Virus record (IMG/VR): IMGVR_UViG_3300013772_000004
DNA: 64,000 nucleotides
From: an uncultured virus (IMG/VR IMGVR_UViG_3300013772_000004)
Lineage: Duplodnaviria > Heunggongvirae > Uroviricota > Caudoviricetes
Reading direction: 5' to 3' (one strand)
Below the pieces are notes generated by a model that worked only from the letters and a program-made list of their open reading frames with translations, was not told the DNA's origin and ran no database searches. The translations under genes and the position numbers were made by a program. Position 1 is the stretch's first letter, and each line of letters opens with the position of its first letter. Shown here one piece after another: positions 1 through 64,000 of the stretch.

Positions 1-1653
1 GTTGGGGGCTCGGGCGTCACGAATACCGCAGGCGCGAACGTGCTGATGAAGTCGGACGGCACGAACGCCGTGGCCTCGCGCATCACCGACACCGGCTCGC
101 TCATCACGACGACAGGCGCGGTGAATATCTCGGGCACGACCACGGGTTCACTATTCAACTACGCTGCGGGTGAGGCGACGTACCTCCGCGGCGGCAACGC
201 CACGAGCATCGTCTACATCGGTGACTCGAACACGGGCGGCATCAACATCGGCTCGACGTCCAACACCACGAGTATCCTCGGTGACCTCCACCCGTCTGCC
301 ATCGGCACGTTCACGCTCGCCGCTTCTCAGAACGACTACTCCCCTGCGGGCTTCGCTCATGCGATGGATGTGCTCGTCAAGCCGACTGCCAACATCAGCA
401 TCACGGGCTTTGCGGCGCAGCCAGACGGCTTCGAGTTCACCTTCCTGAACGCGGACACCGTTGGATATGGGATCACCTTTAATCAGGAGTCTGGTTCCTC
501 GCTGATCACGGATCGGCTCGAACTCCCCGATCAACTGGACGGCTGGATCATGTATGCAGGTTGTTCGGCACGCTTCCGCTACAACGCCGCGATCGGCGCG
601 ACGACGCTCGGGCGCTGGCAGGTTCTCGCGTGGTCCTGCGACTCGGCGCCTCGTATCGCAGCGACGTCGGCGTCGCAGACGAGCATATTCCAGGGTCCAG
701 CCGCCTTTAATGGAGGCGTCGTCAACAATCTGTCTGTCGGTGGCTACATTCAGACAACTGGCGGCGGCAGTTACATCAACAGTAATGCCGCCGTATATGC
801 GTTCGGTGGTGCGTCCGAACTTGGTAACAACACGCTGATCTTCTCGGAGACAACAAACGCAGCGGCTACTGGTTACATCAACTCAGTCGGCTACGCCGAG
901 GGTGTTACACAGCTTCGCGATCTCGAAATCGACGACGGCAAGGGTTCCGGTGGTCCAACAGGCACTCACTACATCGCGTACCTCGACGGTACGAACCATC
1001 AACTCGCGCTCCAGAACCAGAGCATCTTCCTCGCACGCCAGGTCATCACCATCGGCGGTACGTACACCCCGACGACCGGAACGCGGGCGGTGCGTCTGCG
1101 GATGTGCGGCGGTGGCGGTGGCTCGGGCGGTGCGAAGTCCGCCGCCTCGGGCGGCGGTGCAGGTGGCGCATACCTGGAGAAGTGGATCCGTCCTGGTGGA
1201 GGCACCGCGATTACAGGTGGCGCCGTGTCTCCGGGTGCCGCTGGTACGGCGGGTGCAGTGACTCCGACGAACGGCGGCAACGGCGGCGACTCAACCATCG
1301 TCATCCAGACCGTCACCTACACCGCAAAAGGAGGCGGCGGGTCCGTCCTCGCGTCTTCGAACGTCTCCCTTGGGGCTGCTGGTCAGTCCGGTTCGACGGC
1401 GGCAGACGTAAACAAACAGGGTGACCCGGGAACCTTCGGTGCCGTTATCTCTGGCACCTACGTCTCTGGCAACGGCGGTTCGTCTCCCTTCGGCTCTGGA
1501 GGCTTGGGCGTCAAGCTCACGTCTGGCTCGACGGCCGGTATCTCGGGCACGGAGAACTGCTCGGGCGGCGGCGGTGGAGCGGACTTCGCAGGCACAGGCA
1601 TCGGGGGTGGCGACGGCACTAAGGGATTAATCATCGTGGACGAGTACAGATAA
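1..1653 (+). CDS. Gly-rich tail fiber / virion protein, 5'-truncated
   Basis: Frame is open from base 1. Gly/Thr-rich beta-type sequence with a typical Gly-rich C-terminal domain (MCGGGGG...GGGAGGAY...GLIIVDEY). Lies in the tail module. Confidence 0.7.
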   Translation, partial: VGGSGVTNTAGANVLMKSDGTNAVASRITDTGSLITTTGAVNISGTTTGSLFNYAAGEATYLRGGNATSIVYIGDSNTGGINIGSTSNTTSILGDLHPSAIGTFTLAASQNDYSPAGFAHAMDVLVKPTANISITGFAAQPDGFEFTFLNADTVGYGITFNQESGSSLITDRLELPDQLDGWIMYAGCSARFRYNAAIGATTLGRWQVLAWSCDSAPRIAATSASQTSIFQGPAAFNGGVVNNLSVGGYIQTTGGGSYINSNAAVYAFGGASELGNNTLIFSETTNAAATGYINSVGYAEGVTQLRDLEIDDGKGSGGPTGTHYIAYLDGTNHQLALQNQSIFLARQVITIGGTYTPTTGTRAVRLRMCGGGGGSGGAKSAASGGGAGGAYLEKWIRPGGGTAITGGAVSPGAAGTAGAVTPTNGGNGGDSTIVIQTVTYTAKGGGGSVLASSNVSLGAAGQSGSTAADVNKQGDPGTFGAVISGTYVSGNGGSSPFGSGGLGVKLTSGSTAGISGTENCSGGGGGADFAGTGIGGGDGTKGLIIVDEYR

Positions 1654-2483
1654 TGACCACATGGCATAAGAACGAGTCCATCGCCGCGAAGCGTCGCTGC
1701 GCAATTCTTGTCTACACCGCGGACGGTGTTACTCCTCTACCAAAGGCAACCTTCCTGGGAGTAGTCGCCGCGTCTGTCGCTCTGACCGGTACGCACCTCG
1801 CCACACTGTCGTCCACACAGAGTGGATCACTCGGCAACGGCAAGACGATCTCGCTCGTTGCCGACGGTGCAGGCACCGGCTCACTGACTGTGAGTGGAAA
1901 CGCCTACACGTTTCACTACCTGAGTGGAACGACGACCATGGCGAACTTCGTCACGGCCGCCACCTCGGTCTTCACCTTCTCCGGGCACACGCCGGCCGAC
2001 ATTCTCGTCAGTCCTGGCGACACGCAGGGACCTCTCACTCTCGCCGGTGGCGTAGACTATCCTCTCACAGTTCGTGACGAGCTGGTGGCCTACGGTGCGA
2101 CTCTCGGTACTCTGACGAATGCCGGCGTGGACGGCGTCTGGGTCTACGAGGCCACACAGGCCGAGACGAACAAGGTGTGTGCGGAGATCGACTACCGATT
2201 CACTCATCCGACCTACACCGGCGGACACACGTACGTGGATCTCAACGACGGCTATCTTAGCCCGGAGGGGTCGAACGCGCTGTGGGATACGCAGGTACTT
2301 CTCGAGCAGTCTCTAAGCCCTGGAGACTTTCTTCGACTCATCGGAGCCGCCGTCATGGCGCCGGTCGGCGACTTCCGCACTACGACGCAGACGGTTAAGA
2401 ACCTCGACGGCAGTAAGACACGGTTCGTCGTCACCATCGATGGATCCGGTCGTCTGGCTTTCACCCTGGTGGACGCGTCGTAA
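1653..2483 (+). CDS. Virion structural protein
   Basis: TAATG-coupled to the upstream gene; Thr/Gly-rich; tail module. Confidence 0.55.
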   Translation: MTTWHKNESIAAKRRCAILVYTADGVTPLPKATFLGVVAASVALTGTHLATLSSTQSGSLGNGKTISLVADGAGTGSLTVSGNAYTFHYLSGTTTMANFVTAATSVFTFSGHTPADILVSPGDTQGPLTLAGGVDYPLTVRDELVAYGATLGTLTNAGVDGVWVYEATQAETNKVCAEIDYRFTHPTYTGGHTYVDLNDGYLSPEGSNALWDTQVLLEQSLSPGDFLRLIGAAVMAPVGDFRTTTQTVKNLDGSKTRFVVTIDGSGRLAFTLVDAS

Positions 2484-2486
2484 CTC

Positions 2487-5372
2487 ATGTCCGTCGACTA
2501 TGGAACAGGCGCGGACGGAGCTCTTCACTACGACGGTGTGTCTGTCGTCGCTGGAGTGACTCCGGTCGCCAACGTCTATCAGCTGACTGCGAACGTCAAC
2601 GCATCGTCGATCGTCATCGACGGTGGCGTCACGATCTTCGCCGCCAACTGGCAGATCTTCTGTGCTGGCTCGCTGACTGGTGCTGGCTCGACGACGAGTA
2701 AGATCCACTGCAACGGCTTCGACGGCCCATACGGAGGTGGTGTCTCGTACGGTCTTGGAGTTCCGGCCGGTCACTACGCATCGAGCGCCAATGGCAACGT
2801 TGGGCAGGGGGCCTCCGCCGGTACCGGTCTTCCGTCTAACTATACTCAGCCTGGGTACGCGGCGGCCGGAACTGGTGGCGTTCTACCGACACCTGCGACC
2901 GACGGCCAGGACGGCCAGGACGCCATGAAGGGCGGCGGCGGCGGTGGCGTGTCTACCACCGGTCAGGGCGGAGGCGGAATAACGGGCGGCGCCATAGCGC
3001 AGATGACCGACAGCTATGGGTACGACGAGCAGGAACAGAAGGACGGATACGTCACGGGTAATTCCGTGTATCAGTACAATTGGGGATCCGGCGGCGGCTA
3101 CGGTACCACGGGAGCAGCAGGCACCTTCACGTCAGGTACGATCGATCCGCAGCATGGTAATGGCGGCGGTGCCGGCGCGTGTCTCTACGTCGCTGCGAAG
3201 AATATCAGCGGCGTTCGTCTCTCCGCGAACGGTGGTCGCGGATCGGATGCCATCGCGGGCAACAAGTACACCACGTGTGGTGGATCCGGTGGCGGTGGAG
3301 GTGGCGGCGGCGTAGTGATTCTCCACTACTCTACCAAGACTGATACGGTCACCGAGGCTCTCGGCGGTGTGGGAGGCCTCGGCGCGGCCTTCGGCACAGG
3401 GATTGAGGTCAGCAACGGCGGCAAGGGATTCGCCGGATATACTTTCCTCTACTTCGTGGCATCGGTCACCAGCCTGACGATTACGCCGAAGCCGGTACAG
3501 GGCTTCGTCGGAGACTTGATTCCGATGACGGTCGTCGCGAACTACAACGACGGTACGACAGTCGACGTGACGGCCACTGCGACGTACTCCACCACGGACG
3601 CGACGTACGCGACGGTCACCTCGGCCGGCGTGGTGCATCTGCTCGCCCAGGGATCTCCCGCACTGTTAGTCCAGGCCGTCTACGGCGGGTTCAGCGCGTC
3701 GGCGTCGATCATCGTATCCAGTGCGATGACCAGTGTCTTCTGGTGGGGACCGCTGGATCCCGACGCCTCTCACGGCTATCAGGCGTATTGGGGACCGATG
3801 TTCCCGGACTACCTACAGCCGAATGTTCTACCGCCGAGCGGACCGACGGGCGTGGCGAACTTCCAGCTGGATCTCGAGAGCGGCTCGAAGATCACGCTGT
3901 CGTGGCTGACGGACGTTGTCAAGACCTACGACGGTAAGGAGTACCGCGCCAACATCATCGACGAGCCCAAGGTCAAGTTCGACGGAACTGCGATCCTTAT
4001 CGGCGACGACACCCGCGCGATGCGCTCGATCCTCGCTCGGTCTGCCGCCTCTGGGCAGCCCTTCACTCTGGGCCTACCGTATGAGGAGATGACTGTCATC
4101 GGTAACGGCGCGACCGCTCAGCAGATCCTGGTTCAGTCGACGGCTGGTAGCGACTGGGCTCACTCGGTCGGTCAGTCCGTGATCGTGTTCTCGCCAGACG
4201 AGCACGAGACCGCACGCCTCGCGGTGGTTCAGCCCGGAGGTGGTGCGAACTTCATTCAGGTGGATGCCGACGTCTCGGCTGTCGCTCGTCGTGGTGCCCG
4301 CGTGATGCCTGCCGTCAGCATTCTACTGGAGGCCAATCAGGGCTTCGCTCGCTACCCCGGTACGGACGCCGTGGAGACCTGGCAGCTGCGAGCGGTCGCC
4401 TACGACTACGGCTTCCGGGCCATCGCCACACGCGCGTCGAAGACCATGGCCACGGCTACCGGCTTCACGAATCAGCTCGGATCTCTGGTGTGGACAGTTC
4501 CGGGAGCTTTCGCCAACGGCTACCGCCTGACGCTCGTCAACGACGGGACCTCGTTCCGTATCGTCTCTAGCGGCATCAACGAGTGGACCATTCACTACTC
4601 GGCGGGCACGTTTGGATCCAGCGTGTCTGGAGTGGTGTCACTGCTGCGTTCCGTCGGCTTCGACGTTACCGCGAGCTTCATTAATCTTCACTGGCTGATG
4701 GCGGCCGGTGACGCCGGCGACTACTACCTCACTGGTGGTACCGACGCGGCCGTTGGACTCTGGGGCAGCGGCGGGACAGTCGAGTATCTCGGCACGGCAC
4801 CGATCTGGGACCGGTATCTTCAGGTCGAGACCACGGCCTCCGACTCTATCCAGTCGATGACAGAGATCGTAGACTGGGACGGCGTGCCGATCTCGATCGG
4901 TCAGGCGAAGTATCCGGACTGGGGCAGGGCGATTCGTATCTCTCGTGAGATACAGCAGGAGTGGGCCTGGCTGAAGGCATTCCTGTTCACGGTCGCCGGA
5001 AGGTTCAGGTCCTTCTATCTGCCGACCTGGCGACCTGACCTGAAGTTTCACAGCGCAGGAATTGCTGGTTCGTACTTCATGCGAGTCAAGAATAACACGA
5101 TCGCCGACGGCGACTTCTTTGCCTGGTATCCGAAGAACAAGTACATTCAGATCGTCGAGGCGGATAACACAGTCAATCGTTTCCTGATCGACGGTGCGGT
5201 GGACAACAACGACGGAACCGTGTCTATCACTAGCGGCGGATTTGTCTACAGCGGCACGCCGAGGATGATATCGTGGGTCGAGTTGTGTAGGTTCGAGAGC
5301 GACGACTTTGAGATCACCTTTGAGGGAGTCAAGTTCACGATGGACGCCAGTGCCAGAGTGGTGCAGCAGTGA
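2487..5372 (+). CDS. Tail protein: Gly-rich N-terminus, Ig-like (Big_2-type) domain, C-terminal distal-tail-like region
   Basis: VTSLTITP...VANYNDGTTVDVTATATYST Ig-like motif; FYLPTW motif; directly upstream of the BR0599-like gene. Confidence 0.7.
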   Translation: MSVDYGTGADGALHYDGVSVVAGVTPVANVYQLTANVNASSIVIDGGVTIFAANWQIFCAGSLTGAGSTTSKIHCNGFDGPYGGGVSYGLGVPAGHYASSANGNVGQGASAGTGLPSNYTQPGYAAAGTGGVLPTPATDGQDGQDAMKGGGGGGVSTTGQGGGGITGGAIAQMTDSYGYDEQEQKDGYVTGNSVYQYNWGSGGGYGTTGAAGTFTSGTIDPQHGNGGGAGACLYVAAKNISGVRLSANGGRGSDAIAGNKYTTCGGSGGGGGGGGVVILHYSTKTDTVTEALGGVGGLGAAFGTGIEVSNGGKGFAGYTFLYFVASVTSLTITPKPVQGFVGDLIPMTVVANYNDGTTVDVTATATYSTTDATYATVTSAGVVHLLAQGSPALLVQAVYGGFSASASIIVSSAMTSVFWWGPLDPDASHGYQAYWGPMFPDYLQPNVLPPSGPTGVANFQLDLESGSKITLSWLTDVVKTYDGKEYRANIIDEPKVKFDGTAILIGDDTRAMRSILARSAASGQPFTLGLPYEEMTVIGNGATAQQILVQSTAGSDWAHSVGQSVIVFSPDEHETARLAVVQPGGGANFIQVDADVSAVARRGARVMPAVSILLEANQGFARYPGTDAVETWQLRAVAYDYGFRAIATRASKTMATATGFTNQLGSLVWTVPGAFANGYRLTLVNDGTSFRIVSSGINEWTIHYSAGTFGSSVSGVVSLLRSVGFDVTASFINLHWLMAAGDAGDYYLTGGTDAAVGLWGSGGTVEYLGTAPIWDRYLQVETTASDSIQSMTEIVDWDGVPISIGQAKYPDWGRAIRISREIQQEWAWLKAFLFTVAGRFRSFYLPTWRPDLKFHSAGIAGSYFMRVKNNTIADGDFFAWYPKNKYIQIVEADNTVNRFLIDGAVDNNDGTVSITSGGFVYSGTPRMISWVELCRFESDDFEITFEGVKFTMDASARVVQQ

Positions 5373-6226
5373 CGTTCGTCGCAGACGAGTCGGGTGTCGA
5401 GACCTCACGGCCGCGCGAGATCTACGAGATCAACATGGCGCCGGTCGCGATCAGTCCGGTGACCTTCAAGCTCTATGTCGCCTCCGGCAAGTACGACATT
5501 CTCTACGGAGGTAACGTCTACAAGGCGTACCCAGTCAATCGCAGTGACCAGGAGATTGCGACTCTCATCACGGATACTCACTTTCAGTTCTCTCTGCCAC
5601 TGGTTCACGATCTTCCTCGCCGATGGGTTCGTAACGGTATTCCACCAGACGTCGTCTCGATCACGTGTCGTCGAATTCAGCTTACGTCTGGTGAGGCGGA
5701 CGTTATCTGGTCTGGCGTAGTCACGTCGATGAGCATCACGGGCCACACTGCGAACTTCCAGGTTCAGTCCAGAATGCAGCGACAGATGAAGCGCAGGCTT
5801 CCTGTCTACGTGGTCAGCAAGAACTGCCAGCACGTTCTCTACGGTCCGAACTGCCGAGCCAATCCAGTCATTCACACCTTCGTCTACACCGTGGCGTACG
5901 TGAGTGGTCGCGACGTTCAGCTGAACTATGTTCCGTCACTCGGCGATCAGACTCGCTTTCTCGAGGGTGACTTTACCCACGATCTGACTGGGCAGAAGCG
6001 AACGATCAAGATTCAGGACGCACAGGACTACAACAATCAGGTTCATATCCAACTTCAGTCGATGATTCCGGAACTCAAGGTCGGTGACTCGGTTACCCTC
6101 CGAGAGGGTTGTAATCACGGTGCGATCCAGTGCGACGTGAAGTTCGACAATATCGGAAACTTCGGTGGATTTCCAGACTTACCACCGTCGAACGCCTTTG
6201 TCATGAACATAAAGACAGGGAGCTAG
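5369..6226 (+). CDS. BR0599/DUF2163-family tail (baseplate hub) protein
   Basis: C-terminal GCNH...C..KFDNIGNFGGFPDLP signature; C-Q-H-V-L-Y-G-P-N-C motif. Confidence 0.85.
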   Translation: MTFVADESGVETSRPREIYEINMAPVAISPVTFKLYVASGKYDILYGGNVYKAYPVNRSDQEIATLITDTHFQFSLPLVHDLPRRWVRNGIPPDVVSITCRRIQLTSGEADVIWSGVVTSMSITGHTANFQVQSRMQRQMKRRLPVYVVSKNCQHVLYGPNCRANPVIHTFVYTVAYVSGRDVQLNYVPSLGDQTRFLEGDFTHDLTGQKRTIKIQDAQDYNNQVHIQLQSMIPELKVGDSVTLREGCNHGAIQCDVKFDNIGNFGGFPDLPPSNAFVMNIKTGS

Positions 6227-6228
6227 TC

Positions 6229-7863
6229 GTGGGATTTACTGACGCAGTCGTTCCAGTGGGAGAGGCCGTAGGGCTTAAGATCGCGATGTCGAATCCATAC
6301 GTCGCGGCGGCGGCGGCGGCATGGCTCATCGGAGACTACCTCTACAACTACTACACTCAGACGGCACCTGAACCACCGAAGCCATCCGATAGGATCGCAC
6401 TGCCGGTGACCACGGTTGGGTCTCCAGTACCGATCATCTACGGTCGCTACCGTGTGAAGTCACCCGTGCTGGCCTGGAACAGTGCGGCGGCGGCGACTGT
6501 CTACAACAGCAGTCTCGGTAATGCTGAGTTCACCTACTCGATGTCGATGCTTTTCTGTGTCGGCTACACGTTTCGTGAGGGTAGGAATAAGGTTCTCGAG
6601 ATTTACTTCGACGACACTCGTGGAGTAGACAACAGGTCCACTACAAATCCAGCGTATCCTACACAGTACGTGACGGACTTAAAGGGTGATGGGGGTCACG
6701 AGAATCCAGCATCGTTCAGCCATACACAGTCAGTGCCGACCGCAACGTACGACGAGAGTCAGACGGGTGGTACTGTAGAACTACTGAACGGTCACTCTAC
6801 TCAACACATCTTCAATCCTGACGGAACTTCGAACACTCTCTACGGAGACGCCGTTCTGTACAACGGTGAGTTCAAGCGACAGACCCCAAACTACTACGGA
6901 ATGCTGAGTCTCTTTCTCAGCAGCTACGTTCCAAACTACGTGAACGGTGTGGCCGGACCGAGTCAGACACACCTGGGATTTCTTCTCGGTACCAAGGCGA
7001 CCATTCCCAAGATATCCTTCGAGGTGGAGACGCGTCCCGCGAGCATCTATGAGGACTACGTACTCCCGGGTGCAGTAGACGTCAACCCGATCACATGTAT
7101 GATCGATCTCCTGACAGACTCTCGCAAGCTCGGTAATCTACCGAGTCGGCTGGACATGGTCGGCTTTCACGCAGCCGAACTCAAGGTGATGCAGGAGGGT
7201 ATCCTCATGTCGCGAGCGTACGACACGAGGCAGCCAGCCAGCGATCTCATCAACGAGATTCTATCACTCGTAGACGGTATCTTCTACGAGGATCCAGCAG
7301 ACGGCAGGTACTACATCCGGCTGATTCGTCCGGACTACGACCCGTCTAGCATCAGGCAGATCAATCCGTCCAACTGCGAGTCGGTCGAGCAGTTCGCCGC
7401 TCCCGGGCAGTACGACCTGCCGAATCAGGTCTCGATCACGTACAGTAGTCGCGGCAACGCCTACGAGTCAGCCACCGTGAGTCAGCAGTCTCAGGGACTG
7501 ATCTATGGAACCGACGGCGACATTCGCGACGTGACGGTTCAGCTTCCGTGTCTATGCGACGATGCTCTCGCCCCACTGATCGCAGAGCGCGAGACTCACT
7601 CCCGCTGCATGCCTCTGATCAAGTGCGCTGTCATCGTGAACCGGTCCTTCTATACCGCTAGGCCCGGAGACGCGGTGAAGCTCGTGTGGCCGGAGGCAAA
7701 CATCTCCAGTATGGTGTTCCGGGTGGTGAACGTGAGTCGTGGTACGCTGCAGGACGGTAAGATCCGGATGAATCTCATCCAGGACTACTTCTACCAGTGG
7801 AAAAACAACATCCCAACCACGACCGGGATCATTAACACGGGCATGAGCACCCAGACCGTGTAG
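6229..7863 (+). CDS. Tail tip / central tail protein (phage-tail_3-like)
   Basis: PVPIIYGRYRV and NPITCMIDLLTD motifs; GTG start after GGGAG. Confidence 0.8.
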   Translation: MGFTDAVVPVGEAVGLKIAMSNPYVAAAAAAWLIGDYLYNYYTQTAPEPPKPSDRIALPVTTVGSPVPIIYGRYRVKSPVLAWNSAAAATVYNSSLGNAEFTYSMSMLFCVGYTFREGRNKVLEIYFDDTRGVDNRSTTNPAYPTQYVTDLKGDGGHENPASFSHTQSVPTATYDESQTGGTVELLNGHSTQHIFNPDGTSNTLYGDAVLYNGEFKRQTPNYYGMLSLFLSSYVPNYVNGVAGPSQTHLGFLLGTKATIPKISFEVETRPASIYEDYVLPGAVDVNPITCMIDLLTDSRKLGNLPSRLDMVGFHAAELKVMQEGILMSRAYDTRQPASDLINEILSLVDGIFYEDPADGRYYIRLIRPDYDPSSIRQINPSNCESVEQFAAPGQYDLPNQVSITYSSRGNAYESATVSQQSQGLIYGTDGDIRDVTVQLPCLCDDALAPLIAERETHSRCMPLIKCAVIVNRSFYTARPGDAVKLVWPEANISSMVFRVVNVSRGTLQDGKIRMNLIQDYFYQWKNNIPTTTGIINTGMSTQTV

Positions 7864-7908
7864 TGATGTAGCGTCTCCCGGCCTCTCTGTGGCAGCTCAG
7901 GCAAAGGT

Positions 7909-8625
7909 ATGCCAGACCCGAAGCACCCGCGTCCGCCTACCTACGTAGAGGACGACGATCAGCGCGTACGATCTCTCAAGGTTGGTCGTGGACAGACGCC
8001 GGTTCGAGGTCACCGCATTCCAGTGGAGATCGATCCAGAGATGACCCCACCGCCGATGATGCCACCGGAGATGGATGGCGCTTCTCCCGAGGACCAGATC
8101 CGCGTACTCCGTACAGTCATGGCCGAGCACGCGACGGGCATGGAGAAGCTCTGGGACAATCGTCACAACAAGGACAACATCCAGACGATTCAGATGGATC
8201 TTGCCCAGTTGAACACGAGCTTCCAAGAGTTCATGGTTCCCTCCGTGAAGGGCCTGCTCAATCGTGTCTCGAATCTGGAGCTTACTCTTCAGTCTCGGTA
8301 CTCCAAAGAAGTCATCTTCTACGATCACGAGTGGCCACAGTTCAAGCGAACCATCGAGAATCTCACTCAGTCGACGGACCGAGTTCAGAAGGACGTCGAT
8401 CGTATCGAGCGCGGCATGGACAAGTACCAGAGCGACTACGCCGGTCACGTGAACATATCGAATCAGCGGTACGACGAGCTCAAGATGAAGGATGGTCATC
8501 AAGAAGTTCGCCTTCGACAGCTGGAAGACTTCACCCTCGCCTGGAAGGTGAAGGTCGCGATGATCTCTACTCTGTTCAGCGGCGGTATCGCCGCCATCGT
8601 CTGGATTCTCAACAAATACACCTGA
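7909..8625 (+). CDS. Coiled-coil protein with C-terminal TM helix (lysis-cassette associated)
   Basis: Heptad-rich middle region; hydrophobic C-terminus. Confidence 0.5.
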   Translation: MPDPKHPRPPTYVEDDDQRVRSLKVGRGQTPVRGHRIPVEIDPEMTPPPMMPPEMDGASPEDQIRVLRTVMAEHATGMEKLWDNRHNKDNIQTIQMDLAQLNTSFQEFMVPSVKGLLNRVSNLELTLQSRYSKEVIFYDHEWPQFKRTIENLTQSTDRVQKDVDRIERGMDKYQSDYAGHVNISNQRYDELKMKDGHQEVRLRQLEDFTLAWKVKVAMISTLFSGGIAAIVWILNKYT

Positions 8626-8633
8626 GGTGAGTC

Positions 8634-9314
8634 ATGGCTAACACCGTCATTCGAGTCGTCGAGAGCAAGAAGTTCGTCATCGGTATTCTCACCACCATCG
8701 GTGCGCTCGTCGCTCGCTGGGGCTGGCACGTCGATCAGGAGACCATCCTGATCGTCATCGCTCCTCTCATGATCGCGATCGGTGCCGAGGGCTGGGCGGA
8801 CAGCTCTCCTGCCGCCGCCGAGAAGCAGAAGACTGCCAACGAGTACCACGATCGTCGTCGTGCGGAGAAGCTGATGCTCCGTGCCTCTAGACTTCCCGAC
8901 CACGGTCCTCAAGCAGGCTTCACCCGTCTGGGTCTGATGGCGGTACTGGCGATTCTGGTCGTTCCTCTGATGATGGCTCCGTCCTGTGGCAGCACCGGGA
9001 CAATCGGCGCCGGCAGTGCGGCCGTGGTCGTCATCGACTGTACGACCGCACACACCGCGGAGATCGCGGCACTGTTCGTGGAGCTCAAGAATATCCTCAC
9101 CGGCACGGCCGACTGGACCAAGATCGAGGATAGGGCTGTCGCTGCCGGCGAGCAGATCGGCGGCTGTGCGATCGCGGAGCTCGTGCAGGACTACCTCGGC
9201 GGTCGGGTCTCGGCACCTGTCGGCGAGGGTCAGGTCGCTCGCCGCACCCTCGAGGACTTCCGGGCTAACCACGCCCACAACAGCACGTTCCACACGCCGG
9301 CTGGAGATCTCTAA
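8634..9314 (+). CDS. Holin-like membrane protein with internal lipobox-like segment
   Basis: Two N-terminal TM segments; third hydrophobic stretch ending APSC. Confidence 0.5.
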   Translation: MANTVIRVVESKKFVIGILTTIGALVARWGWHVDQETILIVIAPLMIAIGAEGWADSSPAAAEKQKTANEYHDRRRAEKLMLRASRLPDHGPQAGFTRLGLMAVLAILVVPLMMAPSCGSTGTIGAGSAAVVVIDCTTAHTAEIAALFVELKNILTGTADWTKIEDRAVAAGEQIGGCAIAELVQDYLGGRVSAPVGEGQVARRTLEDFRANHAHNSTFHTPAGDL

Positions 9315-9317
9315 GTC

Positions 9318-10046
9318 GTGATCACGCGCGGCCACATGCGGTCTCTCGGTCGTGTTCGCTCTGTGAACACGATGCGAGCCGTTCGGCTGGCGAAGTACGT
9401 GAACGCCGACGCGGCTCCACCGAAGCGCAGCTGGATCGGTCCAGACAAGAAGTTCCCGTGGTTCGGCAACGACCAGGCGGGTGACTGCGCGTACGCCTCG
9501 CTCTACGACCGTCGCGTTCTTCTGGCTCGCCAGAGAGACGAGAAGTTCCTGGCCACCACTGGTGACTGTCTTCAGGACTACTCGCACACTGGCTTCGACG
9601 GTACGCCCGGAGACGCGACAGACCGTGGGTCGCAGATGATCCAGGTTCTCGATCAGGCGAAGAAGACCGGTGTCGCCGGTGACACGATCGAGGGTTACGC
9701 TCGCCTCGATCCTCTGGATCGTGAGCTGATGGAGATTGCGATCAACGCCTTCGGGTGCGTCTACGTCGGCGCGTCTCTTACCAGGCGAACTGTCGCCGAG
9801 GCTCCCAAGACCTGGGACATTCTTCCAGGCGATCGCGCCGACAACACTCTGGGCCATGCGTTCCTCTACGGCGGCTACGATCATCTCGGCTTCGAGACGG
9901 TCACGTGGGCGGCCGGTGACTGGTTCGTCACCAACAAGTTCCACGAGACCTGCGTCGACGAGGCGTGGGTCGTTCTCGACTCTCACTGCACTGACCTGGC
10001 TGGTATCTCTATCGACCGGCTACGTTACGATCTCAGTCAACTCTAG
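9318..10046 (+). CDS. Papain-like cysteine peptidase, candidate endolysin
   Basis: GNDQAGDCAYA (catalytic Cys) and GHAFLYGGYD...VTW (His); follows the holin-like gene. Confidence 0.65.
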   Translation: MITRGHMRSLGRVRSVNTMRAVRLAKYVNADAAPPKRSWIGPDKKFPWFGNDQAGDCAYASLYDRRVLLARQRDEKFLATTGDCLQDYSHTGFDGTPGDATDRGSQMIQVLDQAKKTGVAGDTIEGYARLDPLDRELMEIAINAFGCVYVGASLTRRTVAEAPKTWDILPGDRADNTLGHAFLYGGYDHLGFETVTWAAGDWFVTNKFHETCVDEAWVVLDSHCTDLAGISIDRLRYDLSQL

Positions 10047-10058
10047 GAGACACCCACC

Positions 10059-10466
10059 ATGGCGATGCAATTCTCTGTAGCGGTTCGTGACGCCCGCCTC
10101 GACGCGATCGAGACTCAGGTCGGTCTGAGTGCAGTCCTCAAGATTCTCTCCGGCGCCATGCCGGCGTCGTGCGTGACTGCCGACAGCGGTGTCGTTCTGG
10201 CGACGATGACTCTTCCGTCGGACTGGATGTCGGCGGCTGCGTCTGGCTCCAAGGCGAAGCTCGGTACGTGGGCGGACACCTCGGCCGACGCGACCGGCAC
10301 GGCGGGATACTTCCGCATCTACGACTCGACCGGTACGACCTGCCACGTTCAGGGCACTGTCACCGCGACTGGCGGCGGCGGCGACATGACGCTCGACAAC
10401 GTGTCGATCGCGTTGGCGCAGTCGATCACGATCACTGGCTTCACGCTCACCGACGCGAACGCCTAG
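10059..10466 (+). CDS. Small virion structural protein
   Basis: RDARLDAI...LKILSG...ADATGTAGYFRIYDS pattern of small phage structural proteins; AGGAG RBS. Confidence 0.6.
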   Translation: MAMQFSVAVRDARLDAIETQVGLSAVLKILSGAMPASCVTADSGVVLATMTLPSDWMSAAASGSKAKLGTWADTSADATGTAGYFRIYDSTGTTCHVQGTVTATGGGGDMTLDNVSIALAQSITITGFTLTDANA

Positions 10467-10488
10467 CGCGTAGATAGGAGGGCCCTGA

Positions 10489-13400
10489 GTGGCCACCGTC
10501 CGAACTAGCGTCAGCGGCGGATCGTCGAGCGGCACGAGCAATCGCACCGCGACGATCACGTCGGCTGTCGGCGATCTACTCGTCGTGTTCTGCCACGTCG
10601 CGGCGAACACGAACGCGGCGCCGACGTGTTCTGACGGCAACGGCGGGACCTACACGCTGATCGGAACGGCGCTCGACGCGGCCAGCGCGAACATCATGTC
10701 GGTGTTCGTTCGCACCGCGACCGTGCCGAACACGACGAGCACAGTGGTTACCGTCGCGACCGGATCCAACACGTCGGGATCCGTCGTCGTCGTCGCGCTC
10801 TCCGGGATGCAGAAGGTCGGATCGGCGGCGGTGCGCCAGAGCACCTTCGTCGCGAATCACGCCGCCGCTGCACCTGCTCCGGTATTCGCCAGTGCCGCGC
10901 TGACGTCGAACCTCTGTCTCGGCGCCGTTGCTAACGCGACCAACCCGGCGACGATGACGGCTCCGACGAGCTGGGCCGAGCTACAGGACGTCGGCCAGGC
11001 GAGCCCGACCGAGGGGCTCGAGGTCGCCCACATCGACTCGGGTTTCACCGGCACGACCGTCACGTGGGGCTCATCGTCGGGTACCGCGTTCGCCGCTGCG
11101 ATCGTCGAGTTCGATACGAGTGTTACGATCTCCGGTACCGCCGCCGTCACGCTCGACGCCGCCACGGTCTCTGCTACAGGGACCGTCGCGACCGTCGCCG
11201 CAAACTCCGTCGACGTGACGCTCGGCGCGGCCACCGTCTCGTCGGCCGGCGTCGTCGACGGCTCTTCCACGTCGTGTGTCAAGACGTTCTCGTTCGACGC
11301 GGACCTCGAGGGACTGACCACCGTACAGGTCTCGGGCACCGTCGCGACCGCGTGGCAGTCCGGTGACGACGGAGCCGGTGGTGCTGGCGGGTGCGCCAAG
11401 TTCACGATCACGGCGTCGGGCACGACCGAGACGCGGCTGATCTCGCAGGGCCAGTCGAAGACGTGGGCGAATTTCTTCGGCGTGCCTCCTGGCGCGACGG
11501 TCACGAACGTCCAGCTGATCGGGTTCTACAGCAGGCTGGCGGCCAGCACCGGACAGAGTTCCCACTCGCTGAACGTCTCGCTCCAGGACGCTTCTGGTAC
11601 GCAGATCTACACGTCCGGGCTGGATATCTGGGACAGCGGCGACGTTCTGCCCACGAGTAGCGCGTGGCAGCTGAGTAGCGGACGATCGCTCGCCGTGCTC
11701 GCTGCGAACCAGGCTTCCACGAGCACCGTCGACATCGTCATCGACTACACGCAGACCAGCTCGGGCACGACGAGCGTCGACTTCCGCGTCGATCAGCTGG
11801 CGTTCGCGGTCACGTATACGCTCAACGGTATTGCTGGCATCATCACCGACGTCGTTCTCGGCGACGCGACGATCGCCGCCACCGGAACGGTCGGTGCGAG
11901 CGGTGTCTCCGGTATCTCCAGCGTCACTCTAGGTGCTGCGACCGACGCAGGAACCAGCACGGTCGCAGTCTCTGGTACGGACTCCACCACTCTGGGCGGA
12001 GTTACGCGAGTCGTCACAGGAACCGTCGCAGTATCCGGCACGGACTCCACCACTCTCGGCGGAGTCACGAGAGTCGTCACAGGAACCGTCGCCGTCTCTG
12101 GTACGGACTCCACCACTCTCGGCGCGGCGACCGTCGCCGGAACTGGAACCGTCGCCGATACCGGCACGGACACCACTACTCTCGGTGCCGCTACGGCTAC
12201 AGCGACGGGAGCCGTAGCTGTCTCTGGCGGCGACGCGACGACCCTCGGCACCGCTACCGACACGGGTGCCGGAACCGTCGCCCTGTCTGGTACAGACTCC
12301 ACGACGCTCGGCGGCGCGGTGGTTGCCGGCGCGGGCACGGTCGCCGTATCCGGTACGGACTCCACCACTCTCGACGCGGCTACGCTCTCTGCCCAGGGTG
12401 GAGCGCCGTCGATCACTGGTACGGACTCCACCACTCTCGGGGCTGCCACAGACACCGGCTCCGGAACCGTCGCAGTATCCGGTACGGACTCCACCACTCT
12501 CGGAGTAGCGACTACAGTCGGAACTGGTACCGTCGCCACGTCTGGCACGGACTCCACCACTCTGGGCTCTGCGACCGATACCGGAACCGGTCAGGTCTCA
12601 GTTCAAGGAACCGACTCCACCACTCTCGGTACCGCCTCTGTGTCTGCCCAGGGTGGAGCGGCTGCGGACTCCGCTACCGCGTCCATCACTCTCGGAGCGG
12701 CGACCGACACCGGCTCCGGAACGGTAGGCGTCACCGGCACAGACTCCACCACTCTCGGCGCGGCTACGGTCGCCGCGACCGGTGGTGCTCCCACGAACGC
12801 GGGCGTAGTCGCCACCACTCTAGGAGCTGCGACCGACACGGCGAGCGGTACGGTTGCCGTCTCTGGCACGGACTCCACCACTCTCGGAGCAACGACCGAC
12901 ACCGCTACGGGTACGACCGCAGTCTCCGGCACGGACTCGACGACCCTCGGCGCGGCAACAGTCTCTGCCCAGGGTGGAGCGCCGTCGAATACGGGTACGG
13001 ACTCCACGACCCTCGGCACGGCGACAGTCAGCGCGACCGGTGCGGTCGCCGTTCAGGGAACCGACTCAGTCACTCTCGGCGGCGCGACCGACACTGGATC
13101 AGGCACGGTCGCGACGCACGGACAGACCGTATCACTCCTATCGTCTATCCTATCGAACGCTAACGCAGCGGTAACGATCACCGGTACCGACTCGACATCT
13201 CTGGGCACTGCCACCGGAGCAGACACTGCGGCGGCACTGCTTCAGGGAGTCACCACACAGAGCCTAACCGACGCCACGATCGTGGCGACTGGTGTCCACT
13301 ACACTCCTGCGAGCATTCAGGCAGATCTCAGCTATAGCGTCGGCCTGACGATTCCCGCAGTTACCTCGTCAGTGATCTTGTCTAACGACCAGTCACTGAC

Positions 13401-13512
13401 AATTCTGACCGTCGGCTCGACCGTGGCAGCAGTCGGCACTGATCATCTAGTCTCAGTGGCGGGATCTACCAGTACCGTCACAGTTCTTGACGACTCAACG
13501 AGGATATCATGA
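10489..13512 (+). CDS. Thr/Gly/Ala-rich beta-repeat virion protein
   Basis: About 20 copies of a ~21-aa GTVAVSGTDSTTLGAAT repeat; GGAGG RBS. Confidence 0.75.
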   Translation: MATVRTSVSGGSSSGTSNRTATITSAVGDLLVVFCHVAANTNAAPTCSDGNGGTYTLIGTALDAASANIMSVFVRTATVPNTTSTVVTVATGSNTSGSVVVVALSGMQKVGSAAVRQSTFVANHAAAAPAPVFASAALTSNLCLGAVANATNPATMTAPTSWAELQDVGQASPTEGLEVAHIDSGFTGTTVTWGSSSGTAFAAAIVEFDTSVTISGTAAVTLDAATVSATGTVATVAANSVDVTLGAATVSSAGVVDGSSTSCVKTFSFDADLEGLTTVQVSGTVATAWQSGDDGAGGAGGCAKFTITASGTTETRLISQGQSKTWANFFGVPPGATVTNVQLIGFYSRLAASTGQSSHSLNVSLQDASGTQIYTSGLDIWDSGDVLPTSSAWQLSSGRSLAVLAANQASTSTVDIVIDYTQTSSGTTSVDFRVDQLAFAVTYTLNGIAGIITDVVLGDATIAATGTVGASGVSGISSVTLGAATDAGTSTVAVSGTDSTTLGGVTRVVTGTVAVSGTDSTTLGGVTRVVTGTVAVSGTDSTTLGAATVAGTGTVADTGTDTTTLGAATATATGAVAVSGGDATTLGTATDTGAGTVALSGTDSTTLGGAVVAGAGTVAVSGTDSTTLDAATLSAQGGAPSITGTDSTTLGAATDTGSGTVAVSGTDSTTLGVATTVGTGTVATSGTDSTTLGSATDTGTGQVSVQGTDSTTLGTASVSAQGGAAADSATASITLGAATDTGSGTVGVTGTDSTTLGAATVAATGGAPTNAGVVATTLGAATDTASGTVAVSGTDSTTLGATTDTATGTTAVSGTDSTTLGAATVSAQGGAPSNTGTDSTTLGTATVSATGAVAVQGTDSVTLGGATDTGSGTVATHGQTVSLLSSILSNANAAVTITGTDSTSLGTATGADTAAALLQGVTTQSLTDATIVATGVHYTPASIQADLSYSVGLTIPAVTSSVILSNDQSLTILTVGSTVAAVGTDHLVSVAGSTSTVTVLDDSTRIS
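11960..13100 (+). repeat. Intragenic ~63-bp tandem repeats
   Basis: Recurrent GG(T/C)ACGGACTCCACCACTCTCGG core. Confidence 0.85.
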
Positions 13513-13829
13513 CATATATGATCAAGCAGGGCGACCGCTACCCGTCGTTCCTCGCCACCATCACCTCCAGCGTGGCATTCGATCTGTCTCTTGCGACGGG
13601 TGTCAAGTTCGTGTGGCGTCTCGCAGGAACGCCACCAGGAGCTCGTAACGAGGGAGTCATGACAGTCGTCGATCCTGTAGCCAAGACTGTTCGCTACGAC
13701 TGGGGTGCCGCGGACACGCTGGTGGCAGGAACGTATCAGGCGGAGATCGAGGTTACGTTCCCGGTGGGGCTCGTCATGACCTTCCCGAACGTCGGCTTTA
13801 TCCCGTTCGTGATCAACCAGACGTTCTAG
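13509..13829 (+). CDS. BppU-N-like baseplate/adaptor protein
   Basis: IKQGD...VRYDWGAADT..AGTYQAEIEVTF...TFPN motif. Confidence 0.7.
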   Translation: MTYMIKQGDRYPSFLATITSSVAFDLSLATGVKFVWRLAGTPPGARNEGVMTVVDPVAKTVRYDWGAADTLVAGTYQAEIEVTFPVGLVMTFPNVGFIPFVINQTF

Positions 13830-14115
13830 CTGCTTGGGTCGGGACTCGCCTACTTACCTTGTGATCCTGACCCGTTCACGGTAACCCCTCGTAATGAGCT
13901 CGCTTGCTTGGGTTATTGGCCTGCTTGGGTACCGCGCAAACGCCCAGGCTTTGGCCCGGGTGGCAACCGGAATTCTACTGTAAAGCCTACCCCCCATTTC
14001 AGTTAAGGGGGTTAAGTAAGTTATGCAAACCCGCGCAGTCGCTGGACTATCTCTTACTTAGGGGAGGAGTTAGGAGAGCTCCAGGTTAAGCAACCCAAGC
14101 AGCTCGCACTCCTCA

Positions 14116-14145
14116 TTTACAGACGCACCCTCCGGGCACTACGGT
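14116..14145 (+). promoter_or_regulatory. Putative sigma70-like promoter of the replication operon
   Basis: TTTACA(G)-17/18 nt-TACGGT upstream of the helicase GTG; CCCTCCGGGC lies in the spacer. Confidence 0.45.
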
Positions 14146-14154
14146 ACGGCCACC

Positions 14155-15804
14155 GTGAAGACAAAGCCGTTCGCTCACCAGCTGGCCACCTACGAGCACT
14201 CTCGCGACCGCACCTACTTCGGGGTGTGGTGGGAGCAGGGCACCGGCAAGAGCAAGCTGGTCATCGACACCATGTTCTATCTTCACGACAAGAGGGAGAT
14301 CACGGGCGTGTTGCTGATCGCACCGAACGGTGTCCACGGCAACTTCGTCACCCAGGAGCTACCCGTACACGCATGGGGCGAGTATCAGGCGTACGTGTGG
14401 AACACCGGCGCGTCGACTACGAAGAGGGAGCAGAAACTGTGGGAGCGACTCATGGTTCCCTCGCCGCTGATTCAGGTCCTGGTCATGTCGTACGACGCCG
14501 TGGCCCGCACGAAGCAGGGCATGGACGTAGCGACGCAGTTCCTCAAGTGTCACAAGTCACTCGCCGTACTGGACGAGTCTACGGCGATCGCCAATCCCAC
14601 GACGCAGCGCTCCAAGCAGATCTTCAAGCTCGCCGCCATGGCGCGCTACCGCCGCGTCCTGTCCGGTACGCCTGTCGCCGACGGACCATTCAAGATCTTC
14701 AATCAGATGCGATGGCTGGACGAGGCGTACTGGAAGTCGGCCGGCCTCTCCAACAACTTCGCCTTCCAGAACAGGTTCGCCGTCTTCGAGACTGCGAACA
14801 GGAAGGACGGACATCAGTTCCGAGCGCTGAAGTATTACCGCGACCTGGACTATCTTCACAGACTGATCGCGCCGCACAGCAATCGCGTTCTCAAGGAGGA
14901 CGTGTTGGATCTCCCACCGAAGCTGTACAGCACTGTGGAGTTCGAGCTGGCCCCCGAGCAGCGCAGGATCTACGACGAGCTTCGCAAAACCCTCCGGGCC
15001 AAGATCGACGAGAGCCTGACCGTCACGGTCGAGTCCGCTCTCGTTGCTCTCATGCGACTTCAGCAGGTCACCAGCGGCTACATCGGCACCGAGCTGACGC
15101 CACGTCCAGCGCTCGGAATGTCGGTAATCTGGCGCGGACCAGTACACATGATCTACGGCGTCATCGATGATCTCAGCGAGGCGGTCGCCGTGGTTCGTGG
15201 TCCCCGAGTTCAGTACGGCGAGACCATCCCGTCCGCGGATGACAACGAGGACTGGACCCAGCAGGTTCGGCTCGACGATCCACAGTTATTCCTGCTCGCG
15301 GAGGCCGAGACAGCAATCCTTAACATCTTTCCCGAGGACAGCCACAACCCTCGTCTCCGGGCACTGGAGGCCGTGCTGGATCCTATCACCCACAAGGTCA
15401 TCGTGTGGGCGCGGTACACCCGGGACATCGACGGCATCATGCGGATGCTGGGCGACCGCGCCGTGCGGTACGACGGTCAGACCAAGACTGCCGAGCGCGA
15501 GGCTGCACTGACTCGCTTTCGTGGAGATCCAAGCGTTCAGTACTTCGTGGCCAATCCCATGACACTGTCCATGGGCGTGACGCTCACGCAGGCTAAGACA
15601 GTGGTGTACTATAGTAACACGTTCCAGCTCGAGAAGAGACTACAGTCCGAGGATCGTGCTCACCGTATCGGTCAGGACGTCAGTGTCAGCGTGATCGATC
15701 TCGTGGCGCGAGACACGGTAGACTCGAAGATCGTGACGTCGCTACGCAAGAAGTTCAATCTGGCTGCTCAGGTCAACGGTGATCGTGCGAGAGACTGGAT
15801 TTAG
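14155..15804 (+). CDS. SNF2-family (SF2) DNA helicase
   Basis: EQGTGKS, LDES, LSGTP and QSEDRAHRIGQ motifs. Confidence 0.93.
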   Translation: MKTKPFAHQLATYEHSRDRTYFGVWWEQGTGKSKLVIDTMFYLHDKREITGVLLIAPNGVHGNFVTQELPVHAWGEYQAYVWNTGASTTKREQKLWERLMVPSPLIQVLVMSYDAVARTKQGMDVATQFLKCHKSLAVLDESTAIANPTTQRSKQIFKLAAMARYRRVLSGTPVADGPFKIFNQMRWLDEAYWKSAGLSNNFAFQNRFAVFETANRKDGHQFRALKYYRDLDYLHRLIAPHSNRVLKEDVLDLPPKLYSTVEFELAPEQRRIYDELRKTLRAKIDESLTVTVESALVALMRLQQVTSGYIGTELTPRPALGMSVIWRGPVHMIYGVIDDLSEAVAVVRGPRVQYGETIPSADDNEDWTQQVRLDDPQLFLLAEAETAILNIFPEDSHNPRLRALEAVLDPITHKVIVWARYTRDIDGIMRMLGDRAVRYDGQTKTAEREAALTRFRGDPSVQYFVANPMTLSMGVTLTQAKTVVYYSNTFQLEKRLQSEDRAHRIGQDVSVSVIDLVARDTVDSKIVTSLRKKFNLAAQVNGDRARDWI

Positions 15805-15861
15805 TGCGCAACACTATATAGGCACAGAGTGCTTGTTTGGAGACACTCGCAGGCGTAGGGT

Positions 15862-16446
15862 ATGTTTCCGATGGAAAAACAGCACGACTACAGCGGTTTT
15901 GAGGAGGAGCCGGACACCGACCAGGTTCGTATCCTCAACTCACTAGTAGAGCAGCTCGTCGTCGCCGACGCCCAGGAGACCGAGCTAGAGGAGCGGCTGA
16001 AGGTCGCCAAGAAGCTGGCTCAGGACCTACGCGAGAACACCATCCCCGCCCAGATGGAGCAGATGGGTCTCAAGGAGATTGTCACTGCGGCGGGCGTGCG
16101 GGTGCAGCTGAAGACGGACGTACAGGCGAGCTTCTTCGCGAAGGACCCGTCGAAGCGCGAGCCGGCGTTCCAGTGGCTCAGAGACCACGACCACGACGGT
16201 CTCATCAAGAACGTGGTCAGCGCGCAGTTCGATCGCGAGGAGCAGGGCGTCGCCGAGAAGTTCGCCGCCTACTGCAAGGCATTCAGCGAGCCGGTCGACG
16301 TTCAGCAGAAGCGAGACATTCACAACCAGACACTCTGTGCGTTCCTGCGTGAGCAGTTGCGCGAGGGTCATCCGCCGCCGCTCGAGCTGTTCGGCGCGCG
16401 TGAGTACAAGAAGGTTCTCATCGACACGAAGGCGTCGAAGAAGTAA
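15862..16446 (+). CDS. Conserved phage replication-module protein
   Basis: AFQWLRDHDHDGLIKN...IHNQTL pattern; position between helicase and SSB-like gene. Confidence 0.65.
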   Translation: MFPMEKQHDYSGFEEEPDTDQVRILNSLVEQLVVADAQETELEERLKVAKKLAQDLRENTIPAQMEQMGLKEIVTAAGVRVQLKTDVQASFFAKDPSKREPAFQWLRDHDHDGLIKNVVSAQFDREEQGVAEKFAAYCKAFSEPVDVQQKRDIHNQTLCAFLREQLREGHPPPLELFGAREYKKVLIDTKASKK

Positions 16447-16517
16447 GTAGGGGAATTCTCCCCGTCCAACACGGTGGCCTCGGCCCCCGAACCAGGAAAC
16501 AGGAAAGACAGGATACA

Positions 16518-17396
16518 GTGGCAAAGAAAACGACCTCAGAGACCGCGATGACCACGACCACCGCAGAGACCAGCACGGAGCTCACACCGTTCGACTACGG
16601 CGACGACGCCGTGGACGTCGGGCAGGTAGCGCCAGGCTACGAGGGCCAGACCACGGACGACCAGGCTCTGGCGTTCATCAAGCTCCTGCAGCCGGGTAGC
16701 CCGGAGGTGGCGAAGCAGAGCGTTCCCGGCGCGGCTGCCGGCGTCTACCTCAACAAGCTCAACGGGCGCATGTGGAAGAACCCAGAGGGTATCCTGTGGG
16801 TCAGCGCCAGCACGAAGCACGAGTACGTTCAGTGGCGTCACAAGGACAACGGCGGCGGCATCCAGGGTCGATTCTCCATCGACTCGCCCGAGGTGGCCAA
16901 GGCCAAGAGCGCGTCGAAGGAGTTCGGTGTCTACCAGATTCCCGCGGAGGGCGGTAAGGACGGCTTCGACGATCTCGTCGAGACCTTCTACTCGTTCGGC
17001 ATCTGCCTGGACGAGGACTACAACCCGCTCAACGCCGGTATCATGACGTTCGTGTCGTCGCATATCAAGCCCTACAGGGCGTGGATGTCGCAGATCCGGA
17101 TGCACACGGTTCCGGCGCCGGGTGGCGGCAAGAAGATTCCGCCGATGTACTCCCACCTCTGTCGCTTCACCTCGCAGATGAAGGAGAAGGGCGACAACGT
17201 GTACTTCGTTCCCGTCTTCGCACCGGCGATCGAGGGTAGCATCAGCAAGTCGATGCTCGCTCCAGACAGCGAGGCGTTCAAGCTGGCACGTGGCGTCTAC
17301 GAGAGCATCAAGGCTGGCTCGGCCAAGATCGACTACTCGCAGGAGGACGGCACGGGCGGCGACGATGGCGGCGAGCCGGCCGCGAAGGTCTTCTGA
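16518..17396 (+). CDS. ssDNA-binding / annealing-like protein
   Basis: FIKLLQPGSPEV motif; acidic tail ending in F; strongly biased codons. Confidence 0.6.
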   Translation: MAKKTTSETAMTTTTAETSTELTPFDYGDDAVDVGQVAPGYEGQTTDDQALAFIKLLQPGSPEVAKQSVPGAAAGVYLNKLNGRMWKNPEGILWVSASTKHEYVQWRHKDNGGGIQGRFSIDSPEVAKAKSASKEFGVYQIPAEGGKDGFDDLVETFYSFGICLDEDYNPLNAGIMTFVSSHIKPYRAWMSQIRMHTVPAPGGGKKIPPMYSHLCRFTSQMKEKGDNVYFVPVFAPAIEGSISKSMLAPDSEAFKLARGVYESIKAGSAKIDYSQEDGTGGDDGGEPAAKVF

Positions 17397-17402
17397 GGCA
17401 CA

Positions 17403-17427
17403 CCCTCCGGGCATATGGCCCGGAGGG
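17403..17427 (+). terminator. GC-rich hairpin after the SSB-like gene
   Basis: CCCTCCGGGC-ATATG-GCCCGGAGGG, perfect 10-bp stem; weak U tail. Confidence 0.55.
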
Positions 17428-17431
17428 TTCT

Positions 17432-17508
17432 GGTGCCGACATGGTATGACTCGAGAGGTATCTGCTCATTACCAGACCGAGTCAGTGGTTCGAGTCCACA
17501 CGGCACCA
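17432..17508 (+). ncRNA. tRNA-like element with atypical D arm
   Basis: Acceptor stem GGTGCCG/CGGCACC-A; T arm GTGG-TTCGAGT-CCAC; internal CTCATTA loop. Confidence 0.55.
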
Positions 17509-17511
17509 CGC

Positions 17512-18762
17512 ATGGAATGGTCAAGTGAACAAGAACACGTCCTCCAGGAGGTCGGCGAGTGGCTGCGTAAGCCGTTCGACGAGAACGATCAGATCAAGTA
17601 CGTAGGGGGCTACGCGGGAGTAGGAAAGACGACTCTCGCGAAGCACCTCGCGGCCTCGTCGAACAAGTCGTGCATGTTCGCGGCCTACACCGGGAAAGCA
17701 AGCTACGTGATGAGGTCGAAGGGTTGCGATCCCTGCAAGACGATTCACTCGCTCATCTACAAGCCGGCCGGCGAGTCCAAGAGCGACGCGCTGCACGAGG
17801 TCGAGGAGGAACTCCTCGCACTGACCTTCTCGAAAGAGGACGAGGAGGCTCGGCTGCGTAAGAAGGAGCAGCTGTCGGCGCGGCGCAACGCGCTGCTCAT
17901 CCGCGACCGACCCAAGCCGATGTTCTCGCTGAACGTGGACAGCGAGCTCAACGACTACGACGTTCTAATCATCGACGAGTGCTCGATGGTCGATCAGCAG
18001 ATGGGTGAGGATCTCCTGTCGTTCCGCAAGAAGATCCTGGTGCTGGGCGATCCCGCGCAGCTACCTCCAGTCGGCGCGGGAGGATACTTCACGAAGCGAA
18101 AGACCGACTACCTACTCACGCAGATTCACCGACAGGCGAAGGAGTCTGGCATTCTGCGGATGGCCACCGACATCCGCACGACCGGAACCTACAACCACAC
18201 TCCGGGCTACTACGGCCCGGACGCGGTGGCACTCGCGAAGTCAACGATAACTGATCTCCAGCAGCAGGTGCTAGAGGCCGACCAGCTGCTCGTCGGCAAG
18301 AACGTCACCCGACACCTCGCGAACGCGCGCTACCGTGAGCTTCAGGGCAAGACCAACCTCTGGCCAGAGCCCGGAGACAAGGTGGTGTGTCTGCGCAACG
18401 AGACCAAGAAGGGTCTCCTGAACGGCTCGCTCTGGCGAGTTCACGAGTCGATGTACGAGGACAGCATCATGGCCGTCGACTTCACTATCTCGTCCGAGGA
18501 GGACGGCATGGCCGGGGTAACGACACGAGCGTGGGCGCACCACTTCATGGGGCAGGAGGACCAGCTCAAGCTCAAGCAGTGGGGTCGTCGAGACTGCTCC
18601 GAGTTCGACTACGGGTACGGACTCACGGTACACAAGTCGCAGGGCTCTCAGTGGGACAGCGTCGTTCTGTTCGACGAGAGCTACGCCTTCCGGTCCGACG
18701 CCAGGAAATGGCTCTACACGGCGGTGACGCGCGCGGCGAAGAATATCCTGGTAGCGTTCTGA
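17512..18762 (+). CDS. Dda/RecD-like SF1 helicase
   Basis: GYAGVGKTT, IIDECSM, LGDPAQL, TVHKSQGSQW and LYTAVTRA motifs. Confidence 0.93.
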   Translation: MEWSSEQEHVLQEVGEWLRKPFDENDQIKYVGGYAGVGKTTLAKHLAASSNKSCMFAAYTGKASYVMRSKGCDPCKTIHSLIYKPAGESKSDALHEVEEELLALTFSKEDEEARLRKKEQLSARRNALLIRDRPKPMFSLNVDSELNDYDVLIIDECSMVDQQMGEDLLSFRKKILVLGDPAQLPPVGAGGYFTKRKTDYLLTQIHRQAKESGILRMATDIRTTGTYNHTPGYYGPDAVALAKSTITDLQQQVLEADQLLVGKNVTRHLANARYRELQGKTNLWPEPGDKVVCLRNETKKGLLNGSLWRVHESMYEDSIMAVDFTISSEEDGMAGVTTRAWAHHFMGQEDQLKLKQWGRRDCSEFDYGYGLTVHKSQGSQWDSVVLFDESYAFRSDARKWLYTAVTRAAKNILVAF

Positions 18763-19007
18763 TGCTGCTCTCCAAGCAGATCGAGGCTATCAGGCTGCGA
18801 GACGAGGGCTGGACCATCGCCGCCATCGCGGAGAAGCTGGGCGTGTGGCCGACGTCCGTGCGCTGGATGCTCAACCGTGGCGAGCTGCTGGAGCGAGAGC
18901 GCGAGCGGCGTCGCGATCAGGGCATGCTTCCGACGAACTGCGGGAAGTGCGGGAAGCTGGATCACAACTCGCTGTCCTGTGGCGTGGCCAGGAGGAGACG
19001 AAAGTGA
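18762..19007 (+). CDS. HTH + CCHC zinc-knuckle protein
   Basis: LRDEGWTIAAIAEKLGV HTH; CGKCGKLDHNSLSC. Confidence 0.75.
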   Translation: MLLSKQIEAIRLRDEGWTIAAIAEKLGVWPTSVRWMLNRGELLERERERRRDQGMLPTNCGKCGKLDHNSLSCGVARRRRK

Positions 19008-19531
19008 CAGAGTTAGAGGAACGACTGGCACTCAAGTGGTTCGGTCTCGACGCCAAGACGATCGACCCGAACACGCATGCGTGGATCGTCGGAGAGGCAC
19101 CTGGCAAGAACACTCGGTCCTATCTGCCGATGTTCCCCTATCCACGAACCTCGTCCGGAGGCCGACTGCTACAGCTGTCCGGTCTCACGCCGGCGGAGTA
19201 CTTCACGATTCAGCGCCGCAACCTGATCGAGGAGTACCCCGGCATCTGGCCGAAGTTTGAGGCGAAGAAGCAGGCGCAGAACATTCTCGAGGACATGCCC
19301 AGAGGTAGTCGGGTGGTTCTGCTCGGGAGAAGGGTCGGCGAGGCGTTCGGCTTCACTCAGTACTTCCAGCACGAGACGCACGCCGGATCGGTCTACGCCA
19401 TCCTGCCACACCCCTCCGGGCTAAATCGCGAGCTGAACGACGAGAGAGTCAAGGCGGCTATCAGGATGGCGATGCATTGGGTCGCAGGGTACACGATCGA
19501 GACAGCGAGGAGCAGACTAAGTGGGTCGTAA
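19004..19531 (+). CDS. Uracil-DNA-glycosylase-superfamily protein
   Basis: IVGEAPG motif A, SGGRL, VVLLG, LPHPSG motif B. Confidence 0.8.
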   Translation: MTELEERLALKWFGLDAKTIDPNTHAWIVGEAPGKNTRSYLPMFPYPRTSSGGRLLQLSGLTPAEYFTIQRRNLIEEYPGIWPKFEAKKQAQNILEDMPRGSRVVLLGRRVGEAFGFTQYFQHETHAGSVYAILPHPSGLNRELNDERVKAAIRMAMHWVAGYTIETARSRLSGS

Positions 19532-19883
19532 GAAGCAGTACGGTGATCCTCATACGACACACGGTATGTGCAGAACTCCTGAGTATGTTTCATGGTGTGC
19601 GATGAAGAATCGTGTTGATCTTATTTCTTCTAAGTCTTACTCTAACTATGGAGGACGTGGGATTAGATACTGTGAGCGATGGCAGAAGTTTGAGAACTTC
19701 TATGCTGACATGGGTCCACGCCTTGATGGTATGACTCTTGATCGTATCGATAGTAATGGTAACTACGAGCCATCCAACTGCCGCTGGGCTACTCGCACTG
19801 AGCAGAATTTAAACAGAAGATCCTTACGATGCAGCATCTGTGGATCAGTCAATCATAATAGGAGAACCTGTGCTGACCGATGA
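19521..19883 (+). CDS. HNH homing endonuclease with zinc knuckle
   Basis: YGGRGI...TLDRIDSNGNYEPSNCRWAT; low GC. Confidence 0.88.
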   Translation: MGRKKQYGDPHTTHGMCRTPEYVSWCAMKNRVDLISSKSYSNYGGRGIRYCERWQKFENFYADMGPRLDGMTLDRIDSNGNYEPSNCRWATRTEQNLNRRSLRCSICGSVNHNRRTCADR

Positions 19884-20757
19884 CTTCTACGATTATCTCA
19901 AGAAACGTGACTCCATTCGTATTCGTAGAGCATACGGTCTGCCTCGTGAGCAGTGGACAGACGATCCAATTCTTCAGAAATATAAGTTCACGAATGTCCG
20001 TCGTCAGGACGACTGGACTACCCGCATGCTCGTAGACAGGTTCTACGATCGTGACGCCACCGACCAGAACAAGTTTCTCAACTGCGTTCTCGGTCGCTTC
20101 TTCGGTCAGTTCGAGACTCTTCAAGATCTCGGCTTTCAGTACGATCCAGCAGACATTCCGACGAACGTTCGTGACATGGTGGCCCGGAGGCAGGCTGCCA
20201 GGAAGTCAGTCTTCACTGGTTCGTACATCGTGCCAAACTGTGGGTCCGATCTACCAAAGCACGAGGTCGTGATCCGGATCGTCGACGAGTGCCGGACGTG
20301 GTTCAGGAAAGTGCGAGACGACATCTGGGGCGTCACTCCCATGCAAGACGTCGTGAAGTCTCTCGTTCGTAACGTCAACGGTATGGGATCTTTCATGGCT
20401 AAGGAGGTACTCCTCGATGTTAAGCTGATGACGAGTTGGCAGCCGTCTGACTGGAGCACCTGGACACCGATGGGGCCGGGGGCACGGCGCGGCGCCGCAC
20501 GTGTCGCAGGAGACGGCACGCTGCTCTCGCCGCTCTCCGAGGCTAAGGCCCTGGCGGTAGCGCAGCAGTTGTACGAGTCGCGTACGTCTCTCTGGCCGAG
20601 CCTCTTCGTATTCGATCATGCCGACGGTATCCGTACCACTGAGAGAGTACCAGATCTCGAACTCTGCGACATTCAGTTCGCTCTCTGTGAGTATGATAAG
20701 ATGTGGCGAGTTCGTCAGGGTGGACGAGCTAAGACATTATTCAGGCCTCGCAAATAA
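19870..20757 (+). CDS. aGPT-Pplase1 / 5-hmdU DNA kinase-type helical (HhH-like) enzyme
   Basis: R..G.P...WTDDPILQKYKFTNVRRQDD; GSFMAKEVLLD; GPGARRG; LCEYDK. Confidence 0.82.
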   Translation: MLTDDFYDYLKKRDSIRIRRAYGLPREQWTDDPILQKYKFTNVRRQDDWTTRMLVDRFYDRDATDQNKFLNCVLGRFFGQFETLQDLGFQYDPADIPTNVRDMVARRQAARKSVFTGSYIVPNCGSDLPKHEVVIRIVDECRTWFRKVRDDIWGVTPMQDVVKSLVRNVNGMGSFMAKEVLLDVKLMTSWQPSDWSTWTPMGPGARRGAARVAGDGTLLSPLSEAKALAVAQQLYESRTSLWPSLFVFDHADGIRTTERVPDLELCDIQFALCEYDKMWRVRQGGRAKTLFRPRK

Positions 20758-20850
20758 AAAGACAAAACTGAGTACGTTAGTGGTTGCACTCACCCACTCG
20801 CGTGCGTACAACTACTGGCTCACCGACAACAACGAACGAGGAAAACTCAC

Positions 20851-21534
20851 ATGGCAAAAGACACCGCTGCGGCGGACGCGAAGAACCTGGCGAAGGAAAA
20901 GGCTGCGAAGGACAAGGCGACTCTCGAGGCGAAGCAGGCCGACGACAAGCGCAAGGCCGACGAGGCCGTGAAGGCGAAGGCCGCGAAGGACAAGGCTCGC
21001 GCCGACGCAGCCGCCGCCAAGAAGCATGAGCAGGAGCAGGCGAAGATGGCCACTCAGGCGCAGCGTGAGGAGATGAAGGCCGCGAAGATGGCCGAGAAGG
21101 AGGAACTCCTCGCCCAGAGGCAGGCGGCGAAGGACGCAAAGATCGCAGAGCGCGAGCAGATGAAGGCGGCGCGCGCGGCCGAGCGGGCCGAGCGCAAGAG
21201 CACGCCGCGTGCTCCCAAGCCGTGGGAGGATCTCGTGGCCGGCACGTTCCAGCAGGCTCCGCGTGAGGGCGCTGTCCTCCACATCGTCCTCGAGCTGATC
21301 AAGGCGAACAACGGCGCGACCCTCGAGGAGCTCCAGGACGCGGTCGGCGAGAAGCACCCGATCCGCCGCCTGCTCTCCTGGGCCAACCGCGAGCGCGGCT
21401 ACGGCTTCACGCAGGTCAAGGCGACCGGCAAGATCAAGGCCGTCGCTCCGAACCTGAAGGTGGTCGAGGCGAAGCCGCCTGCGACTCCGAAGGCGCCGAA
21501 GGCCCCGAAGACGCAGGCTCCGGCCGCGAACTAA
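20851..21534 (+). CDS. Lys/Ala-rich coiled coil + DUF3489-like winged-helix protein
   Basis: PREGAVL..VLELI...GATLEELQDAVG.KH; histone-H1-like composition. Confidence 0.65.
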   Translation: MAKDTAAADAKNLAKEKAAKDKATLEAKQADDKRKADEAVKAKAAKDKARADAAAAKKHEQEQAKMATQAQREEMKAAKMAEKEELLAQRQAAKDAKIAEREQMKAARAAERAERKSTPRAPKPWEDLVAGTFQQAPREGAVLHIVLELIKANNGATLEELQDAVGEKHPIRRLLSWANRERGYGFTQVKATGKIKAVAPNLKVVEAKPPATPKAPKAPKTQAPAAN

Positions 21535-21549
21535 GGCTAGGGAGATTAG

Positions 21550-22335
21550 ATGACGAACTCCGTAAGGTACTACATTCCCACGCGCGGTCGTGTGGGGAAG
21601 CAGCTCACCCTAGAGAACCTCCCGGTTGGGGTTCGTCATCTAGTCACTCTAGTCTGTCCCGAAGATGAGGTGAACGGTCATCTCGGTGCGGGATTCGATC
21701 ATGTGGACTGCCGTGTCGTCGCACAGCCACCGGAGATCCAGACCATCGGCCAGAAGCGCGAGTGGATCTTCAAGACGCTGGCAGCCGACGACGGCGTGGA
21801 CTTCGCCTGGCAACTCGACGACGACCTGACACTCAAGACCCTCGGCCCGGGACAGCTCTTCAAGAAGTCGCAGAACCTGCCGGACCAGACACTCCAGTGG
21901 TTCCAGGAGACCGAGCCCAGACTCCGCGAGGAGTATCCGGTCCTCGGTCTCGGCACGAGCTACTTCGCTCCCAAGGGCGGCGTCCGCGATAACTACCATC
22001 TGGGCTTCGCGTGGGGCATGAACCGCGCAGCCATGGGCGCTCTCCAGATGAACCGGATGGACGTCTTCGAGGACATCGACTTCACCCTGCAGATGCTGCG
22101 CAAGGGGTTCAAGATCGGCGTCTGCTACGACGTGGTCGTCGACCAGAAGCAGCCCGACGCTCCGGGCGGTGTGACCGGCGAGCGCACTCCCGAGACCATT
22201 CAGCGCGACGTTCTACGCCTCATGAAACTCCACGACGGCATCGTCTCGATGAAACCGCTGAGGTCCGGAGCGCATCCGGCAGCGATCACTCGTGTCAACT
22301 GGATGAAGGCTGCCAAAGAGGGCGGTCTTCGGTAG
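21550..22335 (+). CDS. TET-associated (GREB1/base-J-type, GT-A) glycosyltransferase 1
   Basis: YIPTRGR, KREWI, QLDDDL, EDIDFTLQML..G and PGG motifs. Confidence 0.8.
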   Translation: MTNSVRYYIPTRGRVGKQLTLENLPVGVRHLVTLVCPEDEVNGHLGAGFDHVDCRVVAQPPEIQTIGQKREWIFKTLAADDGVDFAWQLDDDLTLKTLGPGQLFKKSQNLPDQTLQWFQETEPRLREEYPVLGLGTSYFAPKGGVRDNYHLGFAWGMNRAAMGALQMNRMDVFEDIDFTLQMLRKGFKIGVCYDVVVDQKQPDAPGGVTGERTPETIQRDVLRLMKLHDGIVSMKPLRSGAHPAAITRVNWMKAAKEGGLR

Positions 22336-22389
22336 TACCACGGCGCTCTTTTTCCTTACCCGTCTGAACAAGCAATCTCGGAGCAATCT

Positions 22390-23187
22390 ATGGACATGTC
22401 AGTCGTCATCCCGTCGAAGGGGCGCATGGGCGCTCAGTACACCATCGGCAATCTACCAGAGGACTGGTGCGAGCGGGTGCATCTCGTCGTGGACGAGTCT
22501 GACGCCTGTGAGGTACCGCAGTACGATCTCCGCGGCGCCACGGTACACGTACACCCGCCCGACATCGACACTATCGCCAAGAAGAGGCAGTGGATCGTCG
22601 AGAACCACGCGCGCTTCGGCTCGCCGAAGATCGTCATGCTGGACGACGACCTGAAGTTCTCGGTGCGTAGGCCCGGTGGGGACTACACGAGTCTCTTCAA
22701 GCCGACGGACGAGGAGTTGTCTGTCGCCTTCTACACCCTCGAGCTGTACCTCGACACCTACGTTCACGCCGGATGGTCCATGCGTCAGGGCAACAACCAG
22801 TGCGAGGACGACACCGTCGAGAACGCTCGCATGTGCTTTGCTCTGGGCTACCGATGCGACTGGATCATGCAGATGGTCGAGAACGGGTTCGTGGAGATGA
22901 ACCGTGTGTCGGTCCGAGAGGACATGGACATGACTCTTCAACTCCTGCGTGCCGGCCGGCCGAACCACGTAGACTTCACCGTCGCCGTCGATCAGGTCAA
23001 GGGGTTCGCAGCTCCTGGTGGCTGCACCGACGAGCGTACCCTGGAGGTGTCCGACGCGGAGGCACTCCGTCTCGCCGAGCTGCATCCGGGCCTGGTGCGC
23101 GTGGTGGACAAGGAGTACGAGGGCTCACCCATGCGAAAAGAGGTGGTCGTCAGCTGGAAAAAGGCGTTCAAGCAGGCTAGGGTGTAG
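22390..23187 (+). CDS. TET-associated-type glycosyltransferase 2 (paralog)
   Basis: IPSKGR, KRQWI, MLDDDL, EDMDMTLQLL..G and APGGC motifs. Confidence 0.82.
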   Translation: MDMSVVIPSKGRMGAQYTIGNLPEDWCERVHLVVDESDACEVPQYDLRGATVHVHPPDIDTIAKKRQWIVENHARFGSPKIVMLDDDLKFSVRRPGGDYTSLFKPTDEELSVAFYTLELYLDTYVHAGWSMRQGNNQCEDDTVENARMCFALGYRCDWIMQMVENGFVEMNRVSVREDMDMTLQLLRAGRPNHVDFTVAVDQVKGFAAPGGCTDERTLEVSDAEALRLAELHPGLVRVVDKEYEGSPMRKEVVVSWKKAFKQARV

Positions 23188-23189
23188 AG

Positions 23190-23909
23190 GTGATCCTAGG
23201 ATTTAGCGACGCCAGTATCTCAGTGGTGAAGCGCGGTGGACTGGAGGTAAGCGCGCAGGCGGATCTCTGCATCCACATAGGCGAGCGGGTGTGTCCCGAG
23301 ATCTATCGCATCGTGCCCGGAGGGTACGAGATGGAGATGCTGGAACCCGCCCCTCGGCGCGGCGTGGTTCAACTGGCAGAGGTGGTCCAGCGGCTTCGTA
23401 GCGAGGTATGGGATCGTCCCGAGTTCGTACCGCACGCCAGGTCGCCTCAGTGGTTGGAGCTACAGCGACGGTGGTGTGCTCTCAACGCGGTGTGGCTGGT
23501 AGACTCGCTTCACCGACTGTACCCGACGGAGCCGGTGGACGGCTACTGTCTCATCCACGGCGACCCCGCTCTCTCGAACCTGATGGTACGTGGCGAGTAT
23601 CTCGTACTGACAGACCCCATGCCGCGCCTCGCATACCGCGCCGAGATTCCCAATCTACCGGAGGTAGACTGCGGCAAGCTCGTTCAGTCGGCCTGCGGCT
23701 GGGAGCGCATGCTGGGCGTAGAGTCGTCTCTGTGGAACGAGCCACAGACACTTCTCGGTATGATTCCAGAGGAGATGCGCGACAAGGCCGTCTTCTGGGG
23801 CGCTGTCCACCTCGCCCGCGTAGCCCTCCGGGCACGAACGAAGGACAAGCAGCGAATCGCGGACTGGGCAGCGTCTCAGTCTCAGGCGCTGGTGAGGAGC
23901 TACCTGTGA
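23190..23909 (+). CDS. APH/choline-kinase-like phosphotransferase
   Basis: IHGDPALSN Brenner motif followed by LTDP. Confidence 0.78.
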   Translation: MILGFSDASISVVKRGGLEVSAQADLCIHIGERVCPEIYRIVPGGYEMEMLEPAPRRGVVQLAEVVQRLRSEVWDRPEFVPHARSPQWLELQRRWCALNAVWLVDSLHRLYPTEPVDGYCLIHGDPALSNLMVRGEYLVLTDPMPRLAYRAEIPNLPEVDCGKLVQSACGWERMLGVESSLWNEPQTLLGMIPEEMRDKAVFWGAVHLARVALRARTKDKQRIADWAASQSQALVRSYL

Positions 23910-24664
23910 CATTCTGGAAGAACGACTGGGGCGGACCCGGTCTGGCTACGATCGTCCTGGCGTGCGGCGAGTCTCGACGTTTCCAGAACTTCGGCTACGA
24001 GACGCCCAAGCAGTACATCCAGTTCGAGATCGACCACGCGATGGGATCGCCGCGCTATCTTGAGAACTTCATGTGCGAGAACGTACTGGCTGGTCTCAGC
24101 ACTCCGACGATCGTGACCACCGTAGGTCTCGAGAAGCACCACGAGTACCTTCTCCGTGTGGCGAACAACACACTGATGGTGCCGTCCAGCAGAGGACAGG
24201 CGCAGACCGCTCTACACAAGTTCGACGCTCTCGATACTCTCGAGTGCTACACCGACGCTCTGATCGTCAACTGCGACAACGGGTTCGCGCCCGGAGTGCT
24301 GGACCGACTCGTGGAGCGTGGTCGCGGTGCGAACTGCATCGCTGTACTGACATTCGAGACTCTCGAGAGCGAGGAGACACGCTGGAGCTTCGTCGACGAC
24401 CATCCATTCTTCACCACGACCGGAGAGAAACAGCACGTATCCAGCTGTACTCGCGCCATCGCTGGTGCATACTACGTGCCCCGTCGCCTGTTTAAGGAGT
24501 TCCGTGACTCGCTGTATGCGACGACCGTTAACCCCTCCGGGCACGAGCCCTATATCAGTCACGCGCTTCGAGGCGTCGCGGGAAAGAAACTGTCGGTGGG
24601 TATGTATCGCGCAGAGTTTTACGATTGGGGAACGCCGGAGTCCTTCAAGGAGTTTATCAGGTGA
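23906..24664 (+). CDS. Sugar-phosphate nucleotidyltransferase (GT-A NTP_transferase)
   Basis: VLACGESRRF...PKQ, IVNCD and WGTPE motifs. Confidence 0.82.
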   Translation: MTFWKNDWGGPGLATIVLACGESRRFQNFGYETPKQYIQFEIDHAMGSPRYLENFMCENVLAGLSTPTIVTTVGLEKHHEYLLRVANNTLMVPSSRGQAQTALHKFDALDTLECYTDALIVNCDNGFAPGVLDRLVERGRGANCIAVLTFETLESEETRWSFVDDHPFFTTTGEKQHVSSCTRAIAGAYYVPRRLFKEFRDSLYATTVNPSGHEPYISHALRGVAGKKLSVGMYRAEFYDWGTPESFKEFIR

Positions 24665-25764
24665 ATGTCATTCGAGTTCGCAACGTACACGCTGCTCTGC
24701 CGTTGGCGATGCAGATTCTCAAGACCGTCGGAGTCAAGACCGACAGTCGCAACGGTGCCGTCAGGCAGGCCGTCGGTCCAGTGACGACGCTGTACGAGCG
24801 CCCACTGGAGCGGGTGATGTTCTGGCCTCAGCGCGACGCCAACCCGTTCTTCCACTTCTTCGAGTCGCTGTGGATGCTTGGCGGGCGTAACGACGTCGAG
24901 AGCGTCAGGCGCTTCGCCGGCAACATGGAGAACTATAGCGACGACAAGCAGACATTCTGGGGAGCGTACGGATACCGATGGCGCAGGGGAATGTCTTCCG
25001 ACGCTGACGCCGGCTCTGGGGTACATGATCAACTGAGGATCGTAGCTGACCTGCTTCGCAAGAACCCGCTGGATCGCCGCTGCGTTCTGCAGATGTGGGA
25101 CGGCGTCAGCGACCTCGCTCGCGACGGTAAGGACGTTCCGTGCAACACTACCGCCACCTTCCAGCGATGCCCGGAGACGGGTAGGCTCGACCTGGTGGTC
25201 TTCTGTCGCTCGAACGACATCGTGTGGGGCTGCTACGGCGCCAACGCGGTTCAGTTCTCGACGCTCCTGGAGTACGTGGCGTTCAGGGCCGGGATGACTC
25301 CCGGTACCTACAGCCAGGTCTCAGTCAACTGGCACGGGTACGACAAGACGTTCGATCCCCTGTGGGACAAGTTCGACGTGGGGCTGACTCCTGGCGACAT
25401 CAGCGAGTACGTCAGCGCACACACTCCCTACGATGTCTCGTCGGCCGTCAAGCCATACCCGCTGATCTCCAAGGGTAGCGACGCCAACGAGTGGGACCAA
25501 GACCTCAACCGGCTGCTCAACCACAAGGGTCGATGCCCGGTAGAGGGGCGATGGAGGGACCCGTTCTGGGAGGCCGTCACCCTGCCCATCCTCCGGGCAC
25601 ACGACAGTCACAAGGAGGGCCGGACCGAGAACGCGATGGCTCAGGTTCAGGAGTGTCAGGCGACCGACTGGCGCCTCGCCTGCTATCAGTGGCTGGAGCG
25701 CAGGTTTCTCAGGCAGACCAAGGCGGCGGACGACGGCGTGGAGTACCCGGAGGCACTGCGATGA
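24661..25764 (+). CDS. Thymidylate-synthase-fold enzyme, likely dUMP hydroxymethylase
   Basis: RDANPFFH, KDVPCN and RSNDIVWGCYGAN motifs; Asn at the specificity position indicates dUMP rather than dCMP. Confidence 0.85.
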   Translation: MNVIRVRNVHAALPLAMQILKTVGVKTDSRNGAVRQAVGPVTTLYERPLERVMFWPQRDANPFFHFFESLWMLGGRNDVESVRRFAGNMENYSDDKQTFWGAYGYRWRRGMSSDADAGSGVHDQLRIVADLLRKNPLDRRCVLQMWDGVSDLARDGKDVPCNTTATFQRCPETGRLDLVVFCRSNDIVWGCYGANAVQFSTLLEYVAFRAGMTPGTYSQVSVNWHGYDKTFDPLWDKFDVGLTPGDISEYVSAHTPYDVSSAVKPYPLISKGSDANEWDQDLNRLLNHKGRCPVEGRWRDPFWEAVTLPILRAHDSHKEGRTENAMAQVQECQATDWRLACYQWLERRFLRQTKAADDGVEYPEALR

Positions 25765-26375
25765 CCACCCGCGTTCTTCTCGACTGTGACGGCGTACTCG
25801 CCGACTTCATGACGCCCGCACTCGAGACCATGAACCGCCTCCTGGGCACCGACAAGCGCCTGGAGGACATGAAGTCCTGGTACCTGTTCGACGCATTCGA
25901 GCCGGAGCTAGTCGTCACGAGTAAGCAGCGCGAGGCGTGCTACGACGAGTGGAAGAAGCCCGGATGGTGCGCTGCCCTGGAGTCGCTTCCCGGTGCCAGA
26001 GAGGCCGTACTGTCTCTCCGAGGCATGGGGTGTGAGGTGATCGTAGTGACCTCGCCGATGGACGGCTCGACGTGGGTCCACGAGCGCGATCACTGGCTTC
26101 GCCGGAACTTCGGCCTGAACCGCGACAGCATCATCCACACGAACGCGAAGCACGCGGTCGCCGGCGATCTCTTCGTGGACGACAAGACCGAGCACTGTGC
26201 TGTCTGGAGGCGTTGTCATCCGAACGGGTTGGCGATAAGGTGGGGCACCTACACGAACCACCACACTCCGTACGACGGGATCACCAGCAGCGACTGGGAC
26301 TACGTCGTGAGGATGGCGGAAGTAACACAGACAGCGAGACAGGAGCACAGGGTATGGACACACCGGACTACATGA
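25761..26375 (+). CDS. HAD 5'(3')-deoxyribonucleotidase
   Basis: LLDCDGVLADF, VTSP and FVDD motifs. Confidence 0.88.
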   Translation: MTTRVLLDCDGVLADFMTPALETMNRLLGTDKRLEDMKSWYLFDAFEPELVVTSKQREACYDEWKKPGWCAALESLPGAREAVLSLRGMGCEVIVVTSPMDGSTWVHERDHWLRRNFGLNRDSIIHTNAKHAVAGDLFVDDKTEHCAVWRRCHPNGLAIRWGTYTNHHTPYDGITSSDWDYVVRMAEVTQTARQEHRVWTHRTT

Positions 26376-26869
26376 ACAAGATCGAGAGCGTCTCGAGGAG
26401 CATCTCCGACCAGACCTCACTGAGGGCAGTGGGGCTCGAGTTACTCAAGAAGTGGGGAGACTTCGAGGAATTCATCTCACGCTACAACTACAACGTCCTG
26501 TCTGGCTACTACGGTATCAGTACCAGGATGGAGGAACTCTGTGGTCTGCTGTACCGCGTACCCGAGGCAGAGTGGGAGCTGGACTGCAAGCAGCTCGTCT
26601 TCAAGAATAAGGAGTACGGCGGCTCGTGGCACCAGCGCGGAGGTACCGGCGCATTCTTCATGCTCGCACGGAAGATGGATCGTGTGGTGGTCGCCATGGC
26701 GCGCAGCGGTAACGATCTAGGTCACCTCATTGCCAGCGACAAGCGCCAGGAGGGGGTGCTCGACGATCTCGGCGACCTGCGGCGGTATCTCATTCTGTGC
26801 CTCGCGTGGCTCAGTGCCGAGAACGAGCCGGAGGCGCCCGTATCTCAGGTCGAAGTAGAGCCGTTCTGA
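26354..26869 (+). CDS. Nmad1/DUF1599-like (MazG-fold) nucleotide-modification-associated protein
   Basis: KNKEYGGSW..RGG.GAF.MLARK.DR...DDLGDLRRY. Confidence 0.7.
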   Translation: MDTPDYMNKIESVSRSISDQTSLRAVGLELLKKWGDFEEFISRYNYNVLSGYYGISTRMEELCGLLYRVPEAEWELDCKQLVFKNKEYGGSWHQRGGTGAFFMLARKMDRVVVAMARSGNDLGHLIASDKRQEGVLDDLGDLRRYLILCLAWLSAENEPEAPVSQVEVEPF

Positions 26870-27165
26870 TGCGAGCGCGGTACCGCTACAGTCGTCCACT
26901 CCTATACCTGAGCTTCGCACTGTCGATGATCTCCGCACTACTGGCGGTCCTTGACACACGGACGACTCTCTGGGCATTCGTGATGCTGACTAGCTCCTGG
27001 GTCTATGCCATCAACTACTATCTTCTCGCCAGAGCACTCGACAAGGCGCTCTCCTCAATGATCGAGAAGAGTGTCGCCAGTGGTCTACAGGCCGCGCTGG
27101 AGAAGCAGTTCGGGCGGCCCACCATGTCCGGCGAGATCGAGAGTGCCATGAGAGACCTCGCCTAG
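26869..27165 (+). CDS. Small membrane protein
   Basis: Two hydrophobic helices; TGATG coupling. Confidence 0.55.
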   Translation: MRARYRYSRPLLYLSFALSMISALLAVLDTRTTLWAFVMLTSSWVYAINYYLLARALDKALSSMIEKSVASGLQAALEKQFGRPTMSGEIESAMRDLA

Positions 27166-29148
27166 ATGCAACTCCCGTTCGGCTTCGCCGTTCCGCAGGT
27201 AGACTGGAAGCCACCAGTCATCAGTGAACTTCCAAGATGGAGTGACTACAAGCGTGTCTGCTACGACGTCGAGACGAAGGACCCGGAACTTCAGGACAGT
27301 CCCGGAGTTAAGGGAATGGGGCCAGGAGACTTTCGCCCTGGCAACCATATCGTGGGAGTTGGGTTCGCTCTCGAGGATGGACCCTCATACTATCTACCGA
27401 TACGTCACGAGAGCGGCGACAATCTCAACGTCGATCACGTACTGGCTTACGTGCGAGATCAGGCGAAGAGCTTCTCAGGAACAGTGGTCGGAGCGAATCT
27501 GGCGTACGACCTTGGCTTCTCTCGAAGAGATCGTATCTACTTTGACGAGTCGCGTGCCAAGTTCCGAGACGTGATCAACGCGGCGGTACTCATCAACGAG
27601 CTCCAGATGAGCTACTCGCTCGACGCCATCCTGAAGCGCGAGGGCCTCCCCGGCAAGGACGAGGATGAACTGAAGGAGTTCGCCAAGGGCTACAAGATTC
27701 ATCCCAAGCGGGAGATGTACAAGCTGCCCGGGAGGGCGGTGGCGAGATACGCACTCCAGGACGTGAATGCGCCGCTGGCACTGCTGCGTCGGCAGGAGAA
27801 GCAGATCGACGAGGCCGGCATCCAGAAGATCTGGGACATGGAGACCGACGTGCTGCCAATCCTCGTGCGCATGCGCGAGCGCGGCGTACGGGTGGATCTC
27901 GACAAGGTAGACCAGATCGAGCGGTGGGCGATCGGCCAGGCTACGGAGCGTCTCGCGTTCGTCAAGAGCGCAACCGGCTGCGAGGTCGGCTTCCACGACG
28001 TGTGGAAGAGCGAGGTGATGGCGCGGCCACTCCTGACACTTGGCATCAAGGTCCCGCTGAACGAGCCGAATAAGAAGGGCGATCAGTCACACAGTATCAC
28101 CGGTGACTTCCTCGAGAAGTGTGGCGAGGTGGGCGTGGCCCTCGGTCGAGCCCGTGACTACAACAAGCTGGTCACCACGTTCTGCGCACGCACGAAGCGG
28201 TACGCCATCAACGGTCGGATCCACGCCGTCATCCACCAGCTGCGCAACACGAAGGATGACGGCGACACGAAGGGAGCACGCTATGGTAGGTTCTCGAGCG
28301 AGCACTACAACATCCAGCAGGAGCCAGCTCGTGACGACGAGTTCGGGGACATGTGGAGGAGCGTCTACGTTCCCGACGACGGTAAGTTCTGGGTCTGCTC
28401 TGACTGGTCCCAGCAAGAGCCACGCATCGCCGTACACTACGCGGAGCTCCTGGGCTTACCTGGAGCGAAGGAGTTTGCTGAGCGGTATCGACGAGATCCT
28501 TCTCTAGACTGCCACCAGATGCTGGCCGATCTCACTGGTATCGTCCGGAAGATTGTGAAGAACTACTTCAACGGCGCCATCTACGGGATGGGCGACGGCA
28601 AGCTCTGCCGAGCCATCGGTCATCCGACGCAGCTGTCCTCCCGCAACGGCAAGGTCTTCGAGGCACCAGGACCGACCGGCAAGGTGATCATCGACAAGTT
28701 CCGAGCGATGGTGCCGTGGGTCTCCGGGCTGACCCGGGAGGCATCTCGTAGAGCCGAGGCGGTCGGTATGGTCTGGACGACTGGTGGTCGCCGATGCAAC
28801 TTCGAGAAGGGGCCGGACGGGAAGTACATGTTCACCCACAAGGCGTTCTCGAGGATCGGACAGGGCAGTGCGGCAGACCAGATGAAGCTCACCCTGATCG
28901 CCGCCGACCGTGCTGGCATCCCGATTCAGCTAATCGTCCACGACGAGTTCGACTACAGCTGCTCGGATCTCAGGCAGGCCCGTGAGCTGCGCGAACTCCA
29001 GATGAACACGATGAAGTTCAACGTGCCGATGCTGGTGGACTGCGAGATTGGCCCAAACTGGGGAACCCTGACGAAGCTGTCGAAGCTAGACAAGGAGGGT
29101 CGCACCGACGCCTTCATGAAGGAGCTGGGCTTCCCCGTGGTAGCCTGA
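27166..29148 (+). CDS. Family A DNA polymerase with 3'-5' exonuclease
   Basis: YDVET, GRFSS, DWSQQEPR, K..F.G.IYG and VHDE motifs. Confidence 0.95.
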   Translation: MQLPFGFAVPQVDWKPPVISELPRWSDYKRVCYDVETKDPELQDSPGVKGMGPGDFRPGNHIVGVGFALEDGPSYYLPIRHESGDNLNVDHVLAYVRDQAKSFSGTVVGANLAYDLGFSRRDRIYFDESRAKFRDVINAAVLINELQMSYSLDAILKREGLPGKDEDELKEFAKGYKIHPKREMYKLPGRAVARYALQDVNAPLALLRRQEKQIDEAGIQKIWDMETDVLPILVRMRERGVRVDLDKVDQIERWAIGQATERLAFVKSATGCEVGFHDVWKSEVMARPLLTLGIKVPLNEPNKKGDQSHSITGDFLEKCGEVGVALGRARDYNKLVTTFCARTKRYAINGRIHAVIHQLRNTKDDGDTKGARYGRFSSEHYNIQQEPARDDEFGDMWRSVYVPDDGKFWVCSDWSQQEPRIAVHYAELLGLPGAKEFAERYRRDPSLDCHQMLADLTGIVRKIVKNYFNGAIYGMGDGKLCRAIGHPTQLSSRNGKVFEAPGPTGKVIIDKFRAMVPWVSGLTREASRRAEAVGMVWTTGGRRCNFEKGPDGKYMFTHKAFSRIGQGSAADQMKLTLIAADRAGIPIQLIVHDEFDYSCSDLRQARELRELQMNTMKFNVPMLVDCEIGPNWGTLTKLSKLDKEGRTDAFMKELGFPVVA

Positions 29149-29155
29149 CCAAATC

Positions 29156-29965
29156 ATGAGGATCTGCTGCATCGACACCGAGACTACGGGTCTCGAGCCC
29201 GAGACCAACTACGTCGTAGACTTCTGCATTCGTACCCTGTACGATCAGCCCGACACCATGCCGAACGACTCCATGGTCTGGCGCGTCAGGCCACCGATCT
29301 CCATGCCGGAGATCGCCGGCAAGACGCACGGCATCACCGACGACATGCTGAGGGATCACCCCGCTCTCGACGCGACCCTCGCCCGCGTCTGGGCAGAGTG
29401 GATCGAGAGGTACGACGCGATCGTCGGCTACAATCCCGACTACGACATCGCGATGCTCCAGACAGAGTTCAAGCGGCACGGTGTCGAGTGCAAGTGGCCG
29501 AAGATCGTCGTGTGCTGCAAGAGAATGTGGGACGCCGCCGAGCCACCTCCGTCGCGAGCTCTTCAGTTCGCCTACAAGAAGTTCGTCGACGAGGCCGGCT
29601 TCGAGGGTGCTCATGGCGCGGCGGCAGACGTGGACGCGACCATCCGAGTCTTCAACGCCGCGCGAGCTCACTACGGCCTGCAGGAGAAGACCCTGTCGGA
29701 GCTCGATCCCAAGCGCGCCCTCTGGTGTGGCCCCACTGATCACCTCCTCTGGGCAGACAGCACGAAGACAGCACTGATCTGTAACTTCGGGAAGGACCAT
29801 CGCGGCAAGAACCTCGGTGACGTCGACTTCGGCATGCTGAAGTGGATCATGGGTAAGGACTTTCCCGAGCACGTGAAGCGCACGGTCAAGTACCTGATGA
29901 GTATCTCACAGCTCTCCAACAAGAACGAGCTGGTGGCGACGTACGCCCGGGAGAGGGATACGTGA
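29156..29965 (+). CDS. DnaQ/DEDDh 3'-5' exonuclease
   Basis: IDTETTG, YNPDYD, HGAAADV; C-terminal FGK.HRG. Confidence 0.92.
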   Translation: MRICCIDTETTGLEPETNYVVDFCIRTLYDQPDTMPNDSMVWRVRPPISMPEIAGKTHGITDDMLRDHPALDATLARVWAEWIERYDAIVGYNPDYDIAMLQTEFKRHGVECKWPKIVVCCKRMWDAAEPPPSRALQFAYKKFVDEAGFEGAHGAAADVDATIRVFNAARAHYGLQEKTLSELDPKRALWCGPTDHLLWADSTKTALICNFGKDHRGKNLGDVDFGMLKWIMGKDFPEHVKRTVKYLMSISQLSNKNELVATYARERDT

Positions 29966-30387
29966 GGAACCGGTGGCTCGAACACTTCATCAAGCAGGCG
30001 GAGCTGATCGCGGAGATGTCGAAGGATCCGAGCACGAAGGTCGGCTGCGTGATAGTGGACGACATGCGCCGCGTGATTGGCAGTGGATTCAATGGCTTTC
30101 CGAGAGGCGTGGAGGACTCTACCGATCGTCTATCGGAGAAGAGTACAAAGAATATCCTAACCGTTCACGCGGAGGCGAACGCCATCTTGCTGGCTGGCTC
30201 GGCGTGCCGTGGTCAGAGGCTCTACTGCACGCGCATGTCCTGCTCGGGCTGCGCGAAGCTCATTGTCCAGTGTGGGCTCGCAGAGGTCTACTGTCCACCA
30301 CTGCCCGCGTCTTCTACCTGGGCAGAGGACGCAGTGTGGACCGAGCTGATATTTCGTGAGGCGGACGTGAGACTGTTTACCTACTAG
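29962..30387 (+). CDS. dCMP deaminase
   Basis: SKDPSTKVG, HAEANA and CSGC motifs. Confidence 0.93.
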   Translation: MRNRWLEHFIKQAELIAEMSKDPSTKVGCVIVDDMRRVIGSGFNGFPRGVEDSTDRLSEKSTKNILTVHAEANAILLAGSACRGQRLYCTRMSCSGCAKLIVQCGLAEVYCPPLPASSTWAEDAVWTELIFREADVRLFTY

Positions 30388-30395
30388 GAGAGCCA

Positions 30396-30932
30396 GTGAT
30401 TCACTACTACTGTGAGAAGAACGAGCTGAAGCGCGGGACCGATGGTTCCGCTGGATACGATCTCGTGTGCGACAACGGCACCGAGAAGGACATGAACCAT
30501 GCAATCGCCACCGACGGAAGTATCTCGCTCGAGCCGGGAAGTCGTCTCCTCGTCAACACCAATCTCTATCTCGCGATGCCTCGTGGAGTTGCGGGAATGG
30601 TATGCTCGAGAAGTGGACTCGCCATCAATAGCGGAGTCGTCGTTCTCAACGCACCGGGAATCATCGACTCCGACTACCGGGGAGAGGTCAAGGTATGCCT
30701 GGCTAACCTGGGAAATCGACGGTACGTCGTTCACCCAGGAGATCGAGTCGCTCAGATAGTCTTCACCCACTATATCGTAGAGCTCCGCAGCTCGGTCGTA
30801 GACAACGAGCCGGTGCAGTCCTACGGTATGGACGGCATTCTACTGGAGCGAGTTGGCACGTTCGAGGACTGGAGCGAGCGATTCGGTGGTACGCCCAGAG
30901 GGGCAGGCGGTCACGGGAGCACCGGTCGATGA
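30396..30932 (+). CDS. dut: Trimeric dUTPase
   Basis: AGYDL, RSGLA, GIIDSDYRGE, RVAQ and RGAGGHGSTG motifs. Confidence 0.95.
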   Translation: MIHYYCEKNELKRGTDGSAGYDLVCDNGTEKDMNHAIATDGSISLEPGSRLLVNTNLYLAMPRGVAGMVCSRSGLAINSGVVVLNAPGIIDSDYRGEVKVCLANLGNRRYVVHPGDRVAQIVFTHYIVELRSSVVDNEPVQSYGMDGILLERVGTFEDWSERFGGTPRGAGGHGSTGR

Positions 30933-31046
30933 GGCCGCACCACTGGACGTTCTGGGAGGCGGTTGGCGTGGCCGTCCTGGTGGCCCTGATCGGCGCGTTC
31001 GTTGGCGTCGCCGTGATGTCTCTCGTGTCCTGGTGAGGGCGATCTC

Positions 31047-31478
31047 GTGAGTAACGAGAAGCAGCTCCGCCACGTCATCCTCGATCGTCTCGCCCCGCTC
31101 CACGCCATCCCCGTCGAGTCGCCGATGGAGGCCGGCGTTCCCGACATCAACTGCGTCGTCGGATGGATCGAGCTGAAGGACCTGGCCTCCTGGCCGTCCT
31201 TCGACCGCACGGTCGTGCGTCCTCCACACTTTCGGCCGGTACAGCGAAACTGGCTGGCCACACGGTGCGCACGTGGGGGAGCCGCATGGCTTCTCCTGCG
31301 CGTCGCAGACGACGTTCTGCTGGTGTGGGGCACCGCAGCCGCCAAAAATATTGGCGTCTCCTGGACTAAATCAGAGCTCTGTCGTAACACTCAGGAACAA
31401 GTGTGGTGGCCACGTATGCCATACGCTGTTGAATTGATTGCAGCCCTGACAAGGAGATCCTGGTGTTCCGTAGATTAG
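31047..31478 (+). CDS. PD-(D/E)xK nuclease, putative Holliday junction resolvase
   Basis: GVPDI...WIELK...Q..W motif. Confidence 0.75.
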   Translation: MSNEKQLRHVILDRLAPLHAIPVESPMEAGVPDINCVVGWIELKDLASWPSFDRTVVRPPHFRPVQRNWLATRCARGGAAWLLLRVADDVLLVWGTAAAKNIGVSWTKSELCRNTQEQVWWPRMPYAVELIAALTRRSWCSVD

Positions 31479-31747
31479 ACTATCCAGAGTATAAGCACTG
31501 GAAGAAAATGAAAGATCGCTGCAACAATACTCATGCTCATAACTATTCACGATACGGTGGGCGAGGAATCAAGTTGTGTCCAGAATGGGACGCAGACTTC
31601 TTTCCATTCCTAGAACACATTGGTCGACGACCAACCATATTTCATACTGTAGATCGCATTGATAACGATCGAGGGTATGAGCCAGGGAATGTTCGATGGG
31701 CAACTCCTGAAGAACAGGGGAAAAATCGGCGAAAGCGAAGTCCATGA
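31463..31747 (+). CDS. HNH homing endonuclease
   Basis: YGGRGIK...TVDRIDNDRGYEPGNVRWAT; low GC; start uncertain. Confidence 0.85.
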   Translation: MFRRLDYPEYKHWKKMKDRCNNTHAHNYSRYGGRGIKLCPEWDADFFPFLEHIGRRPTIFHTVDRIDNDRGYEPGNVRWATPEEQGKNRRKRSP

Positions 31748-31811
31748 CCATGGTCATGGTTGCGTCCGCACTAGGAGTGGCCTAGCCTGGTAACCCGATG
31801 GGAAGCCATTC

Positions 31812-32084
31812 ATGTTGAGTAAGTCGAGCATGTCACGGAAATCACAGAAGATACTGGTGAAGATGTTCTTCACCCGCTCCAAGCAGACCGACGAGAAGAT
31901 CGCTCGGGACATGCTGCGTCTCGAGCTGATGGCCATGCTGCGTCTCGCCGCGCAGGGTCACGGAACGTTCGCGCAGGATCTGCTGGCGCGTGCTCCAGTG
32001 TACCAGCGCGACGTCATGAAGAAGGAGATGCGCGACCTGGCTGCGATGCTGGAGGTGAAGATCGACTCCGAGGACGAGGCGTGA
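31812..32084 (+). CDS. Hypothetical protein
   Basis: Coupled (GTGA) to the primase gene; phage-like codons. Confidence 0.55.
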   Translation: MLSKSSMSRKSQKILVKMFFTRSKQTDEKIARDMLRLELMAMLRLAAQGHGTFAQDLLARAPVYQRDVMKKEMRDLAAMLEVKIDSEDEA

Positions 32085-34507
32085 ACGCGCCAGAGATACT
32101 GAAGTTCCTCCAGTGGCTGTACCCCTCCGGGCCATGGGTCCTGACATCCATCGACCAGAATCAGCAGCTGCCGATCTCCACAGCCACCTTTCGTCCAGAG
32201 ACAGTCAAGGAGATGCTGCTGTGGGTCAAGACAAACAACGAGAAACAGTGGAACGTCTACTACCACGTGAACAAGGTCACTCACGATCTGTCCAAGAAGG
32301 CGGAACGGACCGACATCGCGGAGATGGCGTTTCTCCACGTAGACGTAGACCCACGGGTAAACGAACCGTTCGATGACGAGAAGGCACGTATCCTCCGGCT
32401 GTTTCAGGAGCGACTGCCGGACAGTGTTCCACGACCGTCGGCGATGGTCTTCTCGGGTGGCGGCTACAACGCTCTCTGGCGGCTGGATAGACCGGTGTCG
32501 ATCGCTGCATCCGACCTGCCAGAGTCTGAGATTATCTCGAGATATGAGGATGCTAAGCGGTACAATCTTCAACTAGAGATTACGCTCGGCGGAGACCACT
32601 GCCACAACATCGACCGCATCCTGCGCCTCCCGGGCACGCGCAACTGGCCGAATGCGAAGAAGAGGGCAAAGGGCAGGGAGCCCACGGACGCGACGATAGT
32701 CTACCTGGAGGACCTAGTCTACCCGATCGACAGGTTCGTGGCGGCTCAGCCAATTCAGGCCTCCGGCGCTGGCGGTACCGTCATGTCCGGCGGCATCCGC
32801 GTAGCCATCAGCGGCAACACGAAGCGACTCGGTCACATCAGCGAGCTGGGCGACAAGGTGCCCGACCGAGTCAAGATGATCATCGTGCAGGGTTTCGACC
32901 CAGACGAGCCGAACAAGTATGGATCCTCACGTTCCGAGTGGCTGTTCTACGTGGTGTGTGAGCTCGTCCGTGCCGAGGTCACGGACGACGTCATCTACAG
33001 TGTTATCACAGATCCAGACTTCCTCATCAGTACGAGTATTCTGGACAAGGGCTCATCAGTCGAGCGCTACGCCACGCGTCAGATACAGCGCGCTCGTGAG
33101 AACGCAATCGATCCCAGTCTACGTATACTGAACGAGAAGCACGCCGTCATCGGTAACATGGGCGGCAAGTGTCGCATCGTCGAGGAGCAGATGGACTACG
33201 GTCTGCACCGCTGGCAGCTGACGACGCAGTCCTTCGAGGACTTCCGTAATCGATACATGAACGACAAGATCGAGGTCGGGAAGAACCCCAAGACCGGCGA
33301 TCCCATTCTCCAGGCGAAGGGTCAGTGGTGGCTGGCTCACAGCAAGCGACGACAGTTTGAGACACTCGTGTTCGTACCTGGTAAGGAGGTCGCCGATGCG
33401 TGGAATATGTGGCGCGGATTCGCCTGCGAGGCGCGTCCGGGCACGAAGCATGAGATGTTTATCAGTCACATGCGAGACGTCGTATGCAATGGCGTGGATG
33501 AGCACTATCAGTATCTCGTCAAGTGGATGGCTCGAGCAGTACAACACCCTGATACTCAAGGAGAGGTGGCGATCGTTTTCCGTGGGGACATGGGCGTCGG
33601 AAAGGGAACAGTTGCTTCCCAGTTCGGCATGCTCTGGGGCCGGCACTTCCTCCAGGTCAGCGATCCAAAGCATCTCGTCGGATCGTTCAATGCACATCTT
33701 CGAGATGCAGTTATCGTCTTCGCCGACGAAGCTTTCTATGCAGGTGATAAGAAACACGAGAGCATTCTTAAGACACTTATCACGGAAGATCTACTTGCCA
33801 TCGAGGGGAAGGGTAAGGACGTCGTCACGTCCCGCAACTATGTTCATCTTATGATGGCGTCGAATGCGGAGTGGGTCGTTCCAGCGGGCTTCAACGAGCG
33901 CCGGTACATGGTAATCGACGTGCCGCCTACCAAGATGGGCGACAGGAAGTACTGGAACGAGCTGCACAAGCAGATGGACGAGGGCGGTCGCGAGAACCTG
34001 CTGCACTTCCTGATGACCCTCGACCTGAGCGACTACGAGGTTCGCACGGTGCCGCAGACGCAGGGTCTCCGCGACCAGAAGCTGCTCACCATGTCTACCG
34101 AGCAGGAGTGGTGGTACCAGAAGCTTCAGAACGGTACCATCACCAGGAACCACGCACACTGGACGGCGCCGGTGTGGAAGGACGGCCTGCACAACGAGTA
34201 TCTGGAGTACGCCCAGAAGATCGGGGTGCAGCGGCGGTCGAGCGCGACGGCTCTCGGGAAGTTCCTGAACAAGGTCTGCCCTCCGGGCTACCCGCGCAGC
34301 AAGCAGCTGTCCAAGCAGATCGTCAAGGACAACGGCAACAAGTTCACTGAGCGTCACTACGCCTACGAGTTCCCACCACTCGTCGAGTGTCGCGCGCACT
34401 TCGACAAGAACTTTGGTGGACCGTACCAGTGGAACGAGGAACCGCAGGAACCGAACGGTAGTATCGAACAGCCGAGTGCGAGCTCGGACGACTTTCGCGC
34501 ATTCTAA
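32081..34507 (+). CDS. Primase (RepB-like) - SF3 helicase fusion
   Basis: HVDVD, SGGGY and RILRLPGT (primase); GDMGVGKG, FADE and ASN (helicase). Confidence 0.9.
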   Translation: MNAPEILKFLQWLYPSGPWVLTSIDQNQQLPISTATFRPETVKEMLLWVKTNNEKQWNVYYHVNKVTHDLSKKAERTDIAEMAFLHVDVDPRVNEPFDDEKARILRLFQERLPDSVPRPSAMVFSGGGYNALWRLDRPVSIAASDLPESEIISRYEDAKRYNLQLEITLGGDHCHNIDRILRLPGTRNWPNAKKRAKGREPTDATIVYLEDLVYPIDRFVAAQPIQASGAGGTVMSGGIRVAISGNTKRLGHISELGDKVPDRVKMIIVQGFDPDEPNKYGSSRSEWLFYVVCELVRAEVTDDVIYSVITDPDFLISTSILDKGSSVERYATRQIQRARENAIDPSLRILNEKHAVIGNMGGKCRIVEEQMDYGLHRWQLTTQSFEDFRNRYMNDKIEVGKNPKTGDPILQAKGQWWLAHSKRRQFETLVFVPGKEVADAWNMWRGFACEARPGTKHEMFISHMRDVVCNGVDEHYQYLVKWMARAVQHPDTQGEVAIVFRGDMGVGKGTVASQFGMLWGRHFLQVSDPKHLVGSFNAHLRDAVIVFADEAFYAGDKKHESILKTLITEDLLAIEGKGKDVVTSRNYVHLMMASNAEWVVPAGFNERRYMVIDVPPTKMGDRKYWNELHKQMDEGGRENLLHFLMTLDLSDYEVRTVPQTQGLRDQKLLTMSTEQEWWYQKLQNGTITRNHAHWTAPVWKDGLHNEYLEYAQKIGVQRRSSATALGKFLNKVCPPGYPRSKQLSKQIVKDNGNKFTERHYAYEFPPLVECRAHFDKNFGGPYQWNEEPQEPNGSIEQPSASSDDFRAF

Positions 34508-34521
34508 GGAGGGAAGAACCG

Positions 34522-35241
34522 ATGGAAGACATTCCGGAACGTATCGTCGCACAACTCAATCCGATGCAGCGCATCCACATGCTGCACGAGGACGTCATCG
34601 AGAAGATGGCGATGCAGGACAACGCGGTGCCGAAGGGACGCGGCGTGGTTCTTCCACTGACCGACGAGCAGCGGCTCGCCCGGATGCGGTATCTCGGCGG
34701 CGAGACAGACGGCCAGTCGCTCGACCGGTGGCTGAGCAGCACGCCCCTCAACTGCCCCGATCTGTACTACATGCTGAGAAACCACAACGGGGGTAAGTCA
34801 CCGACCGCTCCCGACCCAGCGGACCACTGGACCGACGGTGGGCAGACGAATCGCACCGTGGACTGCATCGGCGGAATGGCGTGGTGCGGAGGCTGGGACC
34901 GCTACCAGCCTGTCCGCTTCAGTCATATCTACGACGGCTGGATTAACACCGACTCAATGATCCAGGACGCTCGTGGTCCTCGCAAGTGTTTCCTGCCAGT
35001 CGACGCTCAGCTCGGCGCCTACGTGGTGTGCCAGTCTGGCTCACCCGGCCACAAGATCGGTCATATCGGCGGTATCGTAGAGCTGCCAGAGAACTTCGAC
35101 GTCAAGAAGCGAGAGGACTGGATCGCTACGAAGATCGTCGACTGCTCCTACCAGGGAATCAACCGCTGCAACAACGTGCGGAATATGGGAGGCTGGTTCG
35201 GCACCGGCGCCCTCTTCGTCGTGCCGAACATGGTGCCATAG
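34522..35241 (+). CDS. NlpC/P60/CHAP-like cysteine hydrolase
   Basis: DCIGGMAWC, WINTD, GHIG and IVDCS motifs. Confidence 0.6.
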   Translation: MEDIPERIVAQLNPMQRIHMLHEDVIEKMAMQDNAVPKGRGVVLPLTDEQRLARMRYLGGETDGQSLDRWLSSTPLNCPDLYYMLRNHNGGKSPTAPDPADHWTDGGQTNRTVDCIGGMAWCGGWDRYQPVRFSHIYDGWINTDSMIQDARGPRKCFLPVDAQLGAYVVCQSGSPGHKIGHIGGIVELPENFDVKKREDWIATKIVDCSYQGINRCNNVRNMGGWFGTGALFVVPNMVP

Positions 35242-35546
35242 TGAGCGACACCGTTCGCGTGACCCCTCGTGAGTTCCGCGCCTCCTGGGCTCGACGTCAC
35301 CTAGAGGGCATCGATCCTGAGACCGAGCCGTACAGACGTTCTACTGGAGCGTTTGTTGGTCAGCGTACAGTGTACGAAGAGACGCCGTGGCCTACAGTGG
35401 TAACTGCCAGGGAGGCACTTCGTGACGAACTCGAGATACTGCCGTGAGGTTCCACAGACACTCCGTCGTGACCTCGACCTGAGTACACTGCTCGTTCAAT
35501 TCCTGTGTGGCGGAATGCTACTCTACTTCTTCCTGGAGAGAATACT

Positions 35547-36086
35547 GTGTCAGTTCTAGACAAGCTCAAGGCACAGGCCGTCGCCGGTCGTGGTCTCTAC
35601 GTCAGCATCCCGATCACCAGTGGTTGGCCCGGAGACGTCGGCAGGTTCATGCCGACGGACCCACACATGACGATCCACCACTTCGGGAAGAAGAACTCGG
35701 AGGAGCGCGTCGAGAAGATCCACGCCGCGACGCTCGAGGCTCTAGACGCAGTCGGCATGAGGAAGAGCGTGCCGAGTATAGAGCTGACAGGTGTCGGGTT
35801 CCTCTACCAGAGAGACCGTACCGCGACGCCGGTCGCTCTCGTCAACTGCTTCACGATCTGCTCGTTCCGTGACGAGCTGGTGCGCAGGCTCACGACGGCG
35901 GAGATCGAGGTCTCCACCTACTTCGGCTTCATACCCCACGTCACTCTCGACCTGCACGACTCGTACTCGAACCACGACGTCGCGATGTCGATGATCAATG
36001 GGCGTAAGACTCCATGCGTGTCGCCCGGAGTGTTCCTGGTGTGTGGTGACGAGCGAGTCCGACTCACCGACGAGCCGGTGTTCTAG
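35547..36086 (+). CDS. 2H phosphoesterase (Acb1/gp57B/LigT-like)
   Basis: Two HxT motifs (PHMTI, PHVTL); N-terminal GLYV. Confidence 0.78.
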   Translation: MSVLDKLKAQAVAGRGLYVSIPITSGWPGDVGRFMPTDPHMTIHHFGKKNSEERVEKIHAATLEALDAVGMRKSVPSIELTGVGFLYQRDRTATPVALVNCFTICSFRDELVRRLTTAEIEVSTYFGFIPHVTLDLHDSYSNHDVAMSMINGRKTPCVSPGVFLVCGDERVRLTDEPVF

Positions 36087-36467
36087 ATGGGAGACAACGG
36101 CAAGAGTCGAGACATCTGCGGCCACTGCCTCCGGACCGTGTGGCGCCCGGACGTCTCTGGTCCTATCACCATCGAGGAGTGTACCGGGTATCGTGGCGAT
36201 CGGTGCGTTCTCGTTGCGAACAGCAACAACCTGAGGGCGATGCTCGTTCACATGCTGAGATCGCCGGGAGACACGACGGTTGCAGCCGAGGCGCGTCGCC
36301 TCCTGGGCATCGTCGATCCGGTCTTCGACGAGCGGTGCTGTCCTCTGTGTACTGCTCCGTACGTCGTGACGAGCGGGCGCGTGCAGGTTCACTTCACATA
36401 CGTGACCGACAAGGATCCCTGCCCCGCGTCCTTCAAGCACGTCATCGACGGAAAGCTATCCAAGTGA
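36087..36467 (+). CDS. Cys-rich hypothetical protein
   Basis: CxxC motifs; in operon. Confidence 0.5.
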   Translation: MGDNGKSRDICGHCLRTVWRPDVSGPITIEECTGYRGDRCVLVANSNNLRAMLVHMLRSPGDTTVAAEARRLLGIVDPVFDERCCPLCTAPYVVTSGRVQVHFTYVTDKDPCPASFKHVIDGKLSK

Positions 36468-36889
36468 TCTTCAGAGAGAACACTACCGGCATCTATCACG
36501 AGGCGGACGAGACACAGTCCGGCTACCTCACGGCGTGCAACCTGGCGTTCAGGCCCGGAGACGGGATACCCGTAGAGGGATGCTTTACGACGTGCCTCCG
36601 GTGTCGAGAGCCCGTCGCGCAGGTTCTCACCGGCCCACCGGAGCGTCGCACCGGGAAGACCAGCCGACCTCGCTGGCGTACGCCTCGCAACGTTCTCACG
36701 GAGACAATCGAGAACACCAAGTTCGCACACAAGGAGATCGTCACCGCGCTGGAGTGGCTACAGCGCGGCGGCGAGGCGCAGTTCGTGAGCGACGCCGTGT
36801 CTCACGTCCATCTCGCCTACCGTTTCCTGGGCGAGGTACTGGTCGCACACGGCGTGATCGAGAGGGCAATTGTCGAAGAAGACGACTGA
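36464..36889 (+). CDS. Hypothetical Zn-binding protein
   Basis: H...C...CxxC; GTGA overlap. Confidence 0.5.
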   Translation: MIFRENTTGIYHEADETQSGYLTACNLAFRPGDGIPVEGCFTTCLRCREPVAQVLTGPPERRTGKTSRPRWRTPRNVLTETIENTKFAHKEIVTALEWLQRGGEAQFVSDAVSHVHLAYRFLGEVLVAHGVIERAIVEEDD

Positions 36890-37091
36890 GGAGCTGATGG
36901 CCGAGCTGCGCGAGAGGAATCGCCAGCTGGAGCAGACCAAGGGACTCGACGCCTACATCGACGTGTGGAGCGAGGCTCGAGATCTCACAGCTGAGATCCA
37001 GCGTCGCATCAGCCAGCCGATGGTCGTCGAGATTCTAGAAGCAGACGAGACGATCGTGCCGTTCACCGACACGAGAGGAAAGAACAAGTAG

Positions 37092-37340
37092 ATGCCAAAG
37101 ACACACGATCCACAACAGCTAGGCCCGAACGTCTATCGTCACTACAAGACAGACTCTCTGTACAGAGTCATCACTGACAGGGCGATACTCACGACCAACG
37201 GTCCGGACGACGGTCGGCCTGCTGTCGTGTACGTCTCACTGACTAACGGCCACGTCTTCGTCCGTGCGTTCGACGAGTTCTACAGCGCCGTCGATCTTCC
37301 GGAGGGTGGATCCGTACTGCGGTTCGAGAGGGCCAAGTGA
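37092..37340 (+). CDS. DUF1653-like SH3-fold protein
   Basis: YRHYK...VVY......VFVR...EF...RFE. Confidence 0.75.
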   Translation: MPKTHDPQQLGPNVYRHYKTDSLYRVITDRAILTTNGPDDGRPAVVYVSLTNGHVFVRAFDEFYSAVDLPEGGSVLRFERAK

Positions 37341-37515
37341 AACCCGACGTTGTTGTGCGCGTACAGGGCCCGGTCTGGGAGGCCGTACTGACGGTCCCTG
37401 GGGCCTACGGAGACGCCGGTAGGGTGGCCGGTAGGCTGCGCATGCAGGGGCTAGCCGCGAGACGCAGCGGCGACGAGGTACTCGTCAACGCGAACCACGT
37501 GCCGGCGCACCTCCG

Positions 37516-37776
37516 ATGATCGAATGGATTGTCTCACTGCTGCTCACCTTTCTCTCCCCGACACGCCTACGGTGCCCGGGCCGCATGTGGGTCGAGGGTG
37601 TGCGCACAGACGGTCAGAGCGTCTGTAGAGACGGGGCCGCCGACGTGTGCCCTACCGCCAGGCCCTGTCCGGACGGCCACACGGAGAGAGCCATACGTCT
37701 TCGGCTGGCGTGCCCGGAGGGTACGCGACCCTCGGCGCTGAACGACGGGAAGACCATTGCCTGTGTCCCGCGCTGA
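37516..37776 (+). CDS. Small Cys-rich exported protein
   Basis: Hydrophobic N-terminus; six Cys. Confidence 0.5.
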   Translation: MIEWIVSLLLTFLSPTRLRCPGRMWVEGVRTDGQSVCRDGAADVCPTARPCPDGHTERAIRLRLACPEGTRPSALNDGKTIACVPR

Positions 37777-37999
37777 GGAGGCACGCAGGCTTCGCGCCGA
37801 CGGATTCACCGTGCTAGAGATCTGCGAGAGAATGGGTATCAAGCGAAACTGGTACTACAGTCTTCTTAGCGTAGAGAACTACAGGAGACGCACCGACAGG
37901 GCACGCGATCGGAAGAGCAGGAGAGCCGGGAAGAGAAGATACCTGTGCAGCGTGTGCGATCAGCCGGGTCACAACGCCAGGAGGCACCGTCGCCAGTGA
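37757..37999 (+). CDS. HTH + zinc-knuckle protein (paralog of 18762)
   Basis: LRADGFTVLEICERMGI; CSVCDQPGHN. Confidence 0.7.
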   Translation: MPVSRAEEARRLRADGFTVLEICERMGIKRNWYYSLLSVENYRRRTDRARDRKSRRAGKRRYLCSVCDQPGHNARRHRRQ

Positions 38000-38052
38000 G
38001 GGGCGCCGCGCCGCGCCACAGGATTCCCTGAGTAACTGATTGCTTGCTCGGA

Positions 38053-38319
38053 TCAGTACAGTTCCCAGTGATCGTTACTCCACACCACGCATCCACACTT
38101 GCGAGGACGTATGTGCATCATGCCCTCGTGGCGGTAGTACCTGGCGCACGCGGGACTCTCGAGCAGGAAATTCGTAGTCCGACGTAGCCTGTCCTTGAGT
38201 AGCCGCAGGCGATGCCGCGAGAGATCGCGAGTGGGGTCGGTGATCAGGTAGATATCCAGCCCGATCGCTGCGTCCGGCGGGAGATCTGCTGCCGTGAGGT
38301 ATACGTGTGGCCTCCTCAC
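38053..38319 (-). CDS. Early Cys/His paralog family member
   Basis: ADLPPDAAIGLDIY...DLSRH...FLLESPAC...H....CGC. Confidence 0.75.
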   Translation of the reverse strand: MRRPHVYLTAADLPPDAAIGLDIYLITDPTRDLSRHRLRLLKDRLRRTTNFLLESPACARYYRHEGMMHIRPRKCGCVVWSNDHWELY

Positions 38320-38594
38320 AGAACAAACGGCTTGTCTAGGGACGGCTGCCCTGGAGGCGTGGTGATGCGGATCTGAAACGGCGTGTAGGTCGGGAGCACA
38401 CCGGCGTAGTGACCCGTGGCCGCGTAGTAGATCGTTTGATCGCAGTAGTGCAGTCTCGCGATCTCGGTATATGGAGTCCATGGTCCCTCCTCAGTGCCCT
38501 TGCAGACACGATGGTAGCCGTCCTCCTCACGAGTCTCGTGGACTACTGGCCGAGGGTGGTTGTTCCCCCGCTTGACGTAGTGCGTGTTGGGCAT
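38316..38594 (-). CDS. Leaderless early protein
   Basis: ATG lies 5 nt after the promoter -10 element. Confidence 0.7.
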   Translation of the reverse strand: MPNTHYVKRGNNHPRPVVHETREEDGYHRVCKGTEEGPWTPYTEIARLHYCDQTIYYAATGHYAGVLPTYTPFQIRITTPPGQPSLDKPFVL

Positions 38595-38599
38595 GCCCT

Positions 38600-38628
38600 A
38601 CAGTGGCCACTCCACACTCTCGCCGCAA
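38600..38628 (-). promoter_or_regulatory. Early promoter P1
   Basis: TTGCGG-N17-CACTGT. Confidence 0.7.
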
Positions 38629-38633
38629 TACGG

Positions 38634-38990
38634 CTAGAACAGTTTGAGCTGCTGACCGCGCCTCGGCAGTCTCTTGGTCCGCCTGTCGGTCACGGTCGCG
38701 ATCGTGTCAGGGTCAGCCATCGGTCTTCCCGCCACCGTGACCTCGTCGTCGGGTCGGACACACAACTCGCGTACCTCCTCTGGCCATTTCTCGGACGATA
38801 CCCACAGTAGATGGAACCCGTCACGATCACCGGTCGAGTGACTCGAGCCCTGGACGACCAGAACCTCACCTCCATACCAGTACTCACCGTCGGACCAGTT
38901 GAGACAGTGAATACGGTCACCGTGGCGTAGGTTGGAGACACGGACCAACCATGCGTTCGTAGTAGGATGATGTCTTCCGCCTGCATTCAC
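38634..38990 (-). CDS. Hypothetical early protein
   Basis: ORF tiles with neighbours. Confidence 0.5.
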   Translation of the reverse strand: MNAGGRHHPTTNAWLVRVSNLRHGDRIHCLNWSDGEYWYGGEVLVVQGSSHSTGDRDGFHLLWVSSEKWPEEVRELCVRPDDEVTVAGRPMADPDTIATVTDRRTKRLPRRGQQLKLF

Positions 38991-39517
38991 GGTGTCTTCC
39001 TCTCGATAGCGCGGCGCTTTCGCCGGCAGCTGTTTCTCTTGCAGTGCCTACCCTCCGGAAACGTCCCGCCGCAGATCGTACACTCCTCCGGCAGTGTCTC
39101 CTCGAACATCTTGGCGAACCGCGTATCCGTGGTGGGGATGGCGCGTGCCGCCCGGAGGCGTGCGGCGATCGGATGGTCGAGCAGCCGGAGACGGCCTACT
39201 GCCCTGTGGAGAGCATTCGCCGCTACCGCGTGCTTGCCCCGGGCAAACGCCTCCGATATCTCCATGTGCCAGGCAACGGTCTGCAGAGCCTCTCGCTGGC
39301 GCCGCACGGGTGCCACCATGGTAAGCAGCCACACGACGATGGCCTGGCGAGAGTTGAGCTCGGCCACGCGCTCCTCCTGCTCCATGCGAGCCAGGCGCTC
39401 GTCGTCCGCCTTGCGGATCATCTCGAACTCGCGCTGCTGGAAGAAGTTGTAGACGTTCCGCTGCGCGGTGCAGTTCACACAGACGCAGGCGGGACAGTAT
39501 GGGATCTGACTAGCCAC
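38987..39517 (-). CDS. Hypothetical early protein with Cys motifs
   Basis: ORF tiles with neighbours; CxxC motifs. Confidence 0.5.
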   Translation of the reverse strand: MASQIPYCPACVCVNCTAQRNVYNFFQQREFEMIRKADDERLARMEQEERVAELNSRQAIVVWLLTMVAPVRRQREALQTVAWHMEISEAFARGKHAVAANALHRAVGRLRLLDHPIAARLRAARAIPTTDTRFAKMFEETLPEECTICGGTFPEGRHCKRNSCRRKRRAIERKTP

Positions 39518-39690
39518 GTCGCTCCACACTGGTGACGTACTTGTGGATCTCCTTGCGCAGCCACATGAACCGCACCTCGTCGTAGGGAAGACCGGCCTCT
39601 CGCAGCTCTCCCAGAACACGCAGCTCCTCGACGTGCTCCTTGGCCCGCATCAGCGGCTTCATGCTATCGATGAACTGTCGCTCGGCATCG

Positions 39691-40095
39691 TCACTCATGG
39701 TTATCTCCGTAGTCGCTAAAGGCGGTGATCTCCGACCCGCACTTGGGGCACGACGAGTGAGTACCGTTGCGGTCGGTACGCTCGTAGGTGTAGTGGACGT
39801 GGCGGCACTCCCAGCACGCCACTCGCTCGACCTCGTCGAACGCCACGCAGCGCGCACACACCCCAGGATCCCCCAGATGCACGCACCTGTATAGAAGACA
39901 CCTAGTACACTCCGCAGTGTGAAGACCGTGAATGCAGGGTCGCTCGGCGTCACTGTCCCACTCCTTGTCGGTTCTGGCCTCCAGTGTAGTGCCCGGAGGC
40001 GGTGTCCATGCGCAGGGAAGATCTGTCTCCGGGTGCCATACTCCGCACCAGGCGACGTCCACGGAGTCGACGCCGACTGCCACGTGGGTCGTCAC
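39691..40095 (-). CDS. Cys-rich hypothetical early protein
   Basis: Multiple CxxC and CxH motifs. Confidence 0.5.
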   Translation of the reverse strand: MTTHVAVGVDSVDVAWCGVWHPETDLPCAWTPPPGTTLEARTDKEWDSDAERPCIHGLHTAECTRCLLYRCVHLGDPGVCARCVAFDEVERVACWECRHVHYTYERTDRNGTHSSCPKCGSEITAFSDYGDNHE

Positions 40096-40131
40096 TTGGT
40101 TCCCCTCACGGGAACCATGGCCCAGTGAGCC

Positions 40132-40671
40132 TTACGGCTGTGAGCCTTGACGCGCACCTCCTCGCGCCGTACGCGACGGTACCCCCAGCCGCTCTCTTCG
40201 CGGAGCTTTAGGCGGGCGAGGCGCTTGAGCAGCTCCTCCCTCCGCAGCTTGAATACCGACTTCAGGATCTGTTCCACTCGCTTGTCTTCGCTCACTAGTA
40301 GCCTCCCACTGGTTATGGTCTCTCTTGCCAATCAGCCCCTGGGCATGCAGACGGTACAGGGCACTTCTCAGCGTATTGTAGTTCGGGATCCGGCACGCCT
40401 CCTTTATCTCCACGCCGCCCCACGCTCCACGGTGGTTCAGGAGGAAGACGCGGATGCGGCGCGTGGCCGGCTGCCGGATGTCTACCGCCCACTCGCGCAG
40501 GATTGCCCTGCGGTGGGGTAGATGAATTAGGTCCCACAGGTAGTCCGCCTCGCGTAGAGTGAAGCGGTCGTCCGGCTCCATGCGAGCCATGGCGACGTAC
40601 TTGCGGAGCATCCCCAGGTAGTCCAGCCTCTCGAACGGCTCGGGCTCGCCGGTGGTTACTGGTGCGGGCAT
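40132..40671 (-). CDS. Leaderless early protein with winged-helix-like segment
   Basis: EIKEACRIPNYNTLRSALYRLHAQGLI; ATG 6 nt after -10. Confidence 0.6.
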   Translation of the reverse strand: MPAPVTTGEPEPFERLDYLGMLRKYVAMARMEPDDRFTLREADYLWDLIHLPHRRAILREWAVDIRQPATRRIRVFLLNHRGAWGGVEIKEACRIPNYNTLRSALYRLHAQGLIGKRDHNQWEATSERRQASGTDPEVGIQAAEGGAAQAPRPPKAPRRERLGVPSRTARGGARQGSQP

Positions 40672-40677
40672 GGTTGC

Positions 40678-40706
40678 AAGCTAGTGCCGCCCCGTTCTCA
40701 CCGCAA
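40678..40706 (-). promoter_or_regulatory. Early promoter P2
   Basis: TTGCGG-N17-TAGCTT. Confidence 0.75.
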
Positions 40707-40729
40707 CGGGCGAGGACGCGTTAGTTGGG

Positions 40730-41368
40730 TCAGACGGGTCCCGCGCCCCGGTACACCGGGACGATCCGCTTGGTCTCCGGGTCCTGCCTCCATCCCATCC
40801 CCTTGTTCTGGTTCGCCCACTCCAGAAGCTTCAGCGCCGGGTGCTTCGGCCCGATCGCCGCCTGGATCTCCTCGAGCGTGGCTCCCCCGGGCGTATCCCT
40901 GCAGAGATCGAGCGTGACGGCCAGCACCGTTCCGGCCTTCGGAATCTTCACCTCGTCGGAGGTTGGCTCCATGTCGAAGAACTGCTTGCGCACCACGCGC
41001 TTCTCGGCGTGCTCCTTGTTGGCCTTCTGCATCGTCGACTTGGACTTCGGGATCGGCCAGTTTCCACTGGCGCTCGGCTCGTAGCCCAGCTTGCGGATCA
41101 GCATGGGAGCCACCCGCGGACGAGCCAGGAGATGAACGTCGACCTCCGGCTGTCCCTCCGGATGAGGCTCCGGCTGGACACCGGCCACGAGATGCCGCCC
41201 GTGTCCCGGGCCGAGTTGCTTCGAGAGACGGTTGTCGGTCCAGTGACCTATGCATCCGTACCTCCAGTGACCGGCCTTGTCTACGAAGTCGTAGGCGGCG
41301 GCCCTCCCGCAGTTGTAGTCACACCTCGGCATCCCCTGCTCCTCTGTCCAAGTCTGCGTTTGCGTCAC
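40730..41368 (-). CDS. Zn-finger + DUF3489-like wHTH protein
   Basis: CDYNC...C..H; PKAGTVL...GATLEEIQAAIGPKH. Confidence 0.7.
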   Translation of the reverse strand: MTQTQTWTEEQGMPRCDYNCGRAAAYDFVDKAGHWRYGCIGHWTDNRLSKQLGPGHGRHLVAGVQPEPHPEGQPEVDVHLLARPRVAPMLIRKLGYEPSASGNWPIPKSKSTMQKANKEHAEKRVVRKQFFDMEPTSDEVKIPKAGTVLAVTLDLCRDTPGGATLEEIQAAIGPKHPALKLLEWANQNKGMGWRQDPETKRIVPVYRGAGPV

Positions 41369-41622
41369 TCTTCCTCCTCATGATGTTGTAGCGTTGACGA
41401 AGCTTCGCGAGCGCGCTGTCGTGCTGTAGGCCCAGAGGCGTCGAGAAGGTGTCTCCCTGGAAGAACCACTCGCCGTCCGAGTCTACGAACATCGTACCGA
41501 CGCGACTGCCGTCACCCGTCAAGTTGCCATAGAACTTGTGGGCGAAGACGGCGTACCTTCTCGGTCCCTCGCGCTTGGTAGTGATCGTCCAGTCGCCCAC
41601 CTTGGGGCGACTGGCAGCCGCG

Positions 41623-41937
41623 CTACCCTTCCTGCTCATCGCCACCGTCGATCAGGGCGTTGAGCGCACCCACGTCCAGCGCCTCGCCGCGCAGTGCCGT
41701 GGTCCGCATAGACTTCAGCTTGACGCCGGCCTTGCGCAGCTTGTTGCTGATGTGAGCCACCGTGTGCGTCGAGCGGCCGATCTTGAGTGCCACCTCGTCG
41801 TAGTTGTTGCTCTCCTGCCACGCCTTGACGAACACGGGGTAGGGCACCGGCTCCTGACCGAGATTGCGGTTCTTGATGCGCTCGACCGTGTCCGACTCCT
41901 GCGACTGCTCCGACTCCTTGAAAACGCTGTCCGACAT
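41623..41937 (-). CDS. HTH protein
   Basis: YDEVALKIGRSTHTVAHISNKLRKAGV. Confidence 0.65.
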   Translation of the reverse strand: MSDSVFKESEQSQESDTVERIKNRNLGQEPVPYPVFVKAWQESNNYDEVALKIGRSTHTVAHISNKLRKAGVKLKSMRTTALRGEALDVGALNALIDGGDEQEG

Positions 41938-42004
41938 GATTGTGTAGCCTTCTGCCCCGGTGGGGCTGTTACCGTTTTGCGTGGCGGGGTTGCCTTGCCC
42001 TACC

Positions 42005-42033
42005 ACGGTAGGCTTTACCAGGCCGTACCGCAA
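42005..42033 (-). promoter_or_regulatory. Early promoter P3
   Basis: TTGCGG-N17-TACCGT. Confidence 0.7.
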
Positions 42034-42072
42034 GGCCCCTGGAGAGCTTTACGGTGCCGCGCGGTACACTGC

Positions 42073-42351
42073 CTAGCCAGGCGCCCGGAGAGCGCTGCGC
42101 TTCTGTTCCTGCACCGCCTCGGCGATCGCGACGAGCTCCATCATAACAGAGTTCAGCCTAGCGTACCGATCGGCGTGCTCTCGGGCGGCGGCGGCGTAGG
42201 CGTCTGGTCCCTGAACGTAGTAGTCTCGACCGTGCGGAGAGGCGGACTGCAGTGTGTCCATGGCAGTCTTGACGGCGACGTACGTCTCCCTGAGCTGAGT
42301 GAGGAGTATAGTGGCACCGGATCCGTTGAGGTGAACAGTGGGTATCATCAT
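42073..42351 (-). CDS. Conserved hypothetical phage protein
   Basis: PTVHLNG...PHGRDYYVQG; TGATG coupling. Confidence 0.65.
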   Translation of the reverse strand: MMIPTVHLNGSGATILLTQLRETYVAVKTAMDTLQSASPHGRDYYVQGPDAYAAAAREHADRYARLNSVMMELVAIAEAVQEQKRSALRAPG

Positions 42352-42595
42352 CAGTTTGCCGCCTCCGCGAACGTGGTGGCCCACTCGTTCAGCCCCATCA
42401 TCTCCATGCCGTCCAGGACATGCTGACCGCCATGAGTCTGGCAGAAGACCGCGTACAGCTTGAAGTCGTACTCGCAGTGAACGCAGCCGATCACCGTGTA
42501 GGGACCGGCCGGCCACGGTATCATCCCCGAGGGATCTACGTGCATAATCTCGTCTCCCGGGTGGAACTCTGGTGCTGCTTCCTCTGTCATTCTGC

Positions 42596-43009
42596 TCATC
42601 GGTAGTACATCTCCACGTGAAAGGGGTACTGCGTATCGGGGTTGGTTTTCAGCATCCAGGTAGTGTCGCCGTGCATACCCTCCGGGCTAAGAAGCAGGAC
42701 CAGGGTGGGTCTCATCCCGGCGTCGTCGATGACCATACTCAGCAACAGTTCGGTGGACGTAGACGTGAACGTATCGGTCCACTTGGATGGCGAGCCCCAG
42801 TCCACTGATCCGGTGTGGAAGGTCGCGACCGAGGTAGATGTTACGAAGGGACAGGGCACGGAAGCGCAGACTGATGGCCTGGTCCATGAGACGTCGAGGA
42901 CCTCGCCGTCCGCTGGTACGTGGGCCGATCCGAGGGTGGTGCCTCCGTGGTTGCCGTCCGTCGGGTCGGTGGCACACGCGGCGATGCAGAGTAGAAGAAG
43001 GACTCTCAC
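42596..43009 (-). CDS. Putative lipoprotein
   Basis: MRVLLLLCIAAC signal peptide with lipobox. Confidence 0.6.
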   Translation of the reverse strand: MRVLLLLCIAACATDPTDGNHGGTTLGSAHVPADGEVLDVSWTRPSVCASVPCPFVTSTSVATFHTGSVDWGSPSKWTDTFTSTSTELLLSMVIDDAGMRPTLVLLLSPEGMHGDTTWMLKTNPDTQYPFHVEMYYR

Positions 43010-43224
43010 TTGACCATGCTCAGGAGGTAGGTGAGGATCTGCGCCGGGGTCGCGTCGCGCGGACCCGCGTTGTGTCCATTGACCTGAAGCTGGAGCGGCG
43101 CACCGAGAACGATGTAGCCGTAGACTTCCTCCTCCCCGCAGGAGATGGCGACGCTGCCGTCGTCCTGGCGCGTCAGTGTGAGCTGTGGTTGGGGTTCTTG
43201 GTGAGACTGCTTGTTGGTGGCCAT
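43006..43224 (-). CDS. Leaderless early protein
   Basis: ATG 6 nt after -10. Confidence 0.65.
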   Translation of the reverse strand: MATNKQSHQEPQPQLTLTRQDDGSVAISCGEEEVYGYIVLGAPLQLQVNGHNAGPRDATPAQILTYLLSMVK

Positions 43225-43230
43225 ACACGC

Positions 43231-43259
43231 AAGGTAGGGCCGTGCGGCGCACCCCGCAA
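43231..43259 (-). promoter_or_regulatory. Early promoter P4
   Basis: TTGCGG-N17-TACCTT. Confidence 0.75.
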
Positions 43260-43565
43260 GGTGCGGAGTGCTCCCGCGAGCCGGGACTTGCTACTGACCA
43301 CGCACCCGGTACTTCTGCTTCTCGAGAGTCAGAGCCCGGTCGATCATGATGAGGCTCTGCTCCGAGAGAAGACCCTGGAGTGCGTCCGTCACGTCCGACT
43401 CGTCCGGCGCGTAGGGCTCCGGCGCGGGACGAGCCCCGCCGACCGGATACACCGCGTCGTAGCAGAGACGAAGGATGATGTCGGACGTGTTGATGCCCGG
43501 AGTGGCGGCGATCATCGCGAGGATGGTACCGCTCAGGTGCTCTCGCTGGTCCTCGTCGAGATCGC

Positions 43566-43772
43566 TCATACCACTATCACTCTCTTCCTGCAGCTCATGC
43601 AGTAGTCGCTGCCGTTCAGCGCCCTCACGGGAATCGGCTCCGGACAGCAGCTGAGCCGACTGCCGAGAAACTCCTCGACCACCGCCGTGACCGAGACACC
43701 ACGCCGCTCGGCCTCTGCCTTGAGTTGGGCGTAGGTGTCGCCGCGCACGGAGATCTGCTCTCGCTTAGGCAT
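43566..43772 (-). CDS. Ribbon-helix-helix-like DNA-binding protein
   Basis: QISVRGDTYAQLKAEAERRGVSVTAVVEEFL. Confidence 0.7.
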   Translation of the reverse strand: MPKREQISVRGDTYAQLKAEAERRGVSVTAVVEEFLGSRLSCCPEPIPVRALNGSDYCMSCRKRVIVV

Positions 43773-44322
43773 CTACGTTGGCTCCGTCTGGATAACCTTG
43801 CAGTCGATCGCACGTGGCTGATGGAACTTACCCTCTCGTGTCATCACGAGAAACATGAAGTTCCGCTGCGAGAACTCGGTCATGAGGTGATCGAACGAGT
43901 AGCCGACCACCCATCCGTTCACGGTCTTTCCGTTGTCGAGAAACTCCACGACAGTGCCCTCGACTCTCACTTGACCAGCTCCCTCAGGCGCTTGCCCGCG
44001 CTGTCCTTGGCGAGCGCCATGAAGCGGCCCTGAGTGTGGAGAAGACGAAGCTCCTCGCGCAGCTGCTCGATCTGTGCCTCGATCCTGTCAACGATCTCGC
44101 AGGCGTCCACGTAGTCCTGCTTCGCCTCTGCGACCTGCTGTTCTTTCTTGAGTGCCATGAGAGTAGCCTTTCGTTATACGGTCCAGGAAACCAACCGACT
44201 CGACGATGCCCCCACCGTGCGAGGGCTACTAGGACTCGCCAGTGGCGCGAGCCGGTTGACTTCCTGGGCTGTACACTCACAACCGCTACACCAGGAGCGG
44301 CAGCGTGAGCAAGTGCCCTTTC

Positions 44323-44694
44323 CTACTTATTGTCGTTCTTGACGACCAGCACGATCTGCTCGGTCCCCTTCTTCATGTGGAACCCGAAGCCGCGCTTGTC
44401 GCTCATCCAGCGGAGCAGCGCCTTGGCGTCGTGGTGGCCCATGTTGATCCGGTCGAAGCTCTTCTGGATCTCGGCGAGGGTGGCGCCCTCCTTGCCGCGC
44501 TCGCGCAGAAGAAGCAGCGCGCACTCGATGGTGGTGTCCTTGCGCGGCTCCCGCTGGAGATCGGGGTTGGCGGGCAGGTCCGTCCACGGCATGGTGCGGG
44601 CGATCTTGGCCTTCGCCTCTTTCTTGTCGCCTGCGGTCAGCTTCTTGGTGGCGGTGGTGGTGGAGGCCGTGGAGGTTGCGAGTGATGCGGTCAT
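44323..44694 (-). CDS. DUF3489-like wHTH protein
   Basis: PRKDTTI...LL....EGATLAEIQ...H...LLRW...RGFG. Confidence 0.7.
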   Translation of the reverse strand: MTASLATSTASTTTATKKLTAGDKKEAKAKIARTMPWTDLPANPDLQREPRKDTTIECALLLLRERGKEGATLAEIQKSFDRINMGHHDAKALLRWMSDKRGFGFHMKKGTEQIVLVVKNDNK

Positions 44695-44744
44695 ATGGAT
44701 GGTTCCTTCTTGGTTCGGGCCGGTTGTTTGCTTGGCCTAGTTAC

Positions 44745-44773
44745 AGTGTGTGGCCGGCAAGTAATCACCGCAA
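44745..44773 (-). promoter_or_regulatory. Early promoter P5
   Basis: TTGCGG-N17-CACACT; leadered, AAGGA RBS. Confidence 0.7.
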
Positions 44774-44802
44774 GTGGCGATGAGTGCATTTTGATAAGTG
44801 AG

Positions 44803-45222
44803 TTAGGTCTCCGTACGTAGTTGTGCGTACTCCGCGATGGAAGTGTGGCCGTACGCGGTGACCACCACGTGGTCGACGACCGGGATGCCCAGGATGGTGC
44901 CGGCAGCCCGTAGGCGAGTGGTGAGAGCGAGATCCTCTGTGCTCGGTGTAGAGTCACCGCTCGGGTGGTTGTGCGAGACGACGACGCCACAGGCGTTCCT
45001 GCGGATCGCCTCCCGGAAGACGTCGCGAGGCGAGACGTCCACCTCGTGGACCGTACCGATCGCGACGACGTGGGGCTCGCCGATCATGACGTTCTTCACG
45101 TTGAGGTAGATCGCGACGAAGGTCTCCTGCTCCTCACGCATCAGCGAACGCACTGCTCTCGCCATGTCCTGCGGGTTGAGAATCGCCGTCGGCGGGATCC
45201 TTGGCTTGCGCCTCGCCCTCAC
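44803..45222 (-). CDS. radC: RadC-like JAB-domain protein
   Basis: QETF..., PRDVFREA, HNHPSGDSTPSTED and DHVVV motifs. Confidence 0.92.
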   Translation of the reverse strand: MRARRKPRIPPTAILNPQDMARAVRSLMREEQETFVAIYLNVKNVMIGEPHVVAIGTVHEVDVSPRDVFREAIRRNACGVVVSHNHPSGDSTPSTEDLALTTRLRAAGTILGIPVVDHVVVTAYGHTSIAEYAQLRTET

Positions 45223-46052
45223 TCCTGCCCGTCCATTACGTGAGGTCGGCTCGCGGGGTGCCTACCCTCGTTCCTGCAGATCACACAGGAGTCGTGCAGG
45301 GGAAGGCGGCGGTTGATGAAGTCGGTCACCACCACGGAGACGACCGAGACGGTACCGATCGGGGCGACCGGGAACTCGTTGTCCACCGCGTCCTGAAGCC
45401 GACCGCGTATCAGCCGCTGCGTCTCTGTCCTCGTGAGAGTGTCGACGTAGAAGTCGTTAGGAAAGTCGATCTCGACCTTGAGCCTCACGCGAGCCCCAGC
45501 ATCTTGGCGGCGGACGGCACGGCGGTCAGCGTGTAGCTGCGGACGCCGGTCTTGACGGCGCCCAGAGCCTTGAGCGCGTCGACGAGCGAGTTGAACCCCT
45601 TGAGGTCCATGTGGGCCTGGAACGCCAGGAACAGCGGCGTCTCTGGGCAGTTGTCGCCGTACTCCGCGACGGACTCGTACAGGATACGAGCGTACTGACG
45701 GACGACTGCGACGAGATCGGGTTCGATGATAGTAGCCATTGATGTCTCCTAGAAGATTGAGTGCGAGATGGAAGAAGTTGGTGGAATTACAGGCTGAGCC
45801 TAACCCAGGAGATCAGCCGTTCTGTGCCGGACCAAGTTGCCACGTGATCGTACGGCACGTCCTCCCCGCCCATCACGTAGACGACGGTGACGCCAAACGC
45901 CTCGCAGTAGCGGACTTCGCTGGTACAGCTGGCCCGGGAGTCGAGGGTGAGGGGGAGAAGACCGAAGTCGAACCGCTCGTCCGCGGTACTGGTAGGAACG
46001 GCCTGCTCCGGGCGAAGAGCCAGGGTCATGTCGACGAGGCGGTAGTGGCGGC

Positions 46053-46394
46053 TCACAGCGAGGCCACCATCATGTCCACGTGACAGCCCTGGCGCTGAAC
46101 CCGCTGGTTGTCGTTCAGCTGCACGCTGGTCACCAGCGTGAACAGGGCCACGCAGTACACCTGATCGAACATGGGCGATCCGATGCCGATCCACTGCACG
46201 TCGCTCCACTGGAAGTAGGACCAACCCGCCTCCTCGCTGGTGTTGATCCACGCGGGCGGCTCCTGCGACTCGCCCGGAAGCTCGTAGTCCCGGAGTGGGT
46301 TGAGATCCAGGCTGCGGTCACCGCACGGGTACGACTCGCCATCCCGAATCCAGTGCTGGAGGTTCTGTAGTGTGATTGCTTGTTGGCTGGGCAT
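46053..46394 (-). CDS. Leaderless early protein
   Basis: ATG 6 nt after -10. Confidence 0.65.
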   Translation of the reverse strand: MPSQQAITLQNLQHWIRDGESYPCGDRSLDLNPLRDYELPGESQEPPAWINTSEEAGWSYFQWSDVQWIGIGSPMFDQVYCVALFTLVTSVQLNDNQRVQRQGCHVDMMVASL

Positions 46395-46400
46395 GCTACC

Positions 46401-46429
46401 AAGGTACGCACGCAGGCACGCCCGTACAA
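46401..46429 (-). promoter_or_regulatory. Early promoter P6
   Basis: TTGTAC-N17-TACCTT. Confidence 0.75.
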
Positions 46430-46452
46430 GGGGTGAGGAGGCGTTAGAGCGG

Positions 46453-46833
46453 TTAGTACCGGTCCCGAATCTTCCTGAGCTCTTCCACCAGCGCAGTCAC
46501 GTTCGACAGTCTTCTATCGGGGCCGGGCTCGTAGGTGATCCAGCCAGTTCCAGTCCACGCTGCGCCCAGGAGGTACACGGACCTCAGTGTTCTCGTAGGG
46601 CGAGAGCCAGACTTCATTAGAGGCATGGAGTAGTAGACTCGCAACAGGAGTCCGTCGTAGTCGTTGGCCCACGCGCCCGTGTAGATCTCCACCTCGAGCT
46701 CGTCTCGCACGGGAATCCGGTGGGCCAGGTCTCGGTCCCACATCACGACCGCATCCTCTGGAAGGAACTCGAGAACGTTGGCGGGCGTCAGAAGACGGTA
46801 GTCGGTCCTCACTGATAGGTCTCCCATCCGCAC
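46453..46833 (-). CDS. Early protein, DA.V..DRD subfamily
   Basis: LPEDAVVMWDRDLAHRIP, similar to 48231-48734. Confidence 0.6.
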   Translation of the reverse strand: MRMGDLSVRTDYRLLTPANVLEFLPEDAVVMWDRDLAHRIPVRDELEVEIYTGAWANDYDGLLLRVYYSMPLMKSGSRPTRTLRSVYLLGAAWTGTGWITYEPGPDRRLSNVTALVEELRKIRDRY

Positions 46834-47105
46834 CGCCCGTTCACGTACTCGTTCCTCCAGATGAGGCAGCCACAGACACCGGGATCCAGATGAGTCGCTC
46901 CGAAGTCACGGTAGTGACGAGCGCAGCCCGGATACTCGAGAATGAACTGCTTCGGAGGACCTGAGGCATCCGCGATCACGCGACGAAGAAGATGCCTCGA
47001 GAGATCGTGCTCTGGATGCTCCATCATGTAGACGTCGAGCTCCACCGCCGCGTTCGGGGGAAGATCCGACACGAGAAGATAGACGACCCTACTCGTCACA
47101 GTCAC
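46809..47105 (-). CDS. Early Cys/His paralog family member
   Basis: SDLPPNAAVELDVY...DLSRH...FILEYPGC...H....CGC. Confidence 0.75.
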   Translation of the reverse strand: MTVTSRVVYLLVSDLPPNAAVELDVYMMEHPEHDLSRHLLRRVIADASGPPKQFILEYPGCARHYRDFGATHLDPGVCGCLIWRNEYVNGRCGWETYQ

Positions 47106-47387
47106 TCTCGCGCTCGTACGCCTCCTCCAGCGCACTCTCGAAGGCCCGGTCGTGTACCTCGCTGTCGGCACGATCCAGGCTCCAACCACGGTCCGCAGCC
47201 AGCGCGAGAACGAAGGCGCCCCACGTGGTGACGTCGGACAGCCCCGGGCTCACGTGAACGTCGACGAAGTTGCCGAGCTCGATCTCGCCAGTCTCCGGCG
47301 GCTGCCAGTAGGTGCCCGGAGAGCCGTAGTGAACGCGGCCCACGCGGACCTCGTACTCGAGATCGCCAACCTCCCAGAGTAGGCCGT

Positions 47388-47591
47388 TCACTGGTGCGAC
47401 CTCACGTGGGCCACTGCCTCGCTACTCAGCACGCAGGACTCGAAGTCCTTGCGATCCATGGGGTACTCCGCGCCGCATACCGGGCACACGGAGACCGGCA
47501 GTACCTCTCCACGGGGCCCGCGCTTCTGCTTGTGGTAGGGAACTCCGAAGCTGGTGTCACCGGACGGTGGGTTTGCTTGTTGGTTGGGCAT
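47388..47591 (-). CDS. Leaderless early Zn-finger protein
   Basis: CPVC...H...H; ATG 6 nt after -10. Confidence 0.65.
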   Translation of the reverse strand: MPNQQANPPSGDTSFGVPYHKQKRGPRGEVLPVSVCPVCGAEYPMDRKDFESCVLSSEAVAHVRSHQ

Positions 47592-47597
47592 GTGTGC

Positions 47598-47626
47598 AGT
47601 GTGGCAACGCGCGTTGCTCACCGCAA
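47598..47626 (-). promoter_or_regulatory. Early promoter P7
   Basis: TTGCGG-N17-CACACT; CTCACC-N6-GGTGAG inverted repeat over the -35. Confidence 0.75.
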
Positions 47627-47959
47627 TGGGTGAGGAGGTTCTGGAGTAGTTGGTGGGTGCCCTGTTTCTCTGTGCCTCCGGAACACCTCACCGTCCGTGT
47701 CCCACCAGAAGTGCCAGATCTCGTAGGCTCTCGACCAGCGAAGACAGTTACAGCGATCGACGTGGCACTCGCCGCTGGTCGCACAGCGAGGATCCTCCAT
47801 CTCCAGTATCTCGCCACTGTACCCCTCAAACCTGATCGGCGTGTGGCCCAGAAAACACGGTTGATCCTCGAAGTCCTGGTAACTGATCAGCCATCGGTCC
47901 CACTCCACTACCTGCGCGCCTGTCAGGTCCGCAAGGGTCAGTCTCGTCACGTTACTCAT
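47618..47959 (-). CDS. Early Cys/His paralog family member
   Basis: ADLTGAQVVEWD...LEMEDPRC...H...CNC. Confidence 0.7.
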   Translation of the reverse strand: MSNVTRLTLADLTGAQVVEWDRWLISYQDFEDQPCFLGHTPIRFEGYSGEILEMEDPRCATSGECHVDRCNCLRWSRAYEIWHFWWDTDGEVFRRHRETGHPPTTPEPPHPLR

Positions 47960-48231
47960 AGTGTCACCTCTAGTAGACGTGAGTCGATGAGGCACCAGGT
48001 TCTGGTGAATCTACCGAAGATCACGCAGCGGCACTCGGCCACGTGTACCTGGCTGGGTCTGCACTCCACGCACTCCATCTCGAAGGATTCAGCGTTGCCC
48101 CACCTTATCAGCACGTGCTCCGACAGATCGAAGCCCGGATGGTCTTGCTGCCAGACGTCCAGGCCGACGGCCGCGTCGTCCGGGAGATCGGATGCGGAGA
48201 GCATGGTGGGCGGCGGCACGTAGGGCGCCAC
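47956..48231 (-). CDS. Early Cys/His paralog family member
   Basis: SDLPDDAAVGLDVW...DLSEH...FEMECVEC...H...CRC. Confidence 0.72.
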   Translation of the reverse strand: MAPYVPPPTMLSASDLPDDAAVGLDVWQQDHPGFDLSEHVLIRWGNAESFEMECVECRPSQVHVAECRCVIFGRFTRTWCLIDSRLLEVTL

Positions 48232-48734
48232 TACGTACCCTCCGAGGAGCCGCTCGGAGCCCGTGGCGGGCTCTCTTGGGGTGCGGGCGCTGCCGGTACG
48301 GTGCGCGCGGCCGTCTCTGGCGTCTCTGCGCTGCGCTCCCTCACTCGCCGGTCCATCAGGTACTGTCTCTCCACCAGCACTCCCATCTGCATATAGGTCG
48401 ACTCGTACCTCCGGGCGTCGTCCGCCGGTAGATCCCACATCGTCAGATCGTCGGTGCTGTCGGCGCGCGGTCTCAGTAGGGAGTAGCGCCGCAGCTCCCA
48501 TCCGATCGTGGGACCCAGATACTGTGCGATCCTGAGACGGTTGCGTCCGTTCGCCAGGTAGAGGGCCGGAGGACTGTCGTGGAAGTGGAGGGTCGTGAGT
48601 AGACGCTCGCCGGTGTCGTGGTCAACGCCCGGAGGCCAGAGACTCATGAACTCCGGCAGACGATCCGCCACGTCGCGGTCGAAGAGCACGGCGGCGTCGT
48701 CCGCGAGTAGCGAGAGGTCGAGGGGTACAGTCAT
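48231..48734 (-). CDS. Early protein, DA.V..DRD subfamily
   Basis: LADDAAVLFDRDVADRLP. Confidence 0.6.
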   Translation of the reverse strand: MTVPLDLSLLADDAAVLFDRDVADRLPEFMSLWPPGVDHDTGERLLTTLHFHDSPPALYLANGRNRLRIAQYLGPTIGWELRRYSLLRPRADSTDDLTMWDLPADDARRYESTYMQMGVLVERQYLMDRRVRERSAETPETAARTVPAAPAPQESPPRAPSGSSEGT

Positions 48735-48763
48735 CGGTGGACCGAGTTGGAGGGAAAGTCGGG

Positions 48764-48792
48764 CGTATGGCAACGCCCGTTACTCACCGCAA
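48764..48792 (-). promoter_or_regulatory. Early promoter P8 (degenerate copy of P7)
   Basis: TTGCGG-N17-CATACG; spacer nearly identical to P7. Confidence 0.5.
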
Positions 48793-49345
48793 TGTGTGAG
48801 GATGGTTTCGTGAGGTTCTTGAGGTTCTAGAGGGTTGGAGGAGTGCGTGATGCCCGGAGAGCAACGGAGTAGCACCCGCGCGCGTAGCCGGTGTTCCTGA
48901 TCGAGTCGTTGCGCGCGTCGCCCGTCACAGTGCCGACGAACTGACACACGAGGTACCCGAGCTGACAGGTCGTGACGCACACGATAGACTCGACCCGGAA
49001 GAGGTAGCCCTGGATCGTGACGACGTCACCCACGAGAAGTGACCCACGGTACTCGTCGCTCACGACGTCTCCTCTTCCGCTTCCGGCTGGCGCTCCTCGG
49101 CCAGTCGGCACGCGGCCTCCTCGCGCTCGTCCGCCCGGCACTCGGCACAGATCTCGATCTCGTCGCCTATCAGCAGGCTGACGCAGGTGGCGCAGTGGGT
49201 CTCAGGGCGAGTACCTGGATCCGATCCTGGAGTAGACGAGCCGTAGTCTGGCAGACACCTGATGACGCGTGCTGGGCACTCGTCTCCAGTCTGAGTCTTC
49301 CGCGGACTGTGATCGTCACGACCGCATATGTGGCAGTGGGTCTTC

Positions 49346-49766
49346 TCATTCATATCGTGGCCTCTCGGTGGTGACGTGGGCGCCGTGGGTCAGCTCGTAC
49401 ACCCACTCCAGGTCCTCGCCGTGCGGCGTGGCGCAGCTGAAGCGGCTGCGAGAAGGACGATCCTGGCCCATCTCGTAGACTGATTCGACGTGTGCCCGGA
49501 AGGCGGCGACGAGGGCTCGTTCCTCGTCAGTGGCCGGAACGGGAGGCCCACAGTCCTCGATCTCGAAGTCCCGCTCGCCCTCGCCGTCCGCGCCCTCTCG
49601 CCAGAACCAGTGCGTGCGTGTGGGCTGGAGCGCCCGGAAGGGAAGGCTGGGACCGGCGAGCTCTCGGCGGTCGTAGTACCAGCCACCCTCCTCCGGGCCA
49701 CCGTAGTGGCGAGAGACGGAGTAGAGGGTGAGGTGGGCGTCGGTGGGGCGGGTGGTCTCGCTCACT
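49346..49766 (-). CDS. Conserved hypothetical phage protein
   Basis: YGGPEEGGWYY motif and RPRYE C-terminus; start approximate. Confidence 0.65.
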
Positions 49767-50006
49767 GGTCGTTCTCCTGGACGAATGTAGTGACCTGGTG
49801 TGCGGTCGGCAGCGTGCGGGACTCGTGGCAGCACGGGCACTCCACGGTGGCCGTGACGATTCTATCGTCGTGCTCGTCCAGCCAGGTGTCACGGGCGTGG
49901 TCATAGAGGGCGAGACAGACGTTGTCCGGACAGTCACACAGAAAGACTAGGCCGAGGCTCTCGGCGTACTGAAGTCCGGACAGAGGTGGGGGCGTGGGGT
50001 AGCTAC

Positions 50007-50231
50007 TCACTTCACACTGTCCCACGCGCGGCGCAGGGCCGGCCGCATCGGAATCTTCCTGAAGGCGAGACCCAGCTTCACGCGGCGCAGTGCCTCGCGA
50101 TCCGTGTTGTCCACGTGCTTGGGGAGGGGATCGGCGACGCACCAGTCGTCCGTACAGCCGACGTGCGGATTGTTGTCCTCGTAGAGCTGCGGGCGGGAGC
50201 AGCCTGGCCTGTTCGCGGGGTTGTTGGGCAT
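50007..50231 (-). CDS. Leaderless early protein
   Basis: ATG 6 nt after -10. Confidence 0.65.
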   Translation of the reverse strand: MPNNPANRPGCSRPQLYEDNNPHVGCTDDWCVADPLPKHVDNTDREALRRVKLGLAFRKIPMRPALRRAWDSVK

Positions 50232-50237
50232 GTATAC

Positions 50238-50266
50238 ACTGTGGTGCCGGTAAGTAGTCACCGCAA
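50238..50266 (-). promoter_or_regulatory. Early promoter P9
   Basis: TTGCGG-N17-CACAGT; TCACCGC-TT-GCGGTGA inverted repeat. Confidence 0.75.
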
Positions 50267-50482
50267 GCGGTGAGGAGTAGTTCGTGAGGCGTTAGAGCGC
50301 CTCGATCTCCACTACCGTGAACGGTGCGTTCGGGATCAGGTTGAGGTGGGCCCAGAGGTGGGCGGCTGCCCTGTTGGTGAAGTGGCCGCGCGTCTGGCTG
50401 GTCCACGTGGTTCCCTCCAGGTCGTTCCACTCGTTCGTGAGAGCGGGTGTGGCGCGCGGCAGTACGAGCGTGTAGTAGGTGC

Positions 50483-50788
50483 TCATCGGAGGTTCCTTAC
50501 CATGATCCAGCCGTTGGGCTGACCCGGCCGGTGCAGTGTCGAGACCGCGCGCTCGCTGCGGTACATCACGCACTCGCAGTTCGGATCGTGGCTGCCGAAC
50601 GGGCGTGCGACGCACACAGGATCCTCGAGAACGAAGCAGTCGGTGAAGGTGCCGAAGGTGCGCAGTTTGTGCTCGGAGATCGACAGCCAGCGTCGTCCAG
50701 ACAGGAACACGTCGAGCTCGACCTGAGCGACGCCCGGGAGGTCAGCGATGCCGACCTCGCGGCTGCCGTGATGGTAGGTGTTGGGCAT
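50483..50788 (-). CDS. Leaderless early Cys/His paralog family member
   Basis: ADLPGVAQVELDVF...SEH...FVLEDPVC...H...CEC. Confidence 0.75.
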   Translation of the reverse strand: MPNTYHHGSREVGIADLPGVAQVELDVFLSGRRWLSISEHKLRTFGTFTDCFVLEDPVCVARPFGSHDPNCECVMYRSERAVSTLHRPGQPNGWIMVRNLR

Positions 50789-50794
50789 GCACAT

Positions 50795-50823
50795 ATAGTG
50801 TGCGCGCGTGGTTCTCAGTACAA
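50795..50823 (-). promoter_or_regulatory. Early promoter P10
   Basis: TTGTAC-N17-CACTAT. Confidence 0.75.
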
Positions 50824-50902
50824 GGGGTGAGGAGGTTGTAGAAGGCGTCGGGAGGCGTTTGTTTGCTCACGGAATCCTCCCCACCGAGGATCCTGGCTAG
50901 CC

Positions 50903-51370
50903 TCAGTCTCCCTGAAGATCGGGATCGTCTGCGTCCTCGAGAAGTGCCGGATCGGGTGGATCTCTGTGGGGTATCCTGCGCACGGCCATGCGAGACTGGT
51001 CGAACGTGGCGAGACACGCGCTGCATGTCTGTCCTCTGTCCACGCCGATGACACCCCCGCCGCTCCAGCATCTTCGGCATCGTACCAGGAATCCACGATC
51101 GAGGAGATACCGCACCACAGACTGCTTCACTGACGAGGAGGACCTGATGCGCAGAATCTGTTGAGTCACGTCAGAGATCGCCGCGTCTACGCTGTAGACA
51201 GGAAGATCCATGGCTGTCTCGAGGAACTCGGACAGAGTCACTCGAAGACCGGTGGTTCCGTCTCGCCTGTACCGACCGTGAAGAGGAGTTCCGAGAATCA
51301 GTGATCCCACTCGGTTGGTCGCGAGGAGACGATCGATGCTGTTCTTGTCAACGTCGTAACTCGTAGTCAT
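50903..51370 (-). CDS. Hypothetical protein with CxxC pairs
   Basis: TGATG coupling; CRRC and CSAC motifs. Confidence 0.55.
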   Translation of the reverse strand: MTTSYDVDKNSIDRLLATNRVGSLILGTPLHGRYRRDGTTGLRVTLSEFLETAMDLPVYSVDAAISDVTQQILRIRSSSSVKQSVVRYLLDRGFLVRCRRCWSGGGVIGVDRGQTCSACLATFDQSRMAVRRIPHRDPPDPALLEDADDPDLQGD

Positions 51371-51867
51371 CAGAGTAGATCTCCTACGCGATCGATCGCG
51401 ATGTCGAACAGATCGACGAGCTGCGATCCGACTGGATCCTTCGTGTCGACCATACTGCGAAGACGACGAGAGAGGATCGCCACGTCGCGAAGACGCGTGA
51501 CGGTGTCGAGAGGCTGATCCTTGGCCCGGAGGCAGCTGGGACAGACACGAAGAGCGAACGCAATCTCGTCTCTGTTGTCGCGACTCACGAACGTGATCGT
51601 GTCGTCCTCGTGAACGACGGCCGTGAGAACCGCGTCCTGATTAGAGTGTACGAATCTCTGGGCGTCGATCACCGATACGCGCTTTCCTCCCTCGGGAATC
51701 GTTAGCTTTCTTCCCAACTGCTGGAAGTGATGACGTCGGAATCCGATGTCGGTGTTCGTAGGCGTAAACAGGAGTTGCTGGATGGGGGACGATGGGAGTG
51801 TCACGATCTGTACCGTATCACGTCCCAGGACAGCGGTGTTAGTTCGCCGTCGTGCCGGAATCTTCAC
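51370..51867 (-). CDS. Hypothetical protein
   Basis: 165-aa ORF coupled to the next gene. Confidence 0.55.
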   Translation of the reverse strand: MKIPARRRTNTAVLGRDTVQIVTLPSSPIQQLLFTPTNTDIGFRRHHFQQLGRKLTIPEGGKRVSVIDAQRFVHSNQDAVLTAVVHEDDTITFVSRDNRDEIAFALRVCPSCLRAKDQPLDTVTRLRDVAILSRRLRSMVDTKDPVGSQLVDLFDIAIDRVGDLL

Positions 51868-51883
51868 TCATCGTATCGTTGGT

Positions 51884-52018
51884 CGGAATCCTCTCGACTG
51901 AGTCGTTGGGGCTGAATGAGGTAAGTGACTGGAATGTGGTGGGGTGGGCCGGAATCCTCTCGCCTGATAGAGTGGGCCGGAATCCTCTCGTGGGGCGAAA
52001 TGGGCCAGAATCTTCTCG
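51884..52018. repeat. Short direct repeats (TGGGCC)GGAATCCTCTCG
   Basis: Copies at 51884, 51944, 51972 and 52001; the last three are ~28 bp apart. Confidence 0.8.
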
Positions 52019-52390
52019 CCTCGGATCCTTGGCCAGAAGGTAAGTAGCAGGTTAAGTGAGGTATTCCTGAGTGATGCCCGGAGGTTAGGTCGTGTTTGGT
52101 CGAAAAACTCGGCTGCAAATTCCAGGCGACAAAGCGCCAGGCTATGCGCCTACGGGACAGCAAAGCTGTCTGGAGACAAAAGCCTACAGTAGTATTTATT
52201 TATTCTTATTAAGTAAGATAGTATTGAGTAATAATTCCCCCGGTTTAGCGTGAATGGCTTGGATGTCGCTGCATCAGACGATAGGCGTTGTTGAGTGCAG
52301 CTCTCCTCGCACTCGCGTATACACCCTCTGGGCCATGAGCCCGCGCAGTTCACTAGTTCAACAGTTCATCGGAAGATCATGAGATGAGCT

Positions 52391-52711
52391 CTTCTCCACT
52401 CCTCACCCCTCCCTCCTCTCCCCTCCCCGCGCGCCGAGGAACGAGGAGAGAGGAAGATGGAGAGAGGAAGATGGACGAGGAGAGATGGACGAGGAGAGAG
52501 GAAGATGGATGAGGAGAGACGAGAAGGAAGAGGGAGGAAGAAGAGGAGAGAGGAAGACGGAGAGAAGAGAGAAGAGGAAGAAGAAGAAGAGGAAGAAGAG
52601 ATCTCCGGTCCTCCGGCTCTCCGGCTCTCCTCCCGCGCGGCTCTCCGCGGGGGGGGGGGGGGGGGGGGGGGGCGCCACGAGGCCCCCCCGGGAGCGGCCC
52701 CNNNNNNNNNN
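52391..52711. other. Polypyrimidine/polypurine tract, poly-G run and N gap
   Basis: CT tract, then GAGGAGAGAGGAAG repeats, a G run and 10 N. Confidence 0.8.
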
Positions 52712-52854
52712 GGCACCCTACCATGGCACGGCACGTGCTAGGCACCCTACCATGGCACGGCACGTGCTAGGCACCCTACCATGGCACGCCACGTGCTAGG
52801 CAACCTACCATGGCACGCCACGTGCTAGGCAACCTACCATGGCACGCCACGCTA
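52712..52854. repeat. 29-bp tandem repeat, about 5 copies
   Basis: GGCA(C/A)CCTACCATGGCACG(G/C)CACGTGCTA, head-to-tail with no spacers. Confidence 0.92.
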
Positions 52855-53239
52855 GCCGATGCGCACGTGGTACACCGTTTGCTCGGTCGGCGCTATGGCA
52901 TGTGGCGTGCTATGGCGCGGTACCCTGCCGATGCGCGCGCGCAGCTTCGCGACGCCACGCGCGGCGCACGCCAGCCCCACGCCGAGCAGCACAGCCGCAT
53001 GGTACACCACACCACACAACGCCAACGCCAACGCCAACGCGCTACTACGCGCTAGGGCGCCCACTAGCGCCACCATCGGCCCATGCAGTCGCACCCTGCA
53101 TACCCCATATAACAGGGCTCGTGCGTACGCACGTGTGGCAAGGCATAGTCTAGCCAACCGTCGAGCCTACGTGCCGGTACTGCACACGCCAGCCTATCGG
53201 CCGCCATGCGTGCCAGTGCTGCTACCGTAGCAGCCGACA

Positions 53240-53461
53240 CTAGCGCACCCCATCGTGCGATGCGACCATGGCCCACGTGGTACCAGTGCCGATGCTGTAG
53301 ACAGCGCGCGCAATGTGGCATGCGGTAATGTCGCGGTTCACCAGCGCGCACATTTCGGCGACACTGGTACCGCAGTACTGCGCTGGCAGTGTGGCAGTAG
53401 CGGCCTTGACAGGCTTACCACCGATACGACGACCGACCATGGTGCGAAGCGATTGAAGCAT
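53240..53461 (-). CDS. Small protein in the TC/GA-poor region
   Basis: Preceded by a mirror copy of the element upstream of 53741. Confidence 0.4.
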   Translation of the reverse strand: MLQSLRTMVGRRIGGKPVKAATATLPAQYCGTSVAEMCALVNRDITACHIARAVYSIGTGTTWAMVASHDGVR

Positions 53462-53740
53462 GCATGACCATAGTGCTAGTGGCGTGCCACGGTATGGTAC
53501 ACGGTAGAACGGCCTGCCAGGCCGTTACAGGCCGTTCTAGGCTGTTATGCCATGGGGGTCCAGGCCCCACCCTGGGGTGCAGACCCCCACCCTATAAAGC
53601 AGTGTGGTATTAGGGGGTTATACCAGGGTATGCGGGGTTAGCTATGGGGGGCCAGACCCCACCCTACCACGCTATGCCTATCAGGTTACGCTAGGTTACC
53701 TGCTTAATACCGTGGCACGGCACTAGCATTATACCCAAAC

Positions 53741-54133
53741 ATGCCTACTAACAACCTGTCCACCCTGCCCACGTCTACCTCTAACACATCGAAGGCCCTT
53801 GCCAAGGGCGGTACCGCTGCTAAGGCCCTTGCGGCGCCTACCACGGCAGTCAAGGCCGATAGCAGCACCACAGCTGTGCACGCCGAGTTCAGCTACCCAG
53901 CTAAGGCTACCACGTCTAAGACCACGTGGGTGCCAAAGGCTGGTACGGTGCCAGGTAACCTCGTTATTGCGCTTAATGCAGGCCCGATTACCATGGTGCA
54001 GGCTATGGCGCTTATTGCGCCAGGTGCTGCTAAGGTTGGCCATCAACACAAGGTCGCTGCACTATGCAAATGGTTGGCCGCTAACCGTAGTTATGGTACA
54101 CAATACCAAGGTGGTATGCTTAGCAAGGTCTAA
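53741..54133 (+). CDS. Divergent DUF3489-like wHTH protein, nearly Asp/Glu-free
   Basis: PKAGTV...H.V..L.KW...RSYG matches the three paralogs. Confidence 0.7.
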   Translation: MPTNNLSTLPTSTSNTSKALAKGGTAAKALAAPTTAVKADSSTTAVHAEFSYPAKATTSKTTWVPKAGTVPGNLVIALNAGPITMVQAMALIAPGAAKVGHQHKVAALCKWLAANRSYGTQYQGGMLSKV

Positions 54134-54147
54134 GCCATAGTAGTAAG

Positions 54148-54236
54148 GGGTTAGCAGCCCCCATACCAGGCTGCTAACCGGCTGCTAACCCATCGCTACC
54201 CCACGGGTACCCCACAGTTACCCCAGCGGGTTTTTG
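54148..54236 (+). terminator. Hairpin(s) and U tract after 53741
   Basis: GGTTAGCAGCC/GGCTGCTAACC stem; later CCC..GGG-TTTTT. Confidence 0.55.
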
Positions 54237-54384
54237 TGTGGTCTCGGCGCAGCCTCACCCAGGACCCGCAAAAATTTTTCCCATAAAACAGAGCTCCTCC
54301 CCAAGCACTGATTACTTGCCCACCCCTGAGCCCTCCACCTTGCATCCCCGCCCATCAACCATGAAATCCTAGAACCTAACCACC

Positions 54385-54714
54385 ATGTCAAGAATCAGCC
54401 TCCAGGTCACCAGCATCCTCAACGAGTTCGACCCCAAGGATCCGACCAAGATCGTGCGGCGAACCCTCGTCACCGCCCTCCACTCCCCCGTCAACGAGCT
54501 GAACCTCGGCGAGATCACCGAGGAGCGGGCTAAGGCGATCACGCCCGGGATGGAAATCTCCTGCGAGCTCACCCCCGACTTCACCAACATCGACGCGGGT
54601 CAGACGGATCAGCAGAAGGCGACCGAGGCGGCGAACAAGGTGCTCGACGAGGAGAAGGAGACGCTCGCGAAGGCGACGGTCGCCCCTCGCGCCAAGTCCC
54701 CCACCAGGCACTAG
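54385..54714 (+). CDS. Hypothetical protein
   Basis: Strongly biased codon usage. Confidence 0.65.
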   Translation: MSRISLQVTSILNEFDPKDPTKIVRRTLVTALHSPVNELNLGEITEERAKAITPGMEISCELTPDFTNIDAGQTDQQKATEAANKVLDEEKETLAKATVAPRAKSPTRH

Positions 54715-54718
54715 GACC

Positions 54719-54916
54719 ATGGAGGACAGAGAGCACATTCTCCAGTTCTTCGCGTTCGAGCACCTACCTCCTGGGCTACAGGAGGTCTCGAGACCGTTTC
54801 ACGACCTCGCGAACGGTACGATCATGAAACAGCCGCGCAACCCGGAGCGCACGGTCGCACTCCGCAAGCTGCTCGAGTCGAAGGACGCGGCGGTTCGCGC
54901 CGCACTGGCCAAGTGA
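54719..54916 (+). CDS. Conserved helical-hairpin protein (possibly Acb2/Tad1-like)
   Basis: ILQFFAFEHLP..LQ..S.PF...P...E..VALRKLLE.KD.AVRA. Confidence 0.6.
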   Translation: MEDREHILQFFAFEHLPPGLQEVSRPFHDLANGTIMKQPRNPERTVALRKLLESKDAAVRAALAK

Positions 54917-54920
54917 CACC

Positions 54921-55166
54921 ATGAAGCGAGTCAGGATCTCCAGCGACGGCGTCAGTACCCAGGTGCGAGTCGGATCGCAGCTGATGCACGACGTTCAGGA
55001 GGTCCTGATTCGCCTTCGCCCCTCCGGGCCAGCGGTCGTCACCCTCACGATCCTGGCCGAGCACGTCGAGGTCGACGGACAGGCCGTCCTGAACTTCGGC
55101 GGTGGCGGCACTGAGGAGACAGTCAACCTGCGTGCCGGCAAGTCCAAGAGGCCCGGAACCATATGA
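54921..55166 (+). CDS. Hypothetical protein
   Basis: ORF tiles with neighbours. Confidence 0.5.
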   Translation: MKRVRISSDGVSTQVRVGSQLMHDVQEVLIRLRPSGPAVVTLTILAEHVEVDGQAVLNFGGGGTEETVNLRAGKSKRPGTI

Positions 55167-55666
55167 GCCAACTCGACAGGACGGTCACCTGCTCTCACGT
55201 GTGTCCTCGTCGAGACATGGTGTCCGGCATGCCCCTCTGCGACACCTGGAACGTCGACGAGACCACCGGTCTTCGACACTGTTCCTGGTGCGGCTCGATC
55301 CATCCCGACCAGTTCATGCATCTGGTGCGAACGCACTGCGTACTCACGCCGACGGACAAGGAGTACAAGGTCTACGTCGACGAGACCGTCGCGCGGATCG
55401 TCACCGGCGACACGAACGAGATCGTCACTCCTCCTCACCAGCGCAAGTTCTACTTCCAGCATCTCGGCGTAGCCGACCGCGTGGCGTTCAAGGAACTCCA
55501 CAACGCCGGTCAGCTCTCCATCGGCTATCCGGGCAACTTCTACGTCGTGCCGTACTTCATGGTGCCTCCGAGATCTGCACGACCATCGGAAGTGCAGAGC
55601 TCGTCGGTCCAGAACGAGGTCGCCGATCCACTCACGGGGCTCCTGAGAGGCGAGACCGAGTCGTGA
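55163..55666 (+). CDS. Conserved hypothetical Zn-binding protein
   Basis: CSWCGSIHP...TDK.YKVY...KFYFQH. Confidence 0.6.
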   Translation: MSQLDRTVTCSHVCPRRDMVSGMPLCDTWNVDETTGLRHCSWCGSIHPDQFMHLVRTHCVLTPTDKEYKVYVDETVARIVTGDTNEIVTPPHQRKFYFQHLGVADRVAFKELHNAGQLSIGYPGNFYVVPYFMVPPRSARPSEVQSSSVQNEVADPLTGLLRGETES

Positions 55667-56571
55667 GCGACCAAGTCAAGCCGCCCGAGCCTGCGCTCGC
55701 CTCGATCATGCGTAAGCGGCCGGGGGACGAGCCGCCGGAGCGCGACGAGCGTCTCATGAGACGGATACGAAGTGACCGTATCATGAGTACCCCGGCGCAG
55801 GCGTACCGAGAGGAGACCGCTCAGAGCGATCTCCTCAGGCTCCGAGACGCACCGACCCCTCCTCCGGGCTATCGCTACACCATGGACGGTCGGCTCATCC
55901 CGATCGAGGGTAGCGAGCTGCCGATCACGGACGTCGAGGCACAAGAGCTCTTCTGCGGTGTCATCGAGATCACGGGGAGTATGCGGGCTGCCTGCGACGC
56001 CCTGGGTATCCGCAGCGTGGCGCGCGTGAAGGGCTACCTCATGCGGGACGTCGAGTTCTCCGAGGCGGTCGAGGCGGCGAGCCAGCGGCACAAGGAGTCT
56101 CTATACGCTCACGCCCACAAGCGGGCCACGGTCGGAGTCGAGACGCCCATCTTCGACAAGACGGGGCAGCTCGTGGGGTACGAGACGAAGTACAGCGACT
56201 CTCTTCTCACGCTTCTGCTGAAGCGCCACATTCCGGAGTTCCGCGAGGCGAGTAAGTCTGGAACGACGGTCACGGTCAACAACACCGACAACAGCCAGAA
56301 CGTGCAGATCGACGTCAAGAGTATGACGCGCGCACAGAGAGACGCCATGAGACTCATCCTGACGGATAAGAGCGAGCTTCCGGAGGAGGAGACGGTACCG
56401 GGTACCGTCTCACCCGCAGCTCAGGAACTCTCACGAGTTCTGGAGGTCATCGACGTGGACTCGACGGTCATGGTTCCGCTGCCTCCGGGCGTGAACACGC
56501 CGGAGGGCACGGTCAGCAACGAGGTGCCTCTGTCGATCGACACGATCGTCGACGATCCGGTGGACTCCTGA
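55663..56571 (+). CDS. Terminase small subunit-like protein
   Basis: HTH (AACDALGI); RATVG...KYSDSLL.LLLK motif; upstream of terL. Confidence 0.7.
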   Translation: MSDQVKPPEPALASIMRKRPGDEPPERDERLMRRIRSDRIMSTPAQAYREETAQSDLLRLRDAPTPPPGYRYTMDGRLIPIEGSELPITDVEAQELFCGVIEITGSMRAACDALGIRSVARVKGYLMRDVEFSEAVEAASQRHKESLYAHAHKRATVGVETPIFDKTGQLVGYETKYSDSLLTLLLKRHIPEFREASKSGTTVTVNNTDNSQNVQIDVKSMTRAQRDAMRLILTDKSELPEEETVPGTVSPAAQELSRVLEVIDVDSTVMVPLPPGVNTPEGTVSNEVPLSIDTIVDDPVDS

Positions 56572-56930
56572 TGTCGGGCGGCGGCTGTCCGCACTCTACG
56601 AACGCCTCGGCCAGTCCGCTGACGTGCTCCCGATGCATCCTGCTGGCGCGCAACGCGGTCGGCGACGACCCGGACGCGGTCACGCCTCAGCTGGTGTACG
56701 TCCGGCAGGTCGTGGTGATCGACGGCTGGATCCACGTGGACGGGGTAAACGTCGGGCGGCACGCGGACGGGCTGGCTCGCATGGAGGAGGCGGAGAGGCA
56801 GTACGCAGGCGGCACGTCGCATCTACAGTTCTCCGGCAAGAAGCGGTGTATACGGTGTCTGAGACTTGGGCACGACGTGCCCGACTGCAAGGAGGAGCGC
56901 CGTGTCGATATCGAACCGAAACCTGAGTGA
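56571..56930 (+). CDS. Zinc-knuckle protein
   Basis: CIRCLRLGHDVPDC. Confidence 0.6.
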   Translation: MSGGGCPHSTNASASPLTCSRCILLARNAVGDDPDAVTPQLVYVRQVVVIDGWIHVDGVNVGRHADGLARMEEAERQYAGGTSHLQFSGKKRCIRCLRLGHDVPDCKEERRVDIEPKPE

Positions 56931-57083
56931 GCAGCGAGTGCGACGGATCTGGCCGAGCGCCGAGCCTCCGGGCGTCGACGAGTCACGGGTGAGAGCCTGC
57001 GACGAGTACGGGAACTGCGACGCGCTGAACCCGCCGCCCGCGGAGACCGAGTCGCGGAGCGGTCCGGGATCCGGCATCAAGCC

Positions 57084-58757
57084 GTGACCGTCTCCGAGCC
57101 TCCTCTCGACGAGTGGTCCGGCCGCTACGAGCCGAACCAGGTTCGCGGCTACACGATGGAGGACATCGAGCTGATGCGGCGACGGCCGGATCAGACGTTG
57201 TTCGAGCTGGACGTGGCCGACGCCGAGGAGAAGTTGGTCGACTTCGTGAAGTTCCAGTGGTCTACGGTTGAGCCCGCGCGAAAGTACGTAGACGGGTGGG
57301 CCATGCAGGCCATCATGGAGCACCTGGAAGGCGTCGCCGACGGGCAGATCACGCGCCTTCTCATGAACGTGCCTCCGGGCTTCATCAAGAGCCTGGCCAG
57401 CGACGTCTTCTTCCCCGCCTGGATCTGGGGTCCTCGCAACCGCCCGGAGGCTCGCTTTGTCTGTGCGTCGTACTCGCATGACCTCACTATCCGCGACAAC
57501 GTTCGCTGTCGCAACGTCATCGGCGACGAGCGGTATCAGCGGGCGTGGGGCGATCGCTTCGCCATCGACCAGCGGCAGGACGCCAAGCAGAAGTTCGCTA
57601 ACGACAAGCGCGGGTGGAAGCTCGCCACGTCGGTTCACGGGCTCGGTACTGGCGAGCGCGGCGACTTCGTCATCGTCGACGACCCACACAACGTTCTCGA
57701 GGCGGAGTCGGACGCCAAGCGGAACAGCGCGCTCCAGTGGTTCACGGAGGTCATGCCGACTCGCGTGAACGACGCGGCGACTGCCGTCTTCATCGTGATC
57801 ATGCAGCGCGTCCACGAGGACGACGTGGCTGGGCTCATCTACGAGAAGGAGCTCGGCTACACGCAGCTGATCATCCCGCAGCACTACGACAAGGACCATC
57901 CCCTCTACGACAAGAAGATGATGTGGAGCGGGTGGCGCGGCGACCCACGCGGCCTCGTCGAGGATCCCAAGTCCGACCCGAACTACCACGTCGGCGCGGT
58001 CGCGGAGGGCATCATCGCGTTCCCGGAGCGCTACCCCAAGAAGGAGGTAGAGGCGCTCGAGAAGGTGATGATGTCGTGGGGCGGCACCTACTCGATCGCC
58101 GGTCAGCAGGAGCAGCGCCCGGAGCCGCGCGGCGGTGGCATGGTCTCGATCGACTGGTTCGAGGTCGTGGAGGCTGGTCCACCGCGAGACAAGTACGCGC
58201 TGCGATGCCGAGGATGGGACTTCGCGTCGACCAAGGACGGCAACGGAGCAGGGTCGGCGAGCGTGCGCATGGCCCAGACGTTCAACGCCGAGGAGGAGAA
58301 TAGCGACATCTGGATTGAGGACGTCTGGTGGGATCGCGTGTCTCCGGGCGGTCTGTACGATCACATCCGGGCTACCGTGGAGCACGACGGCTACGACGTC
58401 TTCCAGTCTCTGCCCCAGGACCCCGGCCAGGCCGGCGTCTATCAGGTGGACGACATGCTGGAGCTGTTTGCGGGGCACGACTTCGAGTTCTCAAGCGAGT
58501 CGGGCGACAAGGTCGTCCGTTTCCGTCCCTTTGCCGCGCAGGCGGAGGTTCGGAACAAGGTGGCGCGAAGAATTCGCGTAGTCAAGGGCGACTGGAACGA
58601 CATGTTCTTCGCGCAGGTCTCCAAGTTTCCTGTCGGACGACTGAAAGATATCCCGGACGGCTGTTCCAGGGCCTATGGTGGACTGGTTAGGCGCGCGGGA
58701 GCCTCCTTCAGCGTCGGTGGATCTGTACTTCTTCAGCGTCAGGGCGCTACGTCCTAG
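57084..58757 (+). CDS. terL: Terminase large subunit
   Basis: NVPPGFIKS, GERGDFVIVDDPH, IMQRVH, GWDFAS and KDIPD motifs. Confidence 0.95.
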   Translation: MTVSEPPLDEWSGRYEPNQVRGYTMEDIELMRRRPDQTLFELDVADAEEKLVDFVKFQWSTVEPARKYVDGWAMQAIMEHLEGVADGQITRLLMNVPPGFIKSLASDVFFPAWIWGPRNRPEARFVCASYSHDLTIRDNVRCRNVIGDERYQRAWGDRFAIDQRQDAKQKFANDKRGWKLATSVHGLGTGERGDFVIVDDPHNVLEAESDAKRNSALQWFTEVMPTRVNDAATAVFIVIMQRVHEDDVAGLIYEKELGYTQLIIPQHYDKDHPLYDKKMMWSGWRGDPRGLVEDPKSDPNYHVGAVAEGIIAFPERYPKKEVEALEKVMMSWGGTYSIAGQQEQRPEPRGGGMVSIDWFEVVEAGPPRDKYALRCRGWDFASTKDGNGAGSASVRMAQTFNAEEENSDIWIEDVWWDRVSPGGLYDHIRATVEHDGYDVFQSLPQDPGQAGVYQVDDMLELFAGHDFEFSSESGDKVVRFRPFAAQAEVRNKVARRIRVVKGDWNDMFFAQVSKFPVGRLKDIPDGCSRAYGGLVRRAGASFSVGGSVLLQRQGATS

Positions 58758-58760
58758 GAT

Positions 58761-60551
58761 ATGGGTCTTTTCTCGCGTATGGGTGCGTCACTCGGCCGAG
58801 TATTCGGCGGGTCGACGAGAGACGTGAGAAACGCCCTGAAGAACGACGCCGTGATCGACGGCAAGTGGGTCGAGACTCGTCAGGGCATCGGTGGAGCTCA
58901 GGTCGTCGGCAGCTTTCTCGCCTCGGCGGAACGAAATCCCCGGTTGGCGTCCGTCAGGCAGCGAGTCGAGGCGTATCAGGACGTCTCGTACAACGTGTCG
59001 ATCGTCGCGACCTCGCTGCGCTACGTCAGCGCGCTGATCACGGCGACCAACTGGAACGTCCACGCTCCCAAGGGTAAGAATATCCTGACCGACAAGGGCG
59101 TTCCAACCGGCGACAAGTCGGAGAAGCCGGTGCTTCCTGGCACGGGCGCGACACCCGCTCCATCGGCGAAGCAGTTCGCGGGACGGGACCCCTCCGGCCC
59201 CGCGGATCCCGAGGAGGACACGGATCGCTCCGACAACGAGGACTACGTCAACCTAACTCCGGCCGAGGTGAAGCTCGCCGCCGAGTACGCTGAGGCAATC
59301 CGCCAGAACCTCCGCCGCATGGCGGTACCGTGGTTCAAGGTCGTCCGACAGGCCGCGACCTTCAAGTGGTTCGGACACAGCGTGCAGGAGATGATCGCCC
59401 AGCGGATGGACGACATCATGCCCGGTTTCATCGGCATCGGCACCATCGAGAATCGTCCGATCGAGACGCTTCAGCAGTGGTTTCTCGATCAGGACTCCGG
59501 CGCGGTTCAGGGATGGATCCAGCGCGGCATTCTCGACGGCACCGAGCACAACCTCGATCGCGAGCGCTGCGTCTACATCGTCGACGATACGCTCACGTCG
59601 CAGCCTGACGGCGTCGGCCTTCTTCGCCACGTCATCCAGCTCTGTGATCAGCTGAAGCGGCTCGAGCAGATCGAGCTCTGGGCCTACGAGACTGACCTGC
59701 GTGGCGTACCGATCGGCTACGCTCCGGTCGCGCTGCTGATGGAGCAGGTTCGCCAGGGTCGCATGACCAAGGCGCAGATGGAGCTCGCTCTCCAGGGCAT
59801 TCAGGACTTCATCGTTCACCACGTGGTGAACCCGGAGCTGGGCCTGCTGCTCGACTCCAGTCCCTACACGAGCAGCGACAACGCTCGCACTCCAGTCGGT
59901 AACACGCGCCAGTGGGGCATGGAGCTCGTCAAGGGTTCCGGCACCGGCCTCGCCGAGATCCACGCCGCGATCGAGCGTAAGAATCACGAGATCGCTCGCG
60001 CGCTTCACACCGAGCAGTTCATGCTCGGTGCCGGCGGAAAGGGCTCGCTGGCCCTCTCGGAGGACAAGAGCCGCTCGATGATCGAGCTCATCAACTCGAT
60101 CATCATGGAGGTCGCCTGGTCTCTCGAGCACGACATGATTCGGCGTATCTTCATTCTCAACAACTGGGACATGAAGCTGATGCCGCGTCTTCTGCCCGAC
60201 GCGGTGGCTCTCCGGTCGGTGAGTATCATCACGGACGCGCTCAGCAAGCTCGCCCTCGCGGGTGCCACTATCGATCGCAACGATCCGATCATCAACCAGA
60301 TTCGCTCGATGCTCAAGCTAGTCGAGCAGCCGTTCGTGACTCCCGAGATGATTGCCGCCTCGAAGCCACCGAACGCCGGAGGCACTCCGGGCCAGAAGGG
60401 TCCTACTGCACCGAATCTTACGAAGGACAACTCACTCGGCGCCGAACTCGAACGAGTGTTCTCTGCTCGACTTTCTACTCCTGGTGATGTTACTCCACTA
60501 GAGATGATGAAGCTGTTCACTGACACCGTCAACGCCCGGAGGGTCTCGTGA
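58761..60551 (+). CDS. Portal protein (DUF935-like)
   Basis: Follows terL; PDGVGLLR, DLRGVP and GSLALS motifs. Confidence 0.85.
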   Translation: MGLFSRMGASLGRVFGGSTRDVRNALKNDAVIDGKWVETRQGIGGAQVVGSFLASAERNPRLASVRQRVEAYQDVSYNVSIVATSLRYVSALITATNWNVHAPKGKNILTDKGVPTGDKSEKPVLPGTGATPAPSAKQFAGRDPSGPADPEEDTDRSDNEDYVNLTPAEVKLAAEYAEAIRQNLRRMAVPWFKVVRQAATFKWFGHSVQEMIAQRMDDIMPGFIGIGTIENRPIETLQQWFLDQDSGAVQGWIQRGILDGTEHNLDRERCVYIVDDTLTSQPDGVGLLRHVIQLCDQLKRLEQIELWAYETDLRGVPIGYAPVALLMEQVRQGRMTKAQMELALQGIQDFIVHHVVNPELGLLLDSSPYTSSDNARTPVGNTRQWGMELVKGSGTGLAEIHAAIERKNHEIARALHTEQFMLGAGGKGSLALSEDKSRSMIELINSIIMEVAWSLEHDMIRRIFILNNWDMKLMPRLLPDAVALRSVSIITDALSKLALAGATIDRNDPIINQIRSMLKLVEQPFVTPEMIAASKPPNAGGTPGQKGPTAPNLTKDNSLGAELERVFSARLSTPGDVTPLEMMKLFTDTVNARRVS

Positions 60552-61078
60552 GTACCAGTCAGGTCTACATCGGACAGTACGCCTACGACGTCTACGGGAA
60601 TACGGCCGACGCGGACCAGTATTGGTTCCCGCTGAACAACATTCTCGAGTCCGGTACGTCATGGTCGCTCGCGTCAGCCGACGCTCGGGCGAGCTCGCTG
60701 GTGGCGGCGACGCGCATCATCGACAGTCTCGGGTATCCCACGCTCTACGGAACGTTCAGCCTGCGAAACGCCATCGCCGACTTCGATACGATCTGCTACG
60801 AGATCGCCGGTCAGGTTCTACTCCAGCCCGCCGTCTTCACGCAACTGTCGTCCGGCTCGAACATCAGGCGAGTCGACGCGGGCGGCGGTGTCGTCGTCGA
60901 GTTCTTCAACGAGACTCTCACGACGACCAGTCGCTTCTCGCCGCTGGTCGATGCACTGCTGGCCAAGTACCTCGGCAACGACGTGGTCTCCACCAGCCAG
61001 TCCTGGGCGTCCGGTACGGGCGACAGCCCGGACGCGGGCGGTAACAGCTACAACTACAGCCTGACCAGGCCGACCTGA
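60548..61078 (+). CDS. Head-tail adaptor / head completion protein
   Basis: Y...ADAD.Y...LVAATRIID...YEIA pattern. Confidence 0.65.
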   Translation: MSTSQVYIGQYAYDVYGNTADADQYWFPLNNILESGTSWSLASADARASSLVAATRIIDSLGYPTLYGTFSLRNAIADFDTICYEIAGQVLLQPAVFTQLSSGSNIRRVDAGGGVVVEFFNETLTTTSRFSPLVDALLAKYLGNDVVSTSQSWASGTGDSPDAGGNSYNYSLTRPT

Positions 61079-61473
61079 TGGGCAAGAAGCTCTTCGGCAT
61101 CGACGTTCAGAAGCTGGTGGCCGACGCATTCAAGCCAAAGGACACGCAGAAGTTCATTCTTCGCAAGAAGTCCTACGCCGGCTACGACCCGGCCAATCCA
61201 ACCTCTGGGCGAGTCGAGACGCAGGTGGACTACCCCTGCAACGGTATGGTCACGTCCTATAGTCGTTTCATCTTCGCTCAGGACGATCTGATCGAGGACG
61301 GCGACATGCGTGCGGTGGTCGTCGGTCGACCTCTTGCTCTCCAGGGTGTGGAGCCTACGAAGGACGATCTGTTCGTCGACGACGAGGGAACTGTGTATAC
61401 GATCGTCAAGTCTGATACCACCGGACTGCGAGCCACCTACATTCTTCAGATCAGAGGAATCACGCAGCGGTGA
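61078..61473 (+). CDS. Head closure / head-tail joining protein
   Basis: YDPA...I..GD...P...D...YILQIR. Confidence 0.65.
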   Translation: MGKKLFGIDVQKLVADAFKPKDTQKFILRKKSYAGYDPANPTSGRVETQVDYPCNGMVTSYSRFIFAQDDLIEDGDMRAVVVGRPLALQGVEPTKDDLFVDDEGTVYTIVKSDTTGLRATYILQIRGITQR

Positions 61474-61537
61474 GTGGTGAGTTGATGCACTCCGAGGAAC
61501 TGGTACTCGTGACTCTTCAAGGCTATCTCGGGTTCTC

Positions 61538-63040
61538 ATGAAGCCTGCTCCCATCACGGTGGACGCGAAGCTGCGCAGCGAGGCAATCTCGTCGGCATCG
61601 CTCTCCATCGGTCGCGGACTCGGTCTCGACACGATGAAGATGTTCTCCGGAGGAAAGCCCGTCGACGAGGTTCTCCGTGACGAGCTCCTGGCCAAGTGTG
61701 CGACCGGTCAGTACGTGGAGCTCGAGGTTCCGATGCTCGCCTACGAGCAGCAGCCCGACTCCGTCAACAAGAACTACGTTCGGGTTCGCGACGGCGGCAT
61801 GATGGCGTTCGGCCAGTCGGCCAAGGGTAACCCTTTCCTCCGCGACCACGCCCAGAACGACTCGACTGCCGTCGGCGGTCGCATTACGAAGTCGCAGACC
61901 GTCAAGAACGGCGAGGGCGACTACAGCATCAACCAGACTGCGATGCTGACGGATCCCGCCATGGTCGCTCGCGCTCTTCGCGGCCTCATGTCGACGGTGT
62001 CCATCAGCTGGCGTTCTACGGACGGTCAGGTCGACTGCTCCGCGTGTGGCACGCCGGTTCTCACCGACTGCTACCACTTCCCCGGCGACAAGCTTCGCCA
62101 GGTCGAGAACGACGGCAAGAAGTCGTTCGTTCGCGATCGTAAGAATTCCACGCACACCGCGCAGTGGATCTATAACAACGTCGAGCACGTCGAGACGAGC
62201 GAGGTTCCGGTTCCGGCCGTGAAGAACGCCAAGATCGATGCGATCCGTAACTCTGTTCTGATGTCCGCTGGTTTGGCGGACGACAACGAACCCGATCCTG
62301 TCCCCGCACTCGCTCCGATCGAGCCTCCCATCACGGAGAAAAAGAACATGCTGACCGAAGAACAGATCAAGTCCCTCCAGCTCTCGCTCGATCGTGCCAA
62401 CAAGGTCATCGAGCTCAACGACACCGAGAAGGCGTACTTCCAGCGTCTCGGCGAGTCGGAGGGCGATCGCTTCCTCGCGAAGTCCTCGGCCGATCGCGGC
62501 AAGATGTTCGAGGTCGTCTACACGGCCAAGAACGGAACCGTCTTCACCGCCGCGGACGACAAGCGTCTCGTCGAGATGGCGAAGCAGGGCGACGCCGACA
62601 AGGAGGGCTTCGCCGTGGCGCTCGCCGCCGAGAAGGCAAAGGGCCTGCTGAGCCGCACCGAGGCGACTCTCAGCCACCTCAGCGGTCCGATCGAGGCGCG
62701 CGTCGCGCTTCTCACCGCCGTGGAGAGCATCGAGAACGCCGAGTACCGCACGGCGGCGCTCGCGGCGCTGTCGGAGCAGGACGCGAAGGCCTCCAAGGCG
62801 TTCGTTCGTCAGGGCTCTGGCGCCACTGTCAAGGGTACCGAGAAGGCTCCCGTCGTCCTCAAGTCGGTCACCGGCGCGAACTCGGAGACCAAGCTGGAGT
62901 TCGAGGCCGAGCTCCAGGCGATGGCCGACGAGCTGGTCGCCAATGGCTCGCAGAAGGATCCGGAGATGGCCTACGTGGTCGCTCTCCAGTCCGACAAGGG
63001 CCGCGAGATCTACTCCAAGCTCCAGCACGTCTCGAAGTAG
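61538..63040 (+). CDS. Prohead protease with fused scaffold
   Basis: PFLRDH, TVSIS, CSACG..C.H.PG and ETSEVPVPA motifs; helical C-terminal half. Confidence 0.8.
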   Translation: MKPAPITVDAKLRSEAISSASLSIGRGLGLDTMKMFSGGKPVDEVLRDELLAKCATGQYVELEVPMLAYEQQPDSVNKNYVRVRDGGMMAFGQSAKGNPFLRDHAQNDSTAVGGRITKSQTVKNGEGDYSINQTAMLTDPAMVARALRGLMSTVSISWRSTDGQVDCSACGTPVLTDCYHFPGDKLRQVENDGKKSFVRDRKNSTHTAQWIYNNVEHVETSEVPVPAVKNAKIDAIRNSVLMSAGLADDNEPDPVPALAPIEPPITEKKNMLTEEQIKSLQLSLDRANKVIELNDTEKAYFQRLGESEGDRFLAKSSADRGKMFEVVYTAKNGTVFTAADDKRLVEMAKQGDADKEGFAVALAAEKAKGLLSRTEATLSHLSGPIEARVALLTAVESIENAEYRTAALAALSEQDAKASKAFVRQGSGATVKGTEKAPVVLKSVTGANSETKLEFEAELQAMADELVANGSQKDPEMAYVVALQSDKGREIYSKLQHVSK

Positions 63041-63097
63041 TCGCCAGTCGGCCACTAGAACACCCCAAATCACACTCTCTCGACAGGAGACTCTACG

Positions 63098-63487
63098 ATG
63101 CCGATCACTGGCGCCTACTCTAGCCCCGCATTCACCAACACCCTCAACGTCAAGGCGGCCGTGACGGCCGTTCGCTACACGGCGATCGACGTCGAAGTCA
63201 CCACTGGCAGCGCGATCCTCACGACCCTCGCCGGCGCGATGATCGGGGTCGCCCAGGACAACACCGACGGACCGCACGGCGTTCCGTACCAGCACACCGG
63301 CATCACGCCGATGGTGACTGGAGCGGGTGGTGTCGCGGCCGGTGACTTCTTCCAGGTCGACGCGGCGGGCGGTGCGGTCCGTGCGATCGCCAGCGGCAAG
63401 CCGCACGGTCGCGTCCTCACCGGCGCGATCGCAGGCAAGCTCTGCACCGTCCAGCTTCACATCCAGAACGTCGCTCCGGCGACCTGA
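63098..63487 (+). CDS. Capsid decoration/cement protein
   Basis: Small Gly/Ala-rich protein immediately upstream of the capsid gene. Confidence 0.7.
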   Translation: MPITGAYSSPAFTNTLNVKAAVTAVRYTAIDVEVTTGSAILTTLAGAMIGVAQDNTDGPHGVPYQHTGITPMVTGAGGVAAGDFFQVDAAGGAVRAIASGKPHGRVLTGAIAGKLCTVQLHIQNVAPAT

Positions 63488-63549
63488 TCCTTCGGGCTTC
63501 TCACCACTCAACCTTTTCTCACTAGTCACACAACAGGAGCCTCCAGGCC

Positions 63550-64000
63550 ATGGCGACGACCCCTACCCTCTCAGACGTTCACGTAAACCGGCCGCTCACC
63601 AAGATGGCGGCCCTCTTCATGACGGACCTGCAGGACTTCCAGGCTGACTACCTGGCGCCCATCATGCCGTCTGACAAGCGTTCCAACACGTACTACAAGC
63701 TGGACAAGAACTACTGGTTCTCGGACATCATGCAGAAGCGTGGCCCGGGAGTCGCTGCGGTCCGGAAGGGCTGGGGTACTCTGATGGACTCCTTCCTCAT
63801 CGACGTCTGGGCCGTCGGCAAGGACATCGACGATCAGACCCGCGCCAATGCGGACGACGAGCTCCAGCTCGAGGCGACTTCGATGAAGTTCGTCGCTCGC
63901 GCCGAGCGCCTGAACCGCGAGAAGCGGTTCTACGACGCGGTCTGGAACGCGGCGGCGTGGAGCAACTCGCTGACGGGCAACACTGCTCTGTCCGCGATCT
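63550..64000 (+). CDS. Major capsid protein, 3'-truncated
   Basis: MATTPTLSDVHVNRPLT...; AGGAG RBS; open to the window end (absent from the ORF track). Confidence 0.88.
   Translation, partial: MATTPTLSDVHVNRPLTKMAALFMTDLQDFQADYLAPIMPSDKRSNTYYKLDKNYWFSDIMQKRGPGVAAVRKGWGTLMDSFLIDVWAVGKDIDDQTRANADDELQLEATSMKFVARAERLNREKRFYDAVWNAAAWSNSLTGNTALSAI

Follow-up and report, generated by a model that had tools for sequence, protein, structure and literature searches.

Why should the genome of a soil phage, whose thymines are probably decorated, contain a kilobase-scale stretch that is strongly depleted in just two dinucleotides, TC and GA? We consider this question in a window of 64,000 nt, the whole stretch of phage DNA that was analysed, in which the depleted stretch (hereafter the island) lies upstream of a block of minus-strand early genes and adjoins the late/terminase module. 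The island, its flanks and its components are as follows:

52385 to 52640, no strand: TC/GA-rich tract, first polypyrimidine and then polypurine, after which a run of 24 G reaches the gap
52702 to 52711, no strand: scaffold gap of 10 N, the sole run of N in the window
52712 to 54242, no strand: TC/GA-poor island; its left end is the scaffold gap, and its last long TC/GA-free run stops at 54242
52712 to 52856, plus strand: five tandem 29-nt repeats (TRF, motif scan), each with TACCATGGCACGSCAC, without a single TC or GA
53240 to 53461, minus strand: candidate open reading frame (ORF) of 73 aa (2 Asp, 1 Glu) that starts where the inverted promoter-like module has its left arm
53458 to 53744, no strand: divergent control region with 38-nt inverted arms (53458-53495 and 53707-53744)
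53741 to 54133, plus strand: gene for a small winged-helix-like protein of 130 aa (1 Asp, 1 Glu), called as an ORF with homologues
54150 to 54242, plus strand: hairpin(s) and a GTTTTTGTGTG run at the right edge of the island (fold z, motif search)

A stretch of phage DNA depleted in TC and GA

Between 52712 and 54240 the island holds 28 TC and 28 GA in 1,529 nt, an observed/expected ratio (O/E) of 0.31 for each, against 1.45 (TC) and 1.30 (GA) in the remainder of the window; base composition predicts about 181 of the two words together, and 56 are found. This amounts to 2.2 per 60 nt and bears out an earlier note on this DNA, which had counted by hand about 2 per 60 nt over 1.5 kb; the two ordinary coding lines that it credited with 10-12 do indeed hold 12 (line 28801) and 10 (line 59521). 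The remaining 14 dinucleotides range from 0.65 to 1.81, and the island is the strongest low of any dinucleotide class within the window: among the 10 strand-symmetric classes none dips deeper (z = -5.3 in 500-nt windows), and the 9 of about 425 sliding 300-nt windows that fall to half the mononucleotide expectation or less all lie within 52651-54300. The depletion holds against composition at the level of trinucleotides too, where, of all 64, exactly those 16 that contain TC or GA rank as the most depleted, TCC/GGA and CTC/GAG being the most avoided words and GGA never occurring. GATC is absent from the island and TCGA occurs twice, against 538 and 532 occurrences in the rest of the window. 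The exclusion affects both strands alike and extends to non-transcribed DNA, and the window contains a single copy of the island. To the left of the gap the DNA is the reverse, as the earlier note had also seen: 52385-52640 carries 30.9 TC+GA per 100 nt (window mean 16), and 52440-52600 is 94% purine.

Several familiar causes of word avoidance do not describe this pattern. Avoidance of a CRISPR PAM or of a single restriction site was dropped, because all 16 TC/GA trinucleotides are depleted. Classical restriction-site avoidance concerns host targets of 4-8 nt genome-wide, whereas here the avoided unit is a dinucleotide, the avoidance is local and the rest of the window has an O/E of 1.3-1.45. 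Mutational decay of the deamination type was likewise rejected: TT stands at an O/E of 0.77 in the island, and at 0.61 in the corresponding island of a relative (L013, see below), the GC content of the two islands is high (62-67%), and the lack of any TT/AA excess argues for selection rather than decay.

Layout and edges of the island

The tandem repeats at the left (TRF: period 29, 4.8 copies, 98% matches) and the divergent control region share a 16-nt site, present in 5 + 2 copies; the window has seven copies of the motif, against 0.17 expected, and all seven lie within the island. Each inverted arm of the control region carries TACCGTGGCACGSCAC and terminates in a start codon, the arms being 82% complementary, such that the island contains two divergent promoter-like modules whose start codons are separated by a 211-nt spacer. 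A consensus promoter scan of 51800-54500, stricter than the pattern applied to the early promoters below, and a terminator scan of this interval both returned nothing, and a search of 51500-54500 against Rfam gave only sub-threshold, microRNA-like matches on the polypyrimidine/polypurine hairpin. The right-edge hairpin has a fold z of -2.6 (-3.3 in L013), and directly past it and its T-run the frequency of TC/GA is normal again. This edge is kept in two relatives, L003 and L013, and its motif is present in L012, L013 and L014.

The exclusion reaches into protein composition

The 130-aa gene holds 16 TC+GA where synonymous resampling gives 39.6 +/- 4.1, and none of 20,000 draws was as low; for the 73-aa ORF the figures are 17 against 24.2 +/- 3.0 (P 0.013). 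Synonymous codons have therefore been shifted, and the exclusion goes further still and overrides protein composition. As the earlier note had stated, the embedded gene encodes a single Asp and a single Glu, and across four in-island homologues Asp and Glu have been purged: 2 of 130 residues in the window, and 4 of 142, 0 of 117 and 0 of 195 in relatives, against a mean of 12.1% over 20 reference genes.

Pfam and PHROGs assign no family to the island ORFs. Among 1.84 billion representatives, the 130-aa protein has the homologues P0002 (E 8.7e-25) and P0003 (E 2.2e-5), and its AlphaFold2 model (pLDDT 47.6) suggests, at low confidence, the order helix-helix-helix-strand-strand. One paralogue lies outside the island:

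44323 to 44694, minus strand: paralogue of the island gene, of ordinary composition (8 Asp and 7 Glu of 122)

It was recovered by hmmsearch with a profile (E 8.5e-5), tblastn alone giving nothing below E 0.23, and its best named cluster in the protein atlas, DUF3489 at 0.78, is merely a lead. Of the three paralogues with normal Asp and Glu that had been proposed, this one (15 of 122) accounts for the first, and the other two were not detected.

A dissimilar island at the same locus in a relative

L013, a contig from another metagenome, falls into one clade with a contig whose TerL identity is 66%, and at the same locus it has no TC or GA at all in 1,108 nt, where about 121 would be expected; from its position 1118 onwards the O/E of TC/GA is 1.0-1.4. 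The two islands have an 88-nt edge in common, at 70% identity, and beyond it no nucleotide similarity. Since L013 is TC/GA-free yet dissimilar save for this edge, the property of the island has been selected, and not inherited as sequence. The islands also resemble one another in the words that they favour, with TA at an O/E of 1.81 in the window and 1.88 in L013, and TG at 1.35 (CA 1.36) and 1.91, respectively. Because L013 crosses from the island into the late genes, the objection that the DNA right of the gap is mis-scaffolded and foreign fails for the right-hand junction.

Further afield, no comparable desert of any dinucleotide class is found in the complete genomes of Simon, PaMx11 and PhiJL001 or in the first 50 kb of PhiW-14, four phages with a kinase of the HMUDK family, and the island is therefore no general rule for that family. 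The phage collection contains no island-like DNA, and its comparison with positions 30000-50000 of the window gave one 117-nt match. Exact island words have no match in viral_contigs, protein patterns of the island ORF retrieved no relatives from viral_contigs or metagenome_contigs, and those of the L013 ORF none from viral_contigs.

The same avoidance at predicted early promoters

The avoidance recurs at predicted early promoters. The regular expression TTG(CGG|TAC)-N16-18-YAnnnT has 11 sites in the window, of which nine head minus-strand early genes; these nine are sigma70-like (TTGCGG or TTGTAC, 17 nt, YAnnnT), and seven of them have an ATG close behind the -10 hexamer, no more than 7 nt away (at 6 nt in six cases and at 5 nt in the seventh). 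They are given below with their TC/GA count in 65 nt, for which the background is 10.6, together with a further poor stretch near a helicase gene:

50759 to 50823, minus strand: early promoter core with leaderless start (TTGTAC-17-CACTAT-6-ATGCCC), 3 TC/GA
50202 to 50266, minus strand: early promoter core with leaderless start, 2 TC/GA
47562 to 47626, minus strand: early promoter core with leaderless start, 2 TC/GA
46365 to 46429, minus strand: early promoter core with leaderless start, 2 TC/GA
44709 to 44773, minus strand: early promoter core, here with a leader, that precedes the gene for the winged-helix paralogue, 3 TC/GA
43195 to 43259, minus strand: early promoter core with leaderless start (ATGGCC), 3 TC/GA
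41951 to 42042, minus strand: early promoter and 5' leader, 0 TC/GA; a 91-nt TC/GA-free run, the longest outside the island
40642 to 40706, minus strand: early promoter core with leaderless start, 3 TC/GA
38564 to 38628, minus strand: early promoter core with leaderless start, the weakest of the nine, 5 TC/GA
13900 to 14039, plus strand: upstream region of the SNF2 helicase gene, poor in TC/GA, with free runs of 70 and 40 nt

The nine cores are almost free of TC/GA from about -25 to +14. In steps of 10 nt from +10 to +49 past the start of the -35 element they average 0.11, 0, 0 and 0, against 1.6 genome-wide, and together they contain 4 where 44-62 would be expected, the other dinucleotide classes standing at 0.5-1.7 times expectation; as repeats of one module the nine are not wholly independent of each other, though their 17-nt spacers differ. 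Outside the island, 7 TC/GA-free runs of at least 50 nt occur, against a mean of 0.27 and a maximum of 2 in 200 first-order Markov simulations, and 4 of at least 60 nt, against 0.035. Past about +15 to +25 the early genes have normal TC/GA. Five promoter intervals that the earlier note had singled out (43-86 nt) contain no TC or GA, and its interval at about 13905-14035 has 3 in 131 nt.

A candidate thymine modification pathway and published contexts

The window encodes the following candidate pathway for thymine hypermodification:

19840 to 20757, plus strand: homologue of 5-hmdU DNA kinase (PF18723, HMUDK_hel, E 1.6e-38)
21550 to 23187, plus strand: pair of neighbouring genes for TAGT-family glycosyltransferases (21550-22335 and 22390-23187; PF20691, E 2.8e-23 and 1.2e-19; phrog_842)
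24625 to 25764, plus strand: thymidylate-synthase homologue, a candidate dUMP hydroxymethylase (PF00303, E 6.8e-18; phrog_5131, E 9.3e-111)

With 133 bits against a PF18723 cut-off of 25, the kinase homologue belongs to the HMUDK family. A dCMP deaminase, an NT5C-family nucleotidase and a dUTPase are encoded nearby and fit a route through dUMP, and the product of 18845-19531 resembles the UDG superfamily at E 0.0043, short of the cut-off, and also matches phrog_12275, whose function is unassigned. At the E-value limits used, Pfam finds no methyltransferase, TET/JBP, 5mYOX or DpdA family among the 87 ORFs of the window that were scanned.

In related systems the modified thymine is chosen by its neighbours. 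Resistant restriction sites place the hypermodified T of M6, ViI and PhiW-14 at TG/TC (PMC6449724); TG is the predominant modified context of phage 15599 and the preferred one of PhiW-14 (PMC13458397); and a phage T-dioxygenase prefers NTC, with YTY favoured most (PMC13229309). Bulky groups in the major groove stop bacterial RNA polymerase at promoters, and 5-hydroxymethyluracil (5hmU) is tolerated or even stimulating (PMC11550810).

A proposed division between modified and unmodified DNA

Considering the exclusion of TC and GA, its conservation, its price in protein composition and the pathway genes encoded in the window, we infer a bulky group on T in TC, with DNA that proteins read being kept free of such groups, a reading to which we would give a probability of about one half. 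Thymine would be replaced by 5hmU in the phage DNA, 5hmU probably being made before replication, and after replication a subset would be converted into a bulky derivative by means of a kinase and, probably, of glycosyl transfer. The next base would set this subset: it would comprise T in 5'-TC-3', with CTC and TCC as the strongest contexts. DNA that is read by proteins on the incoming, fully modified genome would have evolved without TC on either strand, and we propose that those stretches would therefore bear no bulky group. Such DNA would be of two kinds: the nine sigma70-type promoter cores, whose clean part from about -25 to +14 is roughly what RNA polymerase would hold, and the island of 1.1-1.5 kb with its 16-nt sites, two divergent leaderless genes and terminator. 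The island would most likely be read before any other DNA once the genome has entered the cell, as a pre-early control unit, whilst a role as an origin or in packaging is possible. The earlier note had offered the same placement of the modification, for which the pathway genes, the published TG/TC and NTC contexts and the block to RNA polymerase speak indirectly; its extension to reading by terminase and replication proteins found no support.

Several observations sit uneasily with this reading, among them the four kinase-bearing phages without a desert and the incomplete independence of the nine promoters. TG/CA is enriched in both islands, and TG is the best documented context of the kinase family, so that a TC-specific phage would be needed. 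An argument from promoters leaves a kilobase-long clean stretch with a coding gene unexplained; indeed, as the early genes carry normal TC/GA past about +15 to +25, transcription across modified DNA must be possible. The CA-rich first codons of the leaderless genes, for their part, could serve translation and not the reading of DNA.

Could the polarity be the reverse? Thymines before A, G and T would then be modified and protected, T in TC would stay as bare 5hmU or T, and TC would be excluded so that every first-read thymine is shielded from host restriction enzymes or 5hmU-excising glycosylases. This would agree with the raised TA and TG of both islands and with the TG preference of PhiW-14 and phage 15599 (PMC13458397), and an absolute exclusion, as in L013 (0 against about 121), is easier to picture if a single unprotected site is lethal. 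Yet the -35 and -10 thymines would all be bulky, although bulky groups block RNA polymerase (PMC11550810), and the TC-rich remainder of the genome, at an O/E of 1.45, would expose some 10,000 unprotected sites, which makes a reversed polarity improbable in our view. We also think it unlikely that, independently of its own modification, the phage is avoiding the action of some enzyme on TC/GA, whether of the host or of a phage, such as a nuclease, a cytosine deaminase directed at single-stranded DNA or a thymidine ADP-ribosyltransferase whose target contains TC. TC-type specificities are known for such nucleases, deaminases and ADP-ribosyltransferases. Avoidance of this kind would concentrate where DNA is exposed first or single-stranded, i.e. 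at promoter bubbles, an origin or the leading end, and the exclusion does peak around the transcription bubble, is strand-symmetric even in non-transcribed DNA, and takes in GATC and TCGA; but the depletion of all 16 TC/GA trinucleotides is broader than any target of 3-6 nt, deamination of TC to TT would leave a TT/AA excess that is absent from these GC-rich islands, and the coincidence with a pathway that acts at the level of dinucleotides would go unexplained.

The remaining alternatives carry far less weight. Perhaps the constraint lies in RNA, the island transcripts having to be without UC and GA in order, for example, to evade a sequence-specific endoribonuclease: the island stops exactly at a hairpin and U-run, where a transcription unit ends, and two divergent units would make the avoidance appear symmetric. 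The tandem repeats, the 211-nt spacer and the -25 to -1 part of the promoters are equally TC/GA-free, though, despite lying outside the transcripts of those units, and each ORF avoids both words on both strands, all of which leaves an RNA-level constraint very unlikely. The notion of a passive by-product or artefact, be it DNA of foreign origin, a mis-assembly or a TC/GA-free repeat in decayed copies, draws on the 10-N gap at the left of the island, on relatives' contigs that break at or within it, and on the tandem repeats that make up its first 145 nt. It is already largely refuted, and we give it hardly any credence: both the right-hand contig of the window and L013 continue from the island into late genes, the island gene is paralogous to one in the early region, the avoidance recurs at nine promoters in other parts of the genome, two islands without sequence similarity have the property in common, and the codon-level tests exclude a repeat by-product.

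Comparison with known systems and implications

How would a bulky group on T in TC sit amongst known systems? M6, ViI, PhiW-14 and SH-Ab 15599 likewise encode a PF18723 kinase and a thymidylate-synthase homologue, and their modified T is set by the following base, TG or TC; the present phage differs in having TAGT-family glycosyltransferases within its cassette. Sculpting of the genome around the context is unreported for these four, and PaMx11 (a relative of M6), PhiJL001, Simon and the first 50 kb of PhiW-14 are without a desert. The phage T-dioxygenase 5mYOX97 acts in a TC context, best at YTY, upstream of TAGT-type glycosyltransferases (PMC13229309); the TAGT enzymes are in common, and the top avoided words of the island, TCC/GGA and CTC/GAG, are akin to that context. 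Unlike the 5mYOX97 system, the window has no 5mYOX/TET match to Pfam in the 87 ORFs scanned, at the E-value limits used, and its 5hmU would probably be pre-replicative.

The first DNA of phage T5 to enter the cell, the first-step-transfer region, is free of restriction sites, an example of restriction-site avoidance. Like it, the island is a local stretch beside early genes without the words on which an enzyme would act; unlike it, the island excludes a dinucleotide and not palindromes of 4-6 nt, and does so on a kilobase scale that includes Asp and Glu codons. Of the comparison with T5 first-step transfer or the leading end of T7, only the gene order fits here.

A narrow literature search for hypermodified phages with unmodified regions or avoided motifs found no earlier description. 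Were T in TC indeed to carry the bulky group, this would be the first phage hypermodification context predicted from genome sequence alone, and direct evidence that hypermodification has a cost to protein-DNA recognition, one that the phage meets with altered promoters and control sites and even with proteins of a different composition. Whether bulky, dinucleotide-specific hypermodification sculpts phage genomes more widely, into a modified bulk and modification-free islands (promoter cores and a kilobase-long control or leading unit with genes that forgo even Asp and Glu) such that both the context and the protein-readable DNA are legible from sequence, is a larger claim, and one that we judge a little less than evenly probable. 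Kilobase dinucleotide-free islands and ORFs without Asp and Glu offer a search handle for uncultured hypermodified phages, the promoters and sites listed here are a concrete set for probing host RNA polymerase on modified DNA, and the island genes are a natural experiment in how far a rule at the DNA level can reshape a folded DNA-binding protein.

If this larger claim is true, such modification-free islands would be the phage counterpart of vertebrate CpG islands. By analogy, both are linked to promoters and differ from the bulk in the dinucleotide that bears the modification. The logic is reversed in the phage, where the bulk abounds in the word that the island lacks, and where the lack of a TT/AA excess points to selection rather than mutational decay.

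Genome context and modification genes

The window holds 64 kb of phage DNA with a G+C content of 61%, and is present in four soil-metagenome runs from a single study. Its gene blocks, and the genes of its thymidine pathway, are as follows:

14-36 kb: replication and nucleotide block
38-52 kb, minus strand: small early genes, in one block
Plus strand: late genes, with the large terminase at 57084, a Mu-type portal and PhiJL001-like tail genes
Pathway: 5-hmdU DNA kinase (PF18723, E 1.6e-38)
Pathway: two adjacent TAGT glycosyltransferases
Further pathway-type genes: thymidylate-synthase homologue, dCMP deaminase, NT5C-type nucleotidase, dUTPase

This is the sole recognisable DNA-modification pathway in the window: 87 window ORFs compared with Pfam gave, at the E-value limits used, no match to methyltransferase, TET/JBP or DpdA families. 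A similar cassette, with identical gene order, is carried by phage PhiJL001. Near the late genes, a 489-aa ORF (55102-56571) overlaps 55163-55666 in a different frame, and its C-terminal part alone aligns with the terS-like ORF of a relative (contig L003), which puts the probable start of the small terminase near 55783.

A TC/GA-poor island

Directly right of the only N run in the window (52702-52711), and between the early block on one side and the late/terminase module on the other, lies an island (52712-54240; 1,529 nt) in which TC and GA occur 28 times each, an observed/expected ratio (O/E) of 0.31 for both, against 1.45 and 1.30 in the remainder of the window. The hand counts of the earlier note were right, with 2.2 TC+GA per 60 nt here versus 12 and 10 in the coding lines it named. 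Every other dinucleotide stands at 0.65 or above, with TA at 1.81 (0.68 elsewhere) and CA, TG and GC at about 1.35. Ranked by depletion, the first 16 of the 64 trinucleotides are exactly those with TC or GA in them (GGA 0, TCC 2, GAG 3, CTC 4), the best survivors being TCG and CGA, which account for 35 of the 56 remaining sites. In 500-nt windows the TC/GA low reaches z = -5.3, the most extreme of the ten strand-symmetric dinucleotide classes. Among tetranucleotides, GATC occurs 0 times in the island and 538 times outside, and TCGA 2 and 532 times (outside, ~8.6 per kb each); CTAG occurs 13 times in the island (8.5 per kb) and 65 times elsewhere (1.0 per kb).

The island is built around repeats:

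52712-52856: five tandem repeats of 29 nt, each with TACCATGGCACGSCAC
53458-53495 and 53707-53744: inverted repeat with 38-nt arms, each with one 16-mer (TACCATGGCACGSCAC with G at position 5)

The window has seven copies of the 16-mer (0.17 expected), none of them outside the island. A start codon sits at the end of each arm, the right one leading into a 130-aa gene and the left one into a putative 73-aa ORF on the minus strand, and the island ends in hairpins and GTTTTTGTGTG, the same in the window and in the relative contig L013. Given these 16-mers, start codons and closing hairpins, the island looks like a self-contained control unit, in which a terminator closes off a set of repeated putative binding sites and a divergent pair of leaderless starts. 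The 16-nt motif (52719-52850, 53479-53494, 53708-53723) contains TGGCACG-N4-(G/A)TGC or TAGC, with the GG-N10-GC spacing of the sigma54 promoter consensus; it could mark another class of promoter, or a site for a regulator.

Proteins encoded in the island

The island protein occurs on 13 contigs, up to 72,933 nt in length. Among 1.84 billion representatives its only homologues are P0002 (142 aa, with 2 Asp and 2 Glu) and P0003 (117 aa, with neither residue). The 130 residues of the island protein (53741-54133) do include, as had been counted, a single Asp and a single Glu. Three paralogues had also been claimed; a family profile run against the window recovered one, outside the island (44323-44694, minus strand, E 8.5e-5), and did not detect the others. 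This paralogue, with 8 Asp and 7 Glu in 122 residues, resembles the 12.1% Asp+Glu of 20 reference genes. The ORF of L013 (P0005; 195 aa, no Asp, no Glu) aligns with the island homologues across its C-terminal, helix-rich part. The structural model of the 130-aa protein is poor (pLDDT 47.6), with a predicted order of helix-helix-helix-strand-strand, as in a winged helix.

The avoidance acts at synonymous codons too. When codons were redrawn from the phage's own usage (20,000 draws), the window ORF had 16 TC+GA against 39.6 +/- 4.1 expected, and the L013 ORF 0 against 47.8 +/- 5.3; no draw was as low in either case, and two control genes were ordinary.

The same rule in a relative

The first stretch of L003 (66% TerL identity) is homologous to the right edge of the island, and a pattern made from this shared edge found L013, a 1,513-nt contig from another metagenome. 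Positions 1-1108 of L013 contain neither TC nor GA, where base composition predicts ~121; the first appears at 1118, and O/E is 1.0-1.4 thereafter. Similarity between the two islands is limited to the 88-nt edge, at 70% identity. What is conserved is a composition rule and not a sequence, and L013 shows the island property to be selected; the absolute exclusion suggests that a single TC/GA site there would be costly. Because L013 runs from island into terS-side DNA, the mis-joined foreign DNA that the earlier note had considered is ruled out on the right side. As a general explanation, artefact or foreign DNA is barely credible. Three assemblies break at or in the island (the window at its gap, L003 at its start, and L013 at a start that falls inside the island); the tandem repeats there would suffice to explain this, and a coverage step or terminal repeat may be an alternative cause.

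Predicted early promoters

Avoidance around early promoters, also proposed earlier, is borne out. Outside the island, seven TC/GA-free runs reach at least 50 nt (91, 70, 61, 61, 55, 50 and 50 nt) against 0.27 expected (maximum 2 in 200 Markov simulations), and six of them lie upstream of minus-strand early genes. The promoters were first spotted through these deserts and the regular expression was written later. The predicted architecture (TTGCGG or TTGTAC, 17 nt, YAnnnT) matches 11 sites, nine of which, a single promoter family, are at the heads of early genes; the remaining pair seem to be chance matches, and one of these has 16 TC/GA in the same span. In seven of the nine, an ATG start codon comes within 7 nt of the -10 hexamer, the gap being 6 nt in six cases and 5 nt in one.

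Mean TC/GA per 10 nt over the nine is 1.0-2.0 upstream, then 0.11, 0, 0 and 0 from the spacer to ~+14 of the transcript, then 0.9-1.7; the cores hold 4 TC/GA in total against 44-62 expected. They resemble the island in composition (CA/TG, GC and TA up, CG down), and since the 17-nt spacers vary, they are not one copied sequence. Upstream of the -35, five promoters have CTCCTCACC and one a variant, CGTCCTCGCCC (e.g. 47627-47640, 50267-50280, 46430-46443), three being without; this element is rich in words avoided by the core, and a CTCACC/GGTGAG stem could form between it and the -35.

What could drive the avoidance

Few DNA-level processes are dinucleotide-specific, and one of them is encoded by this genome. 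The most likely reading of the avoidance pattern, taken together with the pathway genes, is that T in TC would carry a bulky group, and that DNA to be read by proteins on the incoming modified genome would be purged of TC on both strands. Bulky groups in the major groove are reported to stop bacterial RNA polymerase at promoters, with 5hmU tolerated or stimulatory, and modifications outside the promoter have little effect on T7 RNA polymerase (PMC11550810, in part). From restriction panels, TG or TC was proposed as the site converted by the 5-hmdU kinase pathway in M6, ViI and PhiW-14 (PMC6449724, in part), and a phage T-dioxygenase feeding TAGT-type pathways prefers NTC, pyrimidine-T-pyrimidine being best (PMC13229309, in part); TCC and CTC are the strongest avoidance in the island. 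In phage 15599 TG is the main modified site (PMC13458397, in part). The enrichment of TG, the best-documented context, in both islands counts against T in TC.

A bulky group on T in TC explains the clean promoter cores well and agrees with a view of the island as a unit densely read by proteins, but alone leaves a whole clean kilobase, coding part included, unexplained. Our best guess is that the island would be the first DNA read after entry, ahead of any phage function being made. Every early gene is directed away from the island, which lies next to the packaging module. Perhaps the polarity is reversed and TC is the sole unprotected context, which we consider unlikely; we also doubt that a TC-directed enzyme of host or phage, unrelated to the modification, is responsible, and a rule at the RNA level seems very improbable.

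A further point against the T-in-TC reading is that no comparable desert occurs in other phages with the same kinase family (Simon, PaMx11, PhiJL001, and PhiW-14 over its first 50 kb), so the arrangement is peculiar to this small clade. In PaMx11, both the longest run free of TC/GA (64 nt) and the longest free of CA/TG (80 nt) fall in the non-coding 830 nt before terS, at 191-592; neither is significant alone. A narrow literature search for earlier accounts of motif avoidance, or of DNA regions left unmodified, in phages with hypermodified genomes found none, and the available portions of PMC6449724, PMC13458397, PMC13229309 and PMC11550810 make no mention of islands; we rate the island as an apparently undescribed variant of local motif avoidance, which is known as a kind.

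The left flank

Left of the gap the composition is the opposite, as first noticed by eye, at 30.9 TC+GA per 100 nt. As assembled, this flank consists, in order, of:

a 39-nt polypyrimidine run
161 nt at 94% purine
24 G (52649-52672)

The polypyrimidine and polypurine runs at 52389-52475 pair as a long hairpin, with sub-threshold matches to microRNA families in Rfam; the G run lies beyond it, and these apparent low-complexity stretches lie at a contig end. Just left of the polypurine tract, the DNA at 51854-52046 and 52186-52240 comprises four to five TC/GA-rich GCCGGAATCCTCTCG-like repeats at 28-nt spacing, followed by 55 nt at 24% G+C, an anatomy that appears origin-like.
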